Positions 1 to 64,000 of a DNA stretch of 64,000 bases are shown here, piece by piece. Below the pieces are notes generated by a model, which was given only the letters and a program-made list of their open reading frames with translations, was not told the DNA's origin and searched no databases. Within the stretch, counting starts at the first letter, position 1. The number at the start of each line of letters is the position of its first letter. The DNA comes from Candidatus Latescibacterota bacterium (lineage in GTDB: Bacteria; Latescibacterota; UBA2968; UBA8231): assembly GCA_963422735.1 (NCBI GenBank), contig OY730476.1:320001-384000 (forward strand). The letters run 5' to 3'. The position numbers and the translations under genes were made by a program.

Positions 1-224
1 ATCGCCAAAAATCGCGCGCCGCAGCGCGTCGTTCAAGTGCGACAACGGTACGCCACTTCTCCACGGCGTTTGGTGTGCAAAGGGGCGTTTCCTGTCTCAA
101 AGGCCTAGGCGATCCGCCTGCCACACGGGCGCGAGGGCCTGCGCGCCAGCATCGCCTTTTTCCTACTCAAAGCTGAAATTGACCAACCACTCGCGGTGCT
201 GGGCCGCTTACAAAGGAGCTAGGC

Positions 225-1301
225 GTGAAAATCACCAAAGTAAAAACCATTCAGATAGAGACCCCGCGCTACTATGGCCACATCTCCGGGCACGTGCTGG
301 TCAAGGTCTTTGTCGATGACGGCCCGGTGGGCTGGGGCGAGGCGTCCGACAGCCGCGCCGAGGATTTGTCGACCATTGCCCGGCAGTACAATGAGCTGCT
401 AGTGGGGCGGGACGCCGGGGCCATTACCGAGATCAACGAGCTGTTGCGCGGCCACACCTTCCACAGCTCAGTGACCGACCTCCACCTCGCCTCGGCGATT
501 GATCTGGCGCTCTACGATCTCAATGGCAAGGCCCAAGGGGTTCCGGCCTACCGGCTTTTGGGCGGCAAGATGCGGGAGAGGCTCTATTGCTGCTATCCAA
601 TTTTTGGCTGGCAGGTAAAAGAGGACTTCGAGCGTACGCTGGGCTATCTCCAGCGGCTGCTCGACTTGGGCCATCACCTGTTTCGCTACTACGTGTCGGG
701 CGATAGCGCACTCGACGACCGCTTCCTCGGCGAGGCCAAACGCCGCTTCGACGATCGGCTCAAGCTCAAGTCCATCGACTTTTCTGGCCGCTTCACCGAT
801 TGGGAGACGGCCGTCCGCTACGCCGATGTCCTTCGCCACCACGCGCCCTATCACTTTGAGCAGCCCACACGCAGTCTGCGGATCTCGGCCGAATTTGTGC
901 GGCGGGTTGACTTGCCGGTGAGCTGGCACATCAACAGCTTGGAGTTGGGAATGGAAGCCATCGAAAGAAGGGCCTGCACGGCTTTTAACCTGGCCTGTGT
1001 CTGCGGCGGCCCGACCCATATCCGCCGACTTTTCGCCTTGGCGGAGGCGGCCGGGTTCCGCTGCCTGATTGGCACCGATCAAGAATCGACGCTGGGGGTT
1101 TCGGCGCAGGTCAGCGTTGGCATCGCCATGCCCAACACCAACTTGCCCTGCGACCCAATGGGGCCGGTGCTATACACGGCTTCGCCGGCCGTGGAAAGGG
1201 TGCGGGCCGAGGGCAGCTACTTGTATCCGCTTGAAGGGCCGGGCCTCGGCGTGGAGATCGACGCGGACAAGCTAAGCGCAATAACCGCAGAGGAAGCCTG
1301 A
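225..1301 (+). CDS. Mandelate racemase/muconate lactonizing enzyme family (enolase superfamily) protein
   Basis: N-terminal MKITKVKT..GWGEA, SAIDLALYDLNGKAQGVPAYRLLGG motif, C-terminal GPGLGVEID; RBS AGGAG before GTG start. Confidence 0.9.
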   Translation: MKITKVKTIQIETPRYYGHISGHVLVKVFVDDGPVGWGEASDSRAEDLSTIARQYNELLVGRDAGAITEINELLRGHTFHSSVTDLHLASAIDLALYDLNGKAQGVPAYRLLGGKMRERLYCCYPIFGWQVKEDFERTLGYLQRLLDLGHHLFRYYVSGDSALDDRFLGEAKRRFDDRLKLKSIDFSGRFTDWETAVRYADVLRHHAPYHFEQPTRSLRISAEFVRRVDLPVSWHINSLELGMEAIERRACTAFNLACVCGGPTHIRRLFALAEAAGFRCLIGTDQESTLGVSAQVSVGIAMPNTNLPCDPMGPVLYTASPAVERVRAEGSYLYPLEGPGLGVEIDADKLSAITAEEA

Positions 1302-1413
1302 TTAGTGGTTAGTAGATAGGGACCACTGCTTTGCCGTTGACCCTTCGCCGGTTGTGCCGCAGTATATATCCTTTCGACAATACTTGAGTTACATACATAA
1401 ACAGGAGCGGAAA

Positions 1414-2406
1414 ATGAGCGAGGAAAACCGAGCGACTTGGGCCGACAATTGGCTCGGGTATCGGGAGGAAATCAAGGTCGTCGATGTCACGATACGCGAT
1501 GGCGGCCTGATGAACGACCATTGGTTCGACGACGAGGTGGTCACAGGCGTGTACGAGGCCTGCGTCGAGGCCGGAATCGACTACATGGAAATCGGCTACA
1601 TCAACTCGCGGGAGCAGTTTCCGTCCAGCGAGTTTGGGCCGTGGAAGCACTGCCGCGAGGAGGACATCCGCCGCATCGTCGGCGACAACAACACCTCGCT
1701 GAAGTTAGCGGCCATGGCCGACGCCGAAAAAAGCGATTACAAAACGGACATACTGCCGGCATCTGAAAGCGTGTTGGACATGATCCGCGTGGCCACCTAT
1801 ATCCACCAAATGTCGCTGGCGTTGGACATGATTAAGGACGCCCGCGACAAGGGCTATGAAACGACCCTAAACTTAATGGCCGTTTCCACCGTGCCGGAGT
1901 CCGAGGTCAAGAGTGCGCTGGAGATGCTGGTGCGCTCAGACGTGGGAGCTATTTACGTGGTCGATAGCTTTGGCTCGCTCTACAGCGAGCAGGTCCGCGC
2001 ACTTTGCAACATGTTTTTCGAATACTGCGAGGGGACCCCAATCGAGGTCGGGATCCACGCGCATAACAATCGGCAACTGGCCTTTGCCAATACCATCGAA
2101 GCTGTAGTGTTGGGAGCCAATTGCGCGGACGCGAGTTTCGCCGGCTTGGGCCGCGGCGCGGGCAACTGCCAGATGGAGCTTTTGTTGGGCTTTTTGCACA
2201 ACCCGAAATTTCGCTTGCGCCCAGTGCTCAAGTGCATTGAGGAGCACATAGAGTCGCTGCGCTCCAAGCTGCTGTGGGGCTACGACTATCCCTACATGAT
2301 CACCGGCCTGCTCAACCAGCACCCGCGGGCCGGCATGGCGTTCAACGCCTCTGAGGACCGAGGCAAAATCATCCAATTCTACGACCAGATGGAAGAGCAG
2401 GAGTGA
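1414..2406 (+). CDS. DRE-TIM metallolyase (HMGL-like, 4-hydroxy-2-oxovalerate aldolase-like)
   Basis: DVTIRDGG, HAHNNRQLAFAN, GLGRGAGNC motifs; ATG at 1414 follows AGGAG. Confidence 0.85.
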   Translation: MSEENRATWADNWLGYREEIKVVDVTIRDGGLMNDHWFDDEVVTGVYEACVEAGIDYMEIGYINSREQFPSSEFGPWKHCREEDIRRIVGDNNTSLKLAAMADAEKSDYKTDILPASESVLDMIRVATYIHQMSLALDMIKDARDKGYETTLNLMAVSTVPESEVKSALEMLVRSDVGAIYVVDSFGSLYSEQVRALCNMFFEYCEGTPIEVGIHAHNNRQLAFANTIEAVVLGANCADASFAGLGRGAGNCQMELLLGFLHNPKFRLRPVLKCIEEHIESLRSKLLWGYDYPYMITGLLNQHPRAGMAFNASEDRGKIIQFYDQMEEQE

Positions 2407-2569
2407 TCTCGACAGCCTAGTGCAAGCGGCGGCAAGACGTCCCGGTGGATAGAGGTACTCCAGCGGGACATCTTGGTTATAAAACATTGCAAAATTGCTA
2501 CCGGTTTAAAAAATTGAGAACAGAGAAACTCAATCGGCCGTAGAGCCGACGCGAAAGGAGGAATCACTT

Positions 2570-3000
2570 GTGGCAGTAACAGTCAGTCTAATATGAAGGG
2601 CGGGGTCGGCAAGACGACGATTGCGTCACAGTTGGCGCATGCTGCCGTCTCGGATAGCCTAAAGGTCCTAGCTGTAGATATGGACCCACAGTCGAATTTG
2701 AGCCAAGCCATGATAGGGGTTCGTAAGTATGTAGATCATTTACGAGACAATCGTCCCACTATCGTACAGATATTTGAAGATTATATCCCCGCCGGAGGGG
2801 CTAGCGGATCTCCCCGTCCTATTGATCTTGACGAGGTAATTGTACGGGGTATTGGGTATAAGGGTAACAAGCCGGATCTCATTCCTTCTCGCCTTGAACT
2901 GAGCCGAACGCTCAAAAACCCGACCGGGAAAGCTGTTCGATTGACTAACTGCGAAAACTCGACGAAGAGACGCGAGGCAGCAGAAGCGACCTTGGGATAA
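2570..3000 (+). pseudogene. Truncated, frameshifted ParA/Soj-family ATPase
   Basis: KGGVGKTT Walker A and VDMDPQSNLS; GTG start (VAVTVSL) is out of frame with MKGG and the ORF stops at about half of normal ParA length. Confidence 0.75.
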
Positions 3001-3115
3001 TTACCGACCAGATACTCGGCCATAGCAATAACGCAGGCGGACGCACCTGATCGACTATCTCCTCGGCAACCCTGCGCTGAAAAGGCTCAGCGGGGACGCC
3101 TTCGCCGCCCGCTCT

Positions 3116-3718
3116 TCAGTACCAGAGATAGCTGGCGTTGAAGGCGATGGCTAGGCCGGTGATGTCGGCTCTGACTACCTGGTCGTCGATTGTGGCCTCG
3201 GCACTTGGCGTGCCCCATCCGACGGTGCCTTGGACCATCCAGTGCTTGCGCATTTCGTAGCCTATGCTGCCGGCCAGCCCGACGCCATCGAGGACATTGT
3301 TGCCCCCGTCGTTCCAGCGCGCGGTGCCGATGATGACGTCGACGAAGGGCGACGGAGCGCTTTTTTTGAAGAAATAGGTCGCGCTAAAGCCATCGACATC
3401 AAAGCGCGTGTTGCCCCTTTTGACCGCTGTGCCGAGGAGCTTGGTGTCGGCGTCGTCCGCGTCGCTACCCAAGTCCATGACCCAGCCCAAGACGAGATGG
3501 TCGGTGAGGCCGTATCCAAACCGGAGGGCGGTCTCAAACGTCGAGTCGCTGTCCTCGCGTCGGGTGGACTCACCAGCGATGAGCCACTCCTGCTCAATGA
3601 ACTGGTAGCCCGGCCCGAGGCTAAGACCGAACAGAAATCCCTCGCGCCTTGCATCAAAGGCGTGGGCGGAAAGCGGCAGCGCGAGCAAGAGGGCGAGCAA
3701 AGGCAAGGCGCGTTGCAT
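3116..3718 (-). CDS. Outer-membrane beta-barrel protein (hypothetical)
   Basis: Signal peptide ending AHA, amphipathic beta-strand pattern, aromatic C-terminus (FNASYLWY). Confidence 0.65.
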   Translation of the reverse strand: MQRALPLLALLLALPLSAHAFDARREGFLFGLSLGPGYQFIEQEWLIAGESTRREDSDSTFETALRFGYGLTDHLVLGWVMDLGSDADDADTKLLGTAVKRGNTRFDVDGFSATYFFKKSAPSPFVDVIIGTARWNDGGNNVLDGVGLAGSIGYEMRKHWMVQGTVGWGTPSAEATIDDQVVRADITGLAIAFNASYLWY

Positions 3719-3859
3719 GATGAAGCTCCATGTAGGGTATGGGGTTGAATGGGAAAAAAGAGGGTCTTAAACGGGCTGTCAAATTATCTAACACCGCTAC
3801 CAGTGAAAAGTGCCAGCGCGCAGCGGCGGGTGCCCTACTGGTCGCAGCAGACTAAGGTG

Positions 3860-4257
3860 CGCGCCGGGGCGTACCTAACGCTGGCTAGGTGCTGGCAGCC
3901 CGGCGATACCATTGACCTCGAGATGGACCTGTCAATGCACTACTGGCAGGGCGAAGAGGAGGGCCGCGATAGGTCTCGATTTTTAGGGGGCCGGTGCTCT
4001 TGACCTACGACCGCCGGCTCAACACCGTGGACCCGGACGAGGTGCCGGCATTCGACTCGGTGGGTCTGCGGGGGAATTTGGTGGAGTCCGAGGCTATGGT
4101 GGCGATGGATTTTATTGCTGTGGATGGCAGCACACTGCGCTTGTGCGACTTTGCCAGTACCGGGGAGGGCGGTTCGCCGCATTGCTCCTGGCTGCGCGTT
4201 GTCAACGCGCCCCAAACGCCTTTTTCACGCGAGAATCCGCTCCGCAGCGGGCGGTAG
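3860..4257 (+). pseudogene. C-terminal remnant of a GH127-like glycoside hydrolase
   Basis: GAYLTLARCWQPGDTIDLEMD then, in another frame, GPVLLTYD..LRLCDFASTG; no N-terminal catalytic domain. Confidence 0.5.
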
Positions 4258-4271
4258 AAGGAGCCTGTGTC

Positions 4272-5603
4272 ATGCGCGATCATTCGGTGCGCCGCTCATT
4301 GCAAATCTACGAGCGCGCCAAAGCGCTCATCCCCGGTACCACCCAGCTCATCAGCCGCCGCCCGACTCGGGCCGCGTTCGGCGTCAGCCCCATCTACGCC
4401 GAGCGCGCCAAAGGCTGCCGCATCTGGGATGTGGATGGCAACGAATACATCGATTGGACCAGCGCCGTGGGGCCGGTGATCTTGGGCTATGCCGACGAGG
4501 TCGTTGATGCCGCGGTCCGCGCCCAGATCGACCGAGGGACGATCTACAGCATTGTCCAAGAATCGGCCGTAGAACTAGCCGAAGAGTTGGTGCGGATTGT
4601 GCCCTCGGCAGAAATGGTGCGCTACTGCAAGGGCGGGGGCGAGGCCTGTACCATTGCGGTGCGGATCGCACGCGGGGTCACCGGCCGCGACAAGGTGCTG
4701 TTTTGCGGGTACCATGGCTGGCACGACTGGTACCAGGCCGCCAACATCGGGGCCGAGCGGCTGGCCGCTCATCTTTTCAATGGTATTGAGCCGATTGGCG
4801 TGCCTCGCTGTCTGGAGGGCACAGCCCTGCCTTTTACCTATGGCGATATCGATGAACTCACCGCCCTGATCGAAGCGCACGCCGGCGAGTTGGCCTGTAT
4901 CATCATGGAGCCGATGCGCTCCGACGAGCCGCCGCCGGGCTATCTCGACAAGGTGCGGGAGTTGGCGTCGCACTACGGGGTGGTGCTGATCTTCGACGAG
5001 GTCTCCTCTGGGTTTCGCCTAGCCTTGGGCAGTGCCCAGGAATACACGGGCGTGACGCCGGATATATCCGTTTTTGCCAAGGCCATCTCCAACGGCTATC
5101 CAATGGGCGCAGTGGTCGGCAAGCGGGAGGTTATGGCTCCAGCCGAGCAGATGTTTATCTCTAGTGCCTATTGGGACGACAACATCGGCGTGGCGGCCTC
5201 GCTGGCGACCTTGCGCGAGTTGGAGCGCCGCGACGCGGTGGGCCACTTCCAGCGCATCGGCACCTTCTTTAAGGAGCAGATCGACGCGGCCGCGGCTGCC
5301 GTCGGGCTCGACGCTAGCTGCGAGGGAGTGGCCGCGCATCCCCGCATCCGCTTGGGCGCGGAGGATGCCGCGACGGCCGTCAAAGTCAACACGCTGTTCA
5401 TCCAAGAAAACGCCCGCCGCGGCGTGATCTTGGCGACTGGGTTCATGTTCAATTGCGCCCACGGCGAGGCCGAGGTCGAACAGACCGCGGCCGTGGTGCG
5501 GGAGAGTTTTGCCGTTATTACCGAGGGCTTGGATCGCGGGGCCTTGGACGAACTGCTCGAAGTACCGCCTCAGGAAGATCTTTTTCGGCGGCTAGTGCGC
5601 TAA
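4272..5603 (+). CDS. Class III PLP aminotransferase (glutamate-1-semialdehyde aminomutase-like)
   Basis: WDVDGNEYID, LIFDEVSSGFR, FAKAISNGYPMGA (PLP lysine); ATG 4272 after AAGGAG. Confidence 0.9.
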   Translation: MRDHSVRRSLQIYERAKALIPGTTQLISRRPTRAAFGVSPIYAERAKGCRIWDVDGNEYIDWTSAVGPVILGYADEVVDAAVRAQIDRGTIYSIVQESAVELAEELVRIVPSAEMVRYCKGGGEACTIAVRIARGVTGRDKVLFCGYHGWHDWYQAANIGAERLAAHLFNGIEPIGVPRCLEGTALPFTYGDIDELTALIEAHAGELACIIMEPMRSDEPPPGYLDKVRELASHYGVVLIFDEVSSGFRLALGSAQEYTGVTPDISVFAKAISNGYPMGAVVGKREVMAPAEQMFISSAYWDDNIGVAASLATLRELERRDAVGHFQRIGTFFKEQIDAAAAAVGLDASCEGVAAHPRIRLGAEDAATAVKVNTLFIQENARRGVILATGFMFNCAHGEAEVEQTAAVVRESFAVITEGLDRGALDELLEVPPQEDLFRRLVR

Positions 5604-5606
5604 AGC

Positions 5607-6716
5607 TTAGGGAGTAATCTCGGCAAAGACGGTGATTAAGCGAGGGAAGAAGGTGGCGAAGGTCGGGTAGCGGTCGCGCTGGGATTCGTATTCTTCGAGG
5701 CGGTGTGCTATGGCGTGGATGTAGCGGAAGCCGCGCCCGGATTCTTCATGCAGCGCCCGGCGACCCGCTTCTGCACCGAGGTGATGGTGGGCAAGACGAG
5801 CGGTGACGGCGCGGATGAGGTGTTCATTGGCGCAGTCGAGCCAGTTCGTGTAGCCGATGCTGGCCATCTGTTCGGCCAGCGGGGCGAATAGGTCGGCATG
5901 GGGTCTCAGCATTGGATAGTACTCCCCGCTGAGGGGGTTGACGAAGGCGTGACTGAACTCGTGCCATATAATCTGCAACAGTTGATCGCGAGGGCCGTAT
6001 TCGGGTAGGCCGTGCGTGGCGTCCGTGGGGCCGAGCAGCGTATAGACATCGTACGGCCCTTTAGAGCGTCCGATGTGCGGGCCAAACCCTCCGTGGTGCA
6101 AGAGCGGGCTGAGGACGAGGTGATAGCTGATTTGGCGGGTGCCGAAATAGGCCTCGACTTCGCTGGTGGGATCGGCGCCAGCCAGTTCCTCAAGGAGGCG
6201 GGCCCTGATGAGGCGGTAGAGCTTTTGGCTGCGGGTGAAGAAGTGGTTGAATTGGGTCTGGCGAGCAAAATTGCGCAAGGCGTGGACGAAGCGCGTAAAG
6301 TTTTCCTCGCCGCGGAAGGCGCGATAGATATGGGGGGGAATGGGTTGGATTAGTTCTAATACGGGTGGATCGGACAGGTAGAGCATGGCGGTTGGATAGG
6401 CATCGGACCACCCTGTGTCCAAGCTCAGGCTGCGAAAAAGAGCGACGGCCTGCTGAGGGGGATAGCGCGAGAAGTAGGTGATGAGGTCGCTCGCGTAGTC
6501 CACCCGATAGGGCGTCAGATAGCGATACTGGCTGAGGAGCTGGACCGCGGTGAGCAGTTCGAGGCGCGGGTCAGCACCAATGTACAGGCGTTGCTCGGCG
6601 TGGCCGCCGGAAGCTAAAAGCAGCGCAAGGCCAACGCATATACGATAAAAGCCGACTCGCAACGAGCCGGCTTTTAATTTTTCGGGACGAACTTCCAACG
6701 ATATCAGGAGGACCAA
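5607..6716 (-). CDS. DUF4932-like putative metallopeptidase-fold protein
   Basis: DPRLELL near N-terminus, HEFSHAFVNP (HExxH), NEHLIRAV; true start may be downstream. Confidence 0.65.
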   Translation of the reverse strand: MVLLISLEVRPEKLKAGSLRVGFYRICVGLALLLASGGHAEQRLYIGADPRLELLTAVQLLSQYRYLTPYRVDYASDLITYFSRYPPQQAVALFRSLSLDTGWSDAYPTAMLYLSDPPVLELIQPIPPHIYRAFRGEENFTRFVHALRNFARQTQFNHFFTRSQKLYRLIRARLLEELAGADPTSEVEAYFGTRQISYHLVLSPLLHHGGFGPHIGRSKGPYDVYTLLGPTDATHGLPEYGPRDQLLQIIWHEFSHAFVNPLSGEYYPMLRPHADLFAPLAEQMASIGYTNWLDCANEHLIRAVTARLAHHHLGAEAGRRALHEESGRGFRYIHAIAHRLEEYESQRDRYPTFATFFPRLITVFAEITP

Positions 6717-7042
6717 GAGCCGCCGGGGTTTGGTGCGGCTTGGTCGGCGGAGCGGGTGTCGTGCAGGGCTTCTTTGAGCTGTTTACCCGGCTTGAAGTGG
6801 GTCTTGCGGCGGGCGGGCACGTACACTACTTCACCGGTGCGCGGGTTGCGTGCAGCGGGCTTGGGCTTGGTGTCTTTGACTTCGAGGACGCCGAAACCCC
6901 TGATTTCGATGCGGTTCCCTTCGATAAGTGTTTCGCGCATGGCCTCGAAAAGGCTATCGACCATTTGCAAAGTCAGGTTGTTTTTGCAGCCGAGCGTATC
7001 GGCAACCGACCGCGCTAGGTCCTTCTTGGTTATCGTGGCCAC
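6704..7042 (-). CDS. HU/IHF-family DNA-binding protein
   Basis: TKKDL, IEIRGFGVLEV, ARNPRTGE, HFKPGKQLK. Confidence 0.95.
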   Translation of the reverse strand: MATITKKDLARSVADTLGCKNNLTLQMVDSLFEAMRETLIEGNRIEIRGFGVLEVKDTKPKPAARNPRTGEVVYVPARRKTHFKPGKQLKEALHDTRSADQAAPNPGGSWSS

Positions 7043-7166
7043 TAAAACCTCTATAGATGAGGAGTTAAACCGGCTCTGATTTTGTGCATAAGTGCTTGTA
7101 TTATACGAAATTCTGAGACTTAATCAAGAGAAAAGTAACTAATAAAGAAACAAAGACATAAGCGCG

Positions 7167-8174
7167 TCACGGGACTTGTAAATGAGGGTCGGAAAGGGTT
7201 TTCAAAAAAGCTACTAGGGCGCGTTTGTCGGCCGGATTGAGGTCGAGGTTGGGCCGGACGAGCAACAGCGGGTCGGCGAGGATAGTGCGGTGAAAGCCGG
7301 AGTCGTAGTGCTCGACGACCTCCTCTAGGGTCTGAAAGCGGCCATCGTGCATATAGGGCGCGGTGTATTCTACGTTGCGCAGGGTTGGCGTCTTGAATTT
7401 GCCGCGGTCGAGGCGTTTCCCGGTGAGTGCGGCCAACCCCTCATCCGGGGGATCTAGGTCGAGACCATTGTTGTGAAACTCGTTGTCGGTGAAAAGCGGC
7501 GCGACGTGGCAGTGGAAGCAGTCGCCCGCCTCAGTGTGAAAGAGGAGGAAGCCCCGTTCTTCTTCTGGGGTAAACGCCGCTTGGCCAGCTAGCCGGCGGT
7601 CGTATTTGCTGTCCGCCGCAATGAGGGTGCGCTCAAATTGGGCGATGGCTTGGACGACGCGTTGCTGGTCAATAGGCACGTCGCCAAAGGCACGGGCGAA
7701 GAGCGCGGGATATTCGGCGTGGCGCTCTAGTTTGGCCACCACGCGGTCCCAATCCTCGCCCATTTCCACGGACCTCTGCACGGGTTCGAGGGCTTGGTCT
7801 TCGAGGCTGGCCGCCCGTCCGTCCCAGAAAAAGGACGAGCTCCAGAGCAGGTTAAAAAGCGGCATGGAGTTGCGGCTGGTGACGCCGCCGACGCCTTGGC
7901 TAAAGGGCCGCGGATCGGAGAAAGCGTGGGCGGGCAGGTGGCACGAGGTGCAGGAGATGGTGCTATCGACGGAGAGGATGGGGTCGGCAAAGAGCCGCTT
8001 TCCAAGGGCGATGCCCTCGACGGTCAGGGGATTATCCGGCGGGATTGTCGGCGCGGGAAATCCCGTCGGCACGGCCAGTTCATAGGGCGTTGGGGCAGGC
8101 GGAGGGGTAGGGGATACGCCCGCGTCTTTGCCACAGGCGACTAGCCCTAGCAGGATCAGTGCTCCAAGCCCCAT
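7167..8174 (-). CDS. mbnH: Di-heme cytochrome c peroxidase, MbnH/MauG-like lipoprotein
   Basis: Lipobox LVAC, two CxxCH (CTSCH, CFHCH), FWDGR, FKTPTLRNV, APYMHDG; directly downstream of an MbnP-like gene. Confidence 0.8.
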   Translation of the reverse strand: MGLGALILLGLVACGKDAGVSPTPPPAPTPYELAVPTGFPAPTIPPDNPLTVEGIALGKRLFADPILSVDSTISCTSCHLPAHAFSDPRPFSQGVGGVTSRNSMPLFNLLWSSSFFWDGRAASLEDQALEPVQRSVEMGEDWDRVVAKLERHAEYPALFARAFGDVPIDQQRVVQAIAQFERTLIAADSKYDRRLAGQAAFTPEEERGFLLFHTEAGDCFHCHVAPLFTDNEFHNNGLDLDPPDEGLAALTGKRLDRGKFKTPTLRNVEYTAPYMHDGRFQTLEEVVEHYDSGFHRTILADPLLLVRPNLDLNPADKRALVAFLKTLSDPHLQVP

Positions 8175-8177
8175 GGG

Positions 8178-8963
8178 TTATCCCCCTAAGTGTTCGTGGT
8201 GGTCTTGTGCGACTTCCTCTTCCCCGGGGTTTTGGCCGACGGGGTCGAGGTGCCCGATGTGCCCTAGGGAAAAGACCGTAGCGCCGTTGCCCTGCAAGGT
8301 AAACTGCGCGTCGGCGTTGCCCATAATCCCGCCGCGGCCGTTAAAGTCGTACAGCGATGGCGCGTCGTACCACTCGTTGAGGTCCATCACCACGGCGATT
8401 GCCCACTCGTCTCCGCTGACTGTTAGGGAAAGCGGTAGAGAGACGGCAAATGAAAAGTCTTCTCCGCCCGCTGGCCCGGTGTGCGTGAGAAAGGCTCCCT
8501 CGCCGTCCTCGGTGCGGAAGAGGCCCTCCATGCGCATGTAGTGGTAGCCGCCGCCCATAGGCACCGGCCAAGCCATGTTGTTGAAGTGATCGACGCTCGG
8601 CAGCGCGCCGGCCTCATTTTTAGCACCGTCGATGCCAAAGGTAAAGTGCAGAGCAGTGTATTCGCCACCGGGTACCTTGGATGAAACGCTGCGGGTCGCA
8701 CCCACAAAGGCGTTGCAGTAGTGGAATTCTGCCAGGGCGACGCGCTTGCCTCCGGCCGTCTCTAAGGCGATATCCGAGACGATGTACTCTAGGCGGGTGA
8801 CGCCGTATTTACTGTCGGCGGCATTGGTGTAGAGGATATCCTCGTGCTTGAGACCGACTCCGGCGACGATGTGGTTGAAGTGGACGGTCACCTCGCCTTG
8901 GTCTTCATCGGGGTCGCCGCAGGCTATCAAAAAGCAACAAGCGGCCAATATGAGGTGTTTCAT
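8178..8963 (-). CDS. mbnP: MbnP-family protein
   Basis: Lipobox LIAC, RLEYIVSDIAL, FTFGIDG, MAWPVPMGGGYHYMRMEG; paired with di-heme peroxidase. Confidence 0.75.
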   Translation of the reverse strand: MKHLILAACCFLIACGDPDEDQGEVTVHFNHIVAGVGLKHEDILYTNAADSKYGVTRLEYIVSDIALETAGGKRVALAEFHYCNAFVGATRSVSSKVPGGEYTALHFTFGIDGAKNEAGALPSVDHFNNMAWPVPMGGGYHYMRMEGLFRTEDGEGAFLTHTGPAGGEDFSFAVSLPLSLTVSGDEWAIAVVMDLNEWYDAPSLYDFNGRGGIMGNADAQFTLQGNGATVFSLGHIGHLDPVGQNPGEEEVAQDHHEHLGG

Positions 8964-9136
8964 AGGGTATGCCTTTTTCAGAAGATGTTGAGTTGGTAGT
9001 TCAGGCCCAATAGCACGAGGTGAGCGGCTGTGAGCTGAATCTTCCTTTTTGTATTTTGGGTGCGATCAGCGAGAACTGCGATTCCGCTTGTTAGTCTGTT
9101 TTTAACACGGTACATTACCAAATAGGATGCGATAGG

Positions 9137-10627
9137 ATGCGCCAATTTGTCGAGTCTGTCCAAAGGACCAAGGGTAAGTCTGCTTCCGGTGAGCGTCCGC
9201 GGACGCGAATTGGCCACAAGCTGGTCCTGAGTTTCGTGCTGCTGGTCATGGTCGTGGTGGGGCTATCGGGCTGGGTGCTATTCGAGTTGACAGACCGCAG
9301 CTTGGAGCGGCAGATGCGCGGCCATCTCGTATCGGTTGCCACGCTAGTGAGCACGAACCTGTCCGGCAATGTGCTGCGCTTTTTGCACCCAGGCCGCGAG
9401 CACTCCAATCTCTACCGGACCCTAGTGGGTAAATTGCAGCGCGCCGAACAAGGGGTCGGTGCCCGGCACATCTTCGTTTTCGACCGCCAGTACCGCTCGC
9501 TGCTCGACACCGATGGCCTGATGCCCATTGGCCGCGAGTACCCCAAGCTGCTCTTCCACCGTCGGGAACTGGAGAGAGTTTGGAAGGGCTATACCGCGCA
9601 TTCGGTGCTTTTTTACGATGGCGATGTTCCATACATGACGGGCTACGCCCCGATCTTTTACGATGGCGAGGTCGTCGCGGCCGTCGGGGTCGAAATCGGG
9701 GCCGGGTTTGTGGACTCCATCCGCGTCTTCGGGCGGTCGGTATTGATCTTTGCCGGGTTGGGTGCGTTGCTCACCGTCGGGGTGGCATGGGGGTTGGCGC
9801 GGACCCTGACGCGGCCCATCCAAAAGCTGGTCGAGGCCGCGCGCGAAATTGGCCGGGGCAATATGGACCAAAAGGTGGTCACCGCGTCCGACGACGAAAT
9901 CGGCTATTTGGGCGAGACTATGGAGGAAATGCGGCGCAAGCTGGTCGCCCGCGACGCCCAACTGCGTCTCATGCTAGGCGGCGTGGCCCACGAGATCCGC
10001 AATCCGCTGGGCAGCATTGAGCTGTACGCCGGCCTGATCGCCGGCGACTTGCCGGCCAGCGACGAGCGCAAGCAACACATCGAGAAGGTCATCGAGGAAG
10101 TGCGCCGGCTCAATCGCGTAATTTCCGAGTTTCTCGCATTTGCCCGGCCGGTGCCGGCGCAGCCGCAGCCGATGGCGTTGGCTCCGCTGGTGTCCGACGC
10201 GGCCTTTTTGCTGGCCCCGGAAATGCAGGCGGCGGGCATTAGCTACGAGGAACATGTCGCGCCCGATCTGGTGTGCTGCATCGACGCTGAGCAAATGGAG
10301 CGGGTGCTGGTCAACTTGATGAAGAACGCCATCCAGGCTATGCGCGATGGCGGGCACTTGGCGGTGCGGGCCACGGCTGAAGGCGAGGAAGTCGTCGTCG
10401 AGGTAGCCGACGATGGCCCGGGCATGTCGGAGGCGGTGCAGGCGCGCCTCTTTGAGCCTTTCTTTACGACTAAAGAGCAGGGATCGGGTTTGGGGCTGGC
10501 GGTGGTGGCGCGGTCGGTTGAGGAAAATCGCGGCCGGATCGAAATAGACAGTCGTCAAGGCGAAGGTACGGTGTGCCGCCTGCGCCTGCCGCAGTCCAAG
10601 GATGGGGTGCCATGGGTAGGATTCTGA
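9137..10627 (+). CDS. HAMP-domain sensor histidine kinase
   Basis: Two TM helices, HAMP, H-box VAHEIRNPL, NLMKNA, DDGPG, PFFTTK, GSGLGL. Confidence 0.95.
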   Translation: MRQFVESVQRTKGKSASGERPRTRIGHKLVLSFVLLVMVVVGLSGWVLFELTDRSLERQMRGHLVSVATLVSTNLSGNVLRFLHPGREHSNLYRTLVGKLQRAEQGVGARHIFVFDRQYRSLLDTDGLMPIGREYPKLLFHRRELERVWKGYTAHSVLFYDGDVPYMTGYAPIFYDGEVVAAVGVEIGAGFVDSIRVFGRSVLIFAGLGALLTVGVAWGLARTLTRPIQKLVEAAREIGRGNMDQKVVTASDDEIGYLGETMEEMRRKLVARDAQLRLMLGGVAHEIRNPLGSIELYAGLIAGDLPASDERKQHIEKVIEEVRRLNRVISEFLAFARPVPAQPQPMALAPLVSDAAFLLAPEMQAAGISYEEHVAPDLVCCIDAEQMERVLVNLMKNAIQAMRDGGHLAVRATAEGEEVVVEVADDGPGMSEAVQARLFEPFFTTKEQGSGLGLAVVARSVEENRGRIEIDSRQGEGTVCRLRLPQSKDGVPWVGF

Positions 10628-12066
10628 TTATCGACGACAACCAAAGCCTCGGCGACGGGCTGGTGCTGAGCCTGAACAAGATGGGGCATCAAGCGGTCGC
10701 CGCAGAGAGCGGTCGCGAAGGTTTGGAGCGGATAAAGGACGCGCCCTTTGACTTGGTCATTACTGATTACCGCATGGAGGAGATGGACGGCTTGGCGGTG
10801 ATGGAGGTGGTACAGCGCCAAGCTCCGGAGACCGACGTGATGATGATGACGGCTTACGACACCCGGGAACTGGCCGTAGAGGCCATGGAGCGGGGGGCGA
10901 TCGACTTTATCGTCAAACCCTTCCGGCCCGACGAACTGTGGCTGAAGGTCAATAAGCGGCTTGACTATCGAGCCAAACTGCAGGAAGCCCAAGCCAAGCT
11001 GCAGGAAGCCCAAACCCTCCGCCGGGAAGCCGAGTCCAAGCTCCAGGACTGGGAGCACTTATTCGAGCAAAACCGCTACCTGCGCGAAGAGATCGACAGC
11101 CGCTACAACTTCGGCGAGATCGTCGGCCAGTCCCCGCAGATCAAGGCCGTGCGTGAGCGAGTGCATAAGGTGGCGTCGTCGTCGTCGTCGGTACTCATCT
11201 ACGGGGAAAGCGGCACCGGCAAGGAGTTGGTCGCCCGCGCCATCCACTATCAGAGTAGCCGCAGCAAAGGTTCGTTCGTCAGAGTCAACTGCGGTGCCCT
11301 ACCGACCGGGTTGGTCGAAAGCGAGTTATTTGGGCACGAGCGGGGGGCCTTTACCAGCGCGGTGCGGAGCAAGAAGGGCAAGTTCGAACTGGCTGAGGGG
11401 GGGACGATTTTTTTAGACGAGATCGGCGATGTATCTTTGGAGACCCAAGTCCGGCTGTTGAGGGTGTTGCAGGAAAAGCAGTTCGACCGCGTGGGAGGCG
11501 AGCAGCCGATTGACGTAGATGTGCGGGTGGTGGCGGCGACCAACCGGCCACTTAAACGCATGCTCGAAGAGGGCACCTTCCGCGAGGATCTTTTCTATCG
11601 GCTGGAGGTCATTCCCATCACCTTGCCGCCACTGCGGGACCGGCGAGAGGACATCGAGCTATTGGTGAAACACTTTAGACAAAAAAAATGTAGGGAAATG
11701 AACCTCCCGCCCAAGCGTCTAACCGAAGAGGCCCTGACCGGCTTGCAAAGCTACCCGTGGCCGGGCAATGTACGCGAGCTGGAAAACGTCATCGAGCGCA
11801 CGATGGTGTTGGTTGACGGCGAGGAAATCGGCTACCACGATCTGCCGCTGACCTTTGACGAGGGGCCTACTAAGGAAGAGATTGCTGAAGCGGGGACCAC
11901 CGACGAAGGGAGGTTGCTGCTCAACGAGCGCCTCGACGAGGTGGAGCGCGCCCTAATCGCTCGGGCGATGGAGGAAGCCCATCACGTCAAGACCAAGGCG
12001 GCTTCGCTCTTGGGGATCAAGACTAGTGCCCTGTACTATAAGCTCGACAAATACGGTCTAGATTAG
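10612..12066 (+). CDS. Sigma54-dependent response regulator (NtrC family)
   Basis: Receiver (ILIIDD, TD, KPF), GESGTGKE, GAFTSA, FLDEIGD, WPGNVRELEN, Fis-type HTH. Confidence 0.95.
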   Translation: MGRILIIDDNQSLGDGLVLSLNKMGHQAVAAESGREGLERIKDAPFDLVITDYRMEEMDGLAVMEVVQRQAPETDVMMMTAYDTRELAVEAMERGAIDFIVKPFRPDELWLKVNKRLDYRAKLQEAQAKLQEAQTLRREAESKLQDWEHLFEQNRYLREEIDSRYNFGEIVGQSPQIKAVRERVHKVASSSSSVLIYGESGTGKELVARAIHYQSSRSKGSFVRVNCGALPTGLVESELFGHERGAFTSAVRSKKGKFELAEGGTIFLDEIGDVSLETQVRLLRVLQEKQFDRVGGEQPIDVDVRVVAATNRPLKRMLEEGTFREDLFYRLEVIPITLPPLRDRREDIELLVKHFRQKKCREMNLPPKRLTEEALTGLQSYPWPGNVRELENVIERTMVLVDGEEIGYHDLPLTFDEGPTKEEIAEAGTTDEGRLLLNERLDEVERALIARAMEEAHHVKTKAASLLGIKTSALYYKLDKYGLD

Positions 12067-12068
12067 CG

Positions 12069-12959
12069 ATGAGAAATCCATTCATTTTTTTATTGGTCTT
12101 GGGGTTGACGATGCCCGGGTCCGTGCGTGGGGACGCGGCCGGTCTGGGGGACCTAAAGGCCCAATATCGCGTCTTGGAGAGCCAGCGCGATTCCCTCGTG
12201 GGCCAGCACTTGCGGGTTGCGGCCGAAGCCGAAGTGCTATCGGCCCGCATCGACAGTCTGAAGCTGAGTGCAGCGAACTCTGCGGTGCTGCGGGAAGCTC
12301 TGCGCTCCTCGCTCGGGTTGGTGCAGCGCATGGTCGAGATCGACTGGAAGTTGGTGGCTTTAGAGGCGCGGCAGGATAGTTTGGCCGAGCGCTTGTGCCT
12401 CGCCTACGAGTGGGAAATCGGCGTACTCATCCAGAAGTTGGCCGAGCAGCCCGACCGGGTCCTGTCGGCCCAACTCACGCTCTATCAGGAGGCGCGGGAA
12501 CAGCTCGGAGTCGGAGTCCAAAGCGCGAACCTGCACTACAGCGAGCAGATGAAAATTGAGGTGGACGACGGGCCGGACGAGATTCAGCAGAAGCAAGAAC
12601 TCTTGGAGGATATCGCCGACCGCCTCAAGGCCGAATGGAGCGACAACGCCGACCTGATGAGCCGCTTGGAGGCCGAATACCGGCTGTGCATCCGAGCAGA
12701 GCAGGCGCGGGCCAAAGCGCGGCGACCCGATGAGCGGCTTTTGGTGAGCGGGGAACAGCCGCGCGAGCAAGTGCGGTTTCTCGGGCGAGACGAGTCCTTG
12801 GCCGAATTCGACCTCGAATCGTCGATCGCCGAAGTCGCATTGAAAATTCACAAGCTGAAGGCGCACCAGCAGGAAATCCTCCAGCTACAGGCCGTGGTCG
12901 AAGACCGCGCCGAGGCGTTTCGGCTCTACTTGCGCAGCATGTTAGAAGGCGAGGAATAG
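12069..12959 (+). CDS. Secreted coiled-coil hypothetical protein
   Basis: Signal peptide, helical Leu/Glu/Gln-rich sequence, 2 bp after the regulator. Confidence 0.6.
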   Translation: MRNPFIFLLVLGLTMPGSVRGDAAGLGDLKAQYRVLESQRDSLVGQHLRVAAEAEVLSARIDSLKLSAANSAVLREALRSSLGLVQRMVEIDWKLVALEARQDSLAERLCLAYEWEIGVLIQKLAEQPDRVLSAQLTLYQEAREQLGVGVQSANLHYSEQMKIEVDDGPDEIQQKQELLEDIADRLKAEWSDNADLMSRLEAEYRLCIRAEQARAKARRPDERLLVSGEQPREQVRFLGRDESLAEFDLESSIAEVALKIHKLKAHQQEILQLQAVVEDRAEAFRLYLRSMLEGEE

Positions 12960-13019
12960 TGGTTAGTGATCAGTGATCACTGATCAGTCCCAACCCATCC
13001 CCCTCGGAGTGGCGGGGAA

Positions 13020-13388
13020 CTAACCGCTAACCACTGGAATGGTGTGCAACCCTCGGCTTACTTCCACTACATTGTCTCGCGTCGCGCTGAAGGCGCACTT
13101 GAGCCGTTGATAGGCTGCCCACGGGTCTGTCTGGTGACCACAGGTAAAGAGGTCGAGGGCGGCATAACCGCGCTCGGGCCACGTGTGGACGGCCAAGTGG
13201 CTCTCTTCGACGATGAGCACACCGGTGACCCCTCCCGGACTGAAGCGGTGAAACGTAGTGCCTAAGACGCGAGTGCCGGCCGCTGTGGCGGCGGCCTGCA
13301 ACTCGGCTGCGATATAGTCTGGGTCGTCGAGCCGCTTGTGGTCGCAGCCATAGAGATCGACGAGTAGATGGCGGCCTATGGCCTGCAT
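13020..13388 (-). CDS. speD: S-adenosylmethionine decarboxylase proenzyme (class 1B)
   Basis: GRHLLVDLYGC, HRFSPGGVTGV, EESHLAVHTWPE (self-cleavage E-S), DLFTCG. Confidence 0.95.
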   Translation of the reverse strand: MQAIGRHLLVDLYGCDHKRLDDPDYIAAELQAAATAAGTRVLGTTFHRFSPGGVTGVLIVEESHLAVHTWPERGYAALDLFTCGHQTDPWAAYQRLKCAFSATRDNVVEVSRGLHTIPVVSG

Positions 13389-13439
13389 TGAAGCGTGCCC
13401 GAGCAGTGGAGCAGAAATGTACGAGCTGCAACGAGGCCC

Positions 13440-13628
13440 TCAGACATATTCGACGATGTCGGTGGGCAGGCACTTGAGGTCCCGGCATATATTGGACAGG
13501 ATGTACGGGTCCATGGCCTCCGTGCCTTGGTCAATGGCTTTTTTGATGTGCTGGTAAGTGGTCAGGTTGATTTCGGGTTTGCGCTCTTCGAGCATTTGTT
13601 CGATCGCTTCTTTCTTAAAGCGGATCAT
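13440..13628 (-). CDS. Small Cro/C1-like helix-turn-helix protein
   Basis: C-terminal LSNICRDLKCLPTDIVEYV resembles HTH_26/YozG proteins; GAGGAGG RBS. Confidence 0.55.
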   Translation of the reverse strand: MIRFKKEAIEQMLEERKPEINLTTYQHIKKAIDQGTEAMDPYILSNICRDLKCLPTDIVEYV

Positions 13629-13730
13629 GCAGCCTCCTCGCTTGCGGGTGGGATGAGTACCTGATGTTACGCAGCCTTTATCCCCCGCCTACGCGGGGGC
13701 AGGCTCTGCGGCTTCCTGCCGTCCCCCCTT

Positions 13731-13871
13731 GTCATTCCCGCCAAAGCGGGAATCCAACCCAGCGCATGATGCGGACCCCGTCTGCACGGGGGCAGGCTTC
13801 GACGTACGCTGTCGAGTCGAGCAGCCGAACCGCCGAGGGTTGATCTGGATGCCTGCTTTCGCAGGCATGAC
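13731..13871. repeat. REP-like inverted palindromic pair
   Basis: GTCATTCCCGCCAAAGCGGGAATCCA (13731-13756) and inverted TGGATGCCTGCTTTCGCAGGCATGAC (13846-13871); similar remnants near 34047-34121. Confidence 0.7.
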
Positions 13872-13953
13872 CGCCCAGACATAGACCAAGCAATCGCAAG
13901 ACTGCGTACGGTCAATGAGTAAGTAAGGCCACGCGGCGATCTCCGTCAAAAGG

Positions 13954-15201
13954 CTATTCATAACGCAAGGCGTCTATAGGATTGAGGAGGGCGGCTTGGC
14001 GGGCCGGGTAGATGCCGAAGCCAATGCCGACCGCGGCCGAGACCCCAAAGGCGAGGGCAATGGTCCAGGGCTGGACGATGGTGCGCCAGCCCGCGTACAG
14101 GGTGATCCCTTCCGGAATGGCGTAGCCCAGCACCACCCCCATCAGGCCGCCGATCAGGCTGACCAACAGCGATTCGACCAAAAACTGCGCGAGGATGTCG
14201 TGCCGCCGTGCGCCCAAGGCGCGGCGGATGCCGATTTCGCGCGTGCGCTCGAGCACCGAGGCCAGCATGATATTCATGATGCCGATGCCGCCGACTAACA
14301 GGGAGATGCCGGCGATGCAGCCCATGACTATGTTGAAGATCTGCTGAGTTTTCTGGCTCTGGCGCAACAGCTCTTCGGGAATGGCGATCTTGAAGTCCTC
14401 GACGCCGCGATGGCGCCGGTTGAGGATGGTGCGGACGATGGCGGCGGCCTCTGGTAGCTGGTCGGAGTTGGGGACCTTGACGGTGATTTGGGTCAACTCG
14501 GGCTCGCCCGGATCCCAGTGAAAGCGGTTGAGCAGGGCCGTCAGCGGGACGTAGATGTCCTCGTCGGTGTTGCGCACTTCGAGCACCCCGCCGATTTTGC
14601 CGCCGGCTGCGCCCTTGTCTTCGAGTACGCCGATGACCGTAAACCACTGGTTGCGGATTTTGACCCGGCCGCCGAGGGGATCGTCGAAAAAGAACAGGGC
14701 GCGCTTGACATCCGCACCCAACACGCAAACGCGCTTGGCGTCGCGCAAGTCTTCGGCCGAGAAGAACGCGCCGCTGCCCATGCGGGCGTCGAGCACGGTC
14801 AGGTAGTCGGGCGTCGTGCCTACTGCCATGGTGTGAAAGGTGTTGCCTTGGGCTTGGGCCTTGACCTTGACCTCGCGCTGCGGGGTTGCGTAGTCGGCCA
14901 AAAGGCATATCGCAGCGATTGAGCGGGCGTCGTCCCACGTCAGGCCGGCGGAGAGGTTGTAGTCGGCGTCGGTGGCTGCGTCCGCTTCGCCTTCGTCTTT
15001 TTTCCAGTGCTGGACGATGATGTTGCTAATGCCCATCTGGCGAATCTGTTCGAGGGATTCCTGTTTGGCGCCCTCGCCGATGGACAGCATGGCAATGACA
15101 GCGGCCACCCCAAAGACAATGCCGAGCATGGTCAGCAGGGTCTGCAGCTTGTGCGAGAGGAGCCCGACCCAGCTCAAGGCGGCGGTTTCGCGCAGTTCCA
15201 T
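13954..15201 (-). CDS. MacB/FtsX-like ABC transporter permease
   Basis: TMLGIVFGVAAVIAM, ISLLVGGIGIMNIML, ERTREIGIRRALGA, PIDALRYE. Confidence 0.95.
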   Translation of the reverse strand: MELRETAALSWVGLLSHKLQTLLTMLGIVFGVAAVIAMLSIGEGAKQESLEQIRQMGISNIIVQHWKKDEGEADAATDADYNLSAGLTWDDARSIAAICLLADYATPQREVKVKAQAQGNTFHTMAVGTTPDYLTVLDARMGSGAFFSAEDLRDAKRVCVLGADVKRALFFFDDPLGGRVKIRNQWFTVIGVLEDKGAAGGKIGGVLEVRNTDEDIYVPLTALLNRFHWDPGEPELTQITVKVPNSDQLPEAAAIVRTILNRRHRGVEDFKIAIPEELLRQSQKTQQIFNIVMGCIAGISLLVGGIGIMNIMLASVLERTREIGIRRALGARRHDILAQFLVESLLVSLIGGLMGVVLGYAIPEGITLYAGWRTIVQPWTIALAFGVSAAVGIGFGIYPARQAALLNPIDALRYE

Positions 15202-15204
15202 GGA

Positions 15205-16572
15205 TTACCGCACTGAGGGTGCATCAGCCTCTGGGGCCGCGTCCATGCCGCCGATGGGATCGGCCGCTTGGGTCGGGTCGCGCAGGGCAACGCGGTCGTC
15301 GGGTGCCAGCCCGTGCTCGACGACGACGAAGTCCTCGTTTTTCTTGCCCAGCGTCACGGCCCGCTCCTCGGGCTGGCCGCCGATGACGCGATAGACGAGT
15401 GCGCGCCCGTCCCTTTCAAAAATCGCGTCTAAGGGAATGTAGAGGGGCAGCGGTGCGGCCGCGGCGACCTCGGTGGTGGCCTCGGGTTGCACCGAGTCCG
15501 GCTTGGCCGCCGACCTCGGCGGGATGGTCTCGACGATGATTTCCGCGGTCGCGGTCATGCCGGGCTTGAGCCGGTCGTCTTCTTCCTCTATTGCGAGCAC
15601 CACGTCGAAGACCTTGACGTTTTTCTCGCCCTCCTTATCGCGGCCGAGCGAGGCAATGCTCTTGATGCGGCCGTGGAAGATGGGTTCGGGTAGGGCGTCG
15701 AGTTTGATGAGGGCGACTTGGCCGGTGTCTAGCTTATCGACCTCGACCTCGTTGACATAGGTCTTGACCTGCATCTGCGAGAGGTCGGGCAGGGAGATGA
15801 CGTTGACCCCGCCCCAGATCTCGTCGCCGACGCGCACTTTTTCTGGCCTCTCGCCCTTCCACACCTTGCCATACACCACCAAGCCGGGCTTTTCAGCCTT
15901 GATGGTCGTGCTTGCCAATTCCTTGCGGGCCTTGTCTAGCTCGCGCTCGTTGCGCTCGATTTCGAGCTGGCGCTTTCTAATATCGGCGTTGTTGACTACC
16001 TGTTGCGACTTGAGTTTCTCGACGGCTTGCTGATAGCTCAGATTGGCTTTGTGAGCTTCGATTTGGGCCTCTTCTTTTTGTACGGTGGCTTCAAAGGCCA
16101 TGCGCTCGACCTTGAGTTCGGCGAGGCGCAAGTTGGCCTCTTGGTTTTTGATGTCGGCTTCGAGTTTGACGATTTCGGCCTTCTGGGTGGCCTGCGTTTT
16201 CTCTAGGTCGGCCTGTGCGGACTCGACTTGCTGCTCGGCGTCCATGACCCGCTTCTGAAAGTCCGTCTGCTCAAACTGGACGAGCAGATCCCCAACGGCG
16301 ACTTGCTCACCCTCGGGGAAAAGCTCGACGATTTTGAGCTGACCTCGGACGCGGGGCGCAACGATATTTTCCGCCTCCACGGCTTCGAGTTCGCCGCCTT
16401 TGAGCTTCAAGGAGATGACGAACTCGCCCTGCTGGACTGGGTAGGTGGGGATGGAAGACGCAGCTTCGTCGGGCATCTGCTGTAAGGCGATAAACGCCGC
16501 CAAAACCGCGACCGCGCAGAGCCCGGCAATCCACCACTTGCGGCGACCGTTGGCACTTGGAATGTGGGTCAA
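15205..16572 (-). CDS. Efflux periplasmic adaptor (MacA/HlyD family)
   Basis: N-terminal TM, lipoyl-like PEGEQVAVGDLL, long coiled coil, LKPGMTA. Confidence 0.9.
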   Translation of the reverse strand: MTHIPSANGRRKWWIAGLCAVAVLAAFIALQQMPDEAASSIPTYPVQQGEFVISLKLKGGELEAVEAENIVAPRVRGQLKIVELFPEGEQVAVGDLLVQFEQTDFQKRVMDAEQQVESAQADLEKTQATQKAEIVKLEADIKNQEANLRLAELKVERMAFEATVQKEEAQIEAHKANLSYQQAVEKLKSQQVVNNADIRKRQLEIERNERELDKARKELASTTIKAEKPGLVVYGKVWKGERPEKVRVGDEIWGGVNVISLPDLSQMQVKTYVNEVEVDKLDTGQVALIKLDALPEPIFHGRIKSIASLGRDKEGEKNVKVFDVVLAIEEEDDRLKPGMTATAEIIVETIPPRSAAKPDSVQPEATTEVAAAAPLPLYIPLDAIFERDGRALVYRVIGGQPEERAVTLGKKNEDFVVVEHGLAPDDRVALRDPTQAADPIGGMDAAPEADAPSVR

Positions 16573-16579
16573 GACAACC

Positions 16580-17788
16580 TCATCGGGGGACAGTGGGGTC
16601 TTTGAGAGCGACGATGTCGCCTTCGGCTAGGCCGGAGACAATCGCGGCCGCGGTGGCGTTTTTCGCGGACAATTCTACCTCAACTTCTGCGAAATCGCCG
16701 CCTTCGAGCCGATAGGCAACCCAGCGGTCGGCGCGGGCGAAGACGGCGTTCAGTGGCACGGATAGGACATTGGGGATGGCGCGGAGGACGATTTCGACTT
16801 GGGCGGACATGCCCGGCTTGAGCCGCTCGTCCTGCTCGTCGATGTCGATGACGAGCTCGAAGACGTGGATGTCCGGTGCGCCAGGCTGGGGGGAGGCCAT
16901 GGGCGCGATGTTGGCTACGGTGCCGTTGAAGACCGGCCCGGGGAAGGCTTCGAGGCGGATGAAGACCCGCTGGCCGACGCGTATGCGCTCGATGTCCATT
17001 TCGCCGATCAGGCACAGTACCTGCATTTCGCTCATGTCCGGGATGTCGAGCAGGCCGCGACCTCCCCAGACTTGGTCTCCGACCGCGACTTTGCCCTCCT
17101 CGTCGGTGCCTGGTTTCCAGATTTTGCGATAGACCACGATACCCGGTTTGGCCGCATAGATGCTGGTGCGTTCGTAGTCGCGCCGCGCCCTTTCGTAGCG
17201 CTCCTGCTTGCGGGCGATGTTCAGCTCGTGCTTGCGAAAATCCACCCGGTTGACCACTTCTTGAGCCACGGACTCCTGCCGCGCTTCCGCCGTGGCGCGC
17301 CGGGCCTTCGCCAAATTGATGAGCCCTTGCTCTTGGTCAATGGTGGCGGCGAATTTCTGGCGTTCTTGGTTGACCGCAGCGAGTTGGAGCTCGGCCTGCT
17401 GCTGCTGGATCTTGCGCTTGATGTCGGCGAGGTGTTGCTCGTGCTCGGCCTTGGCCTTGGCGAATTCCGACTGGGCCTGTTCGAGCTGGCCCTCGCGGTC
17501 GAGCATCTCCCGTTCAAACTCGGCCGGGTCGAACTGGAGGATCAAGTCGCCGACATCGACTTTTTCCCCTTCGGGCCAGAGGTGAACGATCTTGAGCCGG
17601 CCGCCGATCCGCGGCGACATCACGACTTCGCCGCTGACCGCGCGCACCTCGCCACCTTCAAAGTGCGTCACCGCAAAATCGCCGCGCACGACCTCGGCCG
17701 TGGGCAGGTCGGGCGGCACGCCCTGACAAGCGCACAGCGCTAGGGCGCAAAAGACCCTTCTCACCGGGTGGCCTCCTCGGTCGGGCAA
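16580..17788 (-). CDS. Second efflux periplasmic adaptor (MacA/HlyD family)
   Basis: [12 protein letters not shown], coiled coil, LKPGMSA; true start probably GTG near 17764 with lipobox-like LCAC. Confidence 0.9.
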
Positions 17789-18459
17789 TCGCTTTCGATG
17801 CGACCATCGCGGAAGCGGACGATGCGCCGGCTGCGGCGGGCGAGGTGCTCTTCGTGTGTCACGAGGAGGATGGTGTTGCCCGCGGCGTGTACTTGGTCGA
17901 AAAGGTCCATGATTTCGTCGCCGGTGCGGGAGTCGAGGGCACCGGTCGGCTCGTCGGCGAGGATGATGGAGGGCTCGTTGACGAGGGCACGAGCAATGGC
18001 CACGCGCTGCTTCTGGCCGCCGGACAGCGCGTTGGGCCGGTGCTCAACGCGCTCGGCCAAGCCCACAGACTCGAGGGCGAGGGCGGCTCGCTCCCGGCGT
18101 TGTCGCGCCGGCAGGCCGCTGTAAATCAGCGGCAGCTCGACATTGCCCAAGGCATTGGCACGGGGCAGGAGGTTAAAGGTTTGAAAGACGAAGCCGATTT
18201 CCCGATTGCGGATCCTCGCTAAGTCGTCGTCGTCCATCTCGCTGACGAGGACATTGCCGAGAGCGTAGCTGCCCGAGGTGGGCACATCGAGGCAGCCGAG
18301 GATGTTGAGCAGGGTGCTCTTGCCCGATCCCGACGGCCCCATGATGGCCACGTATTCGCCCGCAGCCACGCAGAGGTCCACCCCGCTTAGGGCGTGGATT
18401 GCAGTCGCCCCCATGTCGTAGGTCTTGGTCAGGTTGCGTATTTCAATAATCTCGTCCAT
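17761..18459 (-). CDS. ABC transporter ATP-binding protein (MacB/LolD type)
   Basis: [32 protein letters not shown]; ATG at 18459. Confidence 0.95.
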
Positions 18460-19108
18460 CGGCCTTCTCAACCGCTCGCACTTGCCCCTGCTCCAGCCAC
18501 CCAGCCGCAGCCGCTGGCGGCTGGCGCACGCGGACATAGCCCGCTCGCTCTTCTTCGGCGAGCAGGATCGCGCCCGCCTCAACGCGGGCCAGCACTGGAG
18601 CACTGGGAGCGGGGGTCGCGCGCAGTGCGCCGCCGGTGGGTGCGTACACCATGCGTTCGATAAAGCCGTCGATCGTGGCTCTAAATACGGCCATAGCGTC
18701 GCGGGCCAAGTCGTCGTGGGGTGCGACCCGCACGGCCGCTAGCTTACTATAACGATAGGTGATCCCGGCAGCCGCCTCGCTCTGGGCGCGAAGATGGGCC
18801 AACTCGGGCACTGGAGCAGATGCCTTGGGGCCGGCTGCGGTAAAGACCGCGGTTACTAAGGTCTCGGTCTCGGGGTTGTAGGGGCTGGGTTGGGCCTGCC
18901 AGCGGAGGAGTTGGCCATCTTCGTACACTTGCAGGATATAGGCGCGGGTGAGTTCGTCGAAGCGGGCGGCAATGCCCCGGTATTCGCACTCGGCGCGTTG
19001 CAAGGCGTCGATGTCGCGGGCCATATCGCGCACAACGCCCGGGTTTGGGGAAGGGAGTAAGACGAGGGCAGGCGCGAGCAGTGTCTTGAAGATGCGGGCA
19101 GCTAACAT
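18443..19108 (-). CDS. Secreted hypothetical protein with C-terminal SH3b-like domain
   Basis: Signal peptide; [23 protein letters not shown] pattern. Confidence 0.5.
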
Positions 19109-19269
19109 GGGATTGGGTACGTAAAGATGCTAGCTTAGCGGTGTATCCTTGTCAAGAAGACAACCGATTAGGTTTAGGGTAGCGGCGGTCGTATCTTAGG
19201 CTGATATCTACCCGCTAGTCTGATAAGAAAGGGGGCCGGGGGGATCGGTTTTCTCAAGGAGATACGACG

Positions 19270-19328
19270 ATGCGTTTTTTTAACACGGCTGGCCCGATCC
19301 AGCCCCAACACCACTACCACATCCCGCA
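19270..19328 (+). pseudogene. 5' stub of an AAA-ATPase gene (MRFFNTAGPIQPQHHYHIP)
   Basis: 6 mismatches in 58 nt against the start of the ATPase at 46962, with similar CAAGGAG RBS; cut off at 19329. Confidence 0.75.
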
Positions 19329-19377
19329 GCTACTGCGGGGAGGGGCCTAAAATCTTCCAAGCACCGAAAGGACGAGT

Positions 19378-20175
19378 ATGAGCGCCATATCCTTTGAGCA
19401 TATGTTGAGCCGCCAGTACACGGTCTTCGATGGGCTGGGTGGGATGCACGTGGAAGACATCTACCAAGACCGCCAAGGCTTTCTCTGGATCGCCACGGCC
19501 GACGGCGGCGTCAGCCGGTTCGACAGTGTGCGCTTCGATACCTTTAACACCAAAGATGGCCTGCCCAATCTGACGGTGATGGCCATTGCCGAGGAAGCCG
19601 ACGGGCGGCTGCTGTTGGGCACGTTTGGCGGGGGGATCGCCGCCTACGACGGGCGCGGCTTTCAGGTGTACACCACCGAGCACGGCCTGCCTTCCAATGA
19701 GATCGTGAGCCTGCAACCGCAGCCGGATGGCTCGATGCTGGTGCTGACCAACGAGGGGGTAGCGTGGTTTGCCGAGGGGGGCTGTACAAGGAGCATAACC
19801 GATGTTGGCGGCCAACCGTTGGGGCGGGTGTACGATATGGCCACTGACGCGGGCGGCACCACTTGGCTGGCCACGTGGGAGCGAGGCGTTCTCAGCTTGG
19901 ATGGGCGGTGCATGGATACCGGCGACCGGGCGGTGCGATGGCCTTGGAAATTCGCCGAAGGTCCCTCTGGCCACCTGTGGATTGCCTTCCTGTACATGAA
20001 CCCCGAAACCTTTATCGGCCGCTACGATGCGCGAGACGAGCAGTTCGCATTCATCCATGTGGATTGCGAAGCCGAGAGGGCTGCGCAGAATGGGGTGCGG
20101 CATGTGCGGGTTGACGATAGGGGCTGGCTCTGGCTGGCGCGCCGAGGGGTGCTCTGCTACGACGGGCAGGCGTGA
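19378..20175 (+). pseudogene. Truncated copy of the beta-propeller sigma54 activator (N-terminal quarter only)
   Basis: 19329-20151 is nearly identical to 37242-38065, then diverges and stops; no AAA+ or HTH. Confidence 0.9.
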
Positions 20176-20184
20176 CATCATTTT

Positions 20185-21041
20185 TCCGAGGAGATGGCGG
20201 CTTCCCAAGACTATACGCCCCGTCATATTGGCGACTTTACCGGTGATGACGCCGATCTCCGGGAGCGTCCGTGGGGTGAACAGGTGGTTTGTGGGGCCCT
20301 TGGGCGCGGCGTTTCAGAGAGGCGAGATATTTGAATTCGATGAGAGGAAGAAGCCGTTAGGGGTGGGCGATTTTGATGGCGATGGGCAGGTGGATTTCCT
20401 CACCGAATTCGCATCCGCTCAATTAGAAGGTGCTATATGATGATCGGCTATTTCTGCGCTCGTCAGTGCGGGTGCGCGACCTCAACGCCGATGGAGTCGA
20501 GGACTGGGTGTTTATCGGCGGGGATCGCGCCTCGGGCTTTGGGGTGTTTGTCGAATGGGGCGGGAGTGTCAACCCTACTCAAGTAGGGGAGCGGCACCCT
20601 CTGGAGGGCAGTGGGATACACGTGCTGTGTGGGGATATGGATAACGACGGCGATCTCGACTTGGTGGTGTTAGATCCGATATGGGGTGGAGTGCATCTGC
20701 TCAAGAGTTCACTGGCCGAGCAGCCAACGGCGGTGCTGACGCCGGCGGTAGCGCGGCCGGTGCAGCATCGGCTGGGTGAAAGCTATCCCAATCCGTTCAA
20801 TCCGGCGGTGGTGCTGCCCCTTGAGTTGGCAACGGACGCGGCGGGAGTGTCGCTGACGGTGTATGACGTGCTGGGTCGTCGGGTGCGGCGGGTGTGGGAC
20901 GGGTCGCTGGGGGCGGGAACGCATCGGTTTACGTGGGATGGCCGCGACGCGGCGGGCAAGGCGGTGGCTGCGGGTGTGTATATCTATCAGGTCGAAGTGG
21001 ATGGGCAGGTGGAAGCGAAGAAGACGACGAAGCGGCCTTGA
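20185..21041 (+). pseudogene. C-terminal remnant of an FG-GAP/FlgD protein
   Basis: Internally deleted, frameshifted homolog of about 26400-27360 (GDFDGDGQVDFLTEF, YPNPFNP); no N-terminus. Confidence 0.85.
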
Positions 21042-21302
21042 GGGGATGCGTCTATGCGACCGTACGCACTCGTATTGGCCTTTGCTCAACCCCACTTTCA
21101 GCACCGCAGCGGCTTGGCTCTGATGCGGCCGGGGCTGAGGGGGCCGGGTTCTCAGTGCTTCGCGGGGCTTGCGGTCCTGCTCGGCGCACGGGGAGCCGCA
21201 CGCCGACCGGGAGGGCGCGATCCCTAGGAGTAGCTATAGCCTCGCTCCGATGGTATGTAGGCGGCATCGAAGGGGCTATGAAAATGGGTGGGGCCTCGGT
21301 GC

Positions 21303-21370
21303 ATACGGAAAACCGTATCCATCATACGGAAAATCGTATAAAACCGTATCCATCATACGGGAAACCGTAT
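21303..21370 (+). promoter_or_regulatory. Putative enhancer (UAS) for cassette 1: three ATACG-N6-CGTAT palindromes
   Basis: Sites at 21303-21318, 21324-21339 and 21355-21370, upstream of a -24/-12 promoter. Confidence 0.75.
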
Positions 21371-21491
21371 GCTCCCTAGCACCGACGGCTCCGGCACCGA
21401 CGAGTAGAAAGCTTTCTCATACGTTATAAGTATCATGTTTTTCAATCTGTTAGATGCGTCCTGAAGGGTTTTTTGTTCGGATTCTGATCGT

Positions 21492-21507
21492 TGGCATGCC
21501 ACTTGCA
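21492..21507 (+). promoter_or_regulatory. Sigma54 -24/-12 promoter of precursor 1
   Basis: TGGCATGCCACTTGCA (GG-N10-GC); IHF-like TTTCAATCTGTTA at 21440-21452. Confidence 0.85.
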
Positions 21508-21627
21508 TAGCATAACTGTTGAAGGCGCTGCCGATGCCGACGAGGTATCGGTCGTTGCTCAACGCTGACTTCCAGTATGGTATCGGCCCCAGGCTGCGGA
21601 CGTACTGGGCAACGAAGGAGATGGACC

Positions 21628-21906
21628 ATGGACAGTCTTCGGGAATTCTTCACGTCGTCGAGCGGGTTGGCCCCGGCTCGGCAGGGGTTGGGACTCGGGT
21701 GGGTCATCAGCGCTCTTACGGGGGTCGCTATCCTGCTCGGGGCCAAGGAAGCCGAAGCCGGTAGTTGCCCGGGCGAACGGACAGATTGTTCTTGGCATGC
21801 CGGGTGCGCGGAAGTTTATCCGAATGAGCCGTTCCGGTGCTGCACCAAGAAGTTGGACGCCTACTGCGATGTGATTGAAGTAGTAAGTTGCTCCTGTGTG
21901 GCCTAA
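21628..21906 (+). CDS. Cys-rich secreted peptide precursor 1 (92 aa: 44-aa leader, 48-aa 8-Cys core)
   Basis: AAGGAG RBS; MDSLREFFTSSSGLAPARQGLGLGWVISALTGVAILLGAKEAEA-GSCPGERTDCSWHAGCAEVYPNEPFRCCTKKLDAYCDVIEVVSCSCVA; leader shared with 24763 and 40787. Confidence 0.9.
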   Translation: MDSLREFFTSSSGLAPARQGLGLGWVISALTGVAILLGAKEAEAGSCPGERTDCSWHAGCAEVYPNEPFRCCTKKLDAYCDVIEVVSCSCVA

Positions 21907-22062
21907 GACTACCACATCCGATATAAAGAAGATAGATGGGTGGCCGTTACTCAGGCTAAGGTGCTAAAGGTCCGGATCAATCGTAGCGTTTGAGCCGAGC
22001 TCCTCCTTTTTTCCGACTGCTTAGAGACGCTATCTGCCGGAATTGTTGGAAAGGTATGTGCT

Positions 22063-24213
22063 ATGATGTTGCTATGGGCCGTTGTTACAGGTGTTGTGCT
22101 GTGGGGTGGCTCCGCCGAGGCGGTTAGGTGGGATTTCGACGATGGGACAACGCAGGGGTGGTCTGCCAAAGAAGCGCTTATATGGGGTGGGACGCGTGAA
22201 TTGCACCTGTTTCCGGGGGGGGTCGAAGACGGCGTGTGGCGGATCAATGTCGATCCCTCGGTCACCAAGGGTCATTATCTCGCGCCGAGTGTCGAATTGA
22301 TTTCTTCGACCATCGGGTACGATTCAGGTCTATTCGACCAAGTGCGCATCCGGTTCCGCACCGTCCATCACCACCCTACGGTCGGTAATGTTTCAATCGA
22401 GTGGACCAACGAGCACAACGCCCTGTCTTCAGGTTGGGATCCAAAAGATCCGCCGTCTGGAAGCCGGTTTCAAAGCCCCGTACAACCAATCGTTTATACC
22501 ACCGAGTGGCAGGAAGTGGTGCTCTTCTTGGCAGGTCAAGACGAGAAGATATGGCAGGGGCTGTTAAAAGATATTCAGCTAGGTTTTAGACTGGATGAGA
22601 ACAAAACAGGGGCAACTCGGTCGTCTACCGAGGTGGTCGGGTGGTTTGAGATCGACTGGATCGAGTTGACCGGCGTGGAAGAGATGATACAGGGAGAACT
22701 ACCGCCGCCGCACGTAGAGTACTTTCGCTTTGCTGAGGCCAAACTTTTTGCGCCGCCGGTGTTCTATCCGATTGCGCCGGGCATAGGGGAAGACGCTCTA
22801 GGTCTAGATAAGATCGGCGTCTTGGCGGACTTGGATGGCGATGGCGACTTAGACTTTTTCGCCCCCTATAATTACCGTCAACAGGGGCGATGGTGGTCTA
22901 AAACAGGGTGGCTGATGGCCCTCAATGACGGGCAAGGCGTCTTGGAACTAGGGCGTATAGAGGAAGTATCTGCTACAGAGCAGCCTAGTACCGATGCGGC
23001 AACTGGAACGACGACCGTCTCCGGGGTGATCATAGAGGTGATTGGTGCTGATTTGACCGGCGATGGTAAAGACGAAATCGCGATATCTGCAAGCAACAGT
23101 GGGCAAGTGACAGAAGTTTGGTCTGTGGGGCCGGAACTCCAAGTCGAGGTGCTCGTGCAGATAGAGGATCGATGGATCCGAGATGTGGCGGATTGGGATG
23201 GCGACGGCCGGGTCGAACTATTTGTAGGGGATATTACGTTTGAAGGAAGCACGTTAGAGGTCTGGGATGTCGAGCAGGGGGTGTGGGCCGCCGATGAGAT
23301 TGCGACTGCCAAAAACCATGCGCCCGCTCAGATTGGCGACTTTATCGGCGATGGGGCATTAGACGTGTTGTGGCTACCGATCGCTGGGCGAGTGAATACG
23401 TGGATTGTGCAGGCCTTGAGCGAGGAGTTTCAGAGAGGCGAGATATTTGAATTCGATGAGAGGAAAGGGCTGTTAGGGATGGGCGATTTTGATGGCGATG
23501 GACAGGTGGATTTCCTCACCGAATTCGCACTTGATCGAATCGAAGGTAGGAAGGGACTGGTTTTGCAGAGGAAGCGCGCCGGAGATCGCTTAGCAGCCGA
23601 GGTGCTCTACGATGATCGGCTGTTTCTGCGCTCGTCAGTGCGGGTGCGCGACCTCAACGCCGATGGAGTCGAGGACTGGGTATTTATCGGCGGGGATCGC
23701 GCCTCGGGCTTTGGGGTGTTTGTCGAATGGGGCGGGAGCGTCAACCCTACTCAAGCAGGGGAGCGGCATCGTCTGGAGGGCAGTGGGCGATACGTGCTGT
23801 GTGGGGATATGGATAACGACGGCGATCTCGACTTGGTGGTGTTAGATCCGATATGGGGTGGAGTGCATCTGCTCAAGAGTTCACTGGCCGAGCAGCCAAC
23901 GGCGGTGCTGACGCCGGCGGTAGCGCGACCGGTGCAGCATCGGCTGGGCGACAGCTATCCCAATCCGTTCAATCCGGCGGTGGTGCTGCCCCTTGAGTTG
24001 GCAACGGACGCGGCGGGAGTGTCGCTGACGGTGTATGACGTGTTGGGTCGTCGGGTGCGGCGGGTGTGGGACGGGTCGCTGGGGTCGGGAACGCATCGGT
24101 TTACGTGGGATGGCCGCGACGCGGCGGGCAAGGCGGTGGCCGCCGGGGTGTATATCTATCAGGTCGAAATCGACGGGCAGGTGGAAGCGAAGAAGACGAC
24201 GAAGCGGCCTTGA
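22063..24213 (+). CDS. Secreted FG-GAP/VCBS-repeat protein with C-terminal FlgD-Ig/T9SS-like domain, cassette 1
   Basis: Signal peptide (AEA), WDFDDGTTQGW domain, repeated D-x-D-G-D-G motifs, YPNPFNP..WDGRD..GVYIY. Confidence 0.9.
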   Translation: MMLLWAVVTGVVLWGGSAEAVRWDFDDGTTQGWSAKEALIWGGTRELHLFPGGVEDGVWRINVDPSVTKGHYLAPSVELISSTIGYDSGLFDQVRIRFRTVHHHPTVGNVSIEWTNEHNALSSGWDPKDPPSGSRFQSPVQPIVYTTEWQEVVLFLAGQDEKIWQGLLKDIQLGFRLDENKTGATRSSTEVVGWFEIDWIELTGVEEMIQGELPPPHVEYFRFAEAKLFAPPVFYPIAPGIGEDALGLDKIGVLADLDGDGDLDFFAPYNYRQQGRWWSKTGWLMALNDGQGVLELGRIEEVSATEQPSTDAATGTTTVSGVIIEVIGADLTGDGKDEIAISASNSGQVTEVWSVGPELQVEVLVQIEDRWIRDVADWDGDGRVELFVGDITFEGSTLEVWDVEQGVWAADEIATAKNHAPAQIGDFIGDGALDVLWLPIAGRVNTWIVQALSEEFQRGEIFEFDERKGLLGMGDFDGDGQVDFLTEFALDRIEGRKGLVLQRKRAGDRLAAEVLYDDRLFLRSSVRVRDLNADGVEDWVFIGGDRASGFGVFVEWGGSVNPTQAGERHRLEGSGRYVLCGDMDNDGDLDLVVLDPIWGGVHLLKSSLAEQPTAVLTPAVARPVQHRLGDSYPNPFNPAVVLPLELATDAAGVSLTVYDVLGRRVRRVWDGSLGSGTHRFTWDGRDAAGKAVAAGVYIYQVEIDGQVEAKKTTKRP

Positions 24214-24463
24214 GGGGATGCGTCTATGCGACCGTACGCACTCGTATTGGCCTTTGCTCAAGCACCGCAGCGGCTTGGCTCTGATGCGGCCGGGGCTGAG
24301 GGGGCCGGGTTCTCAGTGCTTCGCGGGGCTTGCGGTCCTGCTCGGCGCGCGGGGAGCCGCACGCCGACCGGGAGGGCGCGATCCCTAGGAGTAGCTATAG
24401 CCTCGCTCCGATGGTATGTAGGCGGCATCGAAGGGGCTATGAAAATGGGCGGGGCCTCGGTGC

Positions 24464-24500
24464 ATACGGAAAACCGTATCCATCATACGGAAAATCGTAT
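24464..24500 (+). promoter_or_regulatory. Putative enhancer (UAS) for cassette 2: two ATACG-N6-CGTAT palindromes
   Basis: 24464-24479 and 24485-24500, 21 bp apart. Confidence 0.75.
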
Positions 24501-24621
24501 GCTCCCTAGCACCGACGGCTCCGGCACCGACAAGTAGAAAGCTTTCTCATACATTATAAGTATCATGTTTTTCAATCTGTTAGATGCGTCCTGAAGGATT
24601 TTTTGTTCGGATTCTGCTCGT

Positions 24622-24637
24622 TGGCACGCCATTTGCA
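24622..24637 (+). promoter_or_regulatory. Sigma54 -24/-12 promoter of precursor 2 and probably of the maturation operon
   Basis: TGGCACGCCATTTGCA, an exact match to TGGCACG-N4-TTGCW; IHF-like site at 24570-24582. Confidence 0.9.
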
Positions 24638-24762
24638 TAGCATAACTGTTGAAGGCGCTGCCGATGCCGACGAAAGAAGGTATCGGTCGTTGCTCAACGC
24701 TGACTTCCAGTATGGTATCGGCCTCAGGCTGCGGACGTACTGGGCAACGAAGGAGATGGACC

Positions 24763-25044
24763 ATGGACAGTCTTCGGGAATTCTTCACGTCGTCGAGCGG
24801 GTTGGCCCCGGCTCGGCAGGGGTTGGGACTCGGGTGGGTCATCAGTGCTCTTACGGGGGTCGCTATCCTGCTCGGGGCGAAAGGAGCTGCAGCCGATTGC
24901 GACAAAAGAAAGTGGACAAGGGACTTCGGGTACAGCGCAGGTTGCGACGAGGCCACGAAAGGGGCAGCGGCGAAGATGTGTCAGGACTGTTGGCTGGACT
25001 CGAAATGCAAAACAAGGTGCGGGGGGAACTACTGCTGCGCTTGA
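24763..25044 (+). CDS. Cys-rich secreted peptide precursor 2 (93 aa; 49-aa 8-Cys core)
   Basis: Same leader ending AKGAAA, core DCDKRKWTRDFGYSAGCDEATKGAAAKMCQDCWLDSKCKTRCGGNYCCA; AAGGAG RBS. Confidence 0.9.
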   Translation: MDSLREFFTSSSGLAPARQGLGLGWVISALTGVAILLGAKGAAADCDKRKWTRDFGYSAGCDEATKGAAAKMCQDCWLDSKCKTRCGGNYCCA

Positions 25045-25100
25045 AGGGTATCTGAGACGACCTTAGCTGCTGTAGGGCCGTTTCTCTTGCTAAGGTGTGA

Positions 25101-25140
25101 GGGGCCGGCTTAATCGCTGCGATTGAGCCGGCCCCCTTTT
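25101..25140 (+). terminator. Hairpin (terminator/attenuator-like) between precursor 2 and its FG-GAP gene
   Basis: GGGGCCGGCTTAATCG-CTG-CGATTGAGCCGGCCCC followed by CTTTT; homologous stems at 21966-22012 and 41111-41151. Confidence 0.7.
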
Positions 25141-25200
25141 CCCTTCGTACTTACGGACAGTGCCCAGTCTTCTGGAAATGTCTCTTATGGAGGTAGTGTC

Positions 25201-27360
25201 ATGCTGAAATTTGTCGCTGTTGCATGGGTTGTGCTGGGCAGTAGCCTCGCCGAGGCGGTTAGGTGGGATTTCGACGATGGGACGACGCAAGGGTGGACCG
25301 CCAAAGAAGCGCTTATATGGGGTGGTACGCGTGAATTTAACCAGTTTCTGGGGGGGGTCGAAGACGGCGTGTGGCGGATCCGGATTGATCCGGCCGCTAC
25401 CAAGAGTTTGCACACCTCCAGGTCGGGTGTCGAAGTGATTTCTTCGGCGATCGGGTATGATTCGGACCTGTTCGATCAAGTCCGCATCCGGTTCCGCACC
25501 GTCCATGACCGTCCTACGGAAGGTACTTTTTCTATCGCGTGGGAAAACGCTTCCGATTTTAATCTGGATGCTGAATATGAAGCGTTAACGTCTTTTATAC
25601 ATCTCGCCCAGCAAATAGTCTATACCACCGAGTGGCAGGAATTGGTGGTATCCTTGGCGGGTCAAGCCGGATGGCAGGGCCTGTTAGAAAATATTCAGCT
25701 AAGTTTCATATCTTTTGAAGTGGTCGAGTCGTTTGAGATTGACTGGATCGAGTTGACCGGCGTGGAAGAGATGATACAGGGAGAACGGCCGCCGCCGCCC
25801 GTAGAGTACTACTTTCGCTTTGCGGGGGCCGGCCTTTTTGCGCCGCCGGTGTTCTATCCGATTGCGCCGGGCATAGGGGAAGCACCTATTGGAGGAAGGT
25901 ATCTAGGGGATAAGGTATGGGGCAACGTGTTGACGGACTTGGATGGCGATGGCGACTTAGACCTGTTCGGCCTCTGGAAAACGCGAACGGAAATACCACA
26001 TGGGTATGAGGATAAAGCGGGCTGGCTGATGGCTGTCAATGACGGGCGAGGGGCCTTGGAACGTGGGCCTGTTATAGAAGAAGTAATGGCTGCAGGTTGG
26101 GTGGTCTTAAAGATGCTGAGTGCTGATTTGACCGGCGATGGTAAGGACGAAATCGCGATATCACGAAGCAACCGGGAACCCTCGACCGAAGTGTGGTCTA
26201 TCGGGCCGGAACTCCAAATCGAGGTGCTCGTGCAGTTCGATAGCGGGCTCCATAATGTGGCGGATTGGGATGGCGACGGCCGGGTTGAGTTATTTACGGG
26301 GGGGGCTATGTTTGAAGGCTCTTTAGAGGAAGTGATCGCGGGTACGGCGAAGTTTTCAAGCAGGTTAGCGGTCTGGGAGGTCGAACAGGGCGTGTGGACT
26401 TCCGAGGAAGTGGCGGCTTCCCAAGACTATACGCCCTCTCATATCGGCGACTTTACTGGCGATGGGACCCTCGATGTGTTTTGGGTGCCGATCGCCGGGG
26501 AAGCCCGTGGGATGAACAGGTGGATTGTGGGAGCCTTGGGCGAGGAGCATCAGAAAGGAGAGATATTTGAATTCGATGAACGGAAGGGGCCGTTAGGGGT
26601 GGGCGATTTTGATGGTGATGGGCAGGTGGATTTCCTCACCGAGTTCACATCCCCTCAATTCAAAGATGGCATAGAAAGAATTAGCATAGAAGGTAGTAAG
26701 GGGATCGTCTTGCAGAGAAAGGGAGCCGGGGATCGCCTCGAAGCGGAGGTGCTGTATGATGATCGGCTGTTTCGGCGCTCGCCGGTGATGGTGCGCGACC
26801 TCAACGCCGATGGAGTCGAGGACTGGGTGTTTATCGGCGGGGATCGCGCCTCGGGCTTTGGGGTGTTTGTCGAATGGGGCGGGAGCGTCAACCCTACTCA
26901 AGCAGGGGAGCGGCATCGTCTGGAGGGCAGTGGGCGATACGTGCTGTGTGGGGATATGGATAACGACGGCGATCTCGACTTGGTGGTGTTAGATCCGATA
27001 TGGGGTGGGGTGCATCTGCTTGAGAGTTCACTGGCCGAGCAGCCAACGGCGGTGCTGACGCCGGCGGTAGCGCGACCGGTGCAACATCGGCTGGGCGACA
27101 GCTATCCCAATCCGTTCAATCCGGCGGTGGTGCTGCCCCTTGAGTTGGCAACGGACGCGGCGGGAGTGTCGCTGACGGTGTATGACGTGTTGGGTCGTCG
27201 GGTGCGGCGGGTGTGGGACGGGCCGCTGGGGTCGGGAACGCATCGGTTTACGTGGGATGGCCGCGACGCGGCGGGCAAGGCGGTGGCTGCCGGGGTGTAT
27301 ATCTATCAGGTCGAAATCGACGGACAGATAGAAGCCAAGAAGACGACCAAGCTACCGTAA
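25201..27360 (+). CDS. Secreted FG-GAP/VCBS-repeat protein with FlgD-Ig/T9SS-like domain, cassette 2
   Basis: ATG 25201 after GGAGGT; paralog of 22063..24213. Confidence 0.9.
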   Translation: MLKFVAVAWVVLGSSLAEAVRWDFDDGTTQGWTAKEALIWGGTREFNQFLGGVEDGVWRIRIDPAATKSLHTSRSGVEVISSAIGYDSDLFDQVRIRFRTVHDRPTEGTFSIAWENASDFNLDAEYEALTSFIHLAQQIVYTTEWQELVVSLAGQAGWQGLLENIQLSFISFEVVESFEIDWIELTGVEEMIQGERPPPPVEYYFRFAGAGLFAPPVFYPIAPGIGEAPIGGRYLGDKVWGNVLTDLDGDGDLDLFGLWKTRTEIPHGYEDKAGWLMAVNDGRGALERGPVIEEVMAAGWVVLKMLSADLTGDGKDEIAISRSNREPSTEVWSIGPELQIEVLVQFDSGLHNVADWDGDGRVELFTGGAMFEGSLEEVIAGTAKFSSRLAVWEVEQGVWTSEEVAASQDYTPSHIGDFTGDGTLDVFWVPIAGEARGMNRWIVGALGEEHQKGEIFEFDERKGPLGVGDFDGDGQVDFLTEFTSPQFKDGIERISIEGSKGIVLQRKGAGDRLEAEVLYDDRLFRRSPVMVRDLNADGVEDWVFIGGDRASGFGVFVEWGGSVNPTQAGERHRLEGSGRYVLCGDMDNDGDLDLVVLDPIWGGVHLLESSLAEQPTAVLTPAVARPVQHRLGDSYPNPFNPAVVLPLELATDAAGVSLTVYDVLGRRVRRVWDGPLGSGTHRFTWDGRDAAGKAVAAGVYIYQVEIDGQIEAKKTTKLP

Positions 27361-27365
27361 ACGGC

Positions 27366-27956
27366 ATGGGACAGCCTAAGCATCCATTATACTGGATGTA
27401 CTCCGGTTTAATCCTGCTCTTAATCCCTGCGATTATTGTGCTTGTGGACCGCTATGAAAAGAGCCTCAGCCCCCAAGCGCCCCTACCGCCTGCTCCGCCT
27501 AAAGAAGTTGTGTTGCGCGGTCTCGCCGCGTTTGATTCCACCGCGAGTGCTCTCCACCTAAAAGAAGTGTATCAGGCCGTGCCCGCGCTGCGTTCCGGGG
27601 TGTTGTCAGCCTATCGCGTGCTTACAGACGACGAGGCATTGGCCTACAAGCTAGTCGTCGTTCGCCACGATATTGCCTGTGCTACCTGCCGCGATCTACT
27701 GGTTGGCATCCTCATAGAGCCGAAGGAAGACCGCGTTGCGGCTGTTTGGTCCTTGGCGTCTTGGGAGCTGGCCGACGGCCGCTTCGATCCGACCGCCTTC
27801 TTTGCCCAACTGAGCGGGCGGGCACTCGCTGAGCCTTTGGTTGTAGGCCGGGATATCGATGGAATCACCGGGGCGACCCTGTCCGTAAATGCCTTGGTGA
27901 CCCAATGGAGCCAAGCGGGCACTTGGCTGGCGGAGTCCACGGGAATCACCTTTTGA
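27366..27956 (+). CDS. Membrane-anchored FMN-binding domain protein with CxxC motif
   Basis: N-terminal TM (ILLLIPAIIVLV), CATC, DIDGITGATLS flavinylation-type motif; ATG 5 bp after the upstream stop. Confidence 0.7.
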   Translation: MGQPKHPLYWMYSGLILLLIPAIIVLVDRYEKSLSPQAPLPPAPPKEVVLRGLAAFDSTASALHLKEVYQAVPALRSGVLSAYRVLTDDEALAYKLVVVRHDIACATCRDLLVGILIEPKEDRVAAVWSLASWELADGRFDPTAFFAQLSGRALAEPLVVGRDIDGITGATLSVNALVTQWSQAGTWLAESTGITF

Positions 27957-27969
27957 GGAGTATTGGGCT

Positions 27970-29127
27970 ATGGATATGTTGCTGAATGAGATTGATCTCG
28001 TCTTCTTGCTAGAGTGGGGCCTGCTGTGCTCGATCATGGCTGTTGCCGCCTACACAACTTATACGGACGTCAGCCATAGAGAGATTCCCAATTCGGCTAT
28101 TGGGACTTTGCTCGGTCTGGGGCTGATAGGGCAGATGGGATTGTGGATATTGGGTGAGGTTGCACTCGTATCGATCGGGCTATCATTGCTGCTGGGATTT
28201 GCCGTAGGCTACCTGTTGTTTATGTATGGCTTCTGGGGGGCGGGGGATGCCAAGTTGTATTGGGCCATGGTCGCGGCGATGCCTAGTACGTTGTTTGGTC
28301 AGAAGTGGCCGACTCTCTCCTTGGCCTTTTTTTCGCTAGATACCCCTATTTGGTCCTTGTTGGTCAATACCATTTTGACCAATACCGTTTTTCTTGTAGT
28401 CCTTCTGGTCCTCCATAAACCCGCAAGACCCATCGCAATCTCTGCAAGCGAGCATAGAAAGGGCATGAATTGGGGCTGGCTGCGCTCGGGGTTTGAAGCG
28501 GCAGGATTGAGCGGGTTGGTGTTAGGTGGGACGACGTTGGTCGGCGTGACCTTGACCCTCGCCGAGGCTATCGTAGTGGGGGCTGTGCTCTATTTGATCC
28601 ATGAAGAGCGGACCAAGGCGCCCAATAGAATTATTTGGGTCGTTCCCGGGCTTGTAATCGGTGTCTTTAGCACCATCAGCACCGGGAACTACCTGATCTG
28701 TCTCTTGCTTTGGGCCGTGCTGTGGGGCATACAGACCGTCTATGTGTATATCCACGCTCTCGAGTACCAGAAGTTTGTGCAGCCGGTTTCTATCGATGCC
28801 TTACAGCCGGGCATGGTGCTACATCAGTCGATTTATGAAGCCCCTGCGGAAGGGCGAGTCGAAGTAGTTTCGTTCGGCGAGCAGAGTAGAGATACGCGGG
28901 AGCGAATAGGTCGAATGGGCAAGCCGTTGACCGGGCGAAAAGTGCGCCAGCTAAAAGACCTACAAAAAAAGGGATTGTTCCGCGAATGGGACGATCAGGT
29001 AGAAGTTGAACTGTCGCTGCCCTTTGCGCCGGTCTTGATGGTTGGCGTCGGCCTAACTCTGATATGGCCCGGAAGTATGGTAAGGCCAGTCAATCGGTGG
29101 ATTCAGCCGTTGTTCGATGCGTTTTAG
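27970..29127 (+). CDS. A24-family prepilin/preflagellin peptidase (GxGD aspartyl protease), FlaK/PibD-like
   Basis: YTDVSHREIPN (Asp1), WGAGDAKL (GxGD), multiple TMs, C-terminal LQPGMVL..LPFAPVLMVG; no PilD N-terminal Cys/methylase domain. Confidence 0.85.
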   Translation: MDMLLNEIDLVFLLEWGLLCSIMAVAAYTTYTDVSHREIPNSAIGTLLGLGLIGQMGLWILGEVALVSIGLSLLLGFAVGYLLFMYGFWGAGDAKLYWAMVAAMPSTLFGQKWPTLSLAFFSLDTPIWSLLVNTILTNTVFLVVLLVLHKPARPIAISASEHRKGMNWGWLRSGFEAAGLSGLVLGGTTLVGVTLTLAEAIVVGAVLYLIHEERTKAPNRIIWVVPGLVIGVFSTISTGNYLICLLLWAVLWGIQTVYVYIHALEYQKFVQPVSIDALQPGMVLHQSIYEAPAEGRVEVVSFGEQSRDTRERIGRMGKPLTGRKVRQLKDLQKKGLFREWDDQVEVELSLPFAPVLMVGVGLTLIWPGSMVRPVNRWIQPLFDAF

Positions 29128-29145
29128 GGAAAGGAAAGATACACG

Positions 29146-29700
29146 ATGAAAGCTATGCGCTCGAAACCGCAAGCGACGATGCTGTTGCTGTCAACGGTGC
29201 TGGGCATCCTCTTGGGGACCAGTATATTGTTGGCCACAAAAATCAACAATCCTCCAATCGCCCCAATGGCGACGAGCTTGGAAAACCTGTTGGGTGAACG
29301 CGTCCCGGAGTACAAACTCGAACAACTGAACGGTGCTCCAATCTCGACCCATCTGTACAAGGGCGAATCCCACCTGCTGGCCTTTACGCTGCCGAGTTGT
29401 GATGCCTGTGACACCATGTACCCCATTTTAAGGGAAGCGGCTACAGATATTCCCATTTTGATGATTGCCAATACACGAGAAGGACTGATGGAAAAGGTCG
29501 CCGAACACGCCTTGGCCTTTCCCATTGCTGTAGATACACTGCTGCTGACGATGGAAGAGCTCAACATCACGAATTTCCCGACCGCGCTCTTGGTGGATGG
29601 GGAACAAAGGATCGTCGAGGCCGTCAGGGGCGGCGGCTTCCCGATTGAGAACATTGTACAGTCCGCGCAGAAAGTACTTGAAAAAGAGAGGACACAATGA
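29146..29700 (+). CDS. Membrane-anchored TlpA/MauD-like thioredoxin-fold protein
   Basis: N-terminal TM, PSCDAC, cis-Pro loop NFPTALLVD. Confidence 0.8.
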   Translation: MKAMRSKPQATMLLLSTVLGILLGTSILLATKINNPPIAPMATSLENLLGERVPEYKLEQLNGAPISTHLYKGESHLLAFTLPSCDACDTMYPILREAATDIPILMIANTREGLMEKVAEHALAFPIAVDTLLLTMEELNITNFPTALLVDGEQRIVEAVRGGGFPIENIVQSAQKVLEKERTQ

Positions 29701-30227
29701 GGGCCGATCAAAAGCATTGGAAGATCGCCGGGCTTGTGAGCGTGGTCTTGTTGCTGGTGCTGATTTTCAAGGAGAAGTCTGAGGAACCAGCGGGGATCGT
29801 CTGGAGCGAGGAGGATACGAAGCGTTCTGAGTATCTATCTGAAGGAACAGACGCCCCTGACTTTGAATTGCCCTCTATGCAAGGGGGCCACGTCCGTCTC
29901 AGCCGTTTTAAGGGGCAGCGGGTAGGGCTGATTTTTGTAACCCCTACCTGCCCGTATTGCAACGACTTGGAACGTTACTTGGTAGAGTACGACCTTCCCC
30001 AAGAGAGCCATTTGCTACTGGTCAGCCAAGGTACGAAAGACCAAGTGCAGCAAATCGTCGAAAACCACGACTTGGCGATACCCGTTTTGGTCGACTCAGC
30101 GGGTGCGGTTGCCCAAGCCTACCGGATCGGGGGTGTGCCGCAGTTTTACGTGGTGAGCAAGGAGGGAAGCATTGCTTCTTTTGCGCGAGGGATGCCGCCG
30201 GTATGGGAAGCCGTGCAAAAGCTATAA
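29697..30227 (+). CDS. Membrane-anchored TlpA/ResA-like thiol-disulfide oxidoreductase
   Basis: GTDAPDFELP, PTCPYC, GVPQFYVV; ATGA overlap with the upstream gene. Confidence 0.85.
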   Translation: MRADQKHWKIAGLVSVVLLLVLIFKEKSEEPAGIVWSEEDTKRSEYLSEGTDAPDFELPSMQGGHVRLSRFKGQRVGLIFVTPTCPYCNDLERYLVEYDLPQESHLLLVSQGTKDQVQQIVENHDLAIPVLVDSAGAVAQAYRIGGVPQFYVVSKEGSIASFARGMPPVWEAVQKL

Positions 30228-30248
30228 ACAAGGAGGACACTACGAGGT

Positions 30249-31454
30249 ATGGAAATCATTCCGTTAATTGCCGAACGCGACGTAGCGATGCAACGGGCGT
30301 GGGTCGCACAAAATCGAGATGTACGCACCCAAGCGAAGGCTTGCCTCCTTTTGGGACGCTATTACAAGGAACAAGGTGAACTCGACAAGGCTGAAGCCCT
30401 GTACCGAAGAGCCCTTGCGAAAGCACGGCCGTTGCAGGCACATGAGATGGAAGCCGATGCGTGCAGCGGCTTGGGGCTTATGTACCAAGTCAAGGGACGG
30501 ATGGACGAGGCGGTTGACTATCTCAATAAAGCCTTTGAGATCAATAGGGAATGCCGCGATGAGCAGCGTCTGGCCGTCAACTATAGCAATAGAGGCTTTG
30601 TCGCCCATCTCCAAGGAAAAATTGGAGAAGCACAAGACCTGCACATACGCGCTCAGAAACTTCACGAGGTGTCGGGCAATAGAGCCTATTGGGCGGAAGA
30701 ATGCGGCAACTTGGGTCAGTTGGCACTCCAGCAGAACAAACTGGAGGAGGCCGAGGGCTACTTTCAGCAGGGGCTGAACATTTGTGAAGAATTCGGCGAT
30801 CTGCAAGGTATTTCCGGCCACTATCAAGGCTTGGGACTGGTCTATCTCGGACAGCAGCGTTTGGCCGAAGCCGAAGGCATCCTTAAAAAAGGCCTTGCGA
30901 TCGAGGAGCGGCTCCAGCGCGACGAGGGATTGGCTCATCATTACAGCGTCTTGGGGGGCGTATATAGCCGAGCAGGTCGGTTTAATGAGGCGGAAACCAT
31001 GTACCGTCGGACGCTGGCCATCCAACGCAAATTAGGCCATAAACAGTTTGAAGCCCGCACCATAAGCGGTCTGGGGCAGATGCTATGGGAGAAAGGCGAC
31101 CTGCGAGAAGCTACGGCGTCGTTTCAGCAGGCTAGGGCACTGTTTGACGCGATCGGAGACAACAAAGGCGGGGCGGTACAAGCGGCTCTTTTGGGCGATA
31201 CCTATATGGACGTTGAAAACTTTCATGCGGCAGAGGGGGCGTATCGGCAGGCGGTGCAGCTATTTGAGAAAGTATCGGACTTGGAGGCCGTAGCCGACGT
31301 TAGAGTTCGTTTGGGGAGGGTCTATGCTTCGAATCAGGCTCCTTATGATGCCTTGCTTCAGTGGCGGCAAGCACTGGAATTATACCGCGAACTCCAGCTA
31401 GACGACCGGGTTGAGTTCGTAGAAGAGCTTCTGAGGACGAGCGGCAGAACGTAA
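30249..31454 (+). CDS. Tetratricopeptide-repeat protein, no signal peptide
   Basis: About nine TPR-like units (LG..Y..G...EA...Y..AL). Confidence 0.9.
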   Translation: MEIIPLIAERDVAMQRAWVAQNRDVRTQAKACLLLGRYYKEQGELDKAEALYRRALAKARPLQAHEMEADACSGLGLMYQVKGRMDEAVDYLNKAFEINRECRDEQRLAVNYSNRGFVAHLQGKIGEAQDLHIRAQKLHEVSGNRAYWAEECGNLGQLALQQNKLEEAEGYFQQGLNICEEFGDLQGISGHYQGLGLVYLGQQRLAEAEGILKKGLAIEERLQRDEGLAHHYSVLGGVYSRAGRFNEAETMYRRTLAIQRKLGHKQFEARTISGLGQMLWEKGDLREATASFQQARALFDAIGDNKGGAVQAALLGDTYMDVENFHAAEGAYRQAVQLFEKVSDLEAVADVRVRLGRVYASNQAPYDALLQWRQALELYRELQLDDRVEFVEELLRTSGRT

Positions 31455-31462
31455 AGGACAAA

Positions 31463-33943
31463 ATGATGTTCAAAGCGATGCGGCAGCGGACAGTAGCCGG
31501 ACTCTTCAAGGTCATCAGCCGTCTTGAGGAAACGGAACGCTTGCGTCGTCTAGAGCGAGACCGAGTTTCAATACTGATCTTTTTTCACGGTTTTGATCGC
31601 GTTTCCGCGCATCGTGCTTTGGTAGTGGGTACGACGCTCCGCCGCCGAGGATACCGAGTCGAGTTTGCGGGCACGGGTTCGTTTGCCGACCAGTTCCGGC
31701 AAGCGGGCTTCCCACTGCACGACCTCGACACGCCGATACAAGACTTGGGAGCAGTACTGGATTTTGGCGCGAATGAAGCAGACTACCATACATTCATCAA
31801 TCAAAGCGTGGAAGCCGAGCGAGCGCTGATTGGTCGCTTGAAGCCCGACCTCGCAATAGTGGACTCCCGTCCCACGCTGCGCTTGGCGGCGACATTGGAA
31901 GGGGTTGATGTGGTTTGGATAAAGTCGGCCTATACTATGCCCGAATACTCCTACCCTATTCACTCACCTGATTTCATGCGTACTTGGGATGATATAATTA
32001 AACGTACCCATCGAGAATGGGCTTATGGGGTGACATGTAGGGAACTGTACCTGCTCTGCGATATTCCAGCGGTTCATCCACTGGGACCGGAGACGCCTGC
32101 CAACTACTTCTTCGTCGGGCCGCTACTCGAGGGGCTCGATGCGGAGGAGCAAGGTGCGGTGGAGCGGGAGGGGGTGTACTGGGATCTCAGAATGTTGGGA
32201 GCCGATTGGCCCTCCATTCAAGAGGCCCGGCAAAAGCTGGCAATGAAAGGGATTCGGCAGTGGGTGATTCCACCTGTTGGGGCGCGTATCGACCCAATAG
32301 AAAACTGCGAGATCGTCGATCCTAATTTTTTGCGGCAGGCCGCCTCCCAAGCGGCTGTCTTTGCCGGCGGCGGAGATCCCGGTTTCTTTTACCAAGCTCT
32401 ATTCAAGGGCATACCGGTCATTGGGCTTCCCACGAATGATACGCAAGAGTACTTCATCAACCGCCTGCAAGCACTGGGGCTGGGTATCAAATTGAGCTAC
32501 CGAGATTTCACCCGACCGGCGGCTCTCGTGCAAAGCGTTGAGGGGCTGTTAAATCACTATGCGATATTCGCTAGACGATGCTGTGCTCTCGCCGGTGATA
32601 TACGGGAATGGCAGGACGCAAATCGCGTCGCGGATATAGTTGATGTGTACTGGATGAGTCGTACGGAGGAACGCCGAATAGATTCGCATTATCAGATGAG
32701 CCAACGCGACTTTGCCCGGCAGTTGTCAGTGAGCACACTGCTCCGCGACGAGCAAATTGAAGAGATGCTTGAGAACGGGCGAAATCGCCAGATGCCGCAT
32801 GAAGTGCGACAAGACGGTATCTGGTACGATCGCCTCGATTCGTGGAACTGGCTGTACGACCACGACGCTCGCTTTTTTGCGTGTGATTACGAGGCGCGTG
32901 AGGAGATGCGTTCGTTCTTCATTCACAAAGAAAAGGGTGCACTCCATTCAGCCATGGAAAGCCAGCGCTTGCTGCTGACGTACACCTTCACCTTGTCTGC
33001 GGCCGAGGATACAACACACGATGCGCGGATATTTCTGCCCTACCCAATAACCACCGACTTTCAGAAGGATATAAAGCTGCTATCTTGCCATCCTACGGGG
33101 ATGCAAGAACACTTTTTGCCACACTCGGGTTTTTTCTATGGCTACCCTACCGGTTGTGATTTTAGCTCCGGTAAGGCATATACGTTTTCTTACGAGTGTG
33201 AATTGACGGTTTATTCGAGAGTGATGGGTGCTACCGGGACAATGGAGACGATCACGTCCGAACAGTTCGAGCTCTACACCATCGTTGATAAATCCTTGGC
33301 CGAACATCCACTCGTCCGCCGTTGTTGGGAGGATGTGGGCATAGACGAAGGGTTGAGCGACGTAGAAAAAGCCCGTCTATTATATGGTTACTTGGCCAGA
33401 AATAAGCACTTCAAGAAAACCAAAGATAGCTGCCAATGCTATCCGTGTAGCACCCTAAAAGCACTGGCGGACGACGGGGGACATTGTATTACGTTATCCC
33501 GTGCCTTTATTGCTCTTTGCCGTCTGCAAAACATACCCGCCCGCGAGCAGGCCGGAGCCATAGCAGTCAACCCGCTAGGGTCGAGCCGGTACGAGAACCG
33601 GACGTATAACGAAGTGGTGTTTGGGCACACGTGGGCTGAAATTTTTATCTCGGGTCTCGGATGGATCCCTGTGGAATTTCACGGTATCAGTATTGGTACT
33701 CCAGCACTCACGGAGATCAATGTGCAAAGTGAGGCATTGCGCCATAAGGTCTGGGAGAATAGCGAGCCGTATTTTGACTTTTACTTTGGCCATTTGGACT
33801 GCTTCCACATCGTATGCTCAAACGCTGTCGCCAAGGAAATACCACAAGTCCTTATATGTGAAGATACAGATAATGGCTTCCCCCGCGTTCATCAACTGGA
33901 TTCTCTGAGGGAGGAATGCCGCTTAGTCTTTGAATGTATATAA
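31463..33943 (+). CDS. GT-B glycosyltransferase (GT1/MGT-like) fused to a transglutaminase-like domain
   Basis: N-half: AHRAL..LRRRGYRVEF, LKPDLAIVD, FVGPL, QALFKGIPVIGLP..TQE; C-half: GGHCITLSRAFIALCR..IPARE, GHTWAEIF..GWIPVE. Confidence 0.8.
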   Translation: MMFKAMRQRTVAGLFKVISRLEETERLRRLERDRVSILIFFHGFDRVSAHRALVVGTTLRRRGYRVEFAGTGSFADQFRQAGFPLHDLDTPIQDLGAVLDFGANEADYHTFINQSVEAERALIGRLKPDLAIVDSRPTLRLAATLEGVDVVWIKSAYTMPEYSYPIHSPDFMRTWDDIIKRTHREWAYGVTCRELYLLCDIPAVHPLGPETPANYFFVGPLLEGLDAEEQGAVEREGVYWDLRMLGADWPSIQEARQKLAMKGIRQWVIPPVGARIDPIENCEIVDPNFLRQAASQAAVFAGGGDPGFFYQALFKGIPVIGLPTNDTQEYFINRLQALGLGIKLSYRDFTRPAALVQSVEGLLNHYAIFARRCCALAGDIREWQDANRVADIVDVYWMSRTEERRIDSHYQMSQRDFARQLSVSTLLRDEQIEEMLENGRNRQMPHEVRQDGIWYDRLDSWNWLYDHDARFFACDYEAREEMRSFFIHKEKGALHSAMESQRLLLTYTFTLSAAEDTTHDARIFLPYPITTDFQKDIKLLSCHPTGMQEHFLPHSGFFYGYPTGCDFSSGKAYTFSYECELTVYSRVMGATGTMETITSEQFELYTIVDKSLAEHPLVRRCWEDVGIDEGLSDVEKARLLYGYLARNKHFKKTKDSCQCYPCSTLKALADDGGHCITLSRAFIALCRLQNIPAREQAGAIAVNPLGSSRYENRTYNEVVFGHTWAEIFISGLGWIPVEFHGISIGTPALTEINVQSEALRHKVWENSEPYFDFYFGHLDCFHIVCSNAVAKEIPQVLICEDTDNGFPRVHQLDSLREECRLVFECI

Positions 33944-34195
33944 GGGAGCTGACGTTACGCAGTGCTTTGTCGCGGACGAACCAGTCCATCAGGTGGTCCC
34001 CCGCCGGTGGCCCCCGCTGGATGTCACGCCTAAAGGCGCGGTGAAGCCTGCTTCCGCAGGAAGGATCCTCGCCCGGACCGAGGTTCGAGCCCAAGGCTCG
34101 TCATTCCCTCGAAAGTGGGGAGGCAGCGGGGGGAGGCAGGGCGAAACCACGCCTTGGGCGGTAAACTGCGTAACGCCAGTAAGGGAGCGAGCTCA

Positions 34196-35239
34196 ATGGA
34201 TATTTCTGTCGTCATCGCTACACACAATCAGCGCGATCGGTTGCGGCTTGTGTTAAGCGGCTTGGCCGTTCAAACATTCTCCGAGGGTCCGTTTGAGGTT
34301 ATAGTGGTGGACGATGGCAGCACGGACGGAACGGGGGAGTTTCTGCGTACATATAAGCAACTTCCCATAAAAGCTATTCCCTTGCATACCAATGTAGGAC
34401 GCGGTCGAGCGCGAAATATCGGTATAGCGGAAGCGCGGGGAGACGTAGTCGCCTTTTTAGATGGAGACGCGCTACCGGATCCCGATTGGTTGGCTCAACA
34501 TTGGCGACTATTTCAGCGCTACAACGGTGTAACAAGCGGGTTCCAGTATTGCTTGCCTTGCTTGGAGTACGTTGAGGATCCGCAAAGTGGTCTTCCTTGG
34601 GAGGACGTTCCGGCCTCGGTTACTCAGAGCATGCGTACGTATCCAGACGAATTTCGGGTGACCGAAGCCATGGTACAGTCCGATTTCGGCGCGATTGATC
34701 GACTGGCTCAAGAGGGTGGGTATCCCTTCCCGGAGTTAAAATTAATGCAAGATCAAGTACAACTGCTCTTTGACAACGTGCCCGATTCGCCGATTGGTTG
34801 GATCAGTTTTTATCCACACAATGCTTCGGCCCCGCGCGTCGCCCTTGAGGAGGTCGGTGGATTTGACGAAGAGCTGCTCCATTCTGAAGGATGGGATTTA
34901 GCCTATCGCCTCATGCGGAATGGCTACAACATGCGCTTTGCAACCAAGGCGCAGAGCTATCACCTGTATCACCACCACGACTTTTTTAGTCCACAGAATG
35001 CGTTCGCAGAATCGCAAAAACGGCGTAGGGCGATAGCCCATATAGTGAAGAAAAACGAGGATTCTCGGCTGTATCTAATCGAATTTTGGCTCGCTTCTCT
35101 ATGGCCGGACTGCCTAATTCCAGAGGAGATGCGCCTCAACAACCTGATGGAATTTCACGAAACGCATCAGACTATCTCGTGCGGTGAAATGGCAGAGCGT
35201 ACATTAATGCTCGATCTTCATCCCTTGAGAGGGGCATAA
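34196..35239 (+). CDS. Family 2 glycosyltransferase
   Basis: ISVVIATHN, VVDDGSTDGT, ARNIG, FLDGD, VGGFDEE..EGWDLAYRL, HLYH; ATG 34196. Confidence 0.9.
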   Translation: MDISVVIATHNQRDRLRLVLSGLAVQTFSEGPFEVIVVDDGSTDGTGEFLRTYKQLPIKAIPLHTNVGRGRARNIGIAEARGDVVAFLDGDALPDPDWLAQHWRLFQRYNGVTSGFQYCLPCLEYVEDPQSGLPWEDVPASVTQSMRTYPDEFRVTEAMVQSDFGAIDRLAQEGGYPFPELKLMQDQVQLLFDNVPDSPIGWISFYPHNASAPRVALEEVGGFDEELLHSEGWDLAYRLMRNGYNMRFATKAQSYHLYHHHDFFSPQNAFAESQKRRRAIAHIVKKNEDSRLYLIEFWLASLWPDCLIPEEMRLNNLMEFHETHQTISCGEMAERTLMLDLHPLRGA

Positions 35240-35242
35240 GGC

Positions 35243-36583
35243 ATGAGACGGCCATGGAAGGTTCCGCTGCAAAAAGATAGAAGACTGCAAAGTTGCTTGG
35301 CGCTGTCGCTGGCCTTGCATCTGCTGGCGATGTTTGGCGTCGCGCACCGCGAGCGGGTTACTCAATTCCCTGTCCTCCCGCCGATCATGGTGAAGTTTAC
35401 CAAACGGCCACCGCCGCAGCGCACCCTCACCCGTCGCCAACGGCCCCACCAACGGCCCTTGGTGCGCCGCCCGGCCCTGCAAGCGGCCCCGGTCGAGGCC
35501 GTGCGGCCGGCTCCCTCGGCGGTGCGCCCGCTGCCGGTGTTCCAGACCTCGGCTCCCCGGCTGTCGACGGCTTCGCTGCCGGATCGGGTGGTGTTGCCCG
35601 TGCCGGATTTTCCGGCTCGGCACATTGGCCCGCACCTGCGGGTTGGGGCGTTGGAAGGGACGCGGCAGGGCGCGGACGAGATTGACTTGGGCTTGGAGAT
35701 GATGGATGTGCAGGCGCTGGACACGGGGCGGCACCGGGCGATGGTCGTGGTCGATCCCAAAGATCGGCGCAACCTCAAGGGGTTCCTCTATATGTCCGGC
35801 CTCTACAGCCCTTCCATCGAACGGGCTGAATACAGTGAGCAGGCCGAAAATATACAAGTGCGCTGGTATCACCAGATGCCGCGCCAAATGGTGGAACGGC
35901 GGATGCTGCAAGGGTTAGCCGATAAGATGACTGCCAGTACGCAGGTCCACGTCGAAGTGCGCGACGCGATTCGACTCGACGATCCGCAGCTTTTGCAAGT
36001 CCCCTTCGTGCTGCTAACTGTCAATACCCCCTTTGAGTTTACGGACAGCGAGGCGGCCAATCTAGGGGCGTATTTGACCGGCGGCGGCTTCCTGTTTGTG
36101 GATATTGTCCGCATGTTGTGGAACAATTATAGAGACGACGAATTAGACATTCCCTCGGTGCGTTCCCTCATTCGCGCCGGCTTCCAAGCAGTGGGCTATC
36201 AAGAATGGAAGGATTGGCAGTTTAGCCGCCTAGAGCTAACCCATCCGCTCTATCATTGCTTCTACGATGTAAACAGCCTGCCGCGCGGGATGCGCGATAT
36301 GCACTTTATGGTTGATGACTATCCGCCACGCACGCCGGACTATTTGGAGGGGATCATGGTCGGGGAGCAGTTGGTGGGGGTGTATTCGATGCGGAACTAC
36401 GCGGATTTCTGGGCGGGCATCGGTCGGGAGTTGGTGGATTGGTCTTTGGCGAATAACGTAGTCAACCACTCGGCTCTGGTCAGTGCCGAAGAGCCGTTGG
36501 TCTATGATTTGGGGGTGAATATCGTGGTGTACGCGTTGACGCGGGAGGGATCATTGGCGCGGCAATTAGTCGATGCAGACTGA
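35243..36583 (+). CDS. DUF4159-domain protein with TonB-like N-terminal anchor and Pro-rich linker (copy 1)
   Basis: SLALHLL anchor, Pro/Arg linker, EAANLGAYLTGGGFLFVD, HPLYHCFYD, LGVNIVVYALT. Confidence 0.75.
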   Translation: MRRPWKVPLQKDRRLQSCLALSLALHLLAMFGVAHRERVTQFPVLPPIMVKFTKRPPPQRTLTRRQRPHQRPLVRRPALQAAPVEAVRPAPSAVRPLPVFQTSAPRLSTASLPDRVVLPVPDFPARHIGPHLRVGALEGTRQGADEIDLGLEMMDVQALDTGRHRAMVVVDPKDRRNLKGFLYMSGLYSPSIERAEYSEQAENIQVRWYHQMPRQMVERRMLQGLADKMTASTQVHVEVRDAIRLDDPQLLQVPFVLLTVNTPFEFTDSEAANLGAYLTGGGFLFVDIVRMLWNNYRDDELDIPSVRSLIRAGFQAVGYQEWKDWQFSRLELTHPLYHCFYDVNSLPRGMRDMHFMVDDYPPRTPDYLEGIMVGEQLVGVYSMRNYADFWAGIGRELVDWSLANNVVNHSALVSAEEPLVYDLGVNIVVYALTREGSLARQLVDAD

Positions 36584-36750
36584 GATTGGAGGACATATCA
36601 CCCTCGGGAAACGCTTGATTTTGGGGTCTTTCGACGCCCCGTGAGGCCGGCGCGGATTTTAAGACAGCTTCTAACGTTGAAGGGGGTACTCATCGCACCT
36701 TATTCCGGTTTCACCACAAATTTCAAGTTAATGTACAGAAGGGTGCTGTC

Positions 36751-37241
36751 ATGTTGCCCATTTCCATTTGTGTATGGATGGTGCTGTTGAGTGGCCCTGC
36801 GGCGGCGATCAGGTGGGGTTTTGACGATGGGACGATGCAGGGATGGGGAGCCAAGAAACCTATTAGTGCCGGGGGGATCATCCGTTGTCTGGGGCGGTCG
36901 AAGCGGCGTGTGGCGGATCAATGCCTTTCGCACCGGCGGCCTCAGTGGATCCGGGATCGAATTGATTTCTCCTACGATAGGCTATGATTCGCACCTTTTC
37001 GACCGGGTGCGGGTGCGGTTCCGCACGGTCCATCACAGTCCTACAACAGGAGACGTACTCCTCCGCTGGACCAATGAGCACAACCTCATGTACCCGGGTA
37101 GTGACCCCCTACCGGGAAGGGGTCGGTTTTCTCTTCCCGCAAACGGCACCTACGGCGAGTTGGTATATACGACCGAATGGCAAGAGTTCGAGTTTTCGTT
37201 GGTTGACATGGAGGAGAATTTCTTCTGTGTGATAAGACCCA
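36751..37241 (+). pseudogene. Frameshifted N-terminal remnant of another FG-GAP paralog
   Basis: Signal peptide + IRWGFDDGTMQGW, then in another frame LISPTIGYDSHLFDRVRVRFRTVHH..VYTTEWQE; ends where the regulator block starts. Confidence 0.85.
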
Positions 37242-37291
37242 AGCTGCTGCGGGGAGGGGCCTAAAATCTTCCAAGCACCGAAAGGACGAGT

Positions 37292-40200
37292 ATGAGCGCC
37301 ATATCCTTTGAGCATATGTTGAGCCGCCAGTACACGGTCTTCGATGGGCTGGGTGGGATGCACGTGGAAGACATCTACCAAGACCGCCAAGGCTTTCTCT
37401 GGATCGCCACGGCCGACGGTGGCGTCAGCCGGTTCGACAGTGTGCGCTTCGATACCTTTAACACCAAAGATGGCCTGCCCAATCTGACGGTGATGGCCAT
37501 TGCCGAGGAAGCCGACGGGCGGCTGCTGTTGGGCACGTTTGGCGGGGGGATCGCCGCCTACGACGGGCGCGGCTTTCAGGTGTACACCACCGAGCACGGC
37601 CTGCCTTCCAATGAGATCGTGAGCCTGCAACCGCAGCCGGATGGCTCGATGCTGGTGCTGACCAACGAGGGGGTAGCGTGGTTTGCCGAGGGGGGCTGTA
37701 CAAGGAGCATAACCGATGTTGGCGGCCAACCGTTGGGGCGGGTGTACGATATGGCCACTGACGCGGGCGGCACCACTTGGCTGGCCACGTGGGAGCGAGG
37801 TGTTCTCAGCTTGGATGGGCGGTGCATGGATACCGGCGACCGGGCGGTGCGATGGCCTTGGAAATTCGCCGAAGGTCCCTCTGGCCACCTGTGGATTGCC
37901 TTCCTGTACATGAACCCCGAAACCTTTATCGGCCGCTACGATGCGCGAGACGAGCAGTTCGCATTCATCCATGTGGATTGCGAAGCCGAGAGGGCTGCGC
38001 AGAATGGGGTGCGGCATGTGCGGGTTGACGATAGGGGCTGGCTCTGGCTGGCGCGCCGAGGGGTGGTGGTACACACAGGTCAAGAGTGGCAGCAGGTTTC
38101 CGCCTCCCTGCCCGATATTGACTTTTCGGGTACGCGCCTGACGTACGAGGACCGCGAGGGCAATATATGGATCGGGCTTTGGGGCGGCGGGCTAATTTTT
38201 TGCGATCCGGCCAGCGTCCGGCTCTACACCGAAGCCAACGGCCTGCCGGACCGCGAGGTTCGCCACTTAGGCGAAGATTCTAAGGGGCGGATGTGGATCG
38301 GCACGATGGGGGGCATGGCCTGCATGGAAGAGGGGCAAATCCGTCCGCTCGATCAGTTTGAAACCGTTTCGGCGATGATGGTGGATAGCGCGGGGCAGGT
38401 CTGGAGCGGCGGGGACACCGGCCGGGTGTACAAGTGGGAAGGCCAGACGCCGCGAGCGATCGCCGTGGATGAAGAAATCCACTCCGAAAAAATCACCGGG
38501 CTGTGCCAAGACGGGCAAGGGCGTATATGGATTGGCACGTTCCGCGGCCACTTCGGCTGGGTAGAAGCCCATCGCTTCACCCTCCTCGACGAGTGGGAAG
38601 GCGATGAATGCCGCGCCCTGCTGCGAAACCAAAACGGGGTATTCTGGATTGGTTTCTTCGGCAGAGTCCCGGCACTTTACTGGTACGAGGACGGTCATTT
38701 TCGCCCGGTGAAGATGGACGAGTTGGAGACGATCGTCTATGTCAATGTCTTGTGGGAGCACCAAAATGTCTTGTGGATCGGCACGGCTAAGGGGCTTTTC
38801 GCGCTCGACCACTCGTCGGGGCAGGTGCGCCACTTTACGACCGATCAGTTTGAGCGGTCGGCCAATGGCGTCTTGGCACTGGCGGCCGACCGCCAGGGCC
38901 ATATTTGGATTGGGACCAGTGGTGGGGGTGTGCTGCGCTACGACGGCGAGACCTTCCAAAGCATCCGCTTAGGGCCGTCTGCTCTCGTAAACATAGTCGA
39001 GGCTATTCTATGCGACCGCGATGGCCGGCTGTGGTTTGGGACGCGGGCCGGCTTGGTCGCCTACCAGCCCGGCGACACGCCGCCGCGCTTGGTGATCCGC
39101 GAGGTGATGGCCGGCACCCTCTTAGATGCGCCTGAAGCCGTCTCCTGCTCAGAGAGCATTCCCGAAATCCGCATCCACTTCCAAGGCATCAGCTTCCGCA
39201 CCGGCGTACAGCAGATGCGCTATCGCCACCGCTTGGTAGGCTACGGCCCGGCCGAACCGTGGAGCGCGTTCACCGCCGTCGATGCGGTGGTGTACACCGC
39301 CTTGCCGGTGGGCGACTACCGCTTTGAGGTGCAGACCATAGACCAAGATGGCCTGAAGTCCGAGGTGATCGGCTTGGACGTCCACATCCTCCCCGGCATC
39401 CAAACTGAACGCTTCCGCGCTTTCGGAAAGGCCCTGCGGGCGATCGAGTCTGTTGTGCCGAGCCGCAGTCGGGCCATGCAACAGGTGATGAAAAAAGTCT
39501 CGCAGGTCGCCGGGACCGATATGACCGTGCTGGTGCTGGGCGAGACCGGCACGGGCAAGGGGGTGCTCGCGCAGACCCTCCACGACACAAGCCGCCGCCA
39601 CGGGCATCCCTTTATCCAAGTCAATTGCGGGGCACTGCCCCCCGGGTTGGTCGAGAGCGAGTTGTTCGGCCACGAGAAAGGGGCCTTTACCGGCGCAAAC
39701 ACCCGCCAGATCGGGCGCTTTGAACTGGCCGATGGCGGCACACTCTTTCTGGACGAAATCGGCGATTTGCCGTTGGAATCTCAGCGGGTGCTGCTGCATA
39801 TCTTAGAGGAGAATACCCTGACCCGCGTCGGTGGCGAGCAGTCTGTGCGGGTGGATGTGCGGGTGATTGCGGCGACCAACCTCGACCTACAGCAGGCTAT
39901 CGAGGAGGGCACGTTCCGCAAAGACCTGTTTTATCGTCTGGAGGTCTTCGCGCTTGAGCTTCCGTCGCTGCGGCAGCGGTGCGAGGATATACCGGCTTTA
40001 GCCGCGCATTTTGTGGAGTGGTATGCCCAAGACCTCAAGCGGCCGGTGCCGACGATAGACGACGGGGTGGTCGCGCATTTGCAGGCGTACTCTTGGCCGG
40101 GGAATGTGCGCGAACTGGAGCACGTGATCCACCGGGCGGTCTTGCTGTGCGAGGGTGGTGTGATAGGGGTGGAGGAGGTGGCGTTGCCGGCTGAAGACGA

Positions 40201-40438
40201 GGAGGGGGACGAAAGCCAGTCGCCCCCGCCGGCTGAACGACAAACCGGGGATGCGGCCGAAGAGACGCCGCTTGTCGAAGGCATGGACGAAAAGCAGCAG
40301 ATTGTGGAGGCCCTGCAAGCGACCAATTGGATGATCTACGGCGAGCGCGGCGCGGCCAAACTGTTGGATATGAACCCGGAGAAACTGCGTTCCCGCATGC
40401 GCGTGTACGGGTTGCGGCGACCGAAAAAGTCGTCTTAA
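37292..40438 (+). CDS. Sigma54 enhancer-binding protein with N-terminal two-component-regulator beta-propeller and Y_Y_Y domains
   Basis: Many D..G.LWI(G/A)T..G repeats, YRHRLVG..VYTALPVGDYRFEVQ, GETGTGKG, GAFTGA, FLDEIGD, WPGNVRELEH, C-terminal HTH. Confidence 0.9.
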   Translation: MSAISFEHMLSRQYTVFDGLGGMHVEDIYQDRQGFLWIATADGGVSRFDSVRFDTFNTKDGLPNLTVMAIAEEADGRLLLGTFGGGIAAYDGRGFQVYTTEHGLPSNEIVSLQPQPDGSMLVLTNEGVAWFAEGGCTRSITDVGGQPLGRVYDMATDAGGTTWLATWERGVLSLDGRCMDTGDRAVRWPWKFAEGPSGHLWIAFLYMNPETFIGRYDARDEQFAFIHVDCEAERAAQNGVRHVRVDDRGWLWLARRGVVVHTGQEWQQVSASLPDIDFSGTRLTYEDREGNIWIGLWGGGLIFCDPASVRLYTEANGLPDREVRHLGEDSKGRMWIGTMGGMACMEEGQIRPLDQFETVSAMMVDSAGQVWSGGDTGRVYKWEGQTPRAIAVDEEIHSEKITGLCQDGQGRIWIGTFRGHFGWVEAHRFTLLDEWEGDECRALLRNQNGVFWIGFFGRVPALYWYEDGHFRPVKMDELETIVYVNVLWEHQNVLWIGTAKGLFALDHSSGQVRHFTTDQFERSANGVLALAADRQGHIWIGTSGGGVLRYDGETFQSIRLGPSALVNIVEAILCDRDGRLWFGTRAGLVAYQPGDTPPRLVIREVMAGTLLDAPEAVSCSESIPEIRIHFQGISFRTGVQQMRYRHRLVGYGPAEPWSAFTAVDAVVYTALPVGDYRFEVQTIDQDGLKSEVIGLDVHILPGIQTERFRAFGKALRAIESVVPSRSRAMQQVMKKVSQVAGTDMTVLVLGETGTGKGVLAQTLHDTSRRHGHPFIQVNCGALPPGLVESELFGHEKGAFTGANTRQIGRFELADGGTLFLDEIGDLPLESQRVLLHILEENTLTRVGGEQSVRVDVRVIAATNLDLQQAIEEGTFRKDLFYRLEVFALELPSLRQRCEDIPALAAHFVEWYAQDLKRPVPTIDDGVVAHLQAYSWPGNVRELEHVIHRAVLLCEGGVIGVEEVALPAEDEEGDESQSPPPAERQTGDAAEETPLVEGMDEKQQIVEALQATNWMIYGERGAAKLLDMNPEKLRSRMRVYGLRRPKKSS

Positions 40439-40474
40439 AGAGGATTGCGGCTAACCGAAGAGGCTGCGCTCTTG

Positions 40475-40511
40475 ATACGGAAAGTCGTATAAATCATACG
40501 GAAAGTCGTAT
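40475..40511 (+). promoter_or_regulatory. Putative enhancer (UAS) for cassette 3
   Basis: ATACGGAAAGTCGTAT at 40475-40490 and 40496-40511, 21 bp apart. Confidence 0.75.
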
Positions 40512-40620
40512 GCGGCCTTGCGCCGGTGCCTCATAGGAAGAGCCGTCTCATAATTCTAAGTATCATTTTCTTCAACGCTTTAGGGTCTCCTAAAGCATTT
40601 TTTTGCTCTTCCCTCGTTTT

Positions 40621-40636
40621 GGGCACGGAATGTGCA
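40621..40636 (+). promoter_or_regulatory. Sigma54 -24/-12 promoter of precursor 3
   Basis: GGGCACGGAATGTGCA (GG-N10-GC); IHF-like CTTCAACGCTTTA at 40570-40582, at nearly the same distance as in cassettes 1 and 2. Confidence 0.75.
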
Positions 40637-40786
40637 TATACAAAAGCAAGGCCTAGGCGGAAGTGCCGAAGCAGAAAGAAGGTGAGCGAACCACATCCTG
40701 GGCTTTACTTCACATCTCATTCCCTCGTCCCGTAGCCTCGCAGCACTTGGTCGCGGGCCTACGGGCGTATTGAGGAGGTAGAAGTT

Positions 40787-41059
40787 ATGAACACGTTGCG
40801 GGAGTTTTTCACGTCGTCGAGCGGGTTGGTGCCGGCTCGGCAGGGGCTGTCGCTGGGGTGGGTCATCAGTGCCCTCGTAGGGGTCGCCATTCTGGTCGGG
40901 GCAGAGGAAGCTGAAGCCCAAGATTGTCCGTCTACTTCGTTTGATTGCGAATACATGTATCCCACACACTGCACGAAATATTTTCCGACCCGGTGCTGCG
41001 TGATTAAGCTGGACCATAATTGCAGGAGCACTCTAGAATATTGTTTCTGCACCCCCTAA
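40787..41059 (+). CDS. Cys-rich secreted peptide precursor 3 (90 aa; 46-aa 8-Cys core)
   Basis: GAGGAGGT RBS; MNTLREFFTSSSGLVPARQGLSLGWVISALVGVAILVGAEEAEA-QDCPSTSFDCEYMYPTHCTKYFPTRCCVIKLDHNCRSTLEYCFCTP. Confidence 0.9.
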   Translation: MNTLREFFTSSSGLVPARQGLSLGWVISALVGVAILVGAEEAEAQDCPSTSFDCEYMYPTHCTKYFPTRCCVIKLDHNCRSTLEYCFCTP

Positions 41060-41110
41060 GAGCCATAGCTACTGACATAGCTATGAGGCTATTTCTCCGG
41101 CTAAGGTGCT

Positions 41111-41151
41111 AAGAGGGCTAGCTTAATCGTAGCGATCGAGCTAGCCCTCTT
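41111..41151 (+). terminator. Hairpin between precursor 3 and its FG-GAP gene
   Basis: AAGAGGGCTAGCTTAATCG-TAG-CGATCGAGCTAGCCCTCTT. Confidence 0.7.
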
Positions 41152-41201
41152 CTCAACTACCTAGAGAGGGTATCAGTCGGAATTTCGGAAAGGAGTGGAC
41201 T

Positions 41202-43343
41202 ATGATGTTGCTATTGACCGTTGTTGCAGGCGTCGTGCTATTGGGCAGTTCCGCCGTGGCGATCAAGTGGGATTTCGACGACGGGACAACGCAAGGGTGG
41301 TCCGCCAAGGAAGCTCTTACATGGGGGGGTACGCGTGAATTGTATCTGTTGCCGGGGGTGGTCGAAGACGGTGTGTGGAGAATCACGGTCGATCCCTATG
41401 TCACCAAAAGCCATTATAGTTCGGCGAGTATTTTCGTGAGTTCTTCTGCCGAATTGATTTCTCCTACTATAGGGTACGATTCGGATCTGTTCGACCATGT
41501 CCGCATCCGGTTCCGCACCGTCCATGACCTCCCTACGGTCGGTAGTTTTTCGATCTCTTGGACCAACGAGCACAACGCTAGGTTGGATATAGAAGATTTT
41601 TCTGAGGACCAGTTTGTCCTCCCCCTCCAATCCATAGTCTATACCACCGAGTGGCAGGAAGTGGTGATCGCCTTGGGGCATCAAGACGAGACGATATGGG
41701 AAGGTCTGTTAAAAGATATTCAGCTAAGTTTTGTACTGGATAGAGCGGACGCCCCTCTGTTGGGCGAGCTAGTCAAGTGGTTTGAGATCGACTGGATCGA
41801 GTTGACCGGTGTGGAAGAGCAATTACAGGGGGAATTAGCCCCTCCTTACGTGGACTATTTTCGCTGGGATGAGGCTGGCGTTTTTGCCCCGCCGGTGTTC
41901 TATCCGATTGCGTCGGGCATAGGAAAAGGTCAACTAGGACAGGCCGGCAGCGTGTTGACGGACTTGGATGGCGATGGCGACACAGACCTGTTGGCTGTCT
42001 GGCGGTACCATCAGAGGAGGTCTCCTACGACGGGCTGGCTGATGGCTGTCAATGACGGGCAAGGGGCCTTGGAACTGAGGCGCATAGAGGAGGTAGTTTC
42101 CACAGGGCAGCCTAGTACCGATGCAGCATCTGGCATCACAACCATCTCATTGGTGAGCGCAGAGGTGCTAGGTGCTGATTTGACGGGCGATGGGCAAGAC
42201 GAAATCGCGATATCTATAAGCAATAATAATAGTCTCGTAACAGAGGTTTGGTCTATCGATCCGGAACTCCAAGTCGAGGTGCTGGTGCAGATTAAAGATA
42301 GATGGCTCAGGAATGTGGCGGATTGGGATGGTGATGGCCGGGTCGAATTATTTGTAGGGAAGACTACGTTTGAGGGAAGCATTTTAGAGGTCTGGGATGT
42401 AGCACAGGGCGTGTGGACCGCCGAGGAGGTAGGTGTGGCCGAAAGGCATTCGCCCGACACCATCGGCGACTTTACCGGCGATGGCGCACTCGACGTGTTG
42501 TGGCTCCCGATCGCTGATCTGGTGAACACGTGGATTATGAGTCCCTTGGGCGAGGATCTGCAAAGAGGCGAGGTATTTGAATTCGATGAGTGGAAGCAGT
42601 TATTGGGGGTGGGCGATTTTGATGGCAATGGTCAGGTGGATTTTCTCACGGAGTTCTTCTTTGATGGAATGGAAGGCAGCAAGGGGCTGGCCTTGCAGCA
42701 AAAGAGCACCGGGGATCGCGTAGAAGCGGCGGTGCTGTATGATGAGCGACTGTTTCGCGGTTCGCCAGTGGAGATACGCGACCTCAACGCCGATGGGGTA
42801 GAAGACTGGGTGTTTATCGGTGGAGACCGCGCCTCGGGCTTTGGGGTGTTTGTCGAATGGGGCGGCAGTGTCCGTCCTACCCAAGCCGGGGAGCGGCATC
42901 GGCTGGAGGGCAGGGCGACCACCGTGCTGTCGGGGGATATGGATGGGGACGGCGATGTGGACTTGGTGGTGTTGGATCCGATCTTGGGTGGGGTGCATGT
43001 GCTCAAGAGTTCGTTGGGCGAGCAGGCGACCGCGGTACTGACGACCGCAGCCGTGCGGCCGGCGCAGTATCGGCTGGGCGACAGCTATCCGAATCCATTC
43101 AATCCCCAAGTGGTGATTCCCCTCGATTTGGCGACAGACGCGGCGGGGGTGTCGCTGCGGGTGTACGATGTGTTGGGTCAGCAGGTGCGGCAGTTATGGG
43201 ACGGGCCGCTGGCGGCGGGTAGCCATCGGTTTGTGTGGAATGGCCGCGACGAGGAGGGTAAGGAAGTGGCCGCTGGCGTGTATATCTATAAGGTTGAGAT
43301 GGATGGACAGATACAAGCGAGGAAGACGACGAGACTGCCGTGA
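41202..43343 (+). CDS. Secreted FG-GAP/VCBS-repeat protein with FlgD-Ig/T9SS-like domain, cassette 3
   Basis: Full-length paralog of 22063 and 25201; AAGGAG RBS. Confidence 0.9.
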   Translation: MMLLLTVVAGVVLLGSSAVAIKWDFDDGTTQGWSAKEALTWGGTRELYLLPGVVEDGVWRITVDPYVTKSHYSSASIFVSSSAELISPTIGYDSDLFDHVRIRFRTVHDLPTVGSFSISWTNEHNARLDIEDFSEDQFVLPLQSIVYTTEWQEVVIALGHQDETIWEGLLKDIQLSFVLDRADAPLLGELVKWFEIDWIELTGVEEQLQGELAPPYVDYFRWDEAGVFAPPVFYPIASGIGKGQLGQAGSVLTDLDGDGDTDLLAVWRYHQRRSPTTGWLMAVNDGQGALELRRIEEVVSTGQPSTDAASGITTISLVSAEVLGADLTGDGQDEIAISISNNNSLVTEVWSIDPELQVEVLVQIKDRWLRNVADWDGDGRVELFVGKTTFEGSILEVWDVAQGVWTAEEVGVAERHSPDTIGDFTGDGALDVLWLPIADLVNTWIMSPLGEDLQRGEVFEFDEWKQLLGVGDFDGNGQVDFLTEFFFDGMEGSKGLALQQKSTGDRVEAAVLYDERLFRGSPVEIRDLNADGVEDWVFIGGDRASGFGVFVEWGGSVRPTQAGERHRLEGRATTVLSGDMDGDGDVDLVVLDPILGGVHVLKSSLGEQATAVLTTAAVRPAQYRLGDSYPNPFNPQVVIPLDLATDAAGVSLRVYDVLGQQVRQLWDGPLAAGSHRFVWNGRDEEGKEVAAGVYIYKVEMDGQIQARKTTRLP

Positions 43344-43345
43344 GT

Positions 43346-43477
43346 TCAGCGAGTGCGGTTGCCCAAGCTTATCAGATCGGGGGCGTGCCGCAGTTTTACG
43401 TGGTGAGCGAGGAGGGGACCATCGCTTCTTTTGCGCGAGGGATGCCTCCGGTGTGGGAAGCCGTGCAAAAGCTATAA
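43346..43477 (+). pseudogene. 3' remnant of the TlpA-like gene
   Basis: Homologous to 30096-30227 (AVAQAYQIGGVPQFYVV..GMPPVWEAVQKL-stop). Confidence 0.9.
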
Positions 43478-43499
43478 CCGGGGAGGACCTACTATTGCC

Positions 43500-43586
43500 T
43501 TTCACGAAACGCATCAGGCTATCTCGAGCGGCGAAATGGCAGAGCGTACATTAATGCTCGATCTTCATCCCTTGAGAGGGGCATAA
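43500..43586 (+). pseudogene. 3' remnant of the GT2 gene
   Basis: Homologous to 35153-35239 (FHETHQ..MAERTLMLDLHPLRGA-stop). Confidence 0.9.
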
Positions 43587-43589
43587 GGC

Positions 43590-44933
43590 ATGAGACGGCC
43601 ATGGAAGGTTCCGCTGCAAAAAGATAGAAGACTGCAAAGTTGCTTGGCGCTGTCGCTGGCCTTGCATCTGCTGGCGATGTTTGGCGTCGCGCACCGCGAG
43701 CGGGTTACTCAATTCCCTGTCCTCCCGCCGATCATGGTGAAGTTTACCAAACGGCCACCGCCGCAGCGCACCCTCACCCGTCGCCAACGGCCCCACCAAC
43801 GGCCCTTGGTGCGCCGCCCGGCCCTGCAAGCGGCCCCGGTCGAGGCCGTGCGGCCGGCTCCCTCGGCGGTGCGCCCGCTGCCGGTGTTCCAGACCTCGGC
43901 TCCCCGGCTGTCGACGGCTTCGCTGCCGGATCGGGTGGTGTTGCCCGTGCCGGATTTTCCGGCTCGGCACATTGGCCCGCACCTGCGGGTTGGGGCGTTG
44001 GAAGGGACGCGGCAGGGCGCGGACGAGATTGACTTGGGCTTGGAGATGATGGATGTGCAGGCGCTGGACACGGGGCGGCACCGGGCGATGGTCGTGGTCG
44101 ATCCCAAAGATCGGCGCAACCTCAAGGGGTTCCTCTATATGTCCGGCCTCTACAGCCCTTCTATTGAACGGGCTGAAGAGAGTGAACAGGCCGAAAACAA
44201 GCAAGTGCGCTGGTATCACCAGATGCCGCGCCAAATGGTGGAACGGCGGATGCTGCAAGGATTGGCCGATAAGATGACTGCCAGTACGCAGGTCCACGTC
44301 GGAGTGCGCGACGCAGTCGCCCTTGACGACCCGCAGCTTTTGCAGGTCCCCTTCGTGCTGCTAACTGTCAATACCCCCTTTGAGTTTACGGACAGCGAGG
44401 CGGCCAATCTAGGGGCGTATTTGACCGGCGGCGGCTTCCTGTTTGTGGATATTGTCCGCATGTTGTGGAACAATTATAGAGACGACGAATTAGACATTCC
44501 CTCGGTGCGTTCCCTCATTCGCGCCAGCTTCCAAGCGGCAGGCTATCAAGAATGGAAGGATTGGCAGTTTAGCCGCCTAGAGCTAACCCATCCGCTCTAT
44601 CATTGCTTCTACGATGTAAACAGCCTGCCGCGCGGGATGCGCGATATGCACTTTATAGTGGGCAAACAAGATACGCCACTAACCCCGGACTACTTGGAGG
44701 GCATAATGGTAGGGGAGCATTTGGCCGGGGCGTATTCGATGCGTGGGTACGCTGATTTCTGGGCGGGTATCGGTTGGGAGAACCTCGATTGGGCTTTGAT
44801 GAATGGCGTAAGCAACAGCGCGTTTCTCGCCAGTGCCGAAGAGCCGTTGGTGTATAGTTTGGGCATCAATATCGTGGTGTACGCGTTGACGCGCGAGGGA
44901 TCACTGGCACGGCAATTGGTCACCGCGGACTAA
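43590..44933 (+). CDS. DUF4159-domain protein (copy 2)
   Basis: N-terminal ~190 aa identical to 35243..36583; patchy divergence in the C-terminal domain. Confidence 0.8.
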   Translation: MRRPWKVPLQKDRRLQSCLALSLALHLLAMFGVAHRERVTQFPVLPPIMVKFTKRPPPQRTLTRRQRPHQRPLVRRPALQAAPVEAVRPAPSAVRPLPVFQTSAPRLSTASLPDRVVLPVPDFPARHIGPHLRVGALEGTRQGADEIDLGLEMMDVQALDTGRHRAMVVVDPKDRRNLKGFLYMSGLYSPSIERAEESEQAENKQVRWYHQMPRQMVERRMLQGLADKMTASTQVHVGVRDAVALDDPQLLQVPFVLLTVNTPFEFTDSEAANLGAYLTGGGFLFVDIVRMLWNNYRDDELDIPSVRSLIRASFQAAGYQEWKDWQFSRLELTHPLYHCFYDVNSLPRGMRDMHFIVGKQDTPLTPDYLEGIMVGEHLAGAYSMRGYADFWAGIGWENLDWALMNGVSNSAFLASAEEPLVYSLGINIVVYALTREGSLARQLVTAD

Positions 44934-44958
44934 TGAATGTTTAAATAAGGATATCATC

Positions 44959-45252
44959 ATGATACGCATTAACACATTGAACTGCTGCGGCCGGACCTTA
45001 ACCATCGAACTAATGGGGTATATCAATAAGACGGAGTTCGACATCCTGCATGATTTCCTAAAATCGCATGTCGAGGAAGGGATAACGGAGGTCTGCATCG
45101 TGGCGAATGAAGTGCGGAGCCTCAATCCATTGCTCGAGCGAGAGGCGATCCGTTTGGGGCAATTGGGCCTGACGTTGCGCTTCCAGCAACTCGCTCGTAC
45201 CATGAAGGGCGTATTAGAAAGCTGGGATTTGGAGGAGTGGATAGATGATTAG
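44959..45252 (+). CDS. Small STAS-like hypothetical protein
   Basis: 97 aa, LTIELMGYIN..EVCIVANEVRSL pattern resembling STAS fold; AAGGA RBS; overlaps next gene. Confidence 0.4.
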   Translation: MIRINTLNCCGRTLTIELMGYINKTEFDILHDFLKSHVEEGITEVCIVANEVRSLNPLLEREAIRLGQLGLTLRFQQLARTMKGVLESWDLEEWIDD

Positions 45253-46900
45253 AGCGATGGGTCATTGGCTCGGCTTGGCCGTGCTCTGCTGCACTCCGGC
45301 GCTGGCTGGCGAGTGGGTGCAAGAGGGAGCCGACAGTTTCTCGGCCGGCACTTTTTCCGGCACGGAGATCGATCGCTTGGGACAAGTGTCGCTGGCCTCC
45401 TTTCGCGGGGTCAACCTCGCCTTGGATGCGGTGGCGTCCTCTGGGCCAAACACCTTGAGCGGCCGGCGCAGCGTCACCGACGGCGATACCGACACCGAGT
45501 GGCGCTTTGACAATGAGGTCGAAGTGTTGGGCAAGTGGATTCGGATCGATTTGGGCGGCGACCGCGGCGTGCGCCAAGTGCGTCTCTTGCCGGGCAAGAC
45601 GGTGGCCCAACGGCCGCTGTTTTTCGTCAAAGGCTACCGCCTCGAAGTGGCGCAGGAGACCACGCCCGACGATTGGGTGTTGGTGGCGCAACAGGCGGAA
45701 AACACCCGTCCGACGGTCGATACGTCGGTGGATTCAACGTGGATCGAGACCAGCGCGGACGGGGGGCCGCTGCCGGTGTTGGGCCGGTTTGTGCGCCTGC
45801 GCCTGACGCGCGAGGACCCACCCAACTGGGTCTCCATCGGCGAGGTGGAAGTGTTCGGCGAGGGCTTCCGCGCCGAGGGGACGTTTGCGTCGGCTGTGTT
45901 CGACGCCGGGCAGCCGGTCAACGTGGGGCGGGTGTGGTTTGCTGGCCAAACGCCGCCGGGCACGGTCTTGCGGGTGCAGTTTCGCACCTCGGTTGATGGG
46001 CAGGCGTGGCCCGAGTGGCACCGGGTGCCGGCGTGGGACTTGGCAGCAGTCGGCGAGGGCGTGGCCCTGACCGAGCCGGAGCCGGCGCGGTTTGTGCAGT
46101 ATCGGGCGGTCATGGAAACGCGCGATCCACTGCGTGCACCGAGGCTGGCACAGGTGGCGGTCGCCTTTGGGGAACAGCTTTTTGCGCGGGCGGTGGCCGG
46201 GGCCGTTGCGCCGGCGCGGCCGGTGTTGGGCGAGGAGACCGCGTTCACTTATACCCTCGATGTGGAAATCGGCCCGGACGATCTCGGCTTTGACCGAGTG
46301 CATATCGGCCTGCCGGGCGTGGTGCGGCAGGTGCGGTTCGGTGGGGTGGTGCTGCCGGAGGATGCGTATGAGGCCGGGTGGGGCGATGAGGGTATTCGGT
46401 TGGTGTTGGGGGCCGAATACGGTGTGGCCCGGTCGGGGCGGCTCGAAGTGGAATTTGCGTCGGTGCTGTTGCAGCCGACGCTGGCGGTGCGGGCGGCCGT
46501 TGCCTTGGGCGATAGAGCGGATTGGCAGTATGTGCGGCCGGTGGCGGAAGATGCTTGGACTTTGGTGGGCGAGGGGGTGGTCGGCCGCGCCCTGCCGCGC
46601 GCTGGCGTGTCGGTGCGGCCCAATCCCTTCAACGCGGCCTCGGGTGCGGCCCAAATTCAGATCGACTTGGCCAAGGTGCAGCACCCGCAGGCGTTGACAG
46701 TGGCCCTGTACGACTTGGCGGGACGGCGGGTGCGAGTACTGTGGGACGGGTGGGCCGCTGCGGCCGGGCGCAAGCGCTTGGCGTGGGATGGCCGCGACGC
46801 GAGCGGGGGGCTGGTCGCGCTCGGGCATTATCTGCTGCGCGTCGAAATTGATGCCGACCGCGCTGATGTGTGGACGGGGCTGGTCGGGGTGGTGTACTGA
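45245..46900 (+). CDS. Secreted protein with discoidin (F5/8 type C)-like domain and C-terminal FlgD-Ig domain
   Basis: Signal peptide; VTDGDTDTEW, WIRIDLG, GRFVRL..VSIGEVEVF; PNPFN..WDGRD. Confidence 0.75.
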   Translation: MIRAMGHWLGLAVLCCTPALAGEWVQEGADSFSAGTFSGTEIDRLGQVSLASFRGVNLALDAVASSGPNTLSGRRSVTDGDTDTEWRFDNEVEVLGKWIRIDLGGDRGVRQVRLLPGKTVAQRPLFFVKGYRLEVAQETTPDDWVLVAQQAENTRPTVDTSVDSTWIETSADGGPLPVLGRFVRLRLTREDPPNWVSIGEVEVFGEGFRAEGTFASAVFDAGQPVNVGRVWFAGQTPPGTVLRVQFRTSVDGQAWPEWHRVPAWDLAAVGEGVALTEPEPARFVQYRAVMETRDPLRAPRLAQVAVAFGEQLFARAVAGAVAPARPVLGEETAFTYTLDVEIGPDDLGFDRVHIGLPGVVRQVRFGGVVLPEDAYEAGWGDEGIRLVLGAEYGVARSGRLEVEFASVLLQPTLAVRAAVALGDRADWQYVRPVAEDAWTLVGEGVVGRALPRAGVSVRPNPFNAASGAAQIQIDLAKVQHPQALTVALYDLAGRRVRVLWDGWAAAAGRKRLAWDGRDASGGLVALGHYLLRVEIDADRADVWTGLVGVVY

Positions 46901-46961
46901 GTACGGAGGACCTACCCCCTAGCCTCTCAGGGGTAGGTCCTAGCTCCCAAGGAGAAACGAG

Positions 46962-48539
46962 ATGCGTTTTTTCAACACGGCTGGCCCCATCCGGCCCGAC
47001 GACCACTACCACATCCCGCCGTTGGAGCGCTTGGATTTGGACGGGATGTTGACCCTCATCGGGCAAAAAAAGTACTTCGTGCTACACGCGCCACGGCAGA
47101 CGGGCAAGACGTCGGCACTGCTGGTGCTGCGCGACTTGCTCAATGCCCGAGGCGATTACCGCTGCGCGTACGTCAATGTGGAAGGTGGGCAAGCTGGGCG
47201 CGAGAATGTAGAACAGGTGATACGCACCATTTTGGGAGCGCTGGCGTCTCGGGCACGCTTGACACTGGGCGACGAATTTTTGGGCAAGGTCTGGCCGGGC
47301 CTCCTCGCCGAGGTCGGGCCGGGTGTTGCGCTACAGGAGGCGTTGACGCGCTGATCGGAGGCTGATCCTAGGCCCTTGGTCCTGCTGATTGACGAGATTG
47401 ACGCCCTCATCGGCGATTCGCTGCTGTCGGTGCTGCGTCAGTTGCGGGCCGGCTACGACCTGCGGCCGGAGGGCTTTCCGCAGAGCGTGGTGTTGTGCGG
47501 GGTGCGCGATGTGCGCGACTACCGGATTCAATCGACCGCGGAAAACGCGATCATCGCCGGCGGCAGTGCGTTCAACATCAAAGCGCGGTCGCTGCGATTA
47601 AGTGACTTTTCGCGGCAGGAGGTTCTATCGTTGCTGAGGCAGCACACGGAAGAAACAGGCCAAGCGTTTACGGCCGAGGCGCAGGACGCGGTCTGGACGC
47701 AGACGCAAGGGCAGCCGTGGCTGGTCAATGCCTTGGCCTACGAAACCTGCTTTGAGCACGAGGTGGGGTCTGCCCGTTCCCGTCCTATTGACATCGCCGC
47801 CCTCCGCACCGCGCGCGAACAGCTCATTGTGCGGCGCGAGACGCACTTGGATCAGTTGACCAACAAGCTCAAGGAGGAGCGCGTGCGCCGGGTGGTCGAG
47901 CCGCTGTTGAGCGGGGCCAAACAGAGCGCGTTTTCGGCGCGGGATCTGGAATATGTCCGCGATTTGGGCTTGATCCCCCCGGATGATCCGCTGCGCATGG
48001 CCAATCCGATCTACGCGGAAGTGGTGCCGCGCGAACTGACTTATGCGATCCAAGCAGGCCTTGCCGAGGACGCGGCGTGGTATGTGGATGCGGCCGGCGG
48101 GTTGGATGTGGGCAAGCTGCTGGCGTCGTTTCAGCAATTTTTTCGCGAGCACTCGGAGCACTGGGTGGAGCGGTTCCAGTACAAGGAAGCGGGTCCGCAA
48201 CTGCTACTGCAGGCGTTTTTGCAGCGGATTGTCAACAGCGGCGGTCGGATCGAGCGCGAATACGGCTTGGGTCGGATGCGGACGGACTTGCTGCTCGTGT
48301 GGCCGCAGGGCGAGCAGATGCTCAAAGTTGTGATCGAATGCAAAATTCTGCATAAGAGTTTGGAGCAGACGGTTGCCGAGGGGTTGGAACAGACGGCTGA
48401 GTACATGGATCGGTGCGCGGCCGAGGGAGGGCATCTGGTGATATTCGACCGGCGTGAAAACAGGCGTTGGGACGACAAGGTGTTTCACTGTCGCCGGGCG
48501 TCCGACCGGGGCGTCGAGATCGACGTGTGGGGGATATGA
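46962..48539 (+). pseudogene. AAA-family ATPase with C-terminal PD-(D/E)XK-like domain, interrupted by in-frame TGA at 47352
   Basis: MRFFNTAGP, APRQTGKTS, ALTR*SEADPRPLVLLIDEID in one frame, REYGLG..RTDLL..IECK. Confidence 0.8.
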
Positions 48540-48621
48540 GACCTAACCCCCGAACCCCTTCCGCATCAGCTAGGGTTTTATCACAATTTTCCCCTCGCAA
48601 AGAGGGCCGGGGGGATGAGTC

Positions 48622-51297
48622 TTGTGCCGACACGGAAACGACCGGCGGCCGCTGGAGGCGGTGATAATGATTATGCGCACATTCTTCCGAGTCTTCCTCT
48701 GGATCGCCTTGCTGTTGTCGGGGCGTCCGCTAGCGGCCGATCTGCCCGACGCCGCCCCTCCGCGCCACTTTTTGCGCCGCCCGCCCCTGAGCGAATACAC
48801 CAATTACGGCGAGGACCTCTACCGGCCCTATCGCCGCGAGATCCGCTTGGCCCCGCGCTACGACTTCCTCGGCGGCTTCCTCGCCGAGGGCTTCCTCGTC
48901 TATGAGTTAGACGAGCAGCGGCCCGGCGGCAGCCGCATCCGCAAGGACCGGCTCTACCGCTCGCTCAACAACCTGATCATCGCCCACGACAGCTACGGCC
49001 CGTGGCGTTGGTCCTTGACCGTGGGCGACGAGGTGCGCACCGAGTTTACGCCGTTGACGTTGCGGCAGGCCGGCTTTAATGGCTTGCGCTGGGATGTGGT
49101 CTTTCCGGCCAACAAAATTACCTTGCTGACCACGCGCGGCTTTGACTCGTCGCTTTTTCCCACGCTCCACAGCTTTTCCGACCCGGTAGCCCAAGGGCGG
49201 GGAACGCTCGTTGACTATTTGGAGCGAACCGAGGAAAACCCGGTGTACAATATCGCCGGCCACTGGCAGACCCGGGTGGGCGATGTGCTGCGCTTTGGCG
49301 CGACCTTTGTCAACCAACACCAAGCCAATACGGCCCGAGGCAGTGCCGGTGGCTTTTTGCGCGGTAGCATTCCCTATCCGGCCATGCAGCCACCGAGCGA
49401 GATTACCGTGCGCGTGCGCGACGACTCGCCGCAAAGCGACGAGGCCGGGGCCATCGCGTACGACATTGTCCTCGAGTTGGAAGGGGAAGGGCCGGAAGGA
49501 GAGGCCACGATCAGCAGCGACCCGGCCGACGACCGCTTTGCGCCGGTGCTGCAACCGCAAGTGTTGGGTGGGCGGCGAGGCGATGGTTTCCGCGAGGTGC
49601 GCGGCGAGGAGGCGGTGGAATACCTATTTGTCGTACCAGAGGATTTCGCGCCGCACCGGGCGCGGGTGCGGGCGGTGGTGGCCAACGACTACCGCATTGA
49701 GGTGGCGCAACAGCACCCCTTTTTCGACGCGCTGCGCAATCAGTTCACCCCGCGCAATACATCCTTTGAGACGCGGGCGCGGGCGACGGGAGAGGTGCGG
49801 GATTTTTCCAACCGCCGGGCCGTGGAGTTTGAACACGGCTTTTCCACTGGGCAGACGATTTTTGGCTTTGACGTGGAGGCCACGTTGGTCGGCCTGAAGG
49901 TGCGCGCCGAATACCAGCGCAACCTGCTCTACCGCAGTTTCCCGGTGCTGCGCGGCCGGCACGGCAGCCAAAAGGCGGCGGGGTGGTACGTCAACGCGCT
50001 CAAGGACGTCGGGCGCTGGGAGGTGGGCGGCGAACTCTTCCATATAGGGCCGCGCTACGGCGGCGGGTACGATAGCCGGCGCGGCGGGGTGCGGCTCTAC
50101 ACGGACTTGGGTGGGGAAAGCCAAGATCGGCAGGTATTGTCCGAGTTTCCCCTGGTTGATGACAACGACGACAACGACCGCTACGCGGACGACAATTTGC
50201 GCGATTATCCCAACGGCCCGGAGACCGAATCCGGCGTCTTCCCCGGGCTAGACGAGGACAACGACAACATTCCGGACGACGACAAAAACGCCAATGGAGT
50301 GCCCGACTTTGAGGAGCCGTTTTTGCTGTACTACTCCGATCCACAGGAGTTTGTCTATGGCATTGACCTGAACAACAACGGCGTTATTGACGAGCGCGAA
50401 AACGACAACAAGCCAGACTATCCCTACGACCGCGACCGGCGGGGCCTGCACGGCTTTGTCGCCCTGCCGCGCTGGCGCGGCCTGTCGGCCGGGGTGGGTT
50501 ACTATCGCCAGGACGAGATCGCCGGGCCGGGCCGGGCGGTGTCGCGCTACGGGCGGGTGTCCTATCGCTTTGACGTGCCGCGGTGGGGGCAAGTCCAGCT
50601 CGACCACGACAGCAAGCGGGTCGAGGACACGGTGCCGGACTCGGTCTATGTCTTCCGCGCCGGCGAGAACAACAATCCGGACCAGCCGCCCACGCCCGAT
50701 GCCTTGCTGATGGCCGACTCGTGGGTGCATACCTCGTTTGTCGGCACCCGGTTTGCGCGGCTGGACCAGCTCCACATTGAAAACAACGCGCAGTGGATCC
50801 TGAACCGGCAGTTGGCGGCTTCGGCCCGCGTGCAGACCTTCACGGTGGTCAACAAGGCCGACTACACCTACGAGTTGGCCCGCCTGCGCGTCCAAGCTAT
50901 GCTCAAGCATCTGTACAAGCACGTCACCGCGAGTGACCGGCGGCGGGCGGTGGAGTCGTGGAATCAGGTTGCGCCCATCCTGCGCGTGGATTGGCGGCTG
51001 ACCGAGAATACGTTGGTGCAATTTGGCCAGCAGGGGATGGGGGTGCCGTTCACGCGCACGTTGTTGCCCGTGCTCGCCTTCCGCTTTATCGACCGAGTGG
51101 ATCGAGAGCGCGAGCTGCGCTCGGCGAGTTCGGTGCTGATGTTCACGGTGCGGGGCACGTACATCGGCTATACAATGGTCTCCAACACCGGAATCGAGCT
51201 GCGCCACGAGGAATTTGCCGACCCGGCCGTGTCGCGGACGCGCGATGGCGGCGTGTCGCGGTTTTTCATCTCGGTTATCGCAGGGTACGATCGCTAA
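48622..51297 (+). CDS. Large secreted/outer-membrane hypothetical protein with acidic Ca-binding-like loops
   Basis: Signal peptide (true start probably near 48668-48674), DDNDDNDRYADD, DEDNDNIPDDDKNANGVPD, DLNNNGVID; beta-strand-rich C-terminus. Confidence 0.6.
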   Translation: MCRHGNDRRPLEAVIMIMRTFFRVFLWIALLLSGRPLAADLPDAAPPRHFLRRPPLSEYTNYGEDLYRPYRREIRLAPRYDFLGGFLAEGFLVYELDEQRPGGSRIRKDRLYRSLNNLIIAHDSYGPWRWSLTVGDEVRTEFTPLTLRQAGFNGLRWDVVFPANKITLLTTRGFDSSLFPTLHSFSDPVAQGRGTLVDYLERTEENPVYNIAGHWQTRVGDVLRFGATFVNQHQANTARGSAGGFLRGSIPYPAMQPPSEITVRVRDDSPQSDEAGAIAYDIVLELEGEGPEGEATISSDPADDRFAPVLQPQVLGGRRGDGFREVRGEEAVEYLFVVPEDFAPHRARVRAVVANDYRIEVAQQHPFFDALRNQFTPRNTSFETRARATGEVRDFSNRRAVEFEHGFSTGQTIFGFDVEATLVGLKVRAEYQRNLLYRSFPVLRGRHGSQKAAGWYVNALKDVGRWEVGGELFHIGPRYGGGYDSRRGGVRLYTDLGGESQDRQVLSEFPLVDDNDDNDRYADDNLRDYPNGPETESGVFPGLDEDNDNIPDDDKNANGVPDFEEPFLLYYSDPQEFVYGIDLNNNGVIDERENDNKPDYPYDRDRRGLHGFVALPRWRGLSAGVGYYRQDEIAGPGRAVSRYGRVSYRFDVPRWGQVQLDHDSKRVEDTVPDSVYVFRAGENNNPDQPPTPDALLMADSWVHTSFVGTRFARLDQLHIENNAQWILNRQLAASARVQTFTVVNKADYTYELARLRVQAMLKHLYKHVTASDRRRAVESWNQVAPILRVDWRLTENTLVQFGQQGMGVPFTRTLLPVLAFRFIDRVDRERELRSASSVLMFTVRGTYIGYTMVSNTGIELRHEEFADPAVSRTRDGGVSRFFISVIAGYDR

Positions 51298-54200
51298 TGG
51301 CTATTTGGCTTCCCTTGGTGCTGGCCGGCTTAGTGGCCGGCAGCCAGTTCGTGACCAATCCAGAGGATTTGGGCAAGCACTTTGTGCGGGCGCAAAAGCT
51401 GTTGGCCACCGGCGATTTTGCCGGAGCGCAGCGAATATACGAGGGCGTGTTGGCCGTGTCGGACGGGGTGCTGATGCGCGCCTCGCACGTGCGCGTGGTC
51501 GTGGATGAGCACGCAGTGGGCGTCCAAGCAGCGGCGCGCTACCAGTTGGCCAACATGGCTCGCAAGCAGGCACAGTTGTGGGAGGAGGAAGCGGCGTTGG
51601 CCGATTCGGCCGGGGCCGATTCGCTGGCCGCGCTGGCCACGGCGTCCTTGCGGGCGGCGGCGGACCGCTTTGCTGTGCTGCGCGATGAGGAGGGGTTTGA
51701 ACTGCGCGAGACTGCGGCGTACCTCGTGGTGGAGTGCTTTTTTGACGCCAAGGAGTATGCGGCAGCAGCCGGGGCTGGGGAAGTGTTGTTGCGCCTGTTC
51801 CCCAAGGGGCGTTATGCCGAGCGGACGCGCTATACCTTGGGATGGGCGTGGTTTTACCAGCAGGAGTACGCGCAGGCGGCGGTGGCCTTTGGGGCATATT
51901 TGCAGGACGCGCCCGCGGGGATGCGGGCGTATCGGGCGCGGTTGCAGATGGGGTTGGCGCTGGAAGCATTGGGGCGGTATGAGGACGCGCTGGCGGCGTT
52001 TGGGGAGTTAGCCGATACCTATGACCCGGCGGATATGGACGATGCGGAAAAGCGGGCGGTGGCCTTGGCCGGATTGCGCCAAGGGCAGTCGCGGCGTACG
52101 CTGGCGGCTAAAGCCTGGATCAAGCGCGGGGATATGCTAAAGGCGTTGGGCCGCTATGGCGAGGCACTGGCCGCGTACAAGAAGGTCAGCCGGGACTTTC
52201 CGCAGGAGCCGCAGCTCGCCGAGCAGGCTTGGGTGCGGCAGGCGCTTTTGGCCCAGACCACACACGGGGTGGAGGCCAGCTTGGAGGTGTATCGCTATGC
52301 TGCGGAGCAGGCCGAGCGGCCGGCTTTTCGGGCGCGGATGCAGGCCGGGCTGATGAGCCTGCTGTTTGACGAGGGCCGCTACGAGGAGGCGCTGGCGGCG
52401 CATCGGCTCTACCTGACAGCTTATGGGGCGTTTGCGGACGCGGCTGGGGTGTCTGTTGACGAGGCTGTGTTCCGCCAGGCCGAGTGCCTGCGGCTGATGG
52501 GGGAAGAGCGTGCGGTCGCCGACAGTGCCCAAGTGTGGTTCGCCGAGGCGCTGGCCCTGTACGGCAAGGTGGGGACGTACTTGGCACCGGAAGCTCTGTT
52601 TTGGCAGGGGACGATCCATCAGACCCTCGGCGACTCAGCCGCGGCCTTAGCGCAGTTTGAACAGGTGATGGCCGGGGAGGCTGCTCCCGAGCTGGCTTGC
52701 CGCGCCCTGTTGCAGATCGCCCGCCTGCGCCACGAGCAGAGCGACGCGCTCTACGAACAGATCTTGACCCAATGTACCGACGAGGAGGTGCGCGGGTTGG
52801 CCGCGCTGGTGCTGGGTCGCCGCTGGCGGCAGGCCGGGCGCAGATCGGAAGCACGCCAGGTGCTGGAGTCCATCGCCCCGAGCCAGCCCCAGTACGCGTA
52901 CGCGCAATTGGAACGGGCGCAACTGTACGTCGAGGAGGGGGCAGCTGATGAGGCCATAGCCCTGATTGCGCGGCAGGTCGCGCAGACGCCGAATGCCGAG
53001 CTTACCGCGCAGTTGGGGCTGTTGTACCAGGGGCGTGGCGAGCACGAGCAGGCCCTGCCGTTGTTGCGCGAGGCTCTGCCGCAATTGGAGGGGGCTACGG
53101 CGGCGGCCGCGCAGGTGGGTTGGGTTGGAGCTTGTACAAGACTGAGCGCTACGAGGCCGCGTGGAAGGAGTGGGAGGCGGCTTGGCAGGCGGGTGTGTTG
53201 GCGGGCGACCAGCGGCGCGCCCTGTTGCAGGCTATGAGCGCGTGTGCCCAGACTTTGGGGGATAGCGGGCGCATGGAAGCGGTCTATCGGGCCATGGTTG
53301 ACAACGAGGCCACCCGCGTCGAGGGCTTGTTGGGGCTGGGGCAGTGGTATTTGGATCAGGATGAGGCCGCGCAGGCTGCAGCCCAAGTTCGTCCCTTGCT
53401 AGCGCAGGAGGATCGCGCATGGCTCCTGCTGGGCCGGGCACTGATGGCCGAGGACAGCTTGGCCGCAGCGCGGGCGGTCTTGGAAGAAGGGCTGGCGCAG
53501 ACATTGACCCCAGAGAAGGCGGCCGAATTCCATTTTGAATTGGGTAGCGTGGCCTTGGGCGAGCGCGATTACGAGGCCGCAGCGCGGGCGTTTGGCGCGG
53601 TCTTGGAGGGAGGGCCGCGCCGGGCGATGCGGGCCGCCGCCCTTTTCTACTTGGGGCACAGCCTCCAGGCGCGGGGCGAACGGGCGGCGGCGCAGGCGGC
53701 CTTTGCGGAGTTGGCCGCGGCCTATCCTGATCAGCCGCAGGTGTCTGAGGCCGAGCTGCTGGTAGGGGAACTGTACTACGAGGAAGAGGAATACGAGCGG
53801 GCGCTGGCGTCCTACGAGCGGGTCTTTGACACCTACCCGCACAGCAAGGACGCGCCCGAGGCTCTGTATGGGGCGGCTTGGTGCCAGTTGGAGCTTGAAC
53901 GCATCGAGCCGATGCGCGACCTGTTTTTGCGCTTGGTGCTCGAGCATCCCCAGCACGAACGCGCCCATCAGGGGCTTATGCACATCGGAGACTACTACTA
54001 CAACGGCCACCAATTCCTCAAGGCGTCGCGGCTCTACGAGCAGGTGGTGGAGCGCTTCCCGGAGACGGCGGAGGCATTGCAAGCGCGCCAGTTGTTGGCC
54101 TATCTGGCAGACGCGAAAGCCGACTCGCTCTACACAGAGGGCATGGCACTCTATGACCAAGGCGAGTTTGTGCGGGCCATCGCGGTGTTGGAGGAGGTCA

Positions 54201-54418
54201 TTGAGCGCTATCCCAACACCCCCAGCGAGGCGGCGGCGTGGTGCAATATCGGGGTTTCTTATTATCAGATGGACAACTGGCGCCTAGCCGCCCTAGCCTA
54301 TGAGGAGGCGATCTCGGCCTTGGAGGGAAGAGAGGAAGAATGGCGCGCCTTGGAGTTTGCCCGCAGCAATCGGGAGATGATCGGCCGCATGTACTTGGGC
54401 GAGGTGGCAGCGGAATGA
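51297..54418 (+). pseudogene. Large TPR (BamD/CpoB-like) protein split by a frameshift near 53120
   Basis: ATG 51297 overlaps the upstream stop; TPR motifs run on across the shift (AAQVG / LGWSLYK); real decay or sequencing error. Confidence 0.7.
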
Positions 54419-55161
54419 AGACTTGGGGATGGGGGATACTTGCGCTGCTCGTGGCGGCTGGCTGCATTCGGTTTCCGCCGGATTTGCGCTACGCGCTGCG
54501 CGTTATGCCGCAGGAGGCCCTGCTGGAGGATGGGCGCTATTACTTCGACCCGGAGGATAGTACCGCGGTCTTTGAGCAGCAAGGCTTTCGCCTCAAGCTG
54601 CGCTACCTAAGCGATCAGGCCCTGAATCGGGAATACGCCCGTTTTACCTTTCGCGAGCCGAATCTGAATCCCTTTACATACGGACGGGATCGCGACTTGG
54701 ATCGGGGCTATGCGCCGCCGCGCTTTACCGTCTTTGAGATGACGGTGGTCAACCAGAGCTATCCCAAGGTGATGGTCGATCCGGCGAAGATGGTATTGCA
54801 CACCGACCGAGGTGGCGAGTACCGATACTGGGGTGTGCTCAAGCGCGACGCGGACAACAGTTTTGAGCACTACTACATGGAGCGGCGCGGCAAGGGCGGC
54901 AATGAAGACTACTACTATCAGGAGCGCATGGGCTTGGTGCGGGAGGCGTTGTTCAGGCGGCACACCTTTGTATTTAAGGGGGACACCTATACCGGCAAGG
55001 TGGTCTTTGCGCCGCTGCACGCCAAGGTGCGGGCGATCACCGTCGAGATGGAGGATATGGTCTTGCGAGTAGATGCCTTCGACCGCCCCAAGGAAGTGAC
55101 GAGCGCCTCGTTTGCGTTTTCGGTGACGCATGAAATCGCCCCAGTGCCGCCAGCGGAGTAG
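54415..55161 (+). CDS. Hypothetical lipoprotein
   Basis: ATGA overlap; MKTWGWGILALLVAAG-C lipobox. Confidence 0.7.
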   Translation: MKTWGWGILALLVAAGCIRFPPDLRYALRVMPQEALLEDGRYYFDPEDSTAVFEQQGFRLKLRYLSDQALNREYARFTFREPNLNPFTYGRDRDLDRGYAPPRFTVFEMTVVNQSYPKVMVDPAKMVLHTDRGGEYRYWGVLKRDADNSFEHYYMERRGKGGNEDYYYQERMGLVREALFRRHTFVFKGDTYTGKVVFAPLHAKVRAITVEMEDMVLRVDAFDRPKEVTSASFAFSVTHEIAPVPPAE

Positions 55162-55391
55162 GGACAAACCATGGTTTGTCCCACAAGTACTTTGGGCGCG
55201 GGTGCGATCGAGTGCGTATCTTTCTGTTTCCTAAGAAGCTGTCTGTTTCACCGCGCCACCCGTTTTCACGGGCGCAGGCAACCCCTCGCGGCCTGTCGCG
55301 CCTGCTTCACCCGCCTAAAGTCGGCGTATATGCGCTCGGGGCGCACCCGGAATTCTCACACAGCTTCTAAAGCAAGAAAAGCACTCCAGCC

Positions 55392-56273
55392 GTGATCCTC
55401 GCTCTGCCAACAGACAAGCTGACGCCGCGCACGGCCGACGAACTCCTCGTAGGGTTCCTCGACTACGCGCACGGGGCCGTGCCCGGGCAGCCCTTGGAGG
55501 TCGATTTGCGCGCCTTGCACTTTATTGATCCCTATGGCTTGGTGGCCTTGTGCTTGATGGCGCGCTACGGGGACTCGCTCTCGTCGCGGGTCGTCTTTCA
55601 CCTGCCCCGCGCTTTTGCCCTGCGCACCTATCTAGGACGGGTGCGGTTCGCCGCGGCCGTGGATGGGGTTGAACTCTCCGGGCCGACGCTTATCGTAGAT
55701 CAGGAGCGGGAAAAGGAAGAGAGCGAGGCCCTGTTGGAAATCACGCGGATTGAGGAGCGAGCGGATATCGAGACCGCGTTGGGCAAAATCGGCCAGCGCG
55801 TAGAGGCGATTCTGGCCGAGGAATTGCGCTACACCGAGGTGGAGATCAATCAGTTCAAAAACGTCGTCGCCGAGCTGTGCCACAACATTCTCGATCACAG
55901 CGAGAATTGGGGCTACCTGACGGCCCAGCGCTACTTGGATTCGCGGGTGGGAAAAAAATACGTGGTCATCGGGGTGGGGGACCTCGGGATCGGGATCAAG
56001 AAGAGCCTGTCGGTGCGCTACGACGCGGCGGATTGGTCGCATGGCACGGCCATACTCAACTCGTTGCAGAAGCACTTTTCCCGCGACGCGACCCGCGGCC
56101 TCGGGCTGTATATCGTCAATCAGATTTGCAACCGCTACAATGGCTCATTGCACATCCGCTCGGGGGATACTCGGGTCTATATTCGCAGTCGGCGGCACTG
56201 GGAACACGCTTCGGTCCACTTTCCCGGCACCCAGATTGCTATCGCGCTCTATCAGCGGGAAGGCGGGCCTTAG
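55392..56273 (+). CDS. STAS-like + HATPase_c (GHKL/anti-sigma kinase-like) protein
   Basis: DLRALHFIDPYGL, ELCHNILDHS (N-box), DLGIGI, GLGLY, GSLHIRSG, FPGTQI. Confidence 0.8.
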   Translation: MILALPTDKLTPRTADELLVGFLDYAHGAVPGQPLEVDLRALHFIDPYGLVALCLMARYGDSLSSRVVFHLPRAFALRTYLGRVRFAAAVDGVELSGPTLIVDQEREKEESEALLEITRIEERADIETALGKIGQRVEAILAEELRYTEVEINQFKNVVAELCHNILDHSENWGYLTAQRYLDSRVGKKYVVIGVGDLGIGIKKSLSVRYDAADWSHGTAILNSLQKHFSRDATRGLGLYIVNQICNRYNGSLHIRSGDTRVYIRSRRHWEHASVHFPGTQIAIALYQREGGP

Positions 56274-56276
56274 CCG

Positions 56277-56411
56277 ATGTTTGGCGAGCGGCACACCCCG
56301 CCGAAGTCCCCGCGCTACGAGCCGTGGCTGCTGTTGGCCCTAGCGGTGGTCATCGCCGGCCTCGCCGTGGCCGTCTACGTGGCGGTGAGCATTCTATTTC
56401 CTACCGCCTAG
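56277..56411 (+). CDS. 44-aa single-pass membrane protein (below ORF-track cutoff)
   Basis: MFGERHTPPKSPRYEPWLLLALAVVIAGLAVAVYVAVSILFPTA; starts 3 bp after the upstream stop. Confidence 0.55.
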   Translation: MFGERHTPPKSPRYEPWLLLALAVVIAGLAVAVYVAVSILFPTA

Positions 56412-56468
56412 CCCCATCATATTGGTATCCGTTGAATTCCGCATCGCTCATTTTGTGGTAGAATTTGC

Positions 56469-56537
56469 TTGACAGCCAGAAAATCTCCGCGTAAGTTTGC
56501 TTAATTGAATACAGTTAAGTTTTTGTTTATTCAATTA
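56469..56537 (+). promoter_or_regulatory. Sigma70 promoter with downstream inverted-repeat operator
   Basis: TTGACA-17 bp-TAAGTT (56469-56497); TAATTGAATA-N16-TATTCAATTA (56502-56537). Confidence 0.7.
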
Positions 56538-56554
56538 CAGGAAAGGCGCGGTTC

Positions 56555-57145
56555 ATGGATCCAGCCGTTGAAGAGCGCGTACAACAGCAGGCCATACACC
56601 AAGCCCCCGCGTACCTGTTTGCGGGCGAACAGGGCATCTTCAGCGGGCGGCCTCGCGGGGCCCAGCTACTTGAAGAATTGATGCAGCACCTGCTCAGCGG
56701 CCCGGCCGACGCGGCCACGCCGCTGGACTTTTCCCGGGTTTCGTTCATGGATGTCTCGTGCGCCGACGAGATGCTCAACAAGCTGCTCTTGCGCTTGGCC
56801 AGCGGCGAGATAGGGCACCGCTACGTCTATATCACCGAGGCCAATATCTCGGTGCGCGAGACTATCGCGGCCGTGTTGCAGCTCCGCGAGTTGGCCGCGC
56901 TGTACAAAGATGGCGAGTACGCCGGGGTGCTCGGGGTGCTCAAGACGCCGATGCGCGAGGTGCTCGACGTGCTGCTAGCGCATAAGTGCGCGACCTCGGC
57001 CGCGATCTCCGACGCGCTCGGCAAAAACATCAACATCGTCTGCAACCGCCTCAACGCCTTGCAACGCCTCGGGTTGGTGTGCCGCCTGCGCGATGGGTCG
57101 GTCGCCGGCGGCGGGCGGCAATTCTACTATGTCTCGATTGTCTAA
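56555..57145 (+). CDS. STAS-like (DUF4325-type) + winged-helix regulator
   Basis: LDFSRVSFMDVSCADE; ATSAAISDAL..CNRLNALQRLGLV..GGRQFYY. Confidence 0.7.
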   Translation: MDPAVEERVQQQAIHQAPAYLFAGEQGIFSGRPRGAQLLEELMQHLLSGPADAATPLDFSRVSFMDVSCADEMLNKLLLRLASGEIGHRYVYITEANISVRETIAAVLQLRELAALYKDGEYAGVLGVLKTPMREVLDVLLAHKCATSAAISDALGKNINIVCNRLNALQRLGLVCRLRDGSVAGGGRQFYYVSIV

Positions 57146-57803
57146 GTGCTTCCTGGGAGCGGCCTTAACCGCTGCCTTGGCCTTGGGAGCCGCGGCGGCC
57201 AAGCTGCGCAGCGACCACACCTTCGTGGTCGAGGCTAGCGTGGAAAATTTTCGCGACGCGCCCAACGGCACCAAGCTGGGCACGTTGCTGGCCGGCACGG
57301 AGATTGAGCAAATCGGCGAGGAGGGCCGCTGGGTGCGCTTCCGCGTCGAAGGCTGGGTTTGGGGACCTTCCTTGGAAGGCTATGTCTCCGAGGAGGAGGG
57401 TCGCGACGCGCCGGAGGAAGAGCCGATCCCGCCGCTGCAAGACCAACGCCCCCGGCTTAAAGAGCTGGTTAACGACCGCTATGGGGTGTTCTACGGGGTT
57501 GGGCTAGACGAGGATGTCGGCCGGCTGTGGCTGCGATTTCGCGTCCGCGACATCGAGCGCGAGGCTTGGGAGCGGCGCGCATTTGCCGTGCAGCGCGGCG
57601 CGGCCGAGTTGTTGCAGGGCCACGTCGAGTTCAGCGCAATCCGCATTGAGACCAACCGGCCTGATGGCAGCGGCGAAGTCGGCCAGTACATCGCTGCGAC
57701 CGCTGCTGCTGACTTGGCCCGCGCCGGCGACGACTGGGCCGCTTGGCGGCAGCACACGCGCTTTTCGATTGATGGGGGCGAAACGTGGGAAGAGGCCGAA
57801 TAA
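57129..57803 (+). CDS. Secreted SH3b-like domain protein
   Basis: Signal peptide; NFRDAPNG..GRWVRFRVEGWVW. Confidence 0.6.
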   Translation: MSRLSKCFLGAALTAALALGAAAAKLRSDHTFVVEASVENFRDAPNGTKLGTLLAGTEIEQIGEEGRWVRFRVEGWVWGPSLEGYVSEEEGRDAPEEEPIPPLQDQRPRLKELVNDRYGVFYGVGLDEDVGRLWLRFRVRDIEREAWERRAFAVQRGAAELLQGHVEFSAIRIETNRPDGSGEVGQYIAATAAADLARAGDDWAAWRQHTRFSIDGGETWEEAE

Positions 57804-57854
57804 ATGCGCGCATCTCGACGGGGCCGCTCTAGGGCTGCTCGCAAGGCTAATGCC

Positions 57855-59090
57855 ATGTTGGATCTGTATTCGGTAAAGACCCAAATAGACGGCATGGTGG
57901 CCGACGAGCGCCGCGTCCAAGAGGACTTTCGCGCCAAGCTCGAATTGGCATTGGCCCAATACCGGCGCTGGCTGCCTGAATGGGAGCGCTTGGCCCGCAA
58001 GATCGACGAGAGCCGCACTTCTTGGCTGTTACCCGGCTTGGGCGAGGGCCTAGGCGGCGGGATCAACCCGCCCGCCCGCCCGAGTACCATCAGCATCGCC
58101 GCCACGGACGGCTCGCAAATTTTTCCCGACCGACACGAGATCTCGGCCTGTTTTCTGATCAATATCGGTTACATTCTGCTGCACTACGGCACTGGCGAGA
58201 AGCCACTGATGAGCAGCAAGCCGCGGCTCTACTACCGAGAGGAGGATATTTACGAGGAATGGGGTGGGGCGCGGGTTTTCGCCAATCGCGAACTCGTCGG
58301 CTTCAAGCGCGGCCTCATGGAGTTCACCGAGTTAGCTGATTTGGCGTTGGCAGCCCGCGCCGAGGGGCATCAGACGCTCGCGCTTTCCGACGGCACGCTG
58401 ATTTTGTGGAACTTGGAGGGCAAGCCGCAAGACTTCCGCGCCGCGCACCTAGAGGCCACCCTAGCGGCGATGGACGAGTTGCGCGAGGCGCGGGTGCCGG
58501 TGGCAGGTTACATCAGCCAGCCGGGGAGCCAAGAATTGATCAACGCGCTCAAGCTGGGCCTGTGTCCGCTTGCAGCGGCCGACTGCGACCGCTGCCCCTA
58601 TCAGGAAGAAAACCAGCTCCACTTTAGCCGCGAAGAAATCGACGCCCTGCAAGCGGACTTGTGGCAGGGCCGCGGCTTGCCTTGCAGCCCCATTGAGGGA
58701 CTGAACGACGCGGTCTTGGTGCGGCAGGTGCTCCGCCTTGGGCAGCGTACGCCGCTCTACCGCAGTGCGTCCAAGATTCTCGCCGAGTACGGGCCGCATC
58801 ACATCTACTACTTCTACCTGCACGTAGGGGCCGAGATCGGTCGGGTCGAAATCCCGGAATGGGTGGCGGCCGACCGCGAGCTGCTCGACTTGGTCCACGC
58901 CTGTCTGTGCGACCAAGCCGAAAAGGGCCAAGGCTATCCGGTCGCCTTGGCCGAGGCACACGAGCGCGCCGTGGTACGCAGCGCGGACCGCGAGACATTC
59001 TATCGCTTTTTGCGCGACACCTTTGTCAAAAACGACCTGCAAACCCGCTTGTCAACAAAGAGTTTCAAGAAGCGCTACACCGGCATTTAG
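57855..59090 (+). CDS. nurA: DNA double-strand break repair nuclease NurA
   Basis: ATDGSQI, SDGTL, RVEIPEW, GYPVALAEAHERAVV; upstream of HAS-barrel and HerA genes. Confidence 0.9.
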   Translation: MLDLYSVKTQIDGMVADERRVQEDFRAKLELALAQYRRWLPEWERLARKIDESRTSWLLPGLGEGLGGGINPPARPSTISIAATDGSQIFPDRHEISACFLINIGYILLHYGTGEKPLMSSKPRLYYREEDIYEEWGGARVFANRELVGFKRGLMEFTELADLALAARAEGHQTLALSDGTLILWNLEGKPQDFRAAHLEATLAAMDELREARVPVAGYISQPGSQELINALKLGLCPLAAADCDRCPYQEENQLHFSREEIDALQADLWQGRGLPCSPIEGLNDAVLVRQVLRLGQRTPLYRSASKILAEYGPHHIYYFYLHVGAEIGRVEIPEWVAADRELLDLVHACLCDQAEKGQGYPVALAEAHERAVVRSADRETFYRFLRDTFVKNDLQTRLSTKSFKKRYTGI

Positions 59091-59102
59091 GGGAGGCCCA
59101 CC

Positions 59103-59759
59103 GTGGAGACCATCAAAGAGCGCGAGCGAGGCCCGCTGAGCCGCTTCCTGCCCGAGTTCCTGCCGCTGTCTGGCGACTCCGGGGACGAGCGAACCTACGT
59201 GGGCGAAGTAGTAGAGAGCAGCACCACTGAGTTGATCGCCCAAGCGCGCGAGCTGCACGGCGCACCTTCCTTTGGTCAGTTCGTGCGCGTGGAGGCCGCG
59301 ATGCCGGTAGTCGGCATTGTGTTCAACGTCTTCACGCACTCCATCGAGCCGAACCGCCGGCCCACGGCCTACGGCAAGACCGAAGAGGAGCTACGCCTAG
59401 AGCAGCCGCAAATTTTCGAGTTGTTGCGCACCGAGTTCCAAGGCCTAGTCATTGGCTATTTGGACGGCGATGAGTCCGTGCAAATCCTGCCGCCGCAGCC
59501 GGCGCGCATCCACAGCTTTGTGCACTTGTGCTCAGACGAGCAAGTGCGGGCCTTCACCCGCACCGACGACTATCTGCGCAGCATTCTCAACACATCCAAA
59601 ATACCCACTGACGAGCTGGTAATCGCGGTGTTGCGCCACACCGTGCGCGCCCACGCCCACGCGCCGTCCTATCTGGTGCAGATGGGCAAGGAGTTGTCGC
59701 GGCTGCTCAGCGACGACTACGACCGGCTCAGCTCGATTATCCGCCGGGTGGTCAACTGA
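59103..59759 (+). CDS. HAS-barrel domain protein
   Basis: GEVVESSTTE, PSFGQFV, LPPQPARIH; position between nurA and herA. Confidence 0.75.
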   Translation: METIKERERGPLSRFLPEFLPLSGDSGDERTYVGEVVESSTTELIAQARELHGAPSFGQFVRVEAAMPVVGIVFNVFTHSIEPNRRPTAYGKTEEELRLEQPQIFELLRTEFQGLVIGYLDGDESVQILPPQPARIHSFVHLCSDEQVRAFTRTDDYLRSILNTSKIPTDELVIAVLRHTVRAHAHAPSYLVQMGKELSRLLSDDYDRLSSIIRRVVN

Positions 59760-59761
59760 CA

Positions 59762-61444
59762 ATGGCAAAATACGCGCACAACGGAGTGCCAGCCGCGGCC
59801 GGTCGCGGGCAGCAGATCGGGGTGATTACCAAAGGCTCGCTGGTCGAGGGGCTGGAGATGAAGCTGGACCCCGAGCAGAACGTCGAGGACATGAAGGCCG
59901 GCAAATTCGTGGTCATCGAGGGCGACAAAAACGACTTCTTCTCCATGGTCACCGACATGCGCCTCGACGCGAATAACCAAGAGATTCTCCTGCATCCCCC
60001 GAGCCAAGAAGACGCGCTCTTGCGCCAAGTGCTCGCCGGCACCAGCACGTACAACATCGTCTCGCTGCGGCCCATGCTGATGATGCTCAAGAATGCAGCG
60101 GCCGAAGAAGGCCCGCGTCCGGTTAAGGCCATTCCGAGTCACTTCTCCGAGGTGCAAGAGGCCATGGCCGACGATGTGGCCAAGATATTCGGCTGCGAGG
60201 GCGACGCCGAGGGCCGCTACTTCAGCATCGGCCACCCGCTCGACATGGACACCCAAGTTTGCCTCGACATGATCCGCTTTGCCGAGCGCTCCAACGGCAT
60301 CTTCGGCAAGACCGGCACGGGCAAGTCCTTCCTGACGCGGCTGGTGCTGTGCGGGCTGATTCACTTCGACAAGGCCGTCAACCTGATCTTCGACATGCAC
60401 AACGAGTACGGGTTCAAGGCCATGAAGGAAAACGGCTCCACCACGACCTTCGTCAAGGGCCTCAAGCAGCTTTTCGGCGAGCGGGTGGCGATTTTTTCCT
60501 TAGACCCCCAATCGACCCGCGCCCGCGGCGTGCAGCCGGATCACGAGGTCTATATCTCCTACGACCAGATCACCGTCGAAGACATTGCCCCGCTGCAAGA
60601 CGAGCTCAAGCTCAACCCCACGGCCGTGGAGTCGGCCTACTTGGTGTACGCGATTTACAAGGAGCGCTGGCTGAGCACGCTCTTGAAATTGGAAGGCCCG
60701 GATGTGGAGGATTTTGCCCGCGAGATCGGCGCGAATGCCGGGTCTTTAGTGGCCCTGCATCGCAAGCTCAAACGGCTCGAAAACTTTCCCTTTATGGTCT
60801 CCAAACTCCGGGGCGGCGACGTGGTGGACCGCATCATGGAATACCTCGACAAAGGCATCAACGTGGTGCTGGAGTTCGGGCAGCAGACGAGTATGCTGTG
60901 CTATTTGCTAGTGGCCAACATCATCGCGCGGCGCATCCACGAGATGTACGTCAAAAAGAGCGAGCGCTTCTACGCCACCCAGTGCCCTGAAGACCAGCCG
61001 CGGCAGCTAATGATCACCATTGAGGAAGCGCACAAATTCCTCAACCCCATAGCGGCTAAGCAGACCATCTTCGGCACTATTGCCCGCGAGATGCGTAAGT
61101 ACTATGTCTCGCTGTTGGTAGTAGATCAGCGGCCGTCGAGCATTGACGACGAGGTGTTGTCCCAGATCGGTACGCGCATCACGGCCCTACTCAACGACGA
61201 AAAGGATATTCAAGCGGTACTCACTGGTGTCAGCGGCACTGAAGGGCTGCGTAGTGTGCTGGCCAGCCTAGACTCCAAGCAGCAGGCCCTGATCCTCGGC
61301 CATGCCGTCCCCATGCCGGTAGTGATCAAGACCCGCGACTACGATACCCAATTCTACAGCGCGATGGGCTGCATGGACGATCTGCCTGCCGAGGAGCGGC
61401 GGGAGAAGGTGGAGCGGGATGTGGCGGCGTTGTTTGGGGAGTAG
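59762..61444 (+). CDS. herA: HerA helicase/translocase ATPase
   Basis: N-terminal HAS, GKTGTGKS, FDMHNEYG, IEEAHKF, IAREMRKY, DQRPS. Confidence 0.9.
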   Translation: MAKYAHNGVPAAAGRGQQIGVITKGSLVEGLEMKLDPEQNVEDMKAGKFVVIEGDKNDFFSMVTDMRLDANNQEILLHPPSQEDALLRQVLAGTSTYNIVSLRPMLMMLKNAAAEEGPRPVKAIPSHFSEVQEAMADDVAKIFGCEGDAEGRYFSIGHPLDMDTQVCLDMIRFAERSNGIFGKTGTGKSFLTRLVLCGLIHFDKAVNLIFDMHNEYGFKAMKENGSTTTFVKGLKQLFGERVAIFSLDPQSTRARGVQPDHEVYISYDQITVEDIAPLQDELKLNPTAVESAYLVYAIYKERWLSTLLKLEGPDVEDFAREIGANAGSLVALHRKLKRLENFPFMVSKLRGGDVVDRIMEYLDKGINVVLEFGQQTSMLCYLLVANIIARRIHEMYVKKSERFYATQCPEDQPRQLMITIEEAHKFLNPIAAKQTIFGTIAREMRKYYVSLLVVDQRPSSIDDEVLSQIGTRITALLNDEKDIQAVLTGVSGTEGLRSVLASLDSKQQALILGHAVPMPVVIKTRDYDTQFYSAMGCMDDLPAEERREKVERDVAALFGE

Positions 61445-61455
61445 GGAGGTGTGCG

Positions 61456-62150
61456 ATGGAGACGTATTCGAACGGACAAGACATCATCTACCACGGCGAT
61501 GCGGTCTGTGTTCTGTGTTCTGGAGTCAGAGCGGATTCCCGAGGACAGCATTGACCTGATATTCGCCGATCCGCCGTACAATATTGGCAAGAACTTCAAC
61601 GGGCGACGCGACAAATGGCCCGAAAAGGCGTACTGCGCGTGGGTATCATAAGCTCAAGCCGACCGGTAGCCTGTACTTAATGTGTGCCACGCAGTGTTTT
61701 GCGCCGTTTGATTTGCTCTTGCGCCAACGCCTGACTATTCTCTCGCGGATTGTCTGGCACTACGACAGCTCCGGTGTGCAAGCCAAGCGATACTTTGGTT
61801 CCCTTTGGGAGCCGATATTTCACTGTGTGAGAGATCCCAAGCACTATACCTTCAATGCAGACGACATCCTCGTCGAAGCCAAAACTGGGGCGCAGCGCAA
61901 ACTAATCGACTATCGCAAACCGGTGCCTACCCAATACAATTAGTTCAAACCCTGGAGACATCGTCCTCGATCCGTTCGCCGGAACATTTACTGCAGCTCG
62001 CGCTGCCGCCAATCTCAACCGTAGAAGCACGAGTATTGAGATTGACGAGGATTACCTGAAAATTGGACTTAGACGACTTGAACTGGCTGCCGAGTACAAG
62101 GGAGAGGTTTACACCGGCCGCTGAAGTCCTACGAAGACGGGTATTCCAGC
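61456..62150 (+). pseudogene. yhdJ: Degraded beta-class N6-adenine DNA methyltransferase, YhdJ-like
   Basis: DLIFADPPYNIGKNF, RIVWHYDSSGVQAK, PGDIVLDPFAGTFT in different frames; deletions and frameshifts; end approximate. Confidence 0.75.
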
Positions 62151-63311
62151 GAATTACCTCCAAAATCATTGAGGAAGTAGAGCGCGAATTTAACGGGCTT
62201 GGAAGGGCTATCTTTGAATTAAGTCCACTTCTTCAGTATATCAAGAAAAAGACGAAATTTGCTAACAGAGGTTCAAAAGCACGGAGCAGTTTTTTACGCC
62301 CTTTATGTCCTGATCAAAGACTACGTGACCAAGGAATATCTCGAAAAGGGCGACTATGCAGAGTATGAAGGAGTCGATTTTACCCCACTATTGCGCCGGA
62401 TGCGCGAACTTCCCTTCGGGTCGAGCTCAATAATCGTGCAAATGACGAATTCCACAAGTATTTTCCCGAAGAAGATCGACGCCCAATACTCAGAGACGTT
62501 TCGAATCGAAAGTATTGGATCAATGAGGCATTATTAACGGCCTTAATGGGAGAGCACAAATACAGCCTTGCTCAGGTAATACTTCGAATCATTGACCTTT
62601 ACATTGAAACTAAGCGCGAATCGTTTTCTCAGTTTATTGAAGACTGCGAACGACTGCAGGAAGCAAACGAGAAAGGGAATGATGAAGCAGCAGAATTTAT
62701 CAGATCGCTGTTGTCTCCGGAGAGAGACGCCAGACTTTTTGAAATAGTGAGCTATGCTGTCCTCAAAGCTCACTTTTCGACAGAAATCATCTTTATCGAA
62801 AAAACTCGCTATAGTATCGAAGAAGAAGCCCTGAGTTTGTTTAAGACAGGACGGACTAATGCTAATGATGGTGGCATTGATTTCGTGATGAAGCCGCTAG
62901 GCAGGTTTTTTCAAGTTACGGAAGCTCTCGACGTAAAAAAATATTTCTTGGATATCGACAAGGTCGAGAGGTATCCAATTTCGTTTGTTATTTAAGACTA
63001 CGCTTGAGATCGATGAAATTCGGTTGCGCTTAGAAGATGGTGCTAAAGAGCAATACGGAGTGCGTGAGATTGTGCGGCGATACATGGCTGCTATAGAAGA
63101 GATTTTTAATATTCCCAAAGTGGTCGGGATCTTTAATATCTTAGCGGATCAAGGTCGAGTCTTTGAGGTGCTAGACGAAATAATCCGCTGGAGCAAAAAG
63201 GCAACCTTGCTTCTTCTGAAAGTGTCGCTGACGAAGACGAGGATACCGACGATTGAAAGGCTAAGGTTGTTGGGGAACAGGGGAGGATTTTCAGGCCGCT
63301 TACTTGAGTAA
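62150..63311 (+). pseudogene. Fragmented putative type II restriction endonuclease
   Basis: Lower-GC fragments following the MTase; TGRTNANDGGIDFVMKPLGRFFQVTE; several frameshifts; boundaries approximate. Confidence 0.6.
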
Positions 63312-63538
63312 CAGCGTCCCGATGGTGGAAATCCAACTGGCCAAGACGACGCCGAGCGTCCAGTGAAATTTGGTGTTCATTTCCTTGGCGTAGTTGGTTG
63401 GTCTGAGAGTCGGTCTTTGGGTCCAAGGTGTCGAATCGGGAGTCGGTACATGCAATGGCATCCGGGTGCTCCGAGTCGGCCGCCGGGTACTTGATGGCCG
63501 AGAGGCCGAGAGGTTGCCTTCGATGATTCGTACAAAGT

Positions 63539-63570
63539 GGAGGGGGCGTAGCTCAATCCACGCCCCCTCC
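63539..63570 (-). terminator. Hairpin downstream of the ABC ATPase gene
   Basis: GGAGGGGGCGT-N10-ACGCCCCCTCC, perfect 11-bp stem 5 bp from the stop codon. Confidence 0.55.
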
Positions 63571-63575
63571 TCCCC

Positions 63576-63998
63576 CTAGGCTGCTGGCAGGACGGGCCGT
63601 TCGACGTATTCGACGTAGAGTTGCTCCAAGTCGGCTTCTTGGAACTCGTCGCGGGTGAGCGTCTTGACCAGATGGCCCTCGACCATGATGCCGAGCCGGT
63701 CGGCGATCACGCGTGCGCGGAACACGTCGTGGGTGGTCATCCAAATGGCCTTGCCTTCGTGGCGCAGCTCATCCAATAGCTCCAAAAACTCGGCCCCAGA
63801 CTTGGGATCGAGACCCGAGGTCGGCTCGTCGAGCAGCACGATGCGGGCGTCTTTGGCGATGGCAATGGCAATGCCTAGCTTCTGGCGCATCCCCTTGGAA
63901 AACTCCTTGACCCGTCGGTCAAACGCCTCCTCTTGCAAGCCCACGCGTGCCATGATCGAGTCGTAGTGCGCGGCGTCTTGGGACGGCTGGCCGCTCAA
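63576..63998 (-). CDS. ABC transporter ATP-binding protein (partial, runs off the window)
   Basis: FSKGMRQK, LLDEPTSGLDP, TTHD. Confidence 0.9.
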   Translation of the reverse strand: MSGQPSQDAAHYDSIMARVGLQEEAFDRRVKEFSKGMRQKLGIAIAIAKDARIVLLDEPTSGLDPKSGAEFLELLDELRHEGKAIWMTTHDVFRARVIADRLGIMVEGHLVKTLTRDEFQEADLEQLYVEYVERPVLPAA

Positions 63999-64000
63999 GC

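Follow-up and report, generated by a model that had tools for sequence, protein, structure and literature searches.

Genome comparison supports a functional tie between an archaeal-type A24 peptidase, encoded in a Latescibacterota genome without a pilus system, and small precursors that carry a common leader. Since the host has no pilus machinery and the neighbouring genes encode secreted peptides sharing one unusual leader, we consider, with moderate confidence, that this FlaK-like enzyme, predicted to be competent and uncoupled from type IV filaments, is most likely the dedicated leader peptidase of small exported precursors. The earlier sequence-only reading had already suggested such a role, and it is now backed by comparative genomics, namely by co-occurrence, synteny, pairing of paralogues and recurrence in other phyla. 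That cleavage occurs, its site and order, and the roles of the redox proteins are what we infer from these data. The window, i.e. the whole stretch of 64,000 nucleotides analysed here, contains the following features of the cluster:

21492-21507, + strand: sigma-54-type -24/-12 element, 121 nt upstream of precursor 1; one mismatch
21628-21906, + strand: precursor 1, 92 aa; F7, G13, ARQG20/L21, W25, h-region, AEA44, Cys-rich core
22063-24213, + strand: partner protein 1, after precursor 1; signal peptide, FG-GAP repeats, T9SS-type C-terminal sorting domain
24622-24637, + strand: sigma-54-type -24/-12 element, 126 nt upstream of precursor 2; the only one in the window without mismatch
24763-25044, + strand: precursor 2, 93 aa; same leader, AAA, distinct Cys-rich core
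25123-27360, + strand: partner protein 2, after precursor 2; listed start TTG at 25123
27366-27956, + strand: membrane-anchored RnfG/NqrC-like FMN-domain protein, directly upstream of the peptidase
27970-29127, + strand: FlaK-like A24 (GxGD) aspartyl membrane peptidase, 385 aa; assigned by PF01478, alignment and AF2 model
29146-29700, + strand: TlpA/ResA-like membrane-anchored thiol:disulfide oxidoreductase 1 (CDAC)
29697-30227, + strand: TlpA/ResA-like membrane-anchored thiol:disulfide oxidoreductase 2 (CPYC); AhpC-TSA 65.5 bits
30249-31454, + strand: TPR protein
31463-33943, + strand: glycosyltransferase/transglutaminase-like protein
34115-35239, + strand: GT2 glycosyltransferase
37292-40438, + strand: sigma-54-dependent activator with Reg_prop/Y_Y_Y sensor domains; Sigma54_activat 233 bits, Reg_prop 142 bits
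40621-40636, + strand: weaker sigma-54-type element, 151 nt upstream of precursor 3; two mismatches
40787-41059, + strand: precursor 3, 90 aa; same leader type, AEA, distinct Cys-rich core
41202-43343, + strand: partner protein 3, after precursor 3

An A24 peptidase in a genome without type IV filaments

The ORF at 27970-29127 is intact and had been described as an A24 protease with both catalytic Asp motifs, a description that holds. The protein matches PF01478 with 30.0 bits in Pfam, against a gathering score of 26.5 (32 bits in a six-frame scan of the genome), and D33 (in ..YTDVSHREIPN..) and D93 (in ..GAGDAKL..) are, together with G92 and K95, invariant in an alignment of 26 sequences that includes archaeal relatives. 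D33 and G92-D93 (GAGD) are likewise invariant among 21 locus sequences. At E<=0.01, Pfam returned PF01478 and a weak PF06819 match alone, and the Cys-rich DiS_P_DiS was absent; thus, there is no PilD-type N-terminal domain, in agreement with the earlier claim. The FlaK/PibD-like C-terminus was found in part: the PF06819 domain (Arc_PepC) is carried by the relatives P0050-P0052 and the structural model contains a beta-rich insert at about residues 270-347, but the protein's own Arc_PepC score (18.7 bits, E 0.0021, residues 247-334) stays below the cut-off of 23.4.

The AF2 model (pLDDT 68.9) has about 9-10 predicted helices, and its closest solved fold is FlaK (3S0X_B; Z 12.7, rmsd 3.2, 160 residues aligned with VIA-align), the runner-up having a Z of 6.8. 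A Foldseek search of the PDB with the model gave nothing at E<=0.001, with FlaK at rank 12 (E 1.9, prob 0.66), and a search of the PDB sequences with a profile of the 26-sequence alignment gave no match at E<=1. The NCBIfam equivalog for FlaK (NF040695) was not reached, with 21.2 bits versus a cut-off of 330. Complex prediction with the peptidase alignment and leader residues 1-50, run without controls, scored 0.05 and 0.10 (mark 0.32) and carries weight in neither direction.

The window had been reported to contain no genes for a pilus ATPase, platform or classical pilin, and this absence extends to the whole host genome, a single contig of 4.95 Mb that is 95% complete: PF00437, PF00482 and PF07963 (pilus ATPase, platform and N-methyl pilin) have no match in it. 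The same three families were detected in 13, 13 and 8 of 14 genomes used as positive controls. With T2SSE, T2SSF and N_methyl all at zero genome-wide, the peptidase has no type IV filament system as a partner. The sole other A24 match of the genome is a 111-aa fragment adjoining transposase-like ORFs.

Precursors with a common leader and variable cores

All three precursors described previously could be confirmed. Each starts with 20 residues ending in (A/V)PARQG, followed by a hydrophobic stretch (L-G/S-LGWVISAL..), AEA or AAA and a Cys-rich core, and each has a good ribosome-binding site upstream of its ATG. The leader DNA of precursors 1 and 2 is 95% identical over 132 nt and that of precursor 3 is 80% identical, while the cores differ; the DNA pattern for ARQGLG occurs twice versus 0.09 expected. 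A fourth precursor located outside the window has the common leader with F7, G13, ARQG/L and W25, a hydrophobic stretch of 18-20 aa and AxA. In an alignment of 34 precursors, F7 is conserved in 34, W25 in 33, A42 in 29 and A44 in 33, so that, as read off the alignments, the hydrophobic region is followed by a small-x-small motif. The n-region is conserved, 20 to about 57 residues long and often acidic, and several leaders are net acidic. The cores are hypervariable and Cys-rich, and the leader appears to be kept by selection while the cores vary.

Up to 20 precursor copies per genome were found, and certain members of the family carry a T9SS C-terminal sorting domain as a fusion (L038:8047-8817, L040:19402-19998, L060-L062). 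The window precursors belong to no Pfam or NCBIfam family (NCBIfam at E<=0.01), and PADLOC gave no match for the peptidase, the precursor, the redox proteins or the FG-GAP protein. A protein atlas search with precursor 1 gave only leads below 0.9, namely clusters from Poribacteria (0.87 and 0.85) and one from Archaea/Omnitrophota (0.75).

Partner protein 1 matches FG-GAP_3 and FlgD_ig in Pfam and reaches 31.5 bits with TIGR04183 (cut-off 23); the true start of partner protein 2 is probably an internal Met directly ahead of the signal peptide. In the alignment of its homologues, the FMN-like protein encoded upstream of the peptidase has two invariant motifs, CxxC and DG[ILV][ST]GAT. Its Pfam FMN_bind score of 16.4 bits lies below the cut-off of 22; its AF2 model (pLDDT 80.7) is closest to RnfG in Foldseek (7zc6_G, E 4.7e-05), and ranks 1-17 among the matches listed are all RnfG or NqrC. 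The TlpA-like and FMN-like proteins were also considered as true substrates of the peptidase by way of their N-terminal anchors; these were ruled out, as they have no conserved Gly-hydrophobic site across homologues. The TPR, glycosyltransferase/transglutaminase-like and GT2 genes (30249-35239) are retained in the related clusters L038, L039, L041 and L043. The promoter-type elements were found by scanning for TGGCAC-N5-TTGCW, and the sigma-54-dependent activator at 37292-40438 is a candidate regulator of the precursors.

Peptidase and precursors occur together in Latescibacterota

Among 168 genomes of the phylum, the peptidase is present in 32 and precursors in 38. All 32 genomes with the peptidase contain precursors, and 130 of the 136 genomes without it have none. 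The remaining six (G120, G134, G141, G065, G088 and G091) have a precursor match and no peptidase, and a profile re-test of five of them again found no peptidase (0/5). In G088, which is 97% complete and a single contig, the precursor looks intact, which speaks against the link. In G134 and G141, which belong to the same genus, the leaders are truncated or have lost the AxA, and only fragments of the redox genes are left in G091; this decay in the absence of the peptidase speaks for it.

Conserved gene order points in the same direction. At 20 peptidase loci from 13 genomes, TlpA-like genes are present in 18, the FMN-like gene in 15, and at least one leader-bearing precursor lies within 10 kb in 18. 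Of the four near-identical peptidase copies in G102, two (L049 and L050) lack a leader-bearing precursor at a distance of up to 10 kb. Furthermore, paralogues are paired: type-1 peptidases (75-86% identity) adjoin type-1 leaders and type-2 peptidases (about 40% identity) adjoin type-2 leaders, and in L042 both sets are located next to each other. The host genome has retained a type-2 precursor, and its type-2 peptidase is broken into two pieces.

Many relatives in other phyla adjoin radical-SAM genes

More distant relatives of the peptidase were found in Poribacteria, Chloroflexota, Omnitrophota, Myxococcota and DPANN archaea. Of the 47 loci with such relatives (L115-L161, among them L131, a Latescibacteria fragment), 30 contain HxsB/HxsC/HxsD-like radical-SAM proteins and 27 contain small proteins with a homologous leader. 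In L151, HxsB scores 379 bits against a cut-off of 370 and is accompanied by HxsD, HxsC4 and an HxsA3-like precursor (40 bits). A leader HMM seeded with Latescibacterota sequences only reached, on iteration, one Poribacteria match and no further; a second one, seeded with eight distant leaders, recovered the leaders of other phyla. An hhalign comparison of the Latescibacterota leader set with the HxsA3-like leaders of the other-phyla set gave a probability of 89.7% and an E of 1.9e-06; the cores are unrelated, and the window precursors have no HxsA-type match in NCBIfam.

HxsB/HxsC/HxsD-like radical-SAM genes were found at none of 52 further loci (L038-L057 and L083-L114, all from Latescibacterota except L107, with many entries representing the same places twice). 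HxsB was not found in the host genome either, the best match being 67.9 bits (cut-off 370) at 4.085 Mb, far from both clusters. Leader and peptidase are therefore the only parts common to both kinds of cluster, and the recurrence of this pair amid quite different modification enzymes supports the leader-peptidase role. When 69 peptidases were placed in a quick tree, all TlpA-linked sequences from Latescibacterota fell into a single clade (support 100), which adjoins radical-SAM-linked sequences from Poribacteria and Chloroflexota.

Two glycines as candidate cleavage sites

Known A24 enzymes cut right at the boundary between leader and hydrophobic stretch. Cleavage at G20/L21, as proposed in the sequence-only reading, would correspond to this position, and R-Q-G abuts the hydrophobic stretch in all three window leaders. 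Position 20 is Gly in 30 of the 34 aligned precursors, and residue 21 is L, F or I in all 34. However, among 81 unique leaders from Latescibacterota just 56 have G20, and none of 28 leaders from other phyla does, whereas G13, located seven residues ahead of the hydrophobic stretch after acidic or Ser residues, is found in 34/34, 78/81 and 28/28, respectively. Where residue 20 is not Gly, it is A, S, T or V in Latescibacterota and S, N, A or T in the other phyla. The complete lack of G20 in the other phyla, as opposed to the constant G13, weakens the proposal that G20/L21 is the specific site, and it cannot be upheld as written; on conservation, we favour G13 as the predicted cut site.

The leader of a type IV pilin is short and basic, with Gly at -1, a hydrophobic stretch from +1 to about +20 and Glu at +5 (bacteria) or a basic residue at -2 (archaea), and the canonical class III pattern consists of a basic residue, Gly and then the hydrophobic stretch. 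Neither G13 nor G20 fits the canonical class III pattern. The leaders do not qualify as type IV pilin or class III signal peptides, with W at +5 (33/34), Q at -2 (22/34) and no N_methyl match genome-wide, and the hydrophobic region is followed by AxA.

A proposed maturation pathway and its alternatives

The leader can be divided into three parts: a conserved, presumably cytoplasmic N-extension (L-x-E-F-x-x-S-x-S-G13 and 6-7 further residues), a hydrophobic segment and an AxA of the signal peptidase I type. If the A24 enzyme is the leader peptidase, the most likely course is as follows: the precursor would be inserted via Sec with its N-terminus in the cytoplasm, and the enzyme, with its two Asp at the cytoplasmic helix ends, would clip the N-extension at or near one of the two glycines, the invariant G13 or the membrane-boundary G20. 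Signal peptidase I would then cut after AxA and free the Cys-rich core in the periplasm, where its disulfides might be made by the membrane-anchored RnfG-like CxxC flavoprotein and the two TlpA-like redoxins of the same operon. Part of the cores may finally leave the cell by the T9SS, guided by a sorting domain of their own or, perhaps, together with the FG-GAP protein encoded next to them. AxA alone could export and release the core, thus a second cut is not needed a priori.

The order of events might also be reversed: signal peptidase I would free the core first and the GxGD enzyme would subsequently cleave the leftover leader in the membrane, either for clearance or for cytoplasmic release of an N-terminal fragment, possibly as a feedback signal. 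SPP-type GxGD proteases, which cleave leftover signal peptides in eukaryotes, provide a precedent; in addition, the conserved portion of the leader is the cytoplasmic N-extension, and the cluster holds a sigma-54 activator as well as sigma-54-type promoters. But the enzyme is A24/FlaK-like and not SPP-like in sequence and fold, nothing ties a leader fragment to the regulator, and the genomic evidence is equally compatible with cleavage that precedes release. We regard this role as doubtful.

A class III-like cut at G20/L21 could yield a pilin-like product that is membrane-anchored by its hydrophobic N-terminus, with release at AxA being optional. Such an anchored end product is unlikely. T9SS C-terminal sorting domains require a soluble periplasmic intermediate, so the family members fused to such domains must become soluble, and the Ala at -1 of AxA (A44) is almost always kept; together, these two observations indicate release by signal peptidase I rather than an anchored product. 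The genome also has no assembly ATPase or platform, and the variability of G20 described above further weakens this explanation.

It might also be that no proteolytic link exists and that the precursors are ordinary Sec/signal peptidase I substrates whose n-region happens to be long; the A24 homologue would then act on a different membrane protein or be a non-proteolytic scaffold of the redox module. The canonical hydrophobic region and AxA suffice for export, and a few genomes without the peptidase do hold precursors. We consider this improbable, since the catalytic Asp pair is invariant family-wide, the TlpA-like and FMN-like anchors have no conserved Gly-hydrophobic site and the leader-peptidase pair recurs in radical-SAM clusters entirely without the redox module.

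The suggestion that ARQGL is a degenerate twin-arginine motif for Tat export can be rejected with near certainty: the genome encodes TatC (235 bits) and a minority of leaders, e.g. in L041, L057, L075, L076 and L078, have R-R ahead of the hydrophobic stretch, but the residue after R18 is Q in 22/34 and R in just 2/34 precursors, four leaders have E-Q, the invariant F7 and G13 are not Tat determinants, and Cys-rich cores encoded next to periplasmic thiol oxidoreductases fit export in an unfolded state.

Comparison with known systems

A24 peptidases are regarded as belonging to the core of type IV filament systems (T4F). PMC13705601 counts the class III signal peptidase among four core components and describes T4F as rare in DPANN archaea. 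The window peptidase resembles FlaK/PibD in its A24 Pfam match, the two invariant Asp (the second in GxGD), the absence of a PilD-type N-terminal domain and the best solved fold, and possibly in a weak Arc_PepC-like insert. It differs in having more helices than FlaK and in its host, where ATPase, platform and pilin of type IV filaments are all missing. The candidate substrates differ too: they have AxA, their N-extension is long, conserved and often acidic, and +5 is W where E would be expected. [quoted passage not shown]

Compared with ordinary Sec/signal peptidase I signal peptides, the leader has the same hydrophobic region followed by small-x-small, and its cargo is likewise bound for the periplasm or the T9SS; however, the n-region of the window type is long, conserved and often acidic, and a dedicated A24 enzyme appears to travel along. 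The redox genes encode two membrane-anchored CxxC thioredoxin-fold proteins, like TlpA/ResA, and an RnfG/NqrC-fold protein with a flavin-attachment-type motif. Unlike their known counterparts, they are located outside cytochrome-maturation, Rnf and Nqr operons and accompany Cys-rich peptides and an A24 peptidase, and the FMN-like protein has an extra invariant CxxC.

The His-Xaa-Ser system shares with the window cluster the distant peptidase relatives encoded inside its clusters and HxsA3-like leaders homologous to the window leader. It differs in that the host has no HxsB, HxsC and HxsD and that the window cores are Cys-rich and do not consist of His-Xaa-Ser repeats. HxsA, tested in E. coli, is reported to be periplasmic and to undergo a non-canonical N-terminal cleavage that requires HxsB, HxsC and HxsD (PMC13128918). 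The words "peptidase" and "A24" do not occur in that paper, so the Hxs system studied there contains no A24 enzyme. The A24 peptidase would be a concrete candidate for this unexplained processing of Hxs-type effectors.

Beyond its proposed role as dedicated leader peptidase in the window cluster, the FlaK-like enzyme could, together with the leader (..F..E/S-x-G, 6-7 residues, hydrophobic stretch, AxA), form a portable module that bacteria and DPANN archaea use in general to export and mature modified peptides, a reading that we put forward tentatively. A cut after the invariant Gly would strip a masking N-extension and thereby leave an ordinary Sec signal peptide, so that export would be timed after modification. 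The module may serve His-Xaa-Ser-type radical-SAM systems in most lineages, and Latescibacterota may have re-wired it to a periplasmic flavoprotein/thioredoxin folding line. The products would be Cys-rich peptides, conotoxin-like and hypervariable, with FG-GAP proteins exported by the T9SS as their partners.

Among the top-ranked literature matches, no paper connected prepilin/A24 peptidases with gene clusters for radical-SAM enzymes, RiPPs or Cys-rich peptides, and the term "prepilin peptidase" did not occur in those of two queries; the arCOG neighbourhood supplements of PMC4858521 and PMC13705601 may tabulate such neighbours. A 2023 review of leader proteases of ribosomal peptides has no mention of prepilin, A24 or aspartic. 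If the proposed role is correct, an aspartyl protease of the intramembrane type would extend the set of leader peptidases known for ribosomal peptides. This A24 subfamily, found in at least six phyla, adjoins small exported precursors with one leader and not filament genes, and the data indicate that Latescibacterota and Poribacteria have a large and hypervariable family of secreted, disulfide-rich peptides, for which interference, adhesion and host interaction are candidate roles.

An A24 peptidase without filament machinery

The genes and promoter-like elements discussed are listed here.

Features of the cluster (window coordinates)
21492-21507, sigma-54-type -24/-12 element, one mismatch, upstream of precursor 1
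21628-21906 (+), precursor 1, GGAG-type ribosome-binding site before the ATG
24622-24637, sigma-54-type -24/-12 element, no mismatch, upstream of precursor 2
24763-25044 (+), precursor 2, GGAG-type ribosome-binding site before the ATG
27366-27956, membrane-anchored FMN-domain protein, RnfG/NqrC-like fold
27970-29127 (+), A24 peptidase, 385 aa, Pfam Peptidase_A24
35243-36583, DUF4159 protein, first copy
37292-40438, sigma-54 activator with Reg_prop/Y_Y_Y sensor domains
40621-40636, sigma-54-type -24/-12 element, two mismatches, upstream of precursor 3
40787-41059 (+), precursor 3, GGAG-type ribosome-binding site before the ATG
43590-44933, DUF4159 protein, second copy

The product of 27970-29127 is a member of the A24 peptidases by sequence, catalytic residues and fold. 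Peptidase_A24 scores 30.0 bits (cut-off 26.5), the archaeal A24 C-terminal domain is weak (18.7 bits, cut-off 23.4), and the Pfam scan found no further domain. Two alignments, of 21 and 26 relatives, show D33 (..YTD..R..PN), D93 (..GD[AG]K..) and a C-terminal P-F-x-P to be invariant. The AlphaFold model (26-row alignment, mean pLDDT 68.9, pTM 0.63) consists of some ten helices with a beta-rich insert around residues 270-347. A Foldseek search with it gave no significant match, and an exhaustive VIA-align search placed FlaK (3S0X_B) first, with Z 12.7 and rmsd 3.2 over 160 aligned residues, the runner-up having Z 6.8. The A24 score, both Asp residues and this top fold match bear out the enzyme description of the sequence-only reading.

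A24 enzymes are treated as part of type IV filament machines, whereas the peptidase described here stands without one. The genome is a single 4.95-Mb contig, 95% complete by marker genes, of which the window covers positions 320001-384000. Family scans over all of it, in six frames, detected no T2SSE-type ATPase, T2SSF platform or N-methyl pilin motif; the same scans were positive for these in 13, 13 and 8 of 14 control genomes, respectively. At the systems level the peptidase lies outside type IV filament machinery; with 21 bits against the 330 required by the NCBIfam model, it does not qualify as a FlaK equivalog either.

Apart from the peptidase, A24 is matched in the genome only by an N-terminal piece (111 aa) of a paralogue, which neighbours transposase-like ORFs (genome 3325199-3325507). 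The matching C-terminal fragment (1708594-1708989) is located directly upstream of a second, related cluster (1708594-1712569, in the order peptidase, FMN-like protein, two redoxins, precursor, FG-GAP protein). This type-2 peptidase is thus split, its pieces lying 1.6 Mb apart.

Precursors and their neighbours

All three precursors share one layout, a 20-residue N-region ending in (A/V)PARQG, a hydrophobic stretch (L-G/S-LGWVISAL..), AEA or AAA and a Cys-rich core that differs from copy to copy. These precursors, the peptidase ORF and the scans for pilus genes confirm the earlier observation of an A24 peptidase accompanied by shared-leader precursors and no pilus genes. In leader DNA, precursors 1 and 2 are 95% identical to each other and 80% identical to precursor 3, and the DNA upstream of precursors 1 and 2 is 96-99% identical. 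Over the promoter region, the 5´ UTR and the leader, these two are 95-99% identical (21100-21760 vs 24261-24895) while the cores differ, which suggests gene conversion or diversifying selection; this layout of constant leader and hypervariable core resembles that of conotoxin genes.

The gene after each precursor encodes an FG-GAP-repeat protein of 713-745 aa that carries a T9SS-type C-terminal sorting domain, and the genome encodes a PorU (632 bits, cut-off 420). The FMN-domain protein, encoded just upstream of the peptidase, forms a tight gene row with it and with the two TlpA-like CxxC redoxins that follow, both membrane-anchored. Its model (AF2, pLDDT 80.7) matches 7zc6_G best in Foldseek (E 4.7e-05), with RnfG or NqrC at each of ranks 1-17 among the matches listed, and 13 homologues share an invariant RHDIAC-x-x-C (CxxC) and a DG[ILV][ST]GAT flavin-attachment-type motif. 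We infer that these neighbours fit oxidative folding of the Cys-rich cores; the FMN-domain protein may feed the two redoxins, acting as a flavin-linked thiol oxidase in the periplasm.

Peptidase and precursors occur together in the phylum

The peptidase was found in 32 of 168 Latescibacterota genomes (E<=1e-5) and precursors in 38 (profile of 34 precursors, E<=1e-3), all 32 peptidase genomes falling among these 38; the genomes, like those of the 20 loci sampled for synteny, are kin, so that the events are not independent. Six genomes have a precursor only (G120, G134, G141, G065, G088, G091), and a peptidase-profile re-search of five of them found none (0/5). G134 and G141 have precursor-like genes in the form of long fusions to a T9SS domain, their leaders being shortened, altered or devoid of AxA, in G091 the redox genes are reduced to short ORFs, and G088 has a single, apparently intact precursor without the surrounding cluster. 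Within 20 kb around each of 20 peptidase genes from 13 related genomes, TlpA-like genes were present at 18 loci, the FMN-like gene at 15 and at least one leader-bearing precursor at 18. The two peptidase paralogue types are ~40% identical and each adjoins its own leader type, including at one locus (L042) with both clusters side by side.

Precursor matches are numerous in some genomes (20 in G130, 13 each in G140 and G145, 11 in G144) and spread over several places; in these genomes one peptidase probably serves many dispersed precursors.

More distant relatives often lie in radical-SAM clusters

In a full HMMER scan of 1.84 billion representatives, 309 relatives passed E<=1e-3; the number was 64 at 1e-10 and 18 at 1e-30. 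Most are full-length (~350-390 aa). A scan of species genomes gave 79 loci, with sources beyond Latescibacterota including Poribacteria, Anaerolineales, Omnitrophica, Myxococcota, Cytophagia and Saccharibacteria as well as the archaeal Woesearchaeota, Nanoarchaeia, Aenigmatarchaeota and Undinarchaeota. In 30 of the 47 loci with more distant relatives (L115-L161, all from other groups except L131, a Latescibacteria fragment), homologues of HxsB, HxsC4, HxsD or other SPASM radical-SAM proteins are encoded; L151 has HxsB (379 bits, cut-off 370), HxsD (45.6, cut-off 50) and an HxsC4-like protein. No Hxs-type radical-SAM gene was found in 52 loci (L038-L057 and L083-L114, Latescibacterota except L107, recorded as a Rhodothermales MAG) or near the cluster in the genome itself.

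Small leader-bearing proteins are encoded in 27 of the 47 loci, with K-K-x-L-x-x-F-x-x-x-E-x-G, six residues, a hydrophobic stretch and often AxA, followed by cores with His-Xaa-Ser repeats, Cys-rich motifs or other sequence. Several match NCBIfam HxsA3 below cut-off (at most 40 bits vs 65). H-S-S-H-G-S-H runs or C-H-S-S repeats, for example, close such precursors, and His-Xaa-Ser-type clusters with peptidase relatives were seen in DPANN archaea, Poribacteria, Chloroflexota, Omnitrophota, Myxococcota and Bacteroidota.

In a quick, midpoint-rooted tree of 69 peptidases (without the sequence from the window, the duplicate loci L083-L114 or fragments that span <280 profile positions), the TlpA-linked Latescibacterota form one clade (support 100), which groups with Poribacteria and Chloroflexota (99) opposite a mostly archaeal radical-SAM-linked clade.

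Predicted cleavage of the shared leader

The leader profiles of the two cluster kinds align over 45 columns (probability 89.7%, E 1.9e-06), G13 pairing with G19. Leader and peptidase alone are common to redox-type and radical-SAM-type clusters, and the invariant leader residues persist where all other partners have changed. Since only these two are shared, the simplest explanation would be that the peptidase recognises and cuts the leader. Co-occurrence, synteny and recurrence make the leader-peptidase role put forward in the sequence-only reading likely, with cleavage as a prediction; the proposed G20|L21 site is doubtful.

Among 34 aligned precursors F7 and G13 are invariant, followed by W25 and A44 (33/34 each), S10 (32/34), G20 (30/34), R18 (24/34) and Q19 (22/34). 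Across 81 unique leaders from Latescibacterota loci, G13 is kept in 78, W25 in 74 and G20 in 56; A (5), S (2), T (1) or V (1) replace G20, and 8 further cells are misaligned, with A or S before an inserted residue. In 28 leaders of other groups E17 and G19 are invariant and G30 occurs in 27, and the position just before the hydrophobic stretch holds S, N, A or T, never G (0/28). In Latescibacterota the N-regions comprise 20 to ~57 residues, and several are net acidic.

The basic loop after D33 and the analogy with FlaK would put D33 and D93 where helices 1 and 4 end on the cytoplasmic side. With the Asp residues so placed, the A24 cut would be expected to fall within the cytoplasmic N-region or where this region meets the hydrophobic stretch. 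Judged by conservation, G13 is favoured over G20 as the candidate site; the geometry known for PilD and FlaK favours G20.

It is likely that signal peptidase I makes a second cut and that the core is released, judged from the AxA retained throughout the Latescibacterota leaders and from T9SS fusions. In some relatives the same leader and one to three Cys-rich modules are fused to a T9SS sorting domain (L038:8047-8817, L040:19402-19998, L060:9306-10283, L061:9371-10216, L062:7255-8160 and 9272-10273), and T9SS export requires a soluble periplasmic intermediate. The retained AxA and the fusions make a pilin-like anchored end product, as suggested earlier for cleavage at G20, unlikely. The alternative that ARQGL is a degenerate Tat motif is rejected.

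One protein of G102 (L050:12994-13395, -) begins with a short signal peptide of the ordinary kind and ends in a Cys-rich tail closely resembling the core of a leader-bearing precursor (L077:238-537, -) encoded elsewhere in that genome; cores can thus pass from one leader type to another.

Non-pilin substrates of PibD have been described in two papers that do not contain the term radical SAM (PMC4858521, PMC13705601). HxsA is reported to undergo non-canonical N-terminal processing that needs HxsB, HxsC and HxsD, in a paper that mentions no peptidase (PMC13128918). A review of RiPP leader proteases has no occurrence of prepilin, A24 or aspartic. Among the top-ranked literature matches, none connects an A24 peptidase with radical-SAM, RiPP or Cys-rich peptide clusters.

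Sigma-54-type elements and duplications

The sigma-54-type elements lie 121-151 nt upstream of all three precursors, and the activator gene is part of the cluster; overall, the window holds no excess of the pattern (27 matches vs 31.4 expected, up to two mismatches). The first ~850 nt of the activator gene are copied upstream at 19378-20175 (regions 19328-21041 vs 37242-38100), with 99% identity over 300 aligned nt (19328-19627 vs 37242-37541), and a C-terminal fragment of an FG-GAP/T9SS gene (20430-21041) follows directly. The region is rich in repeats, and either a rearrangement left this scar or the assembly is chimeric here. The DUF4159 genes, recurrent in related clusters, lie on either side of the segment that holds the regulator and the third precursor cassette; identity between the two copies is 99% across their aligned first 300 nt and 80% close to the end.
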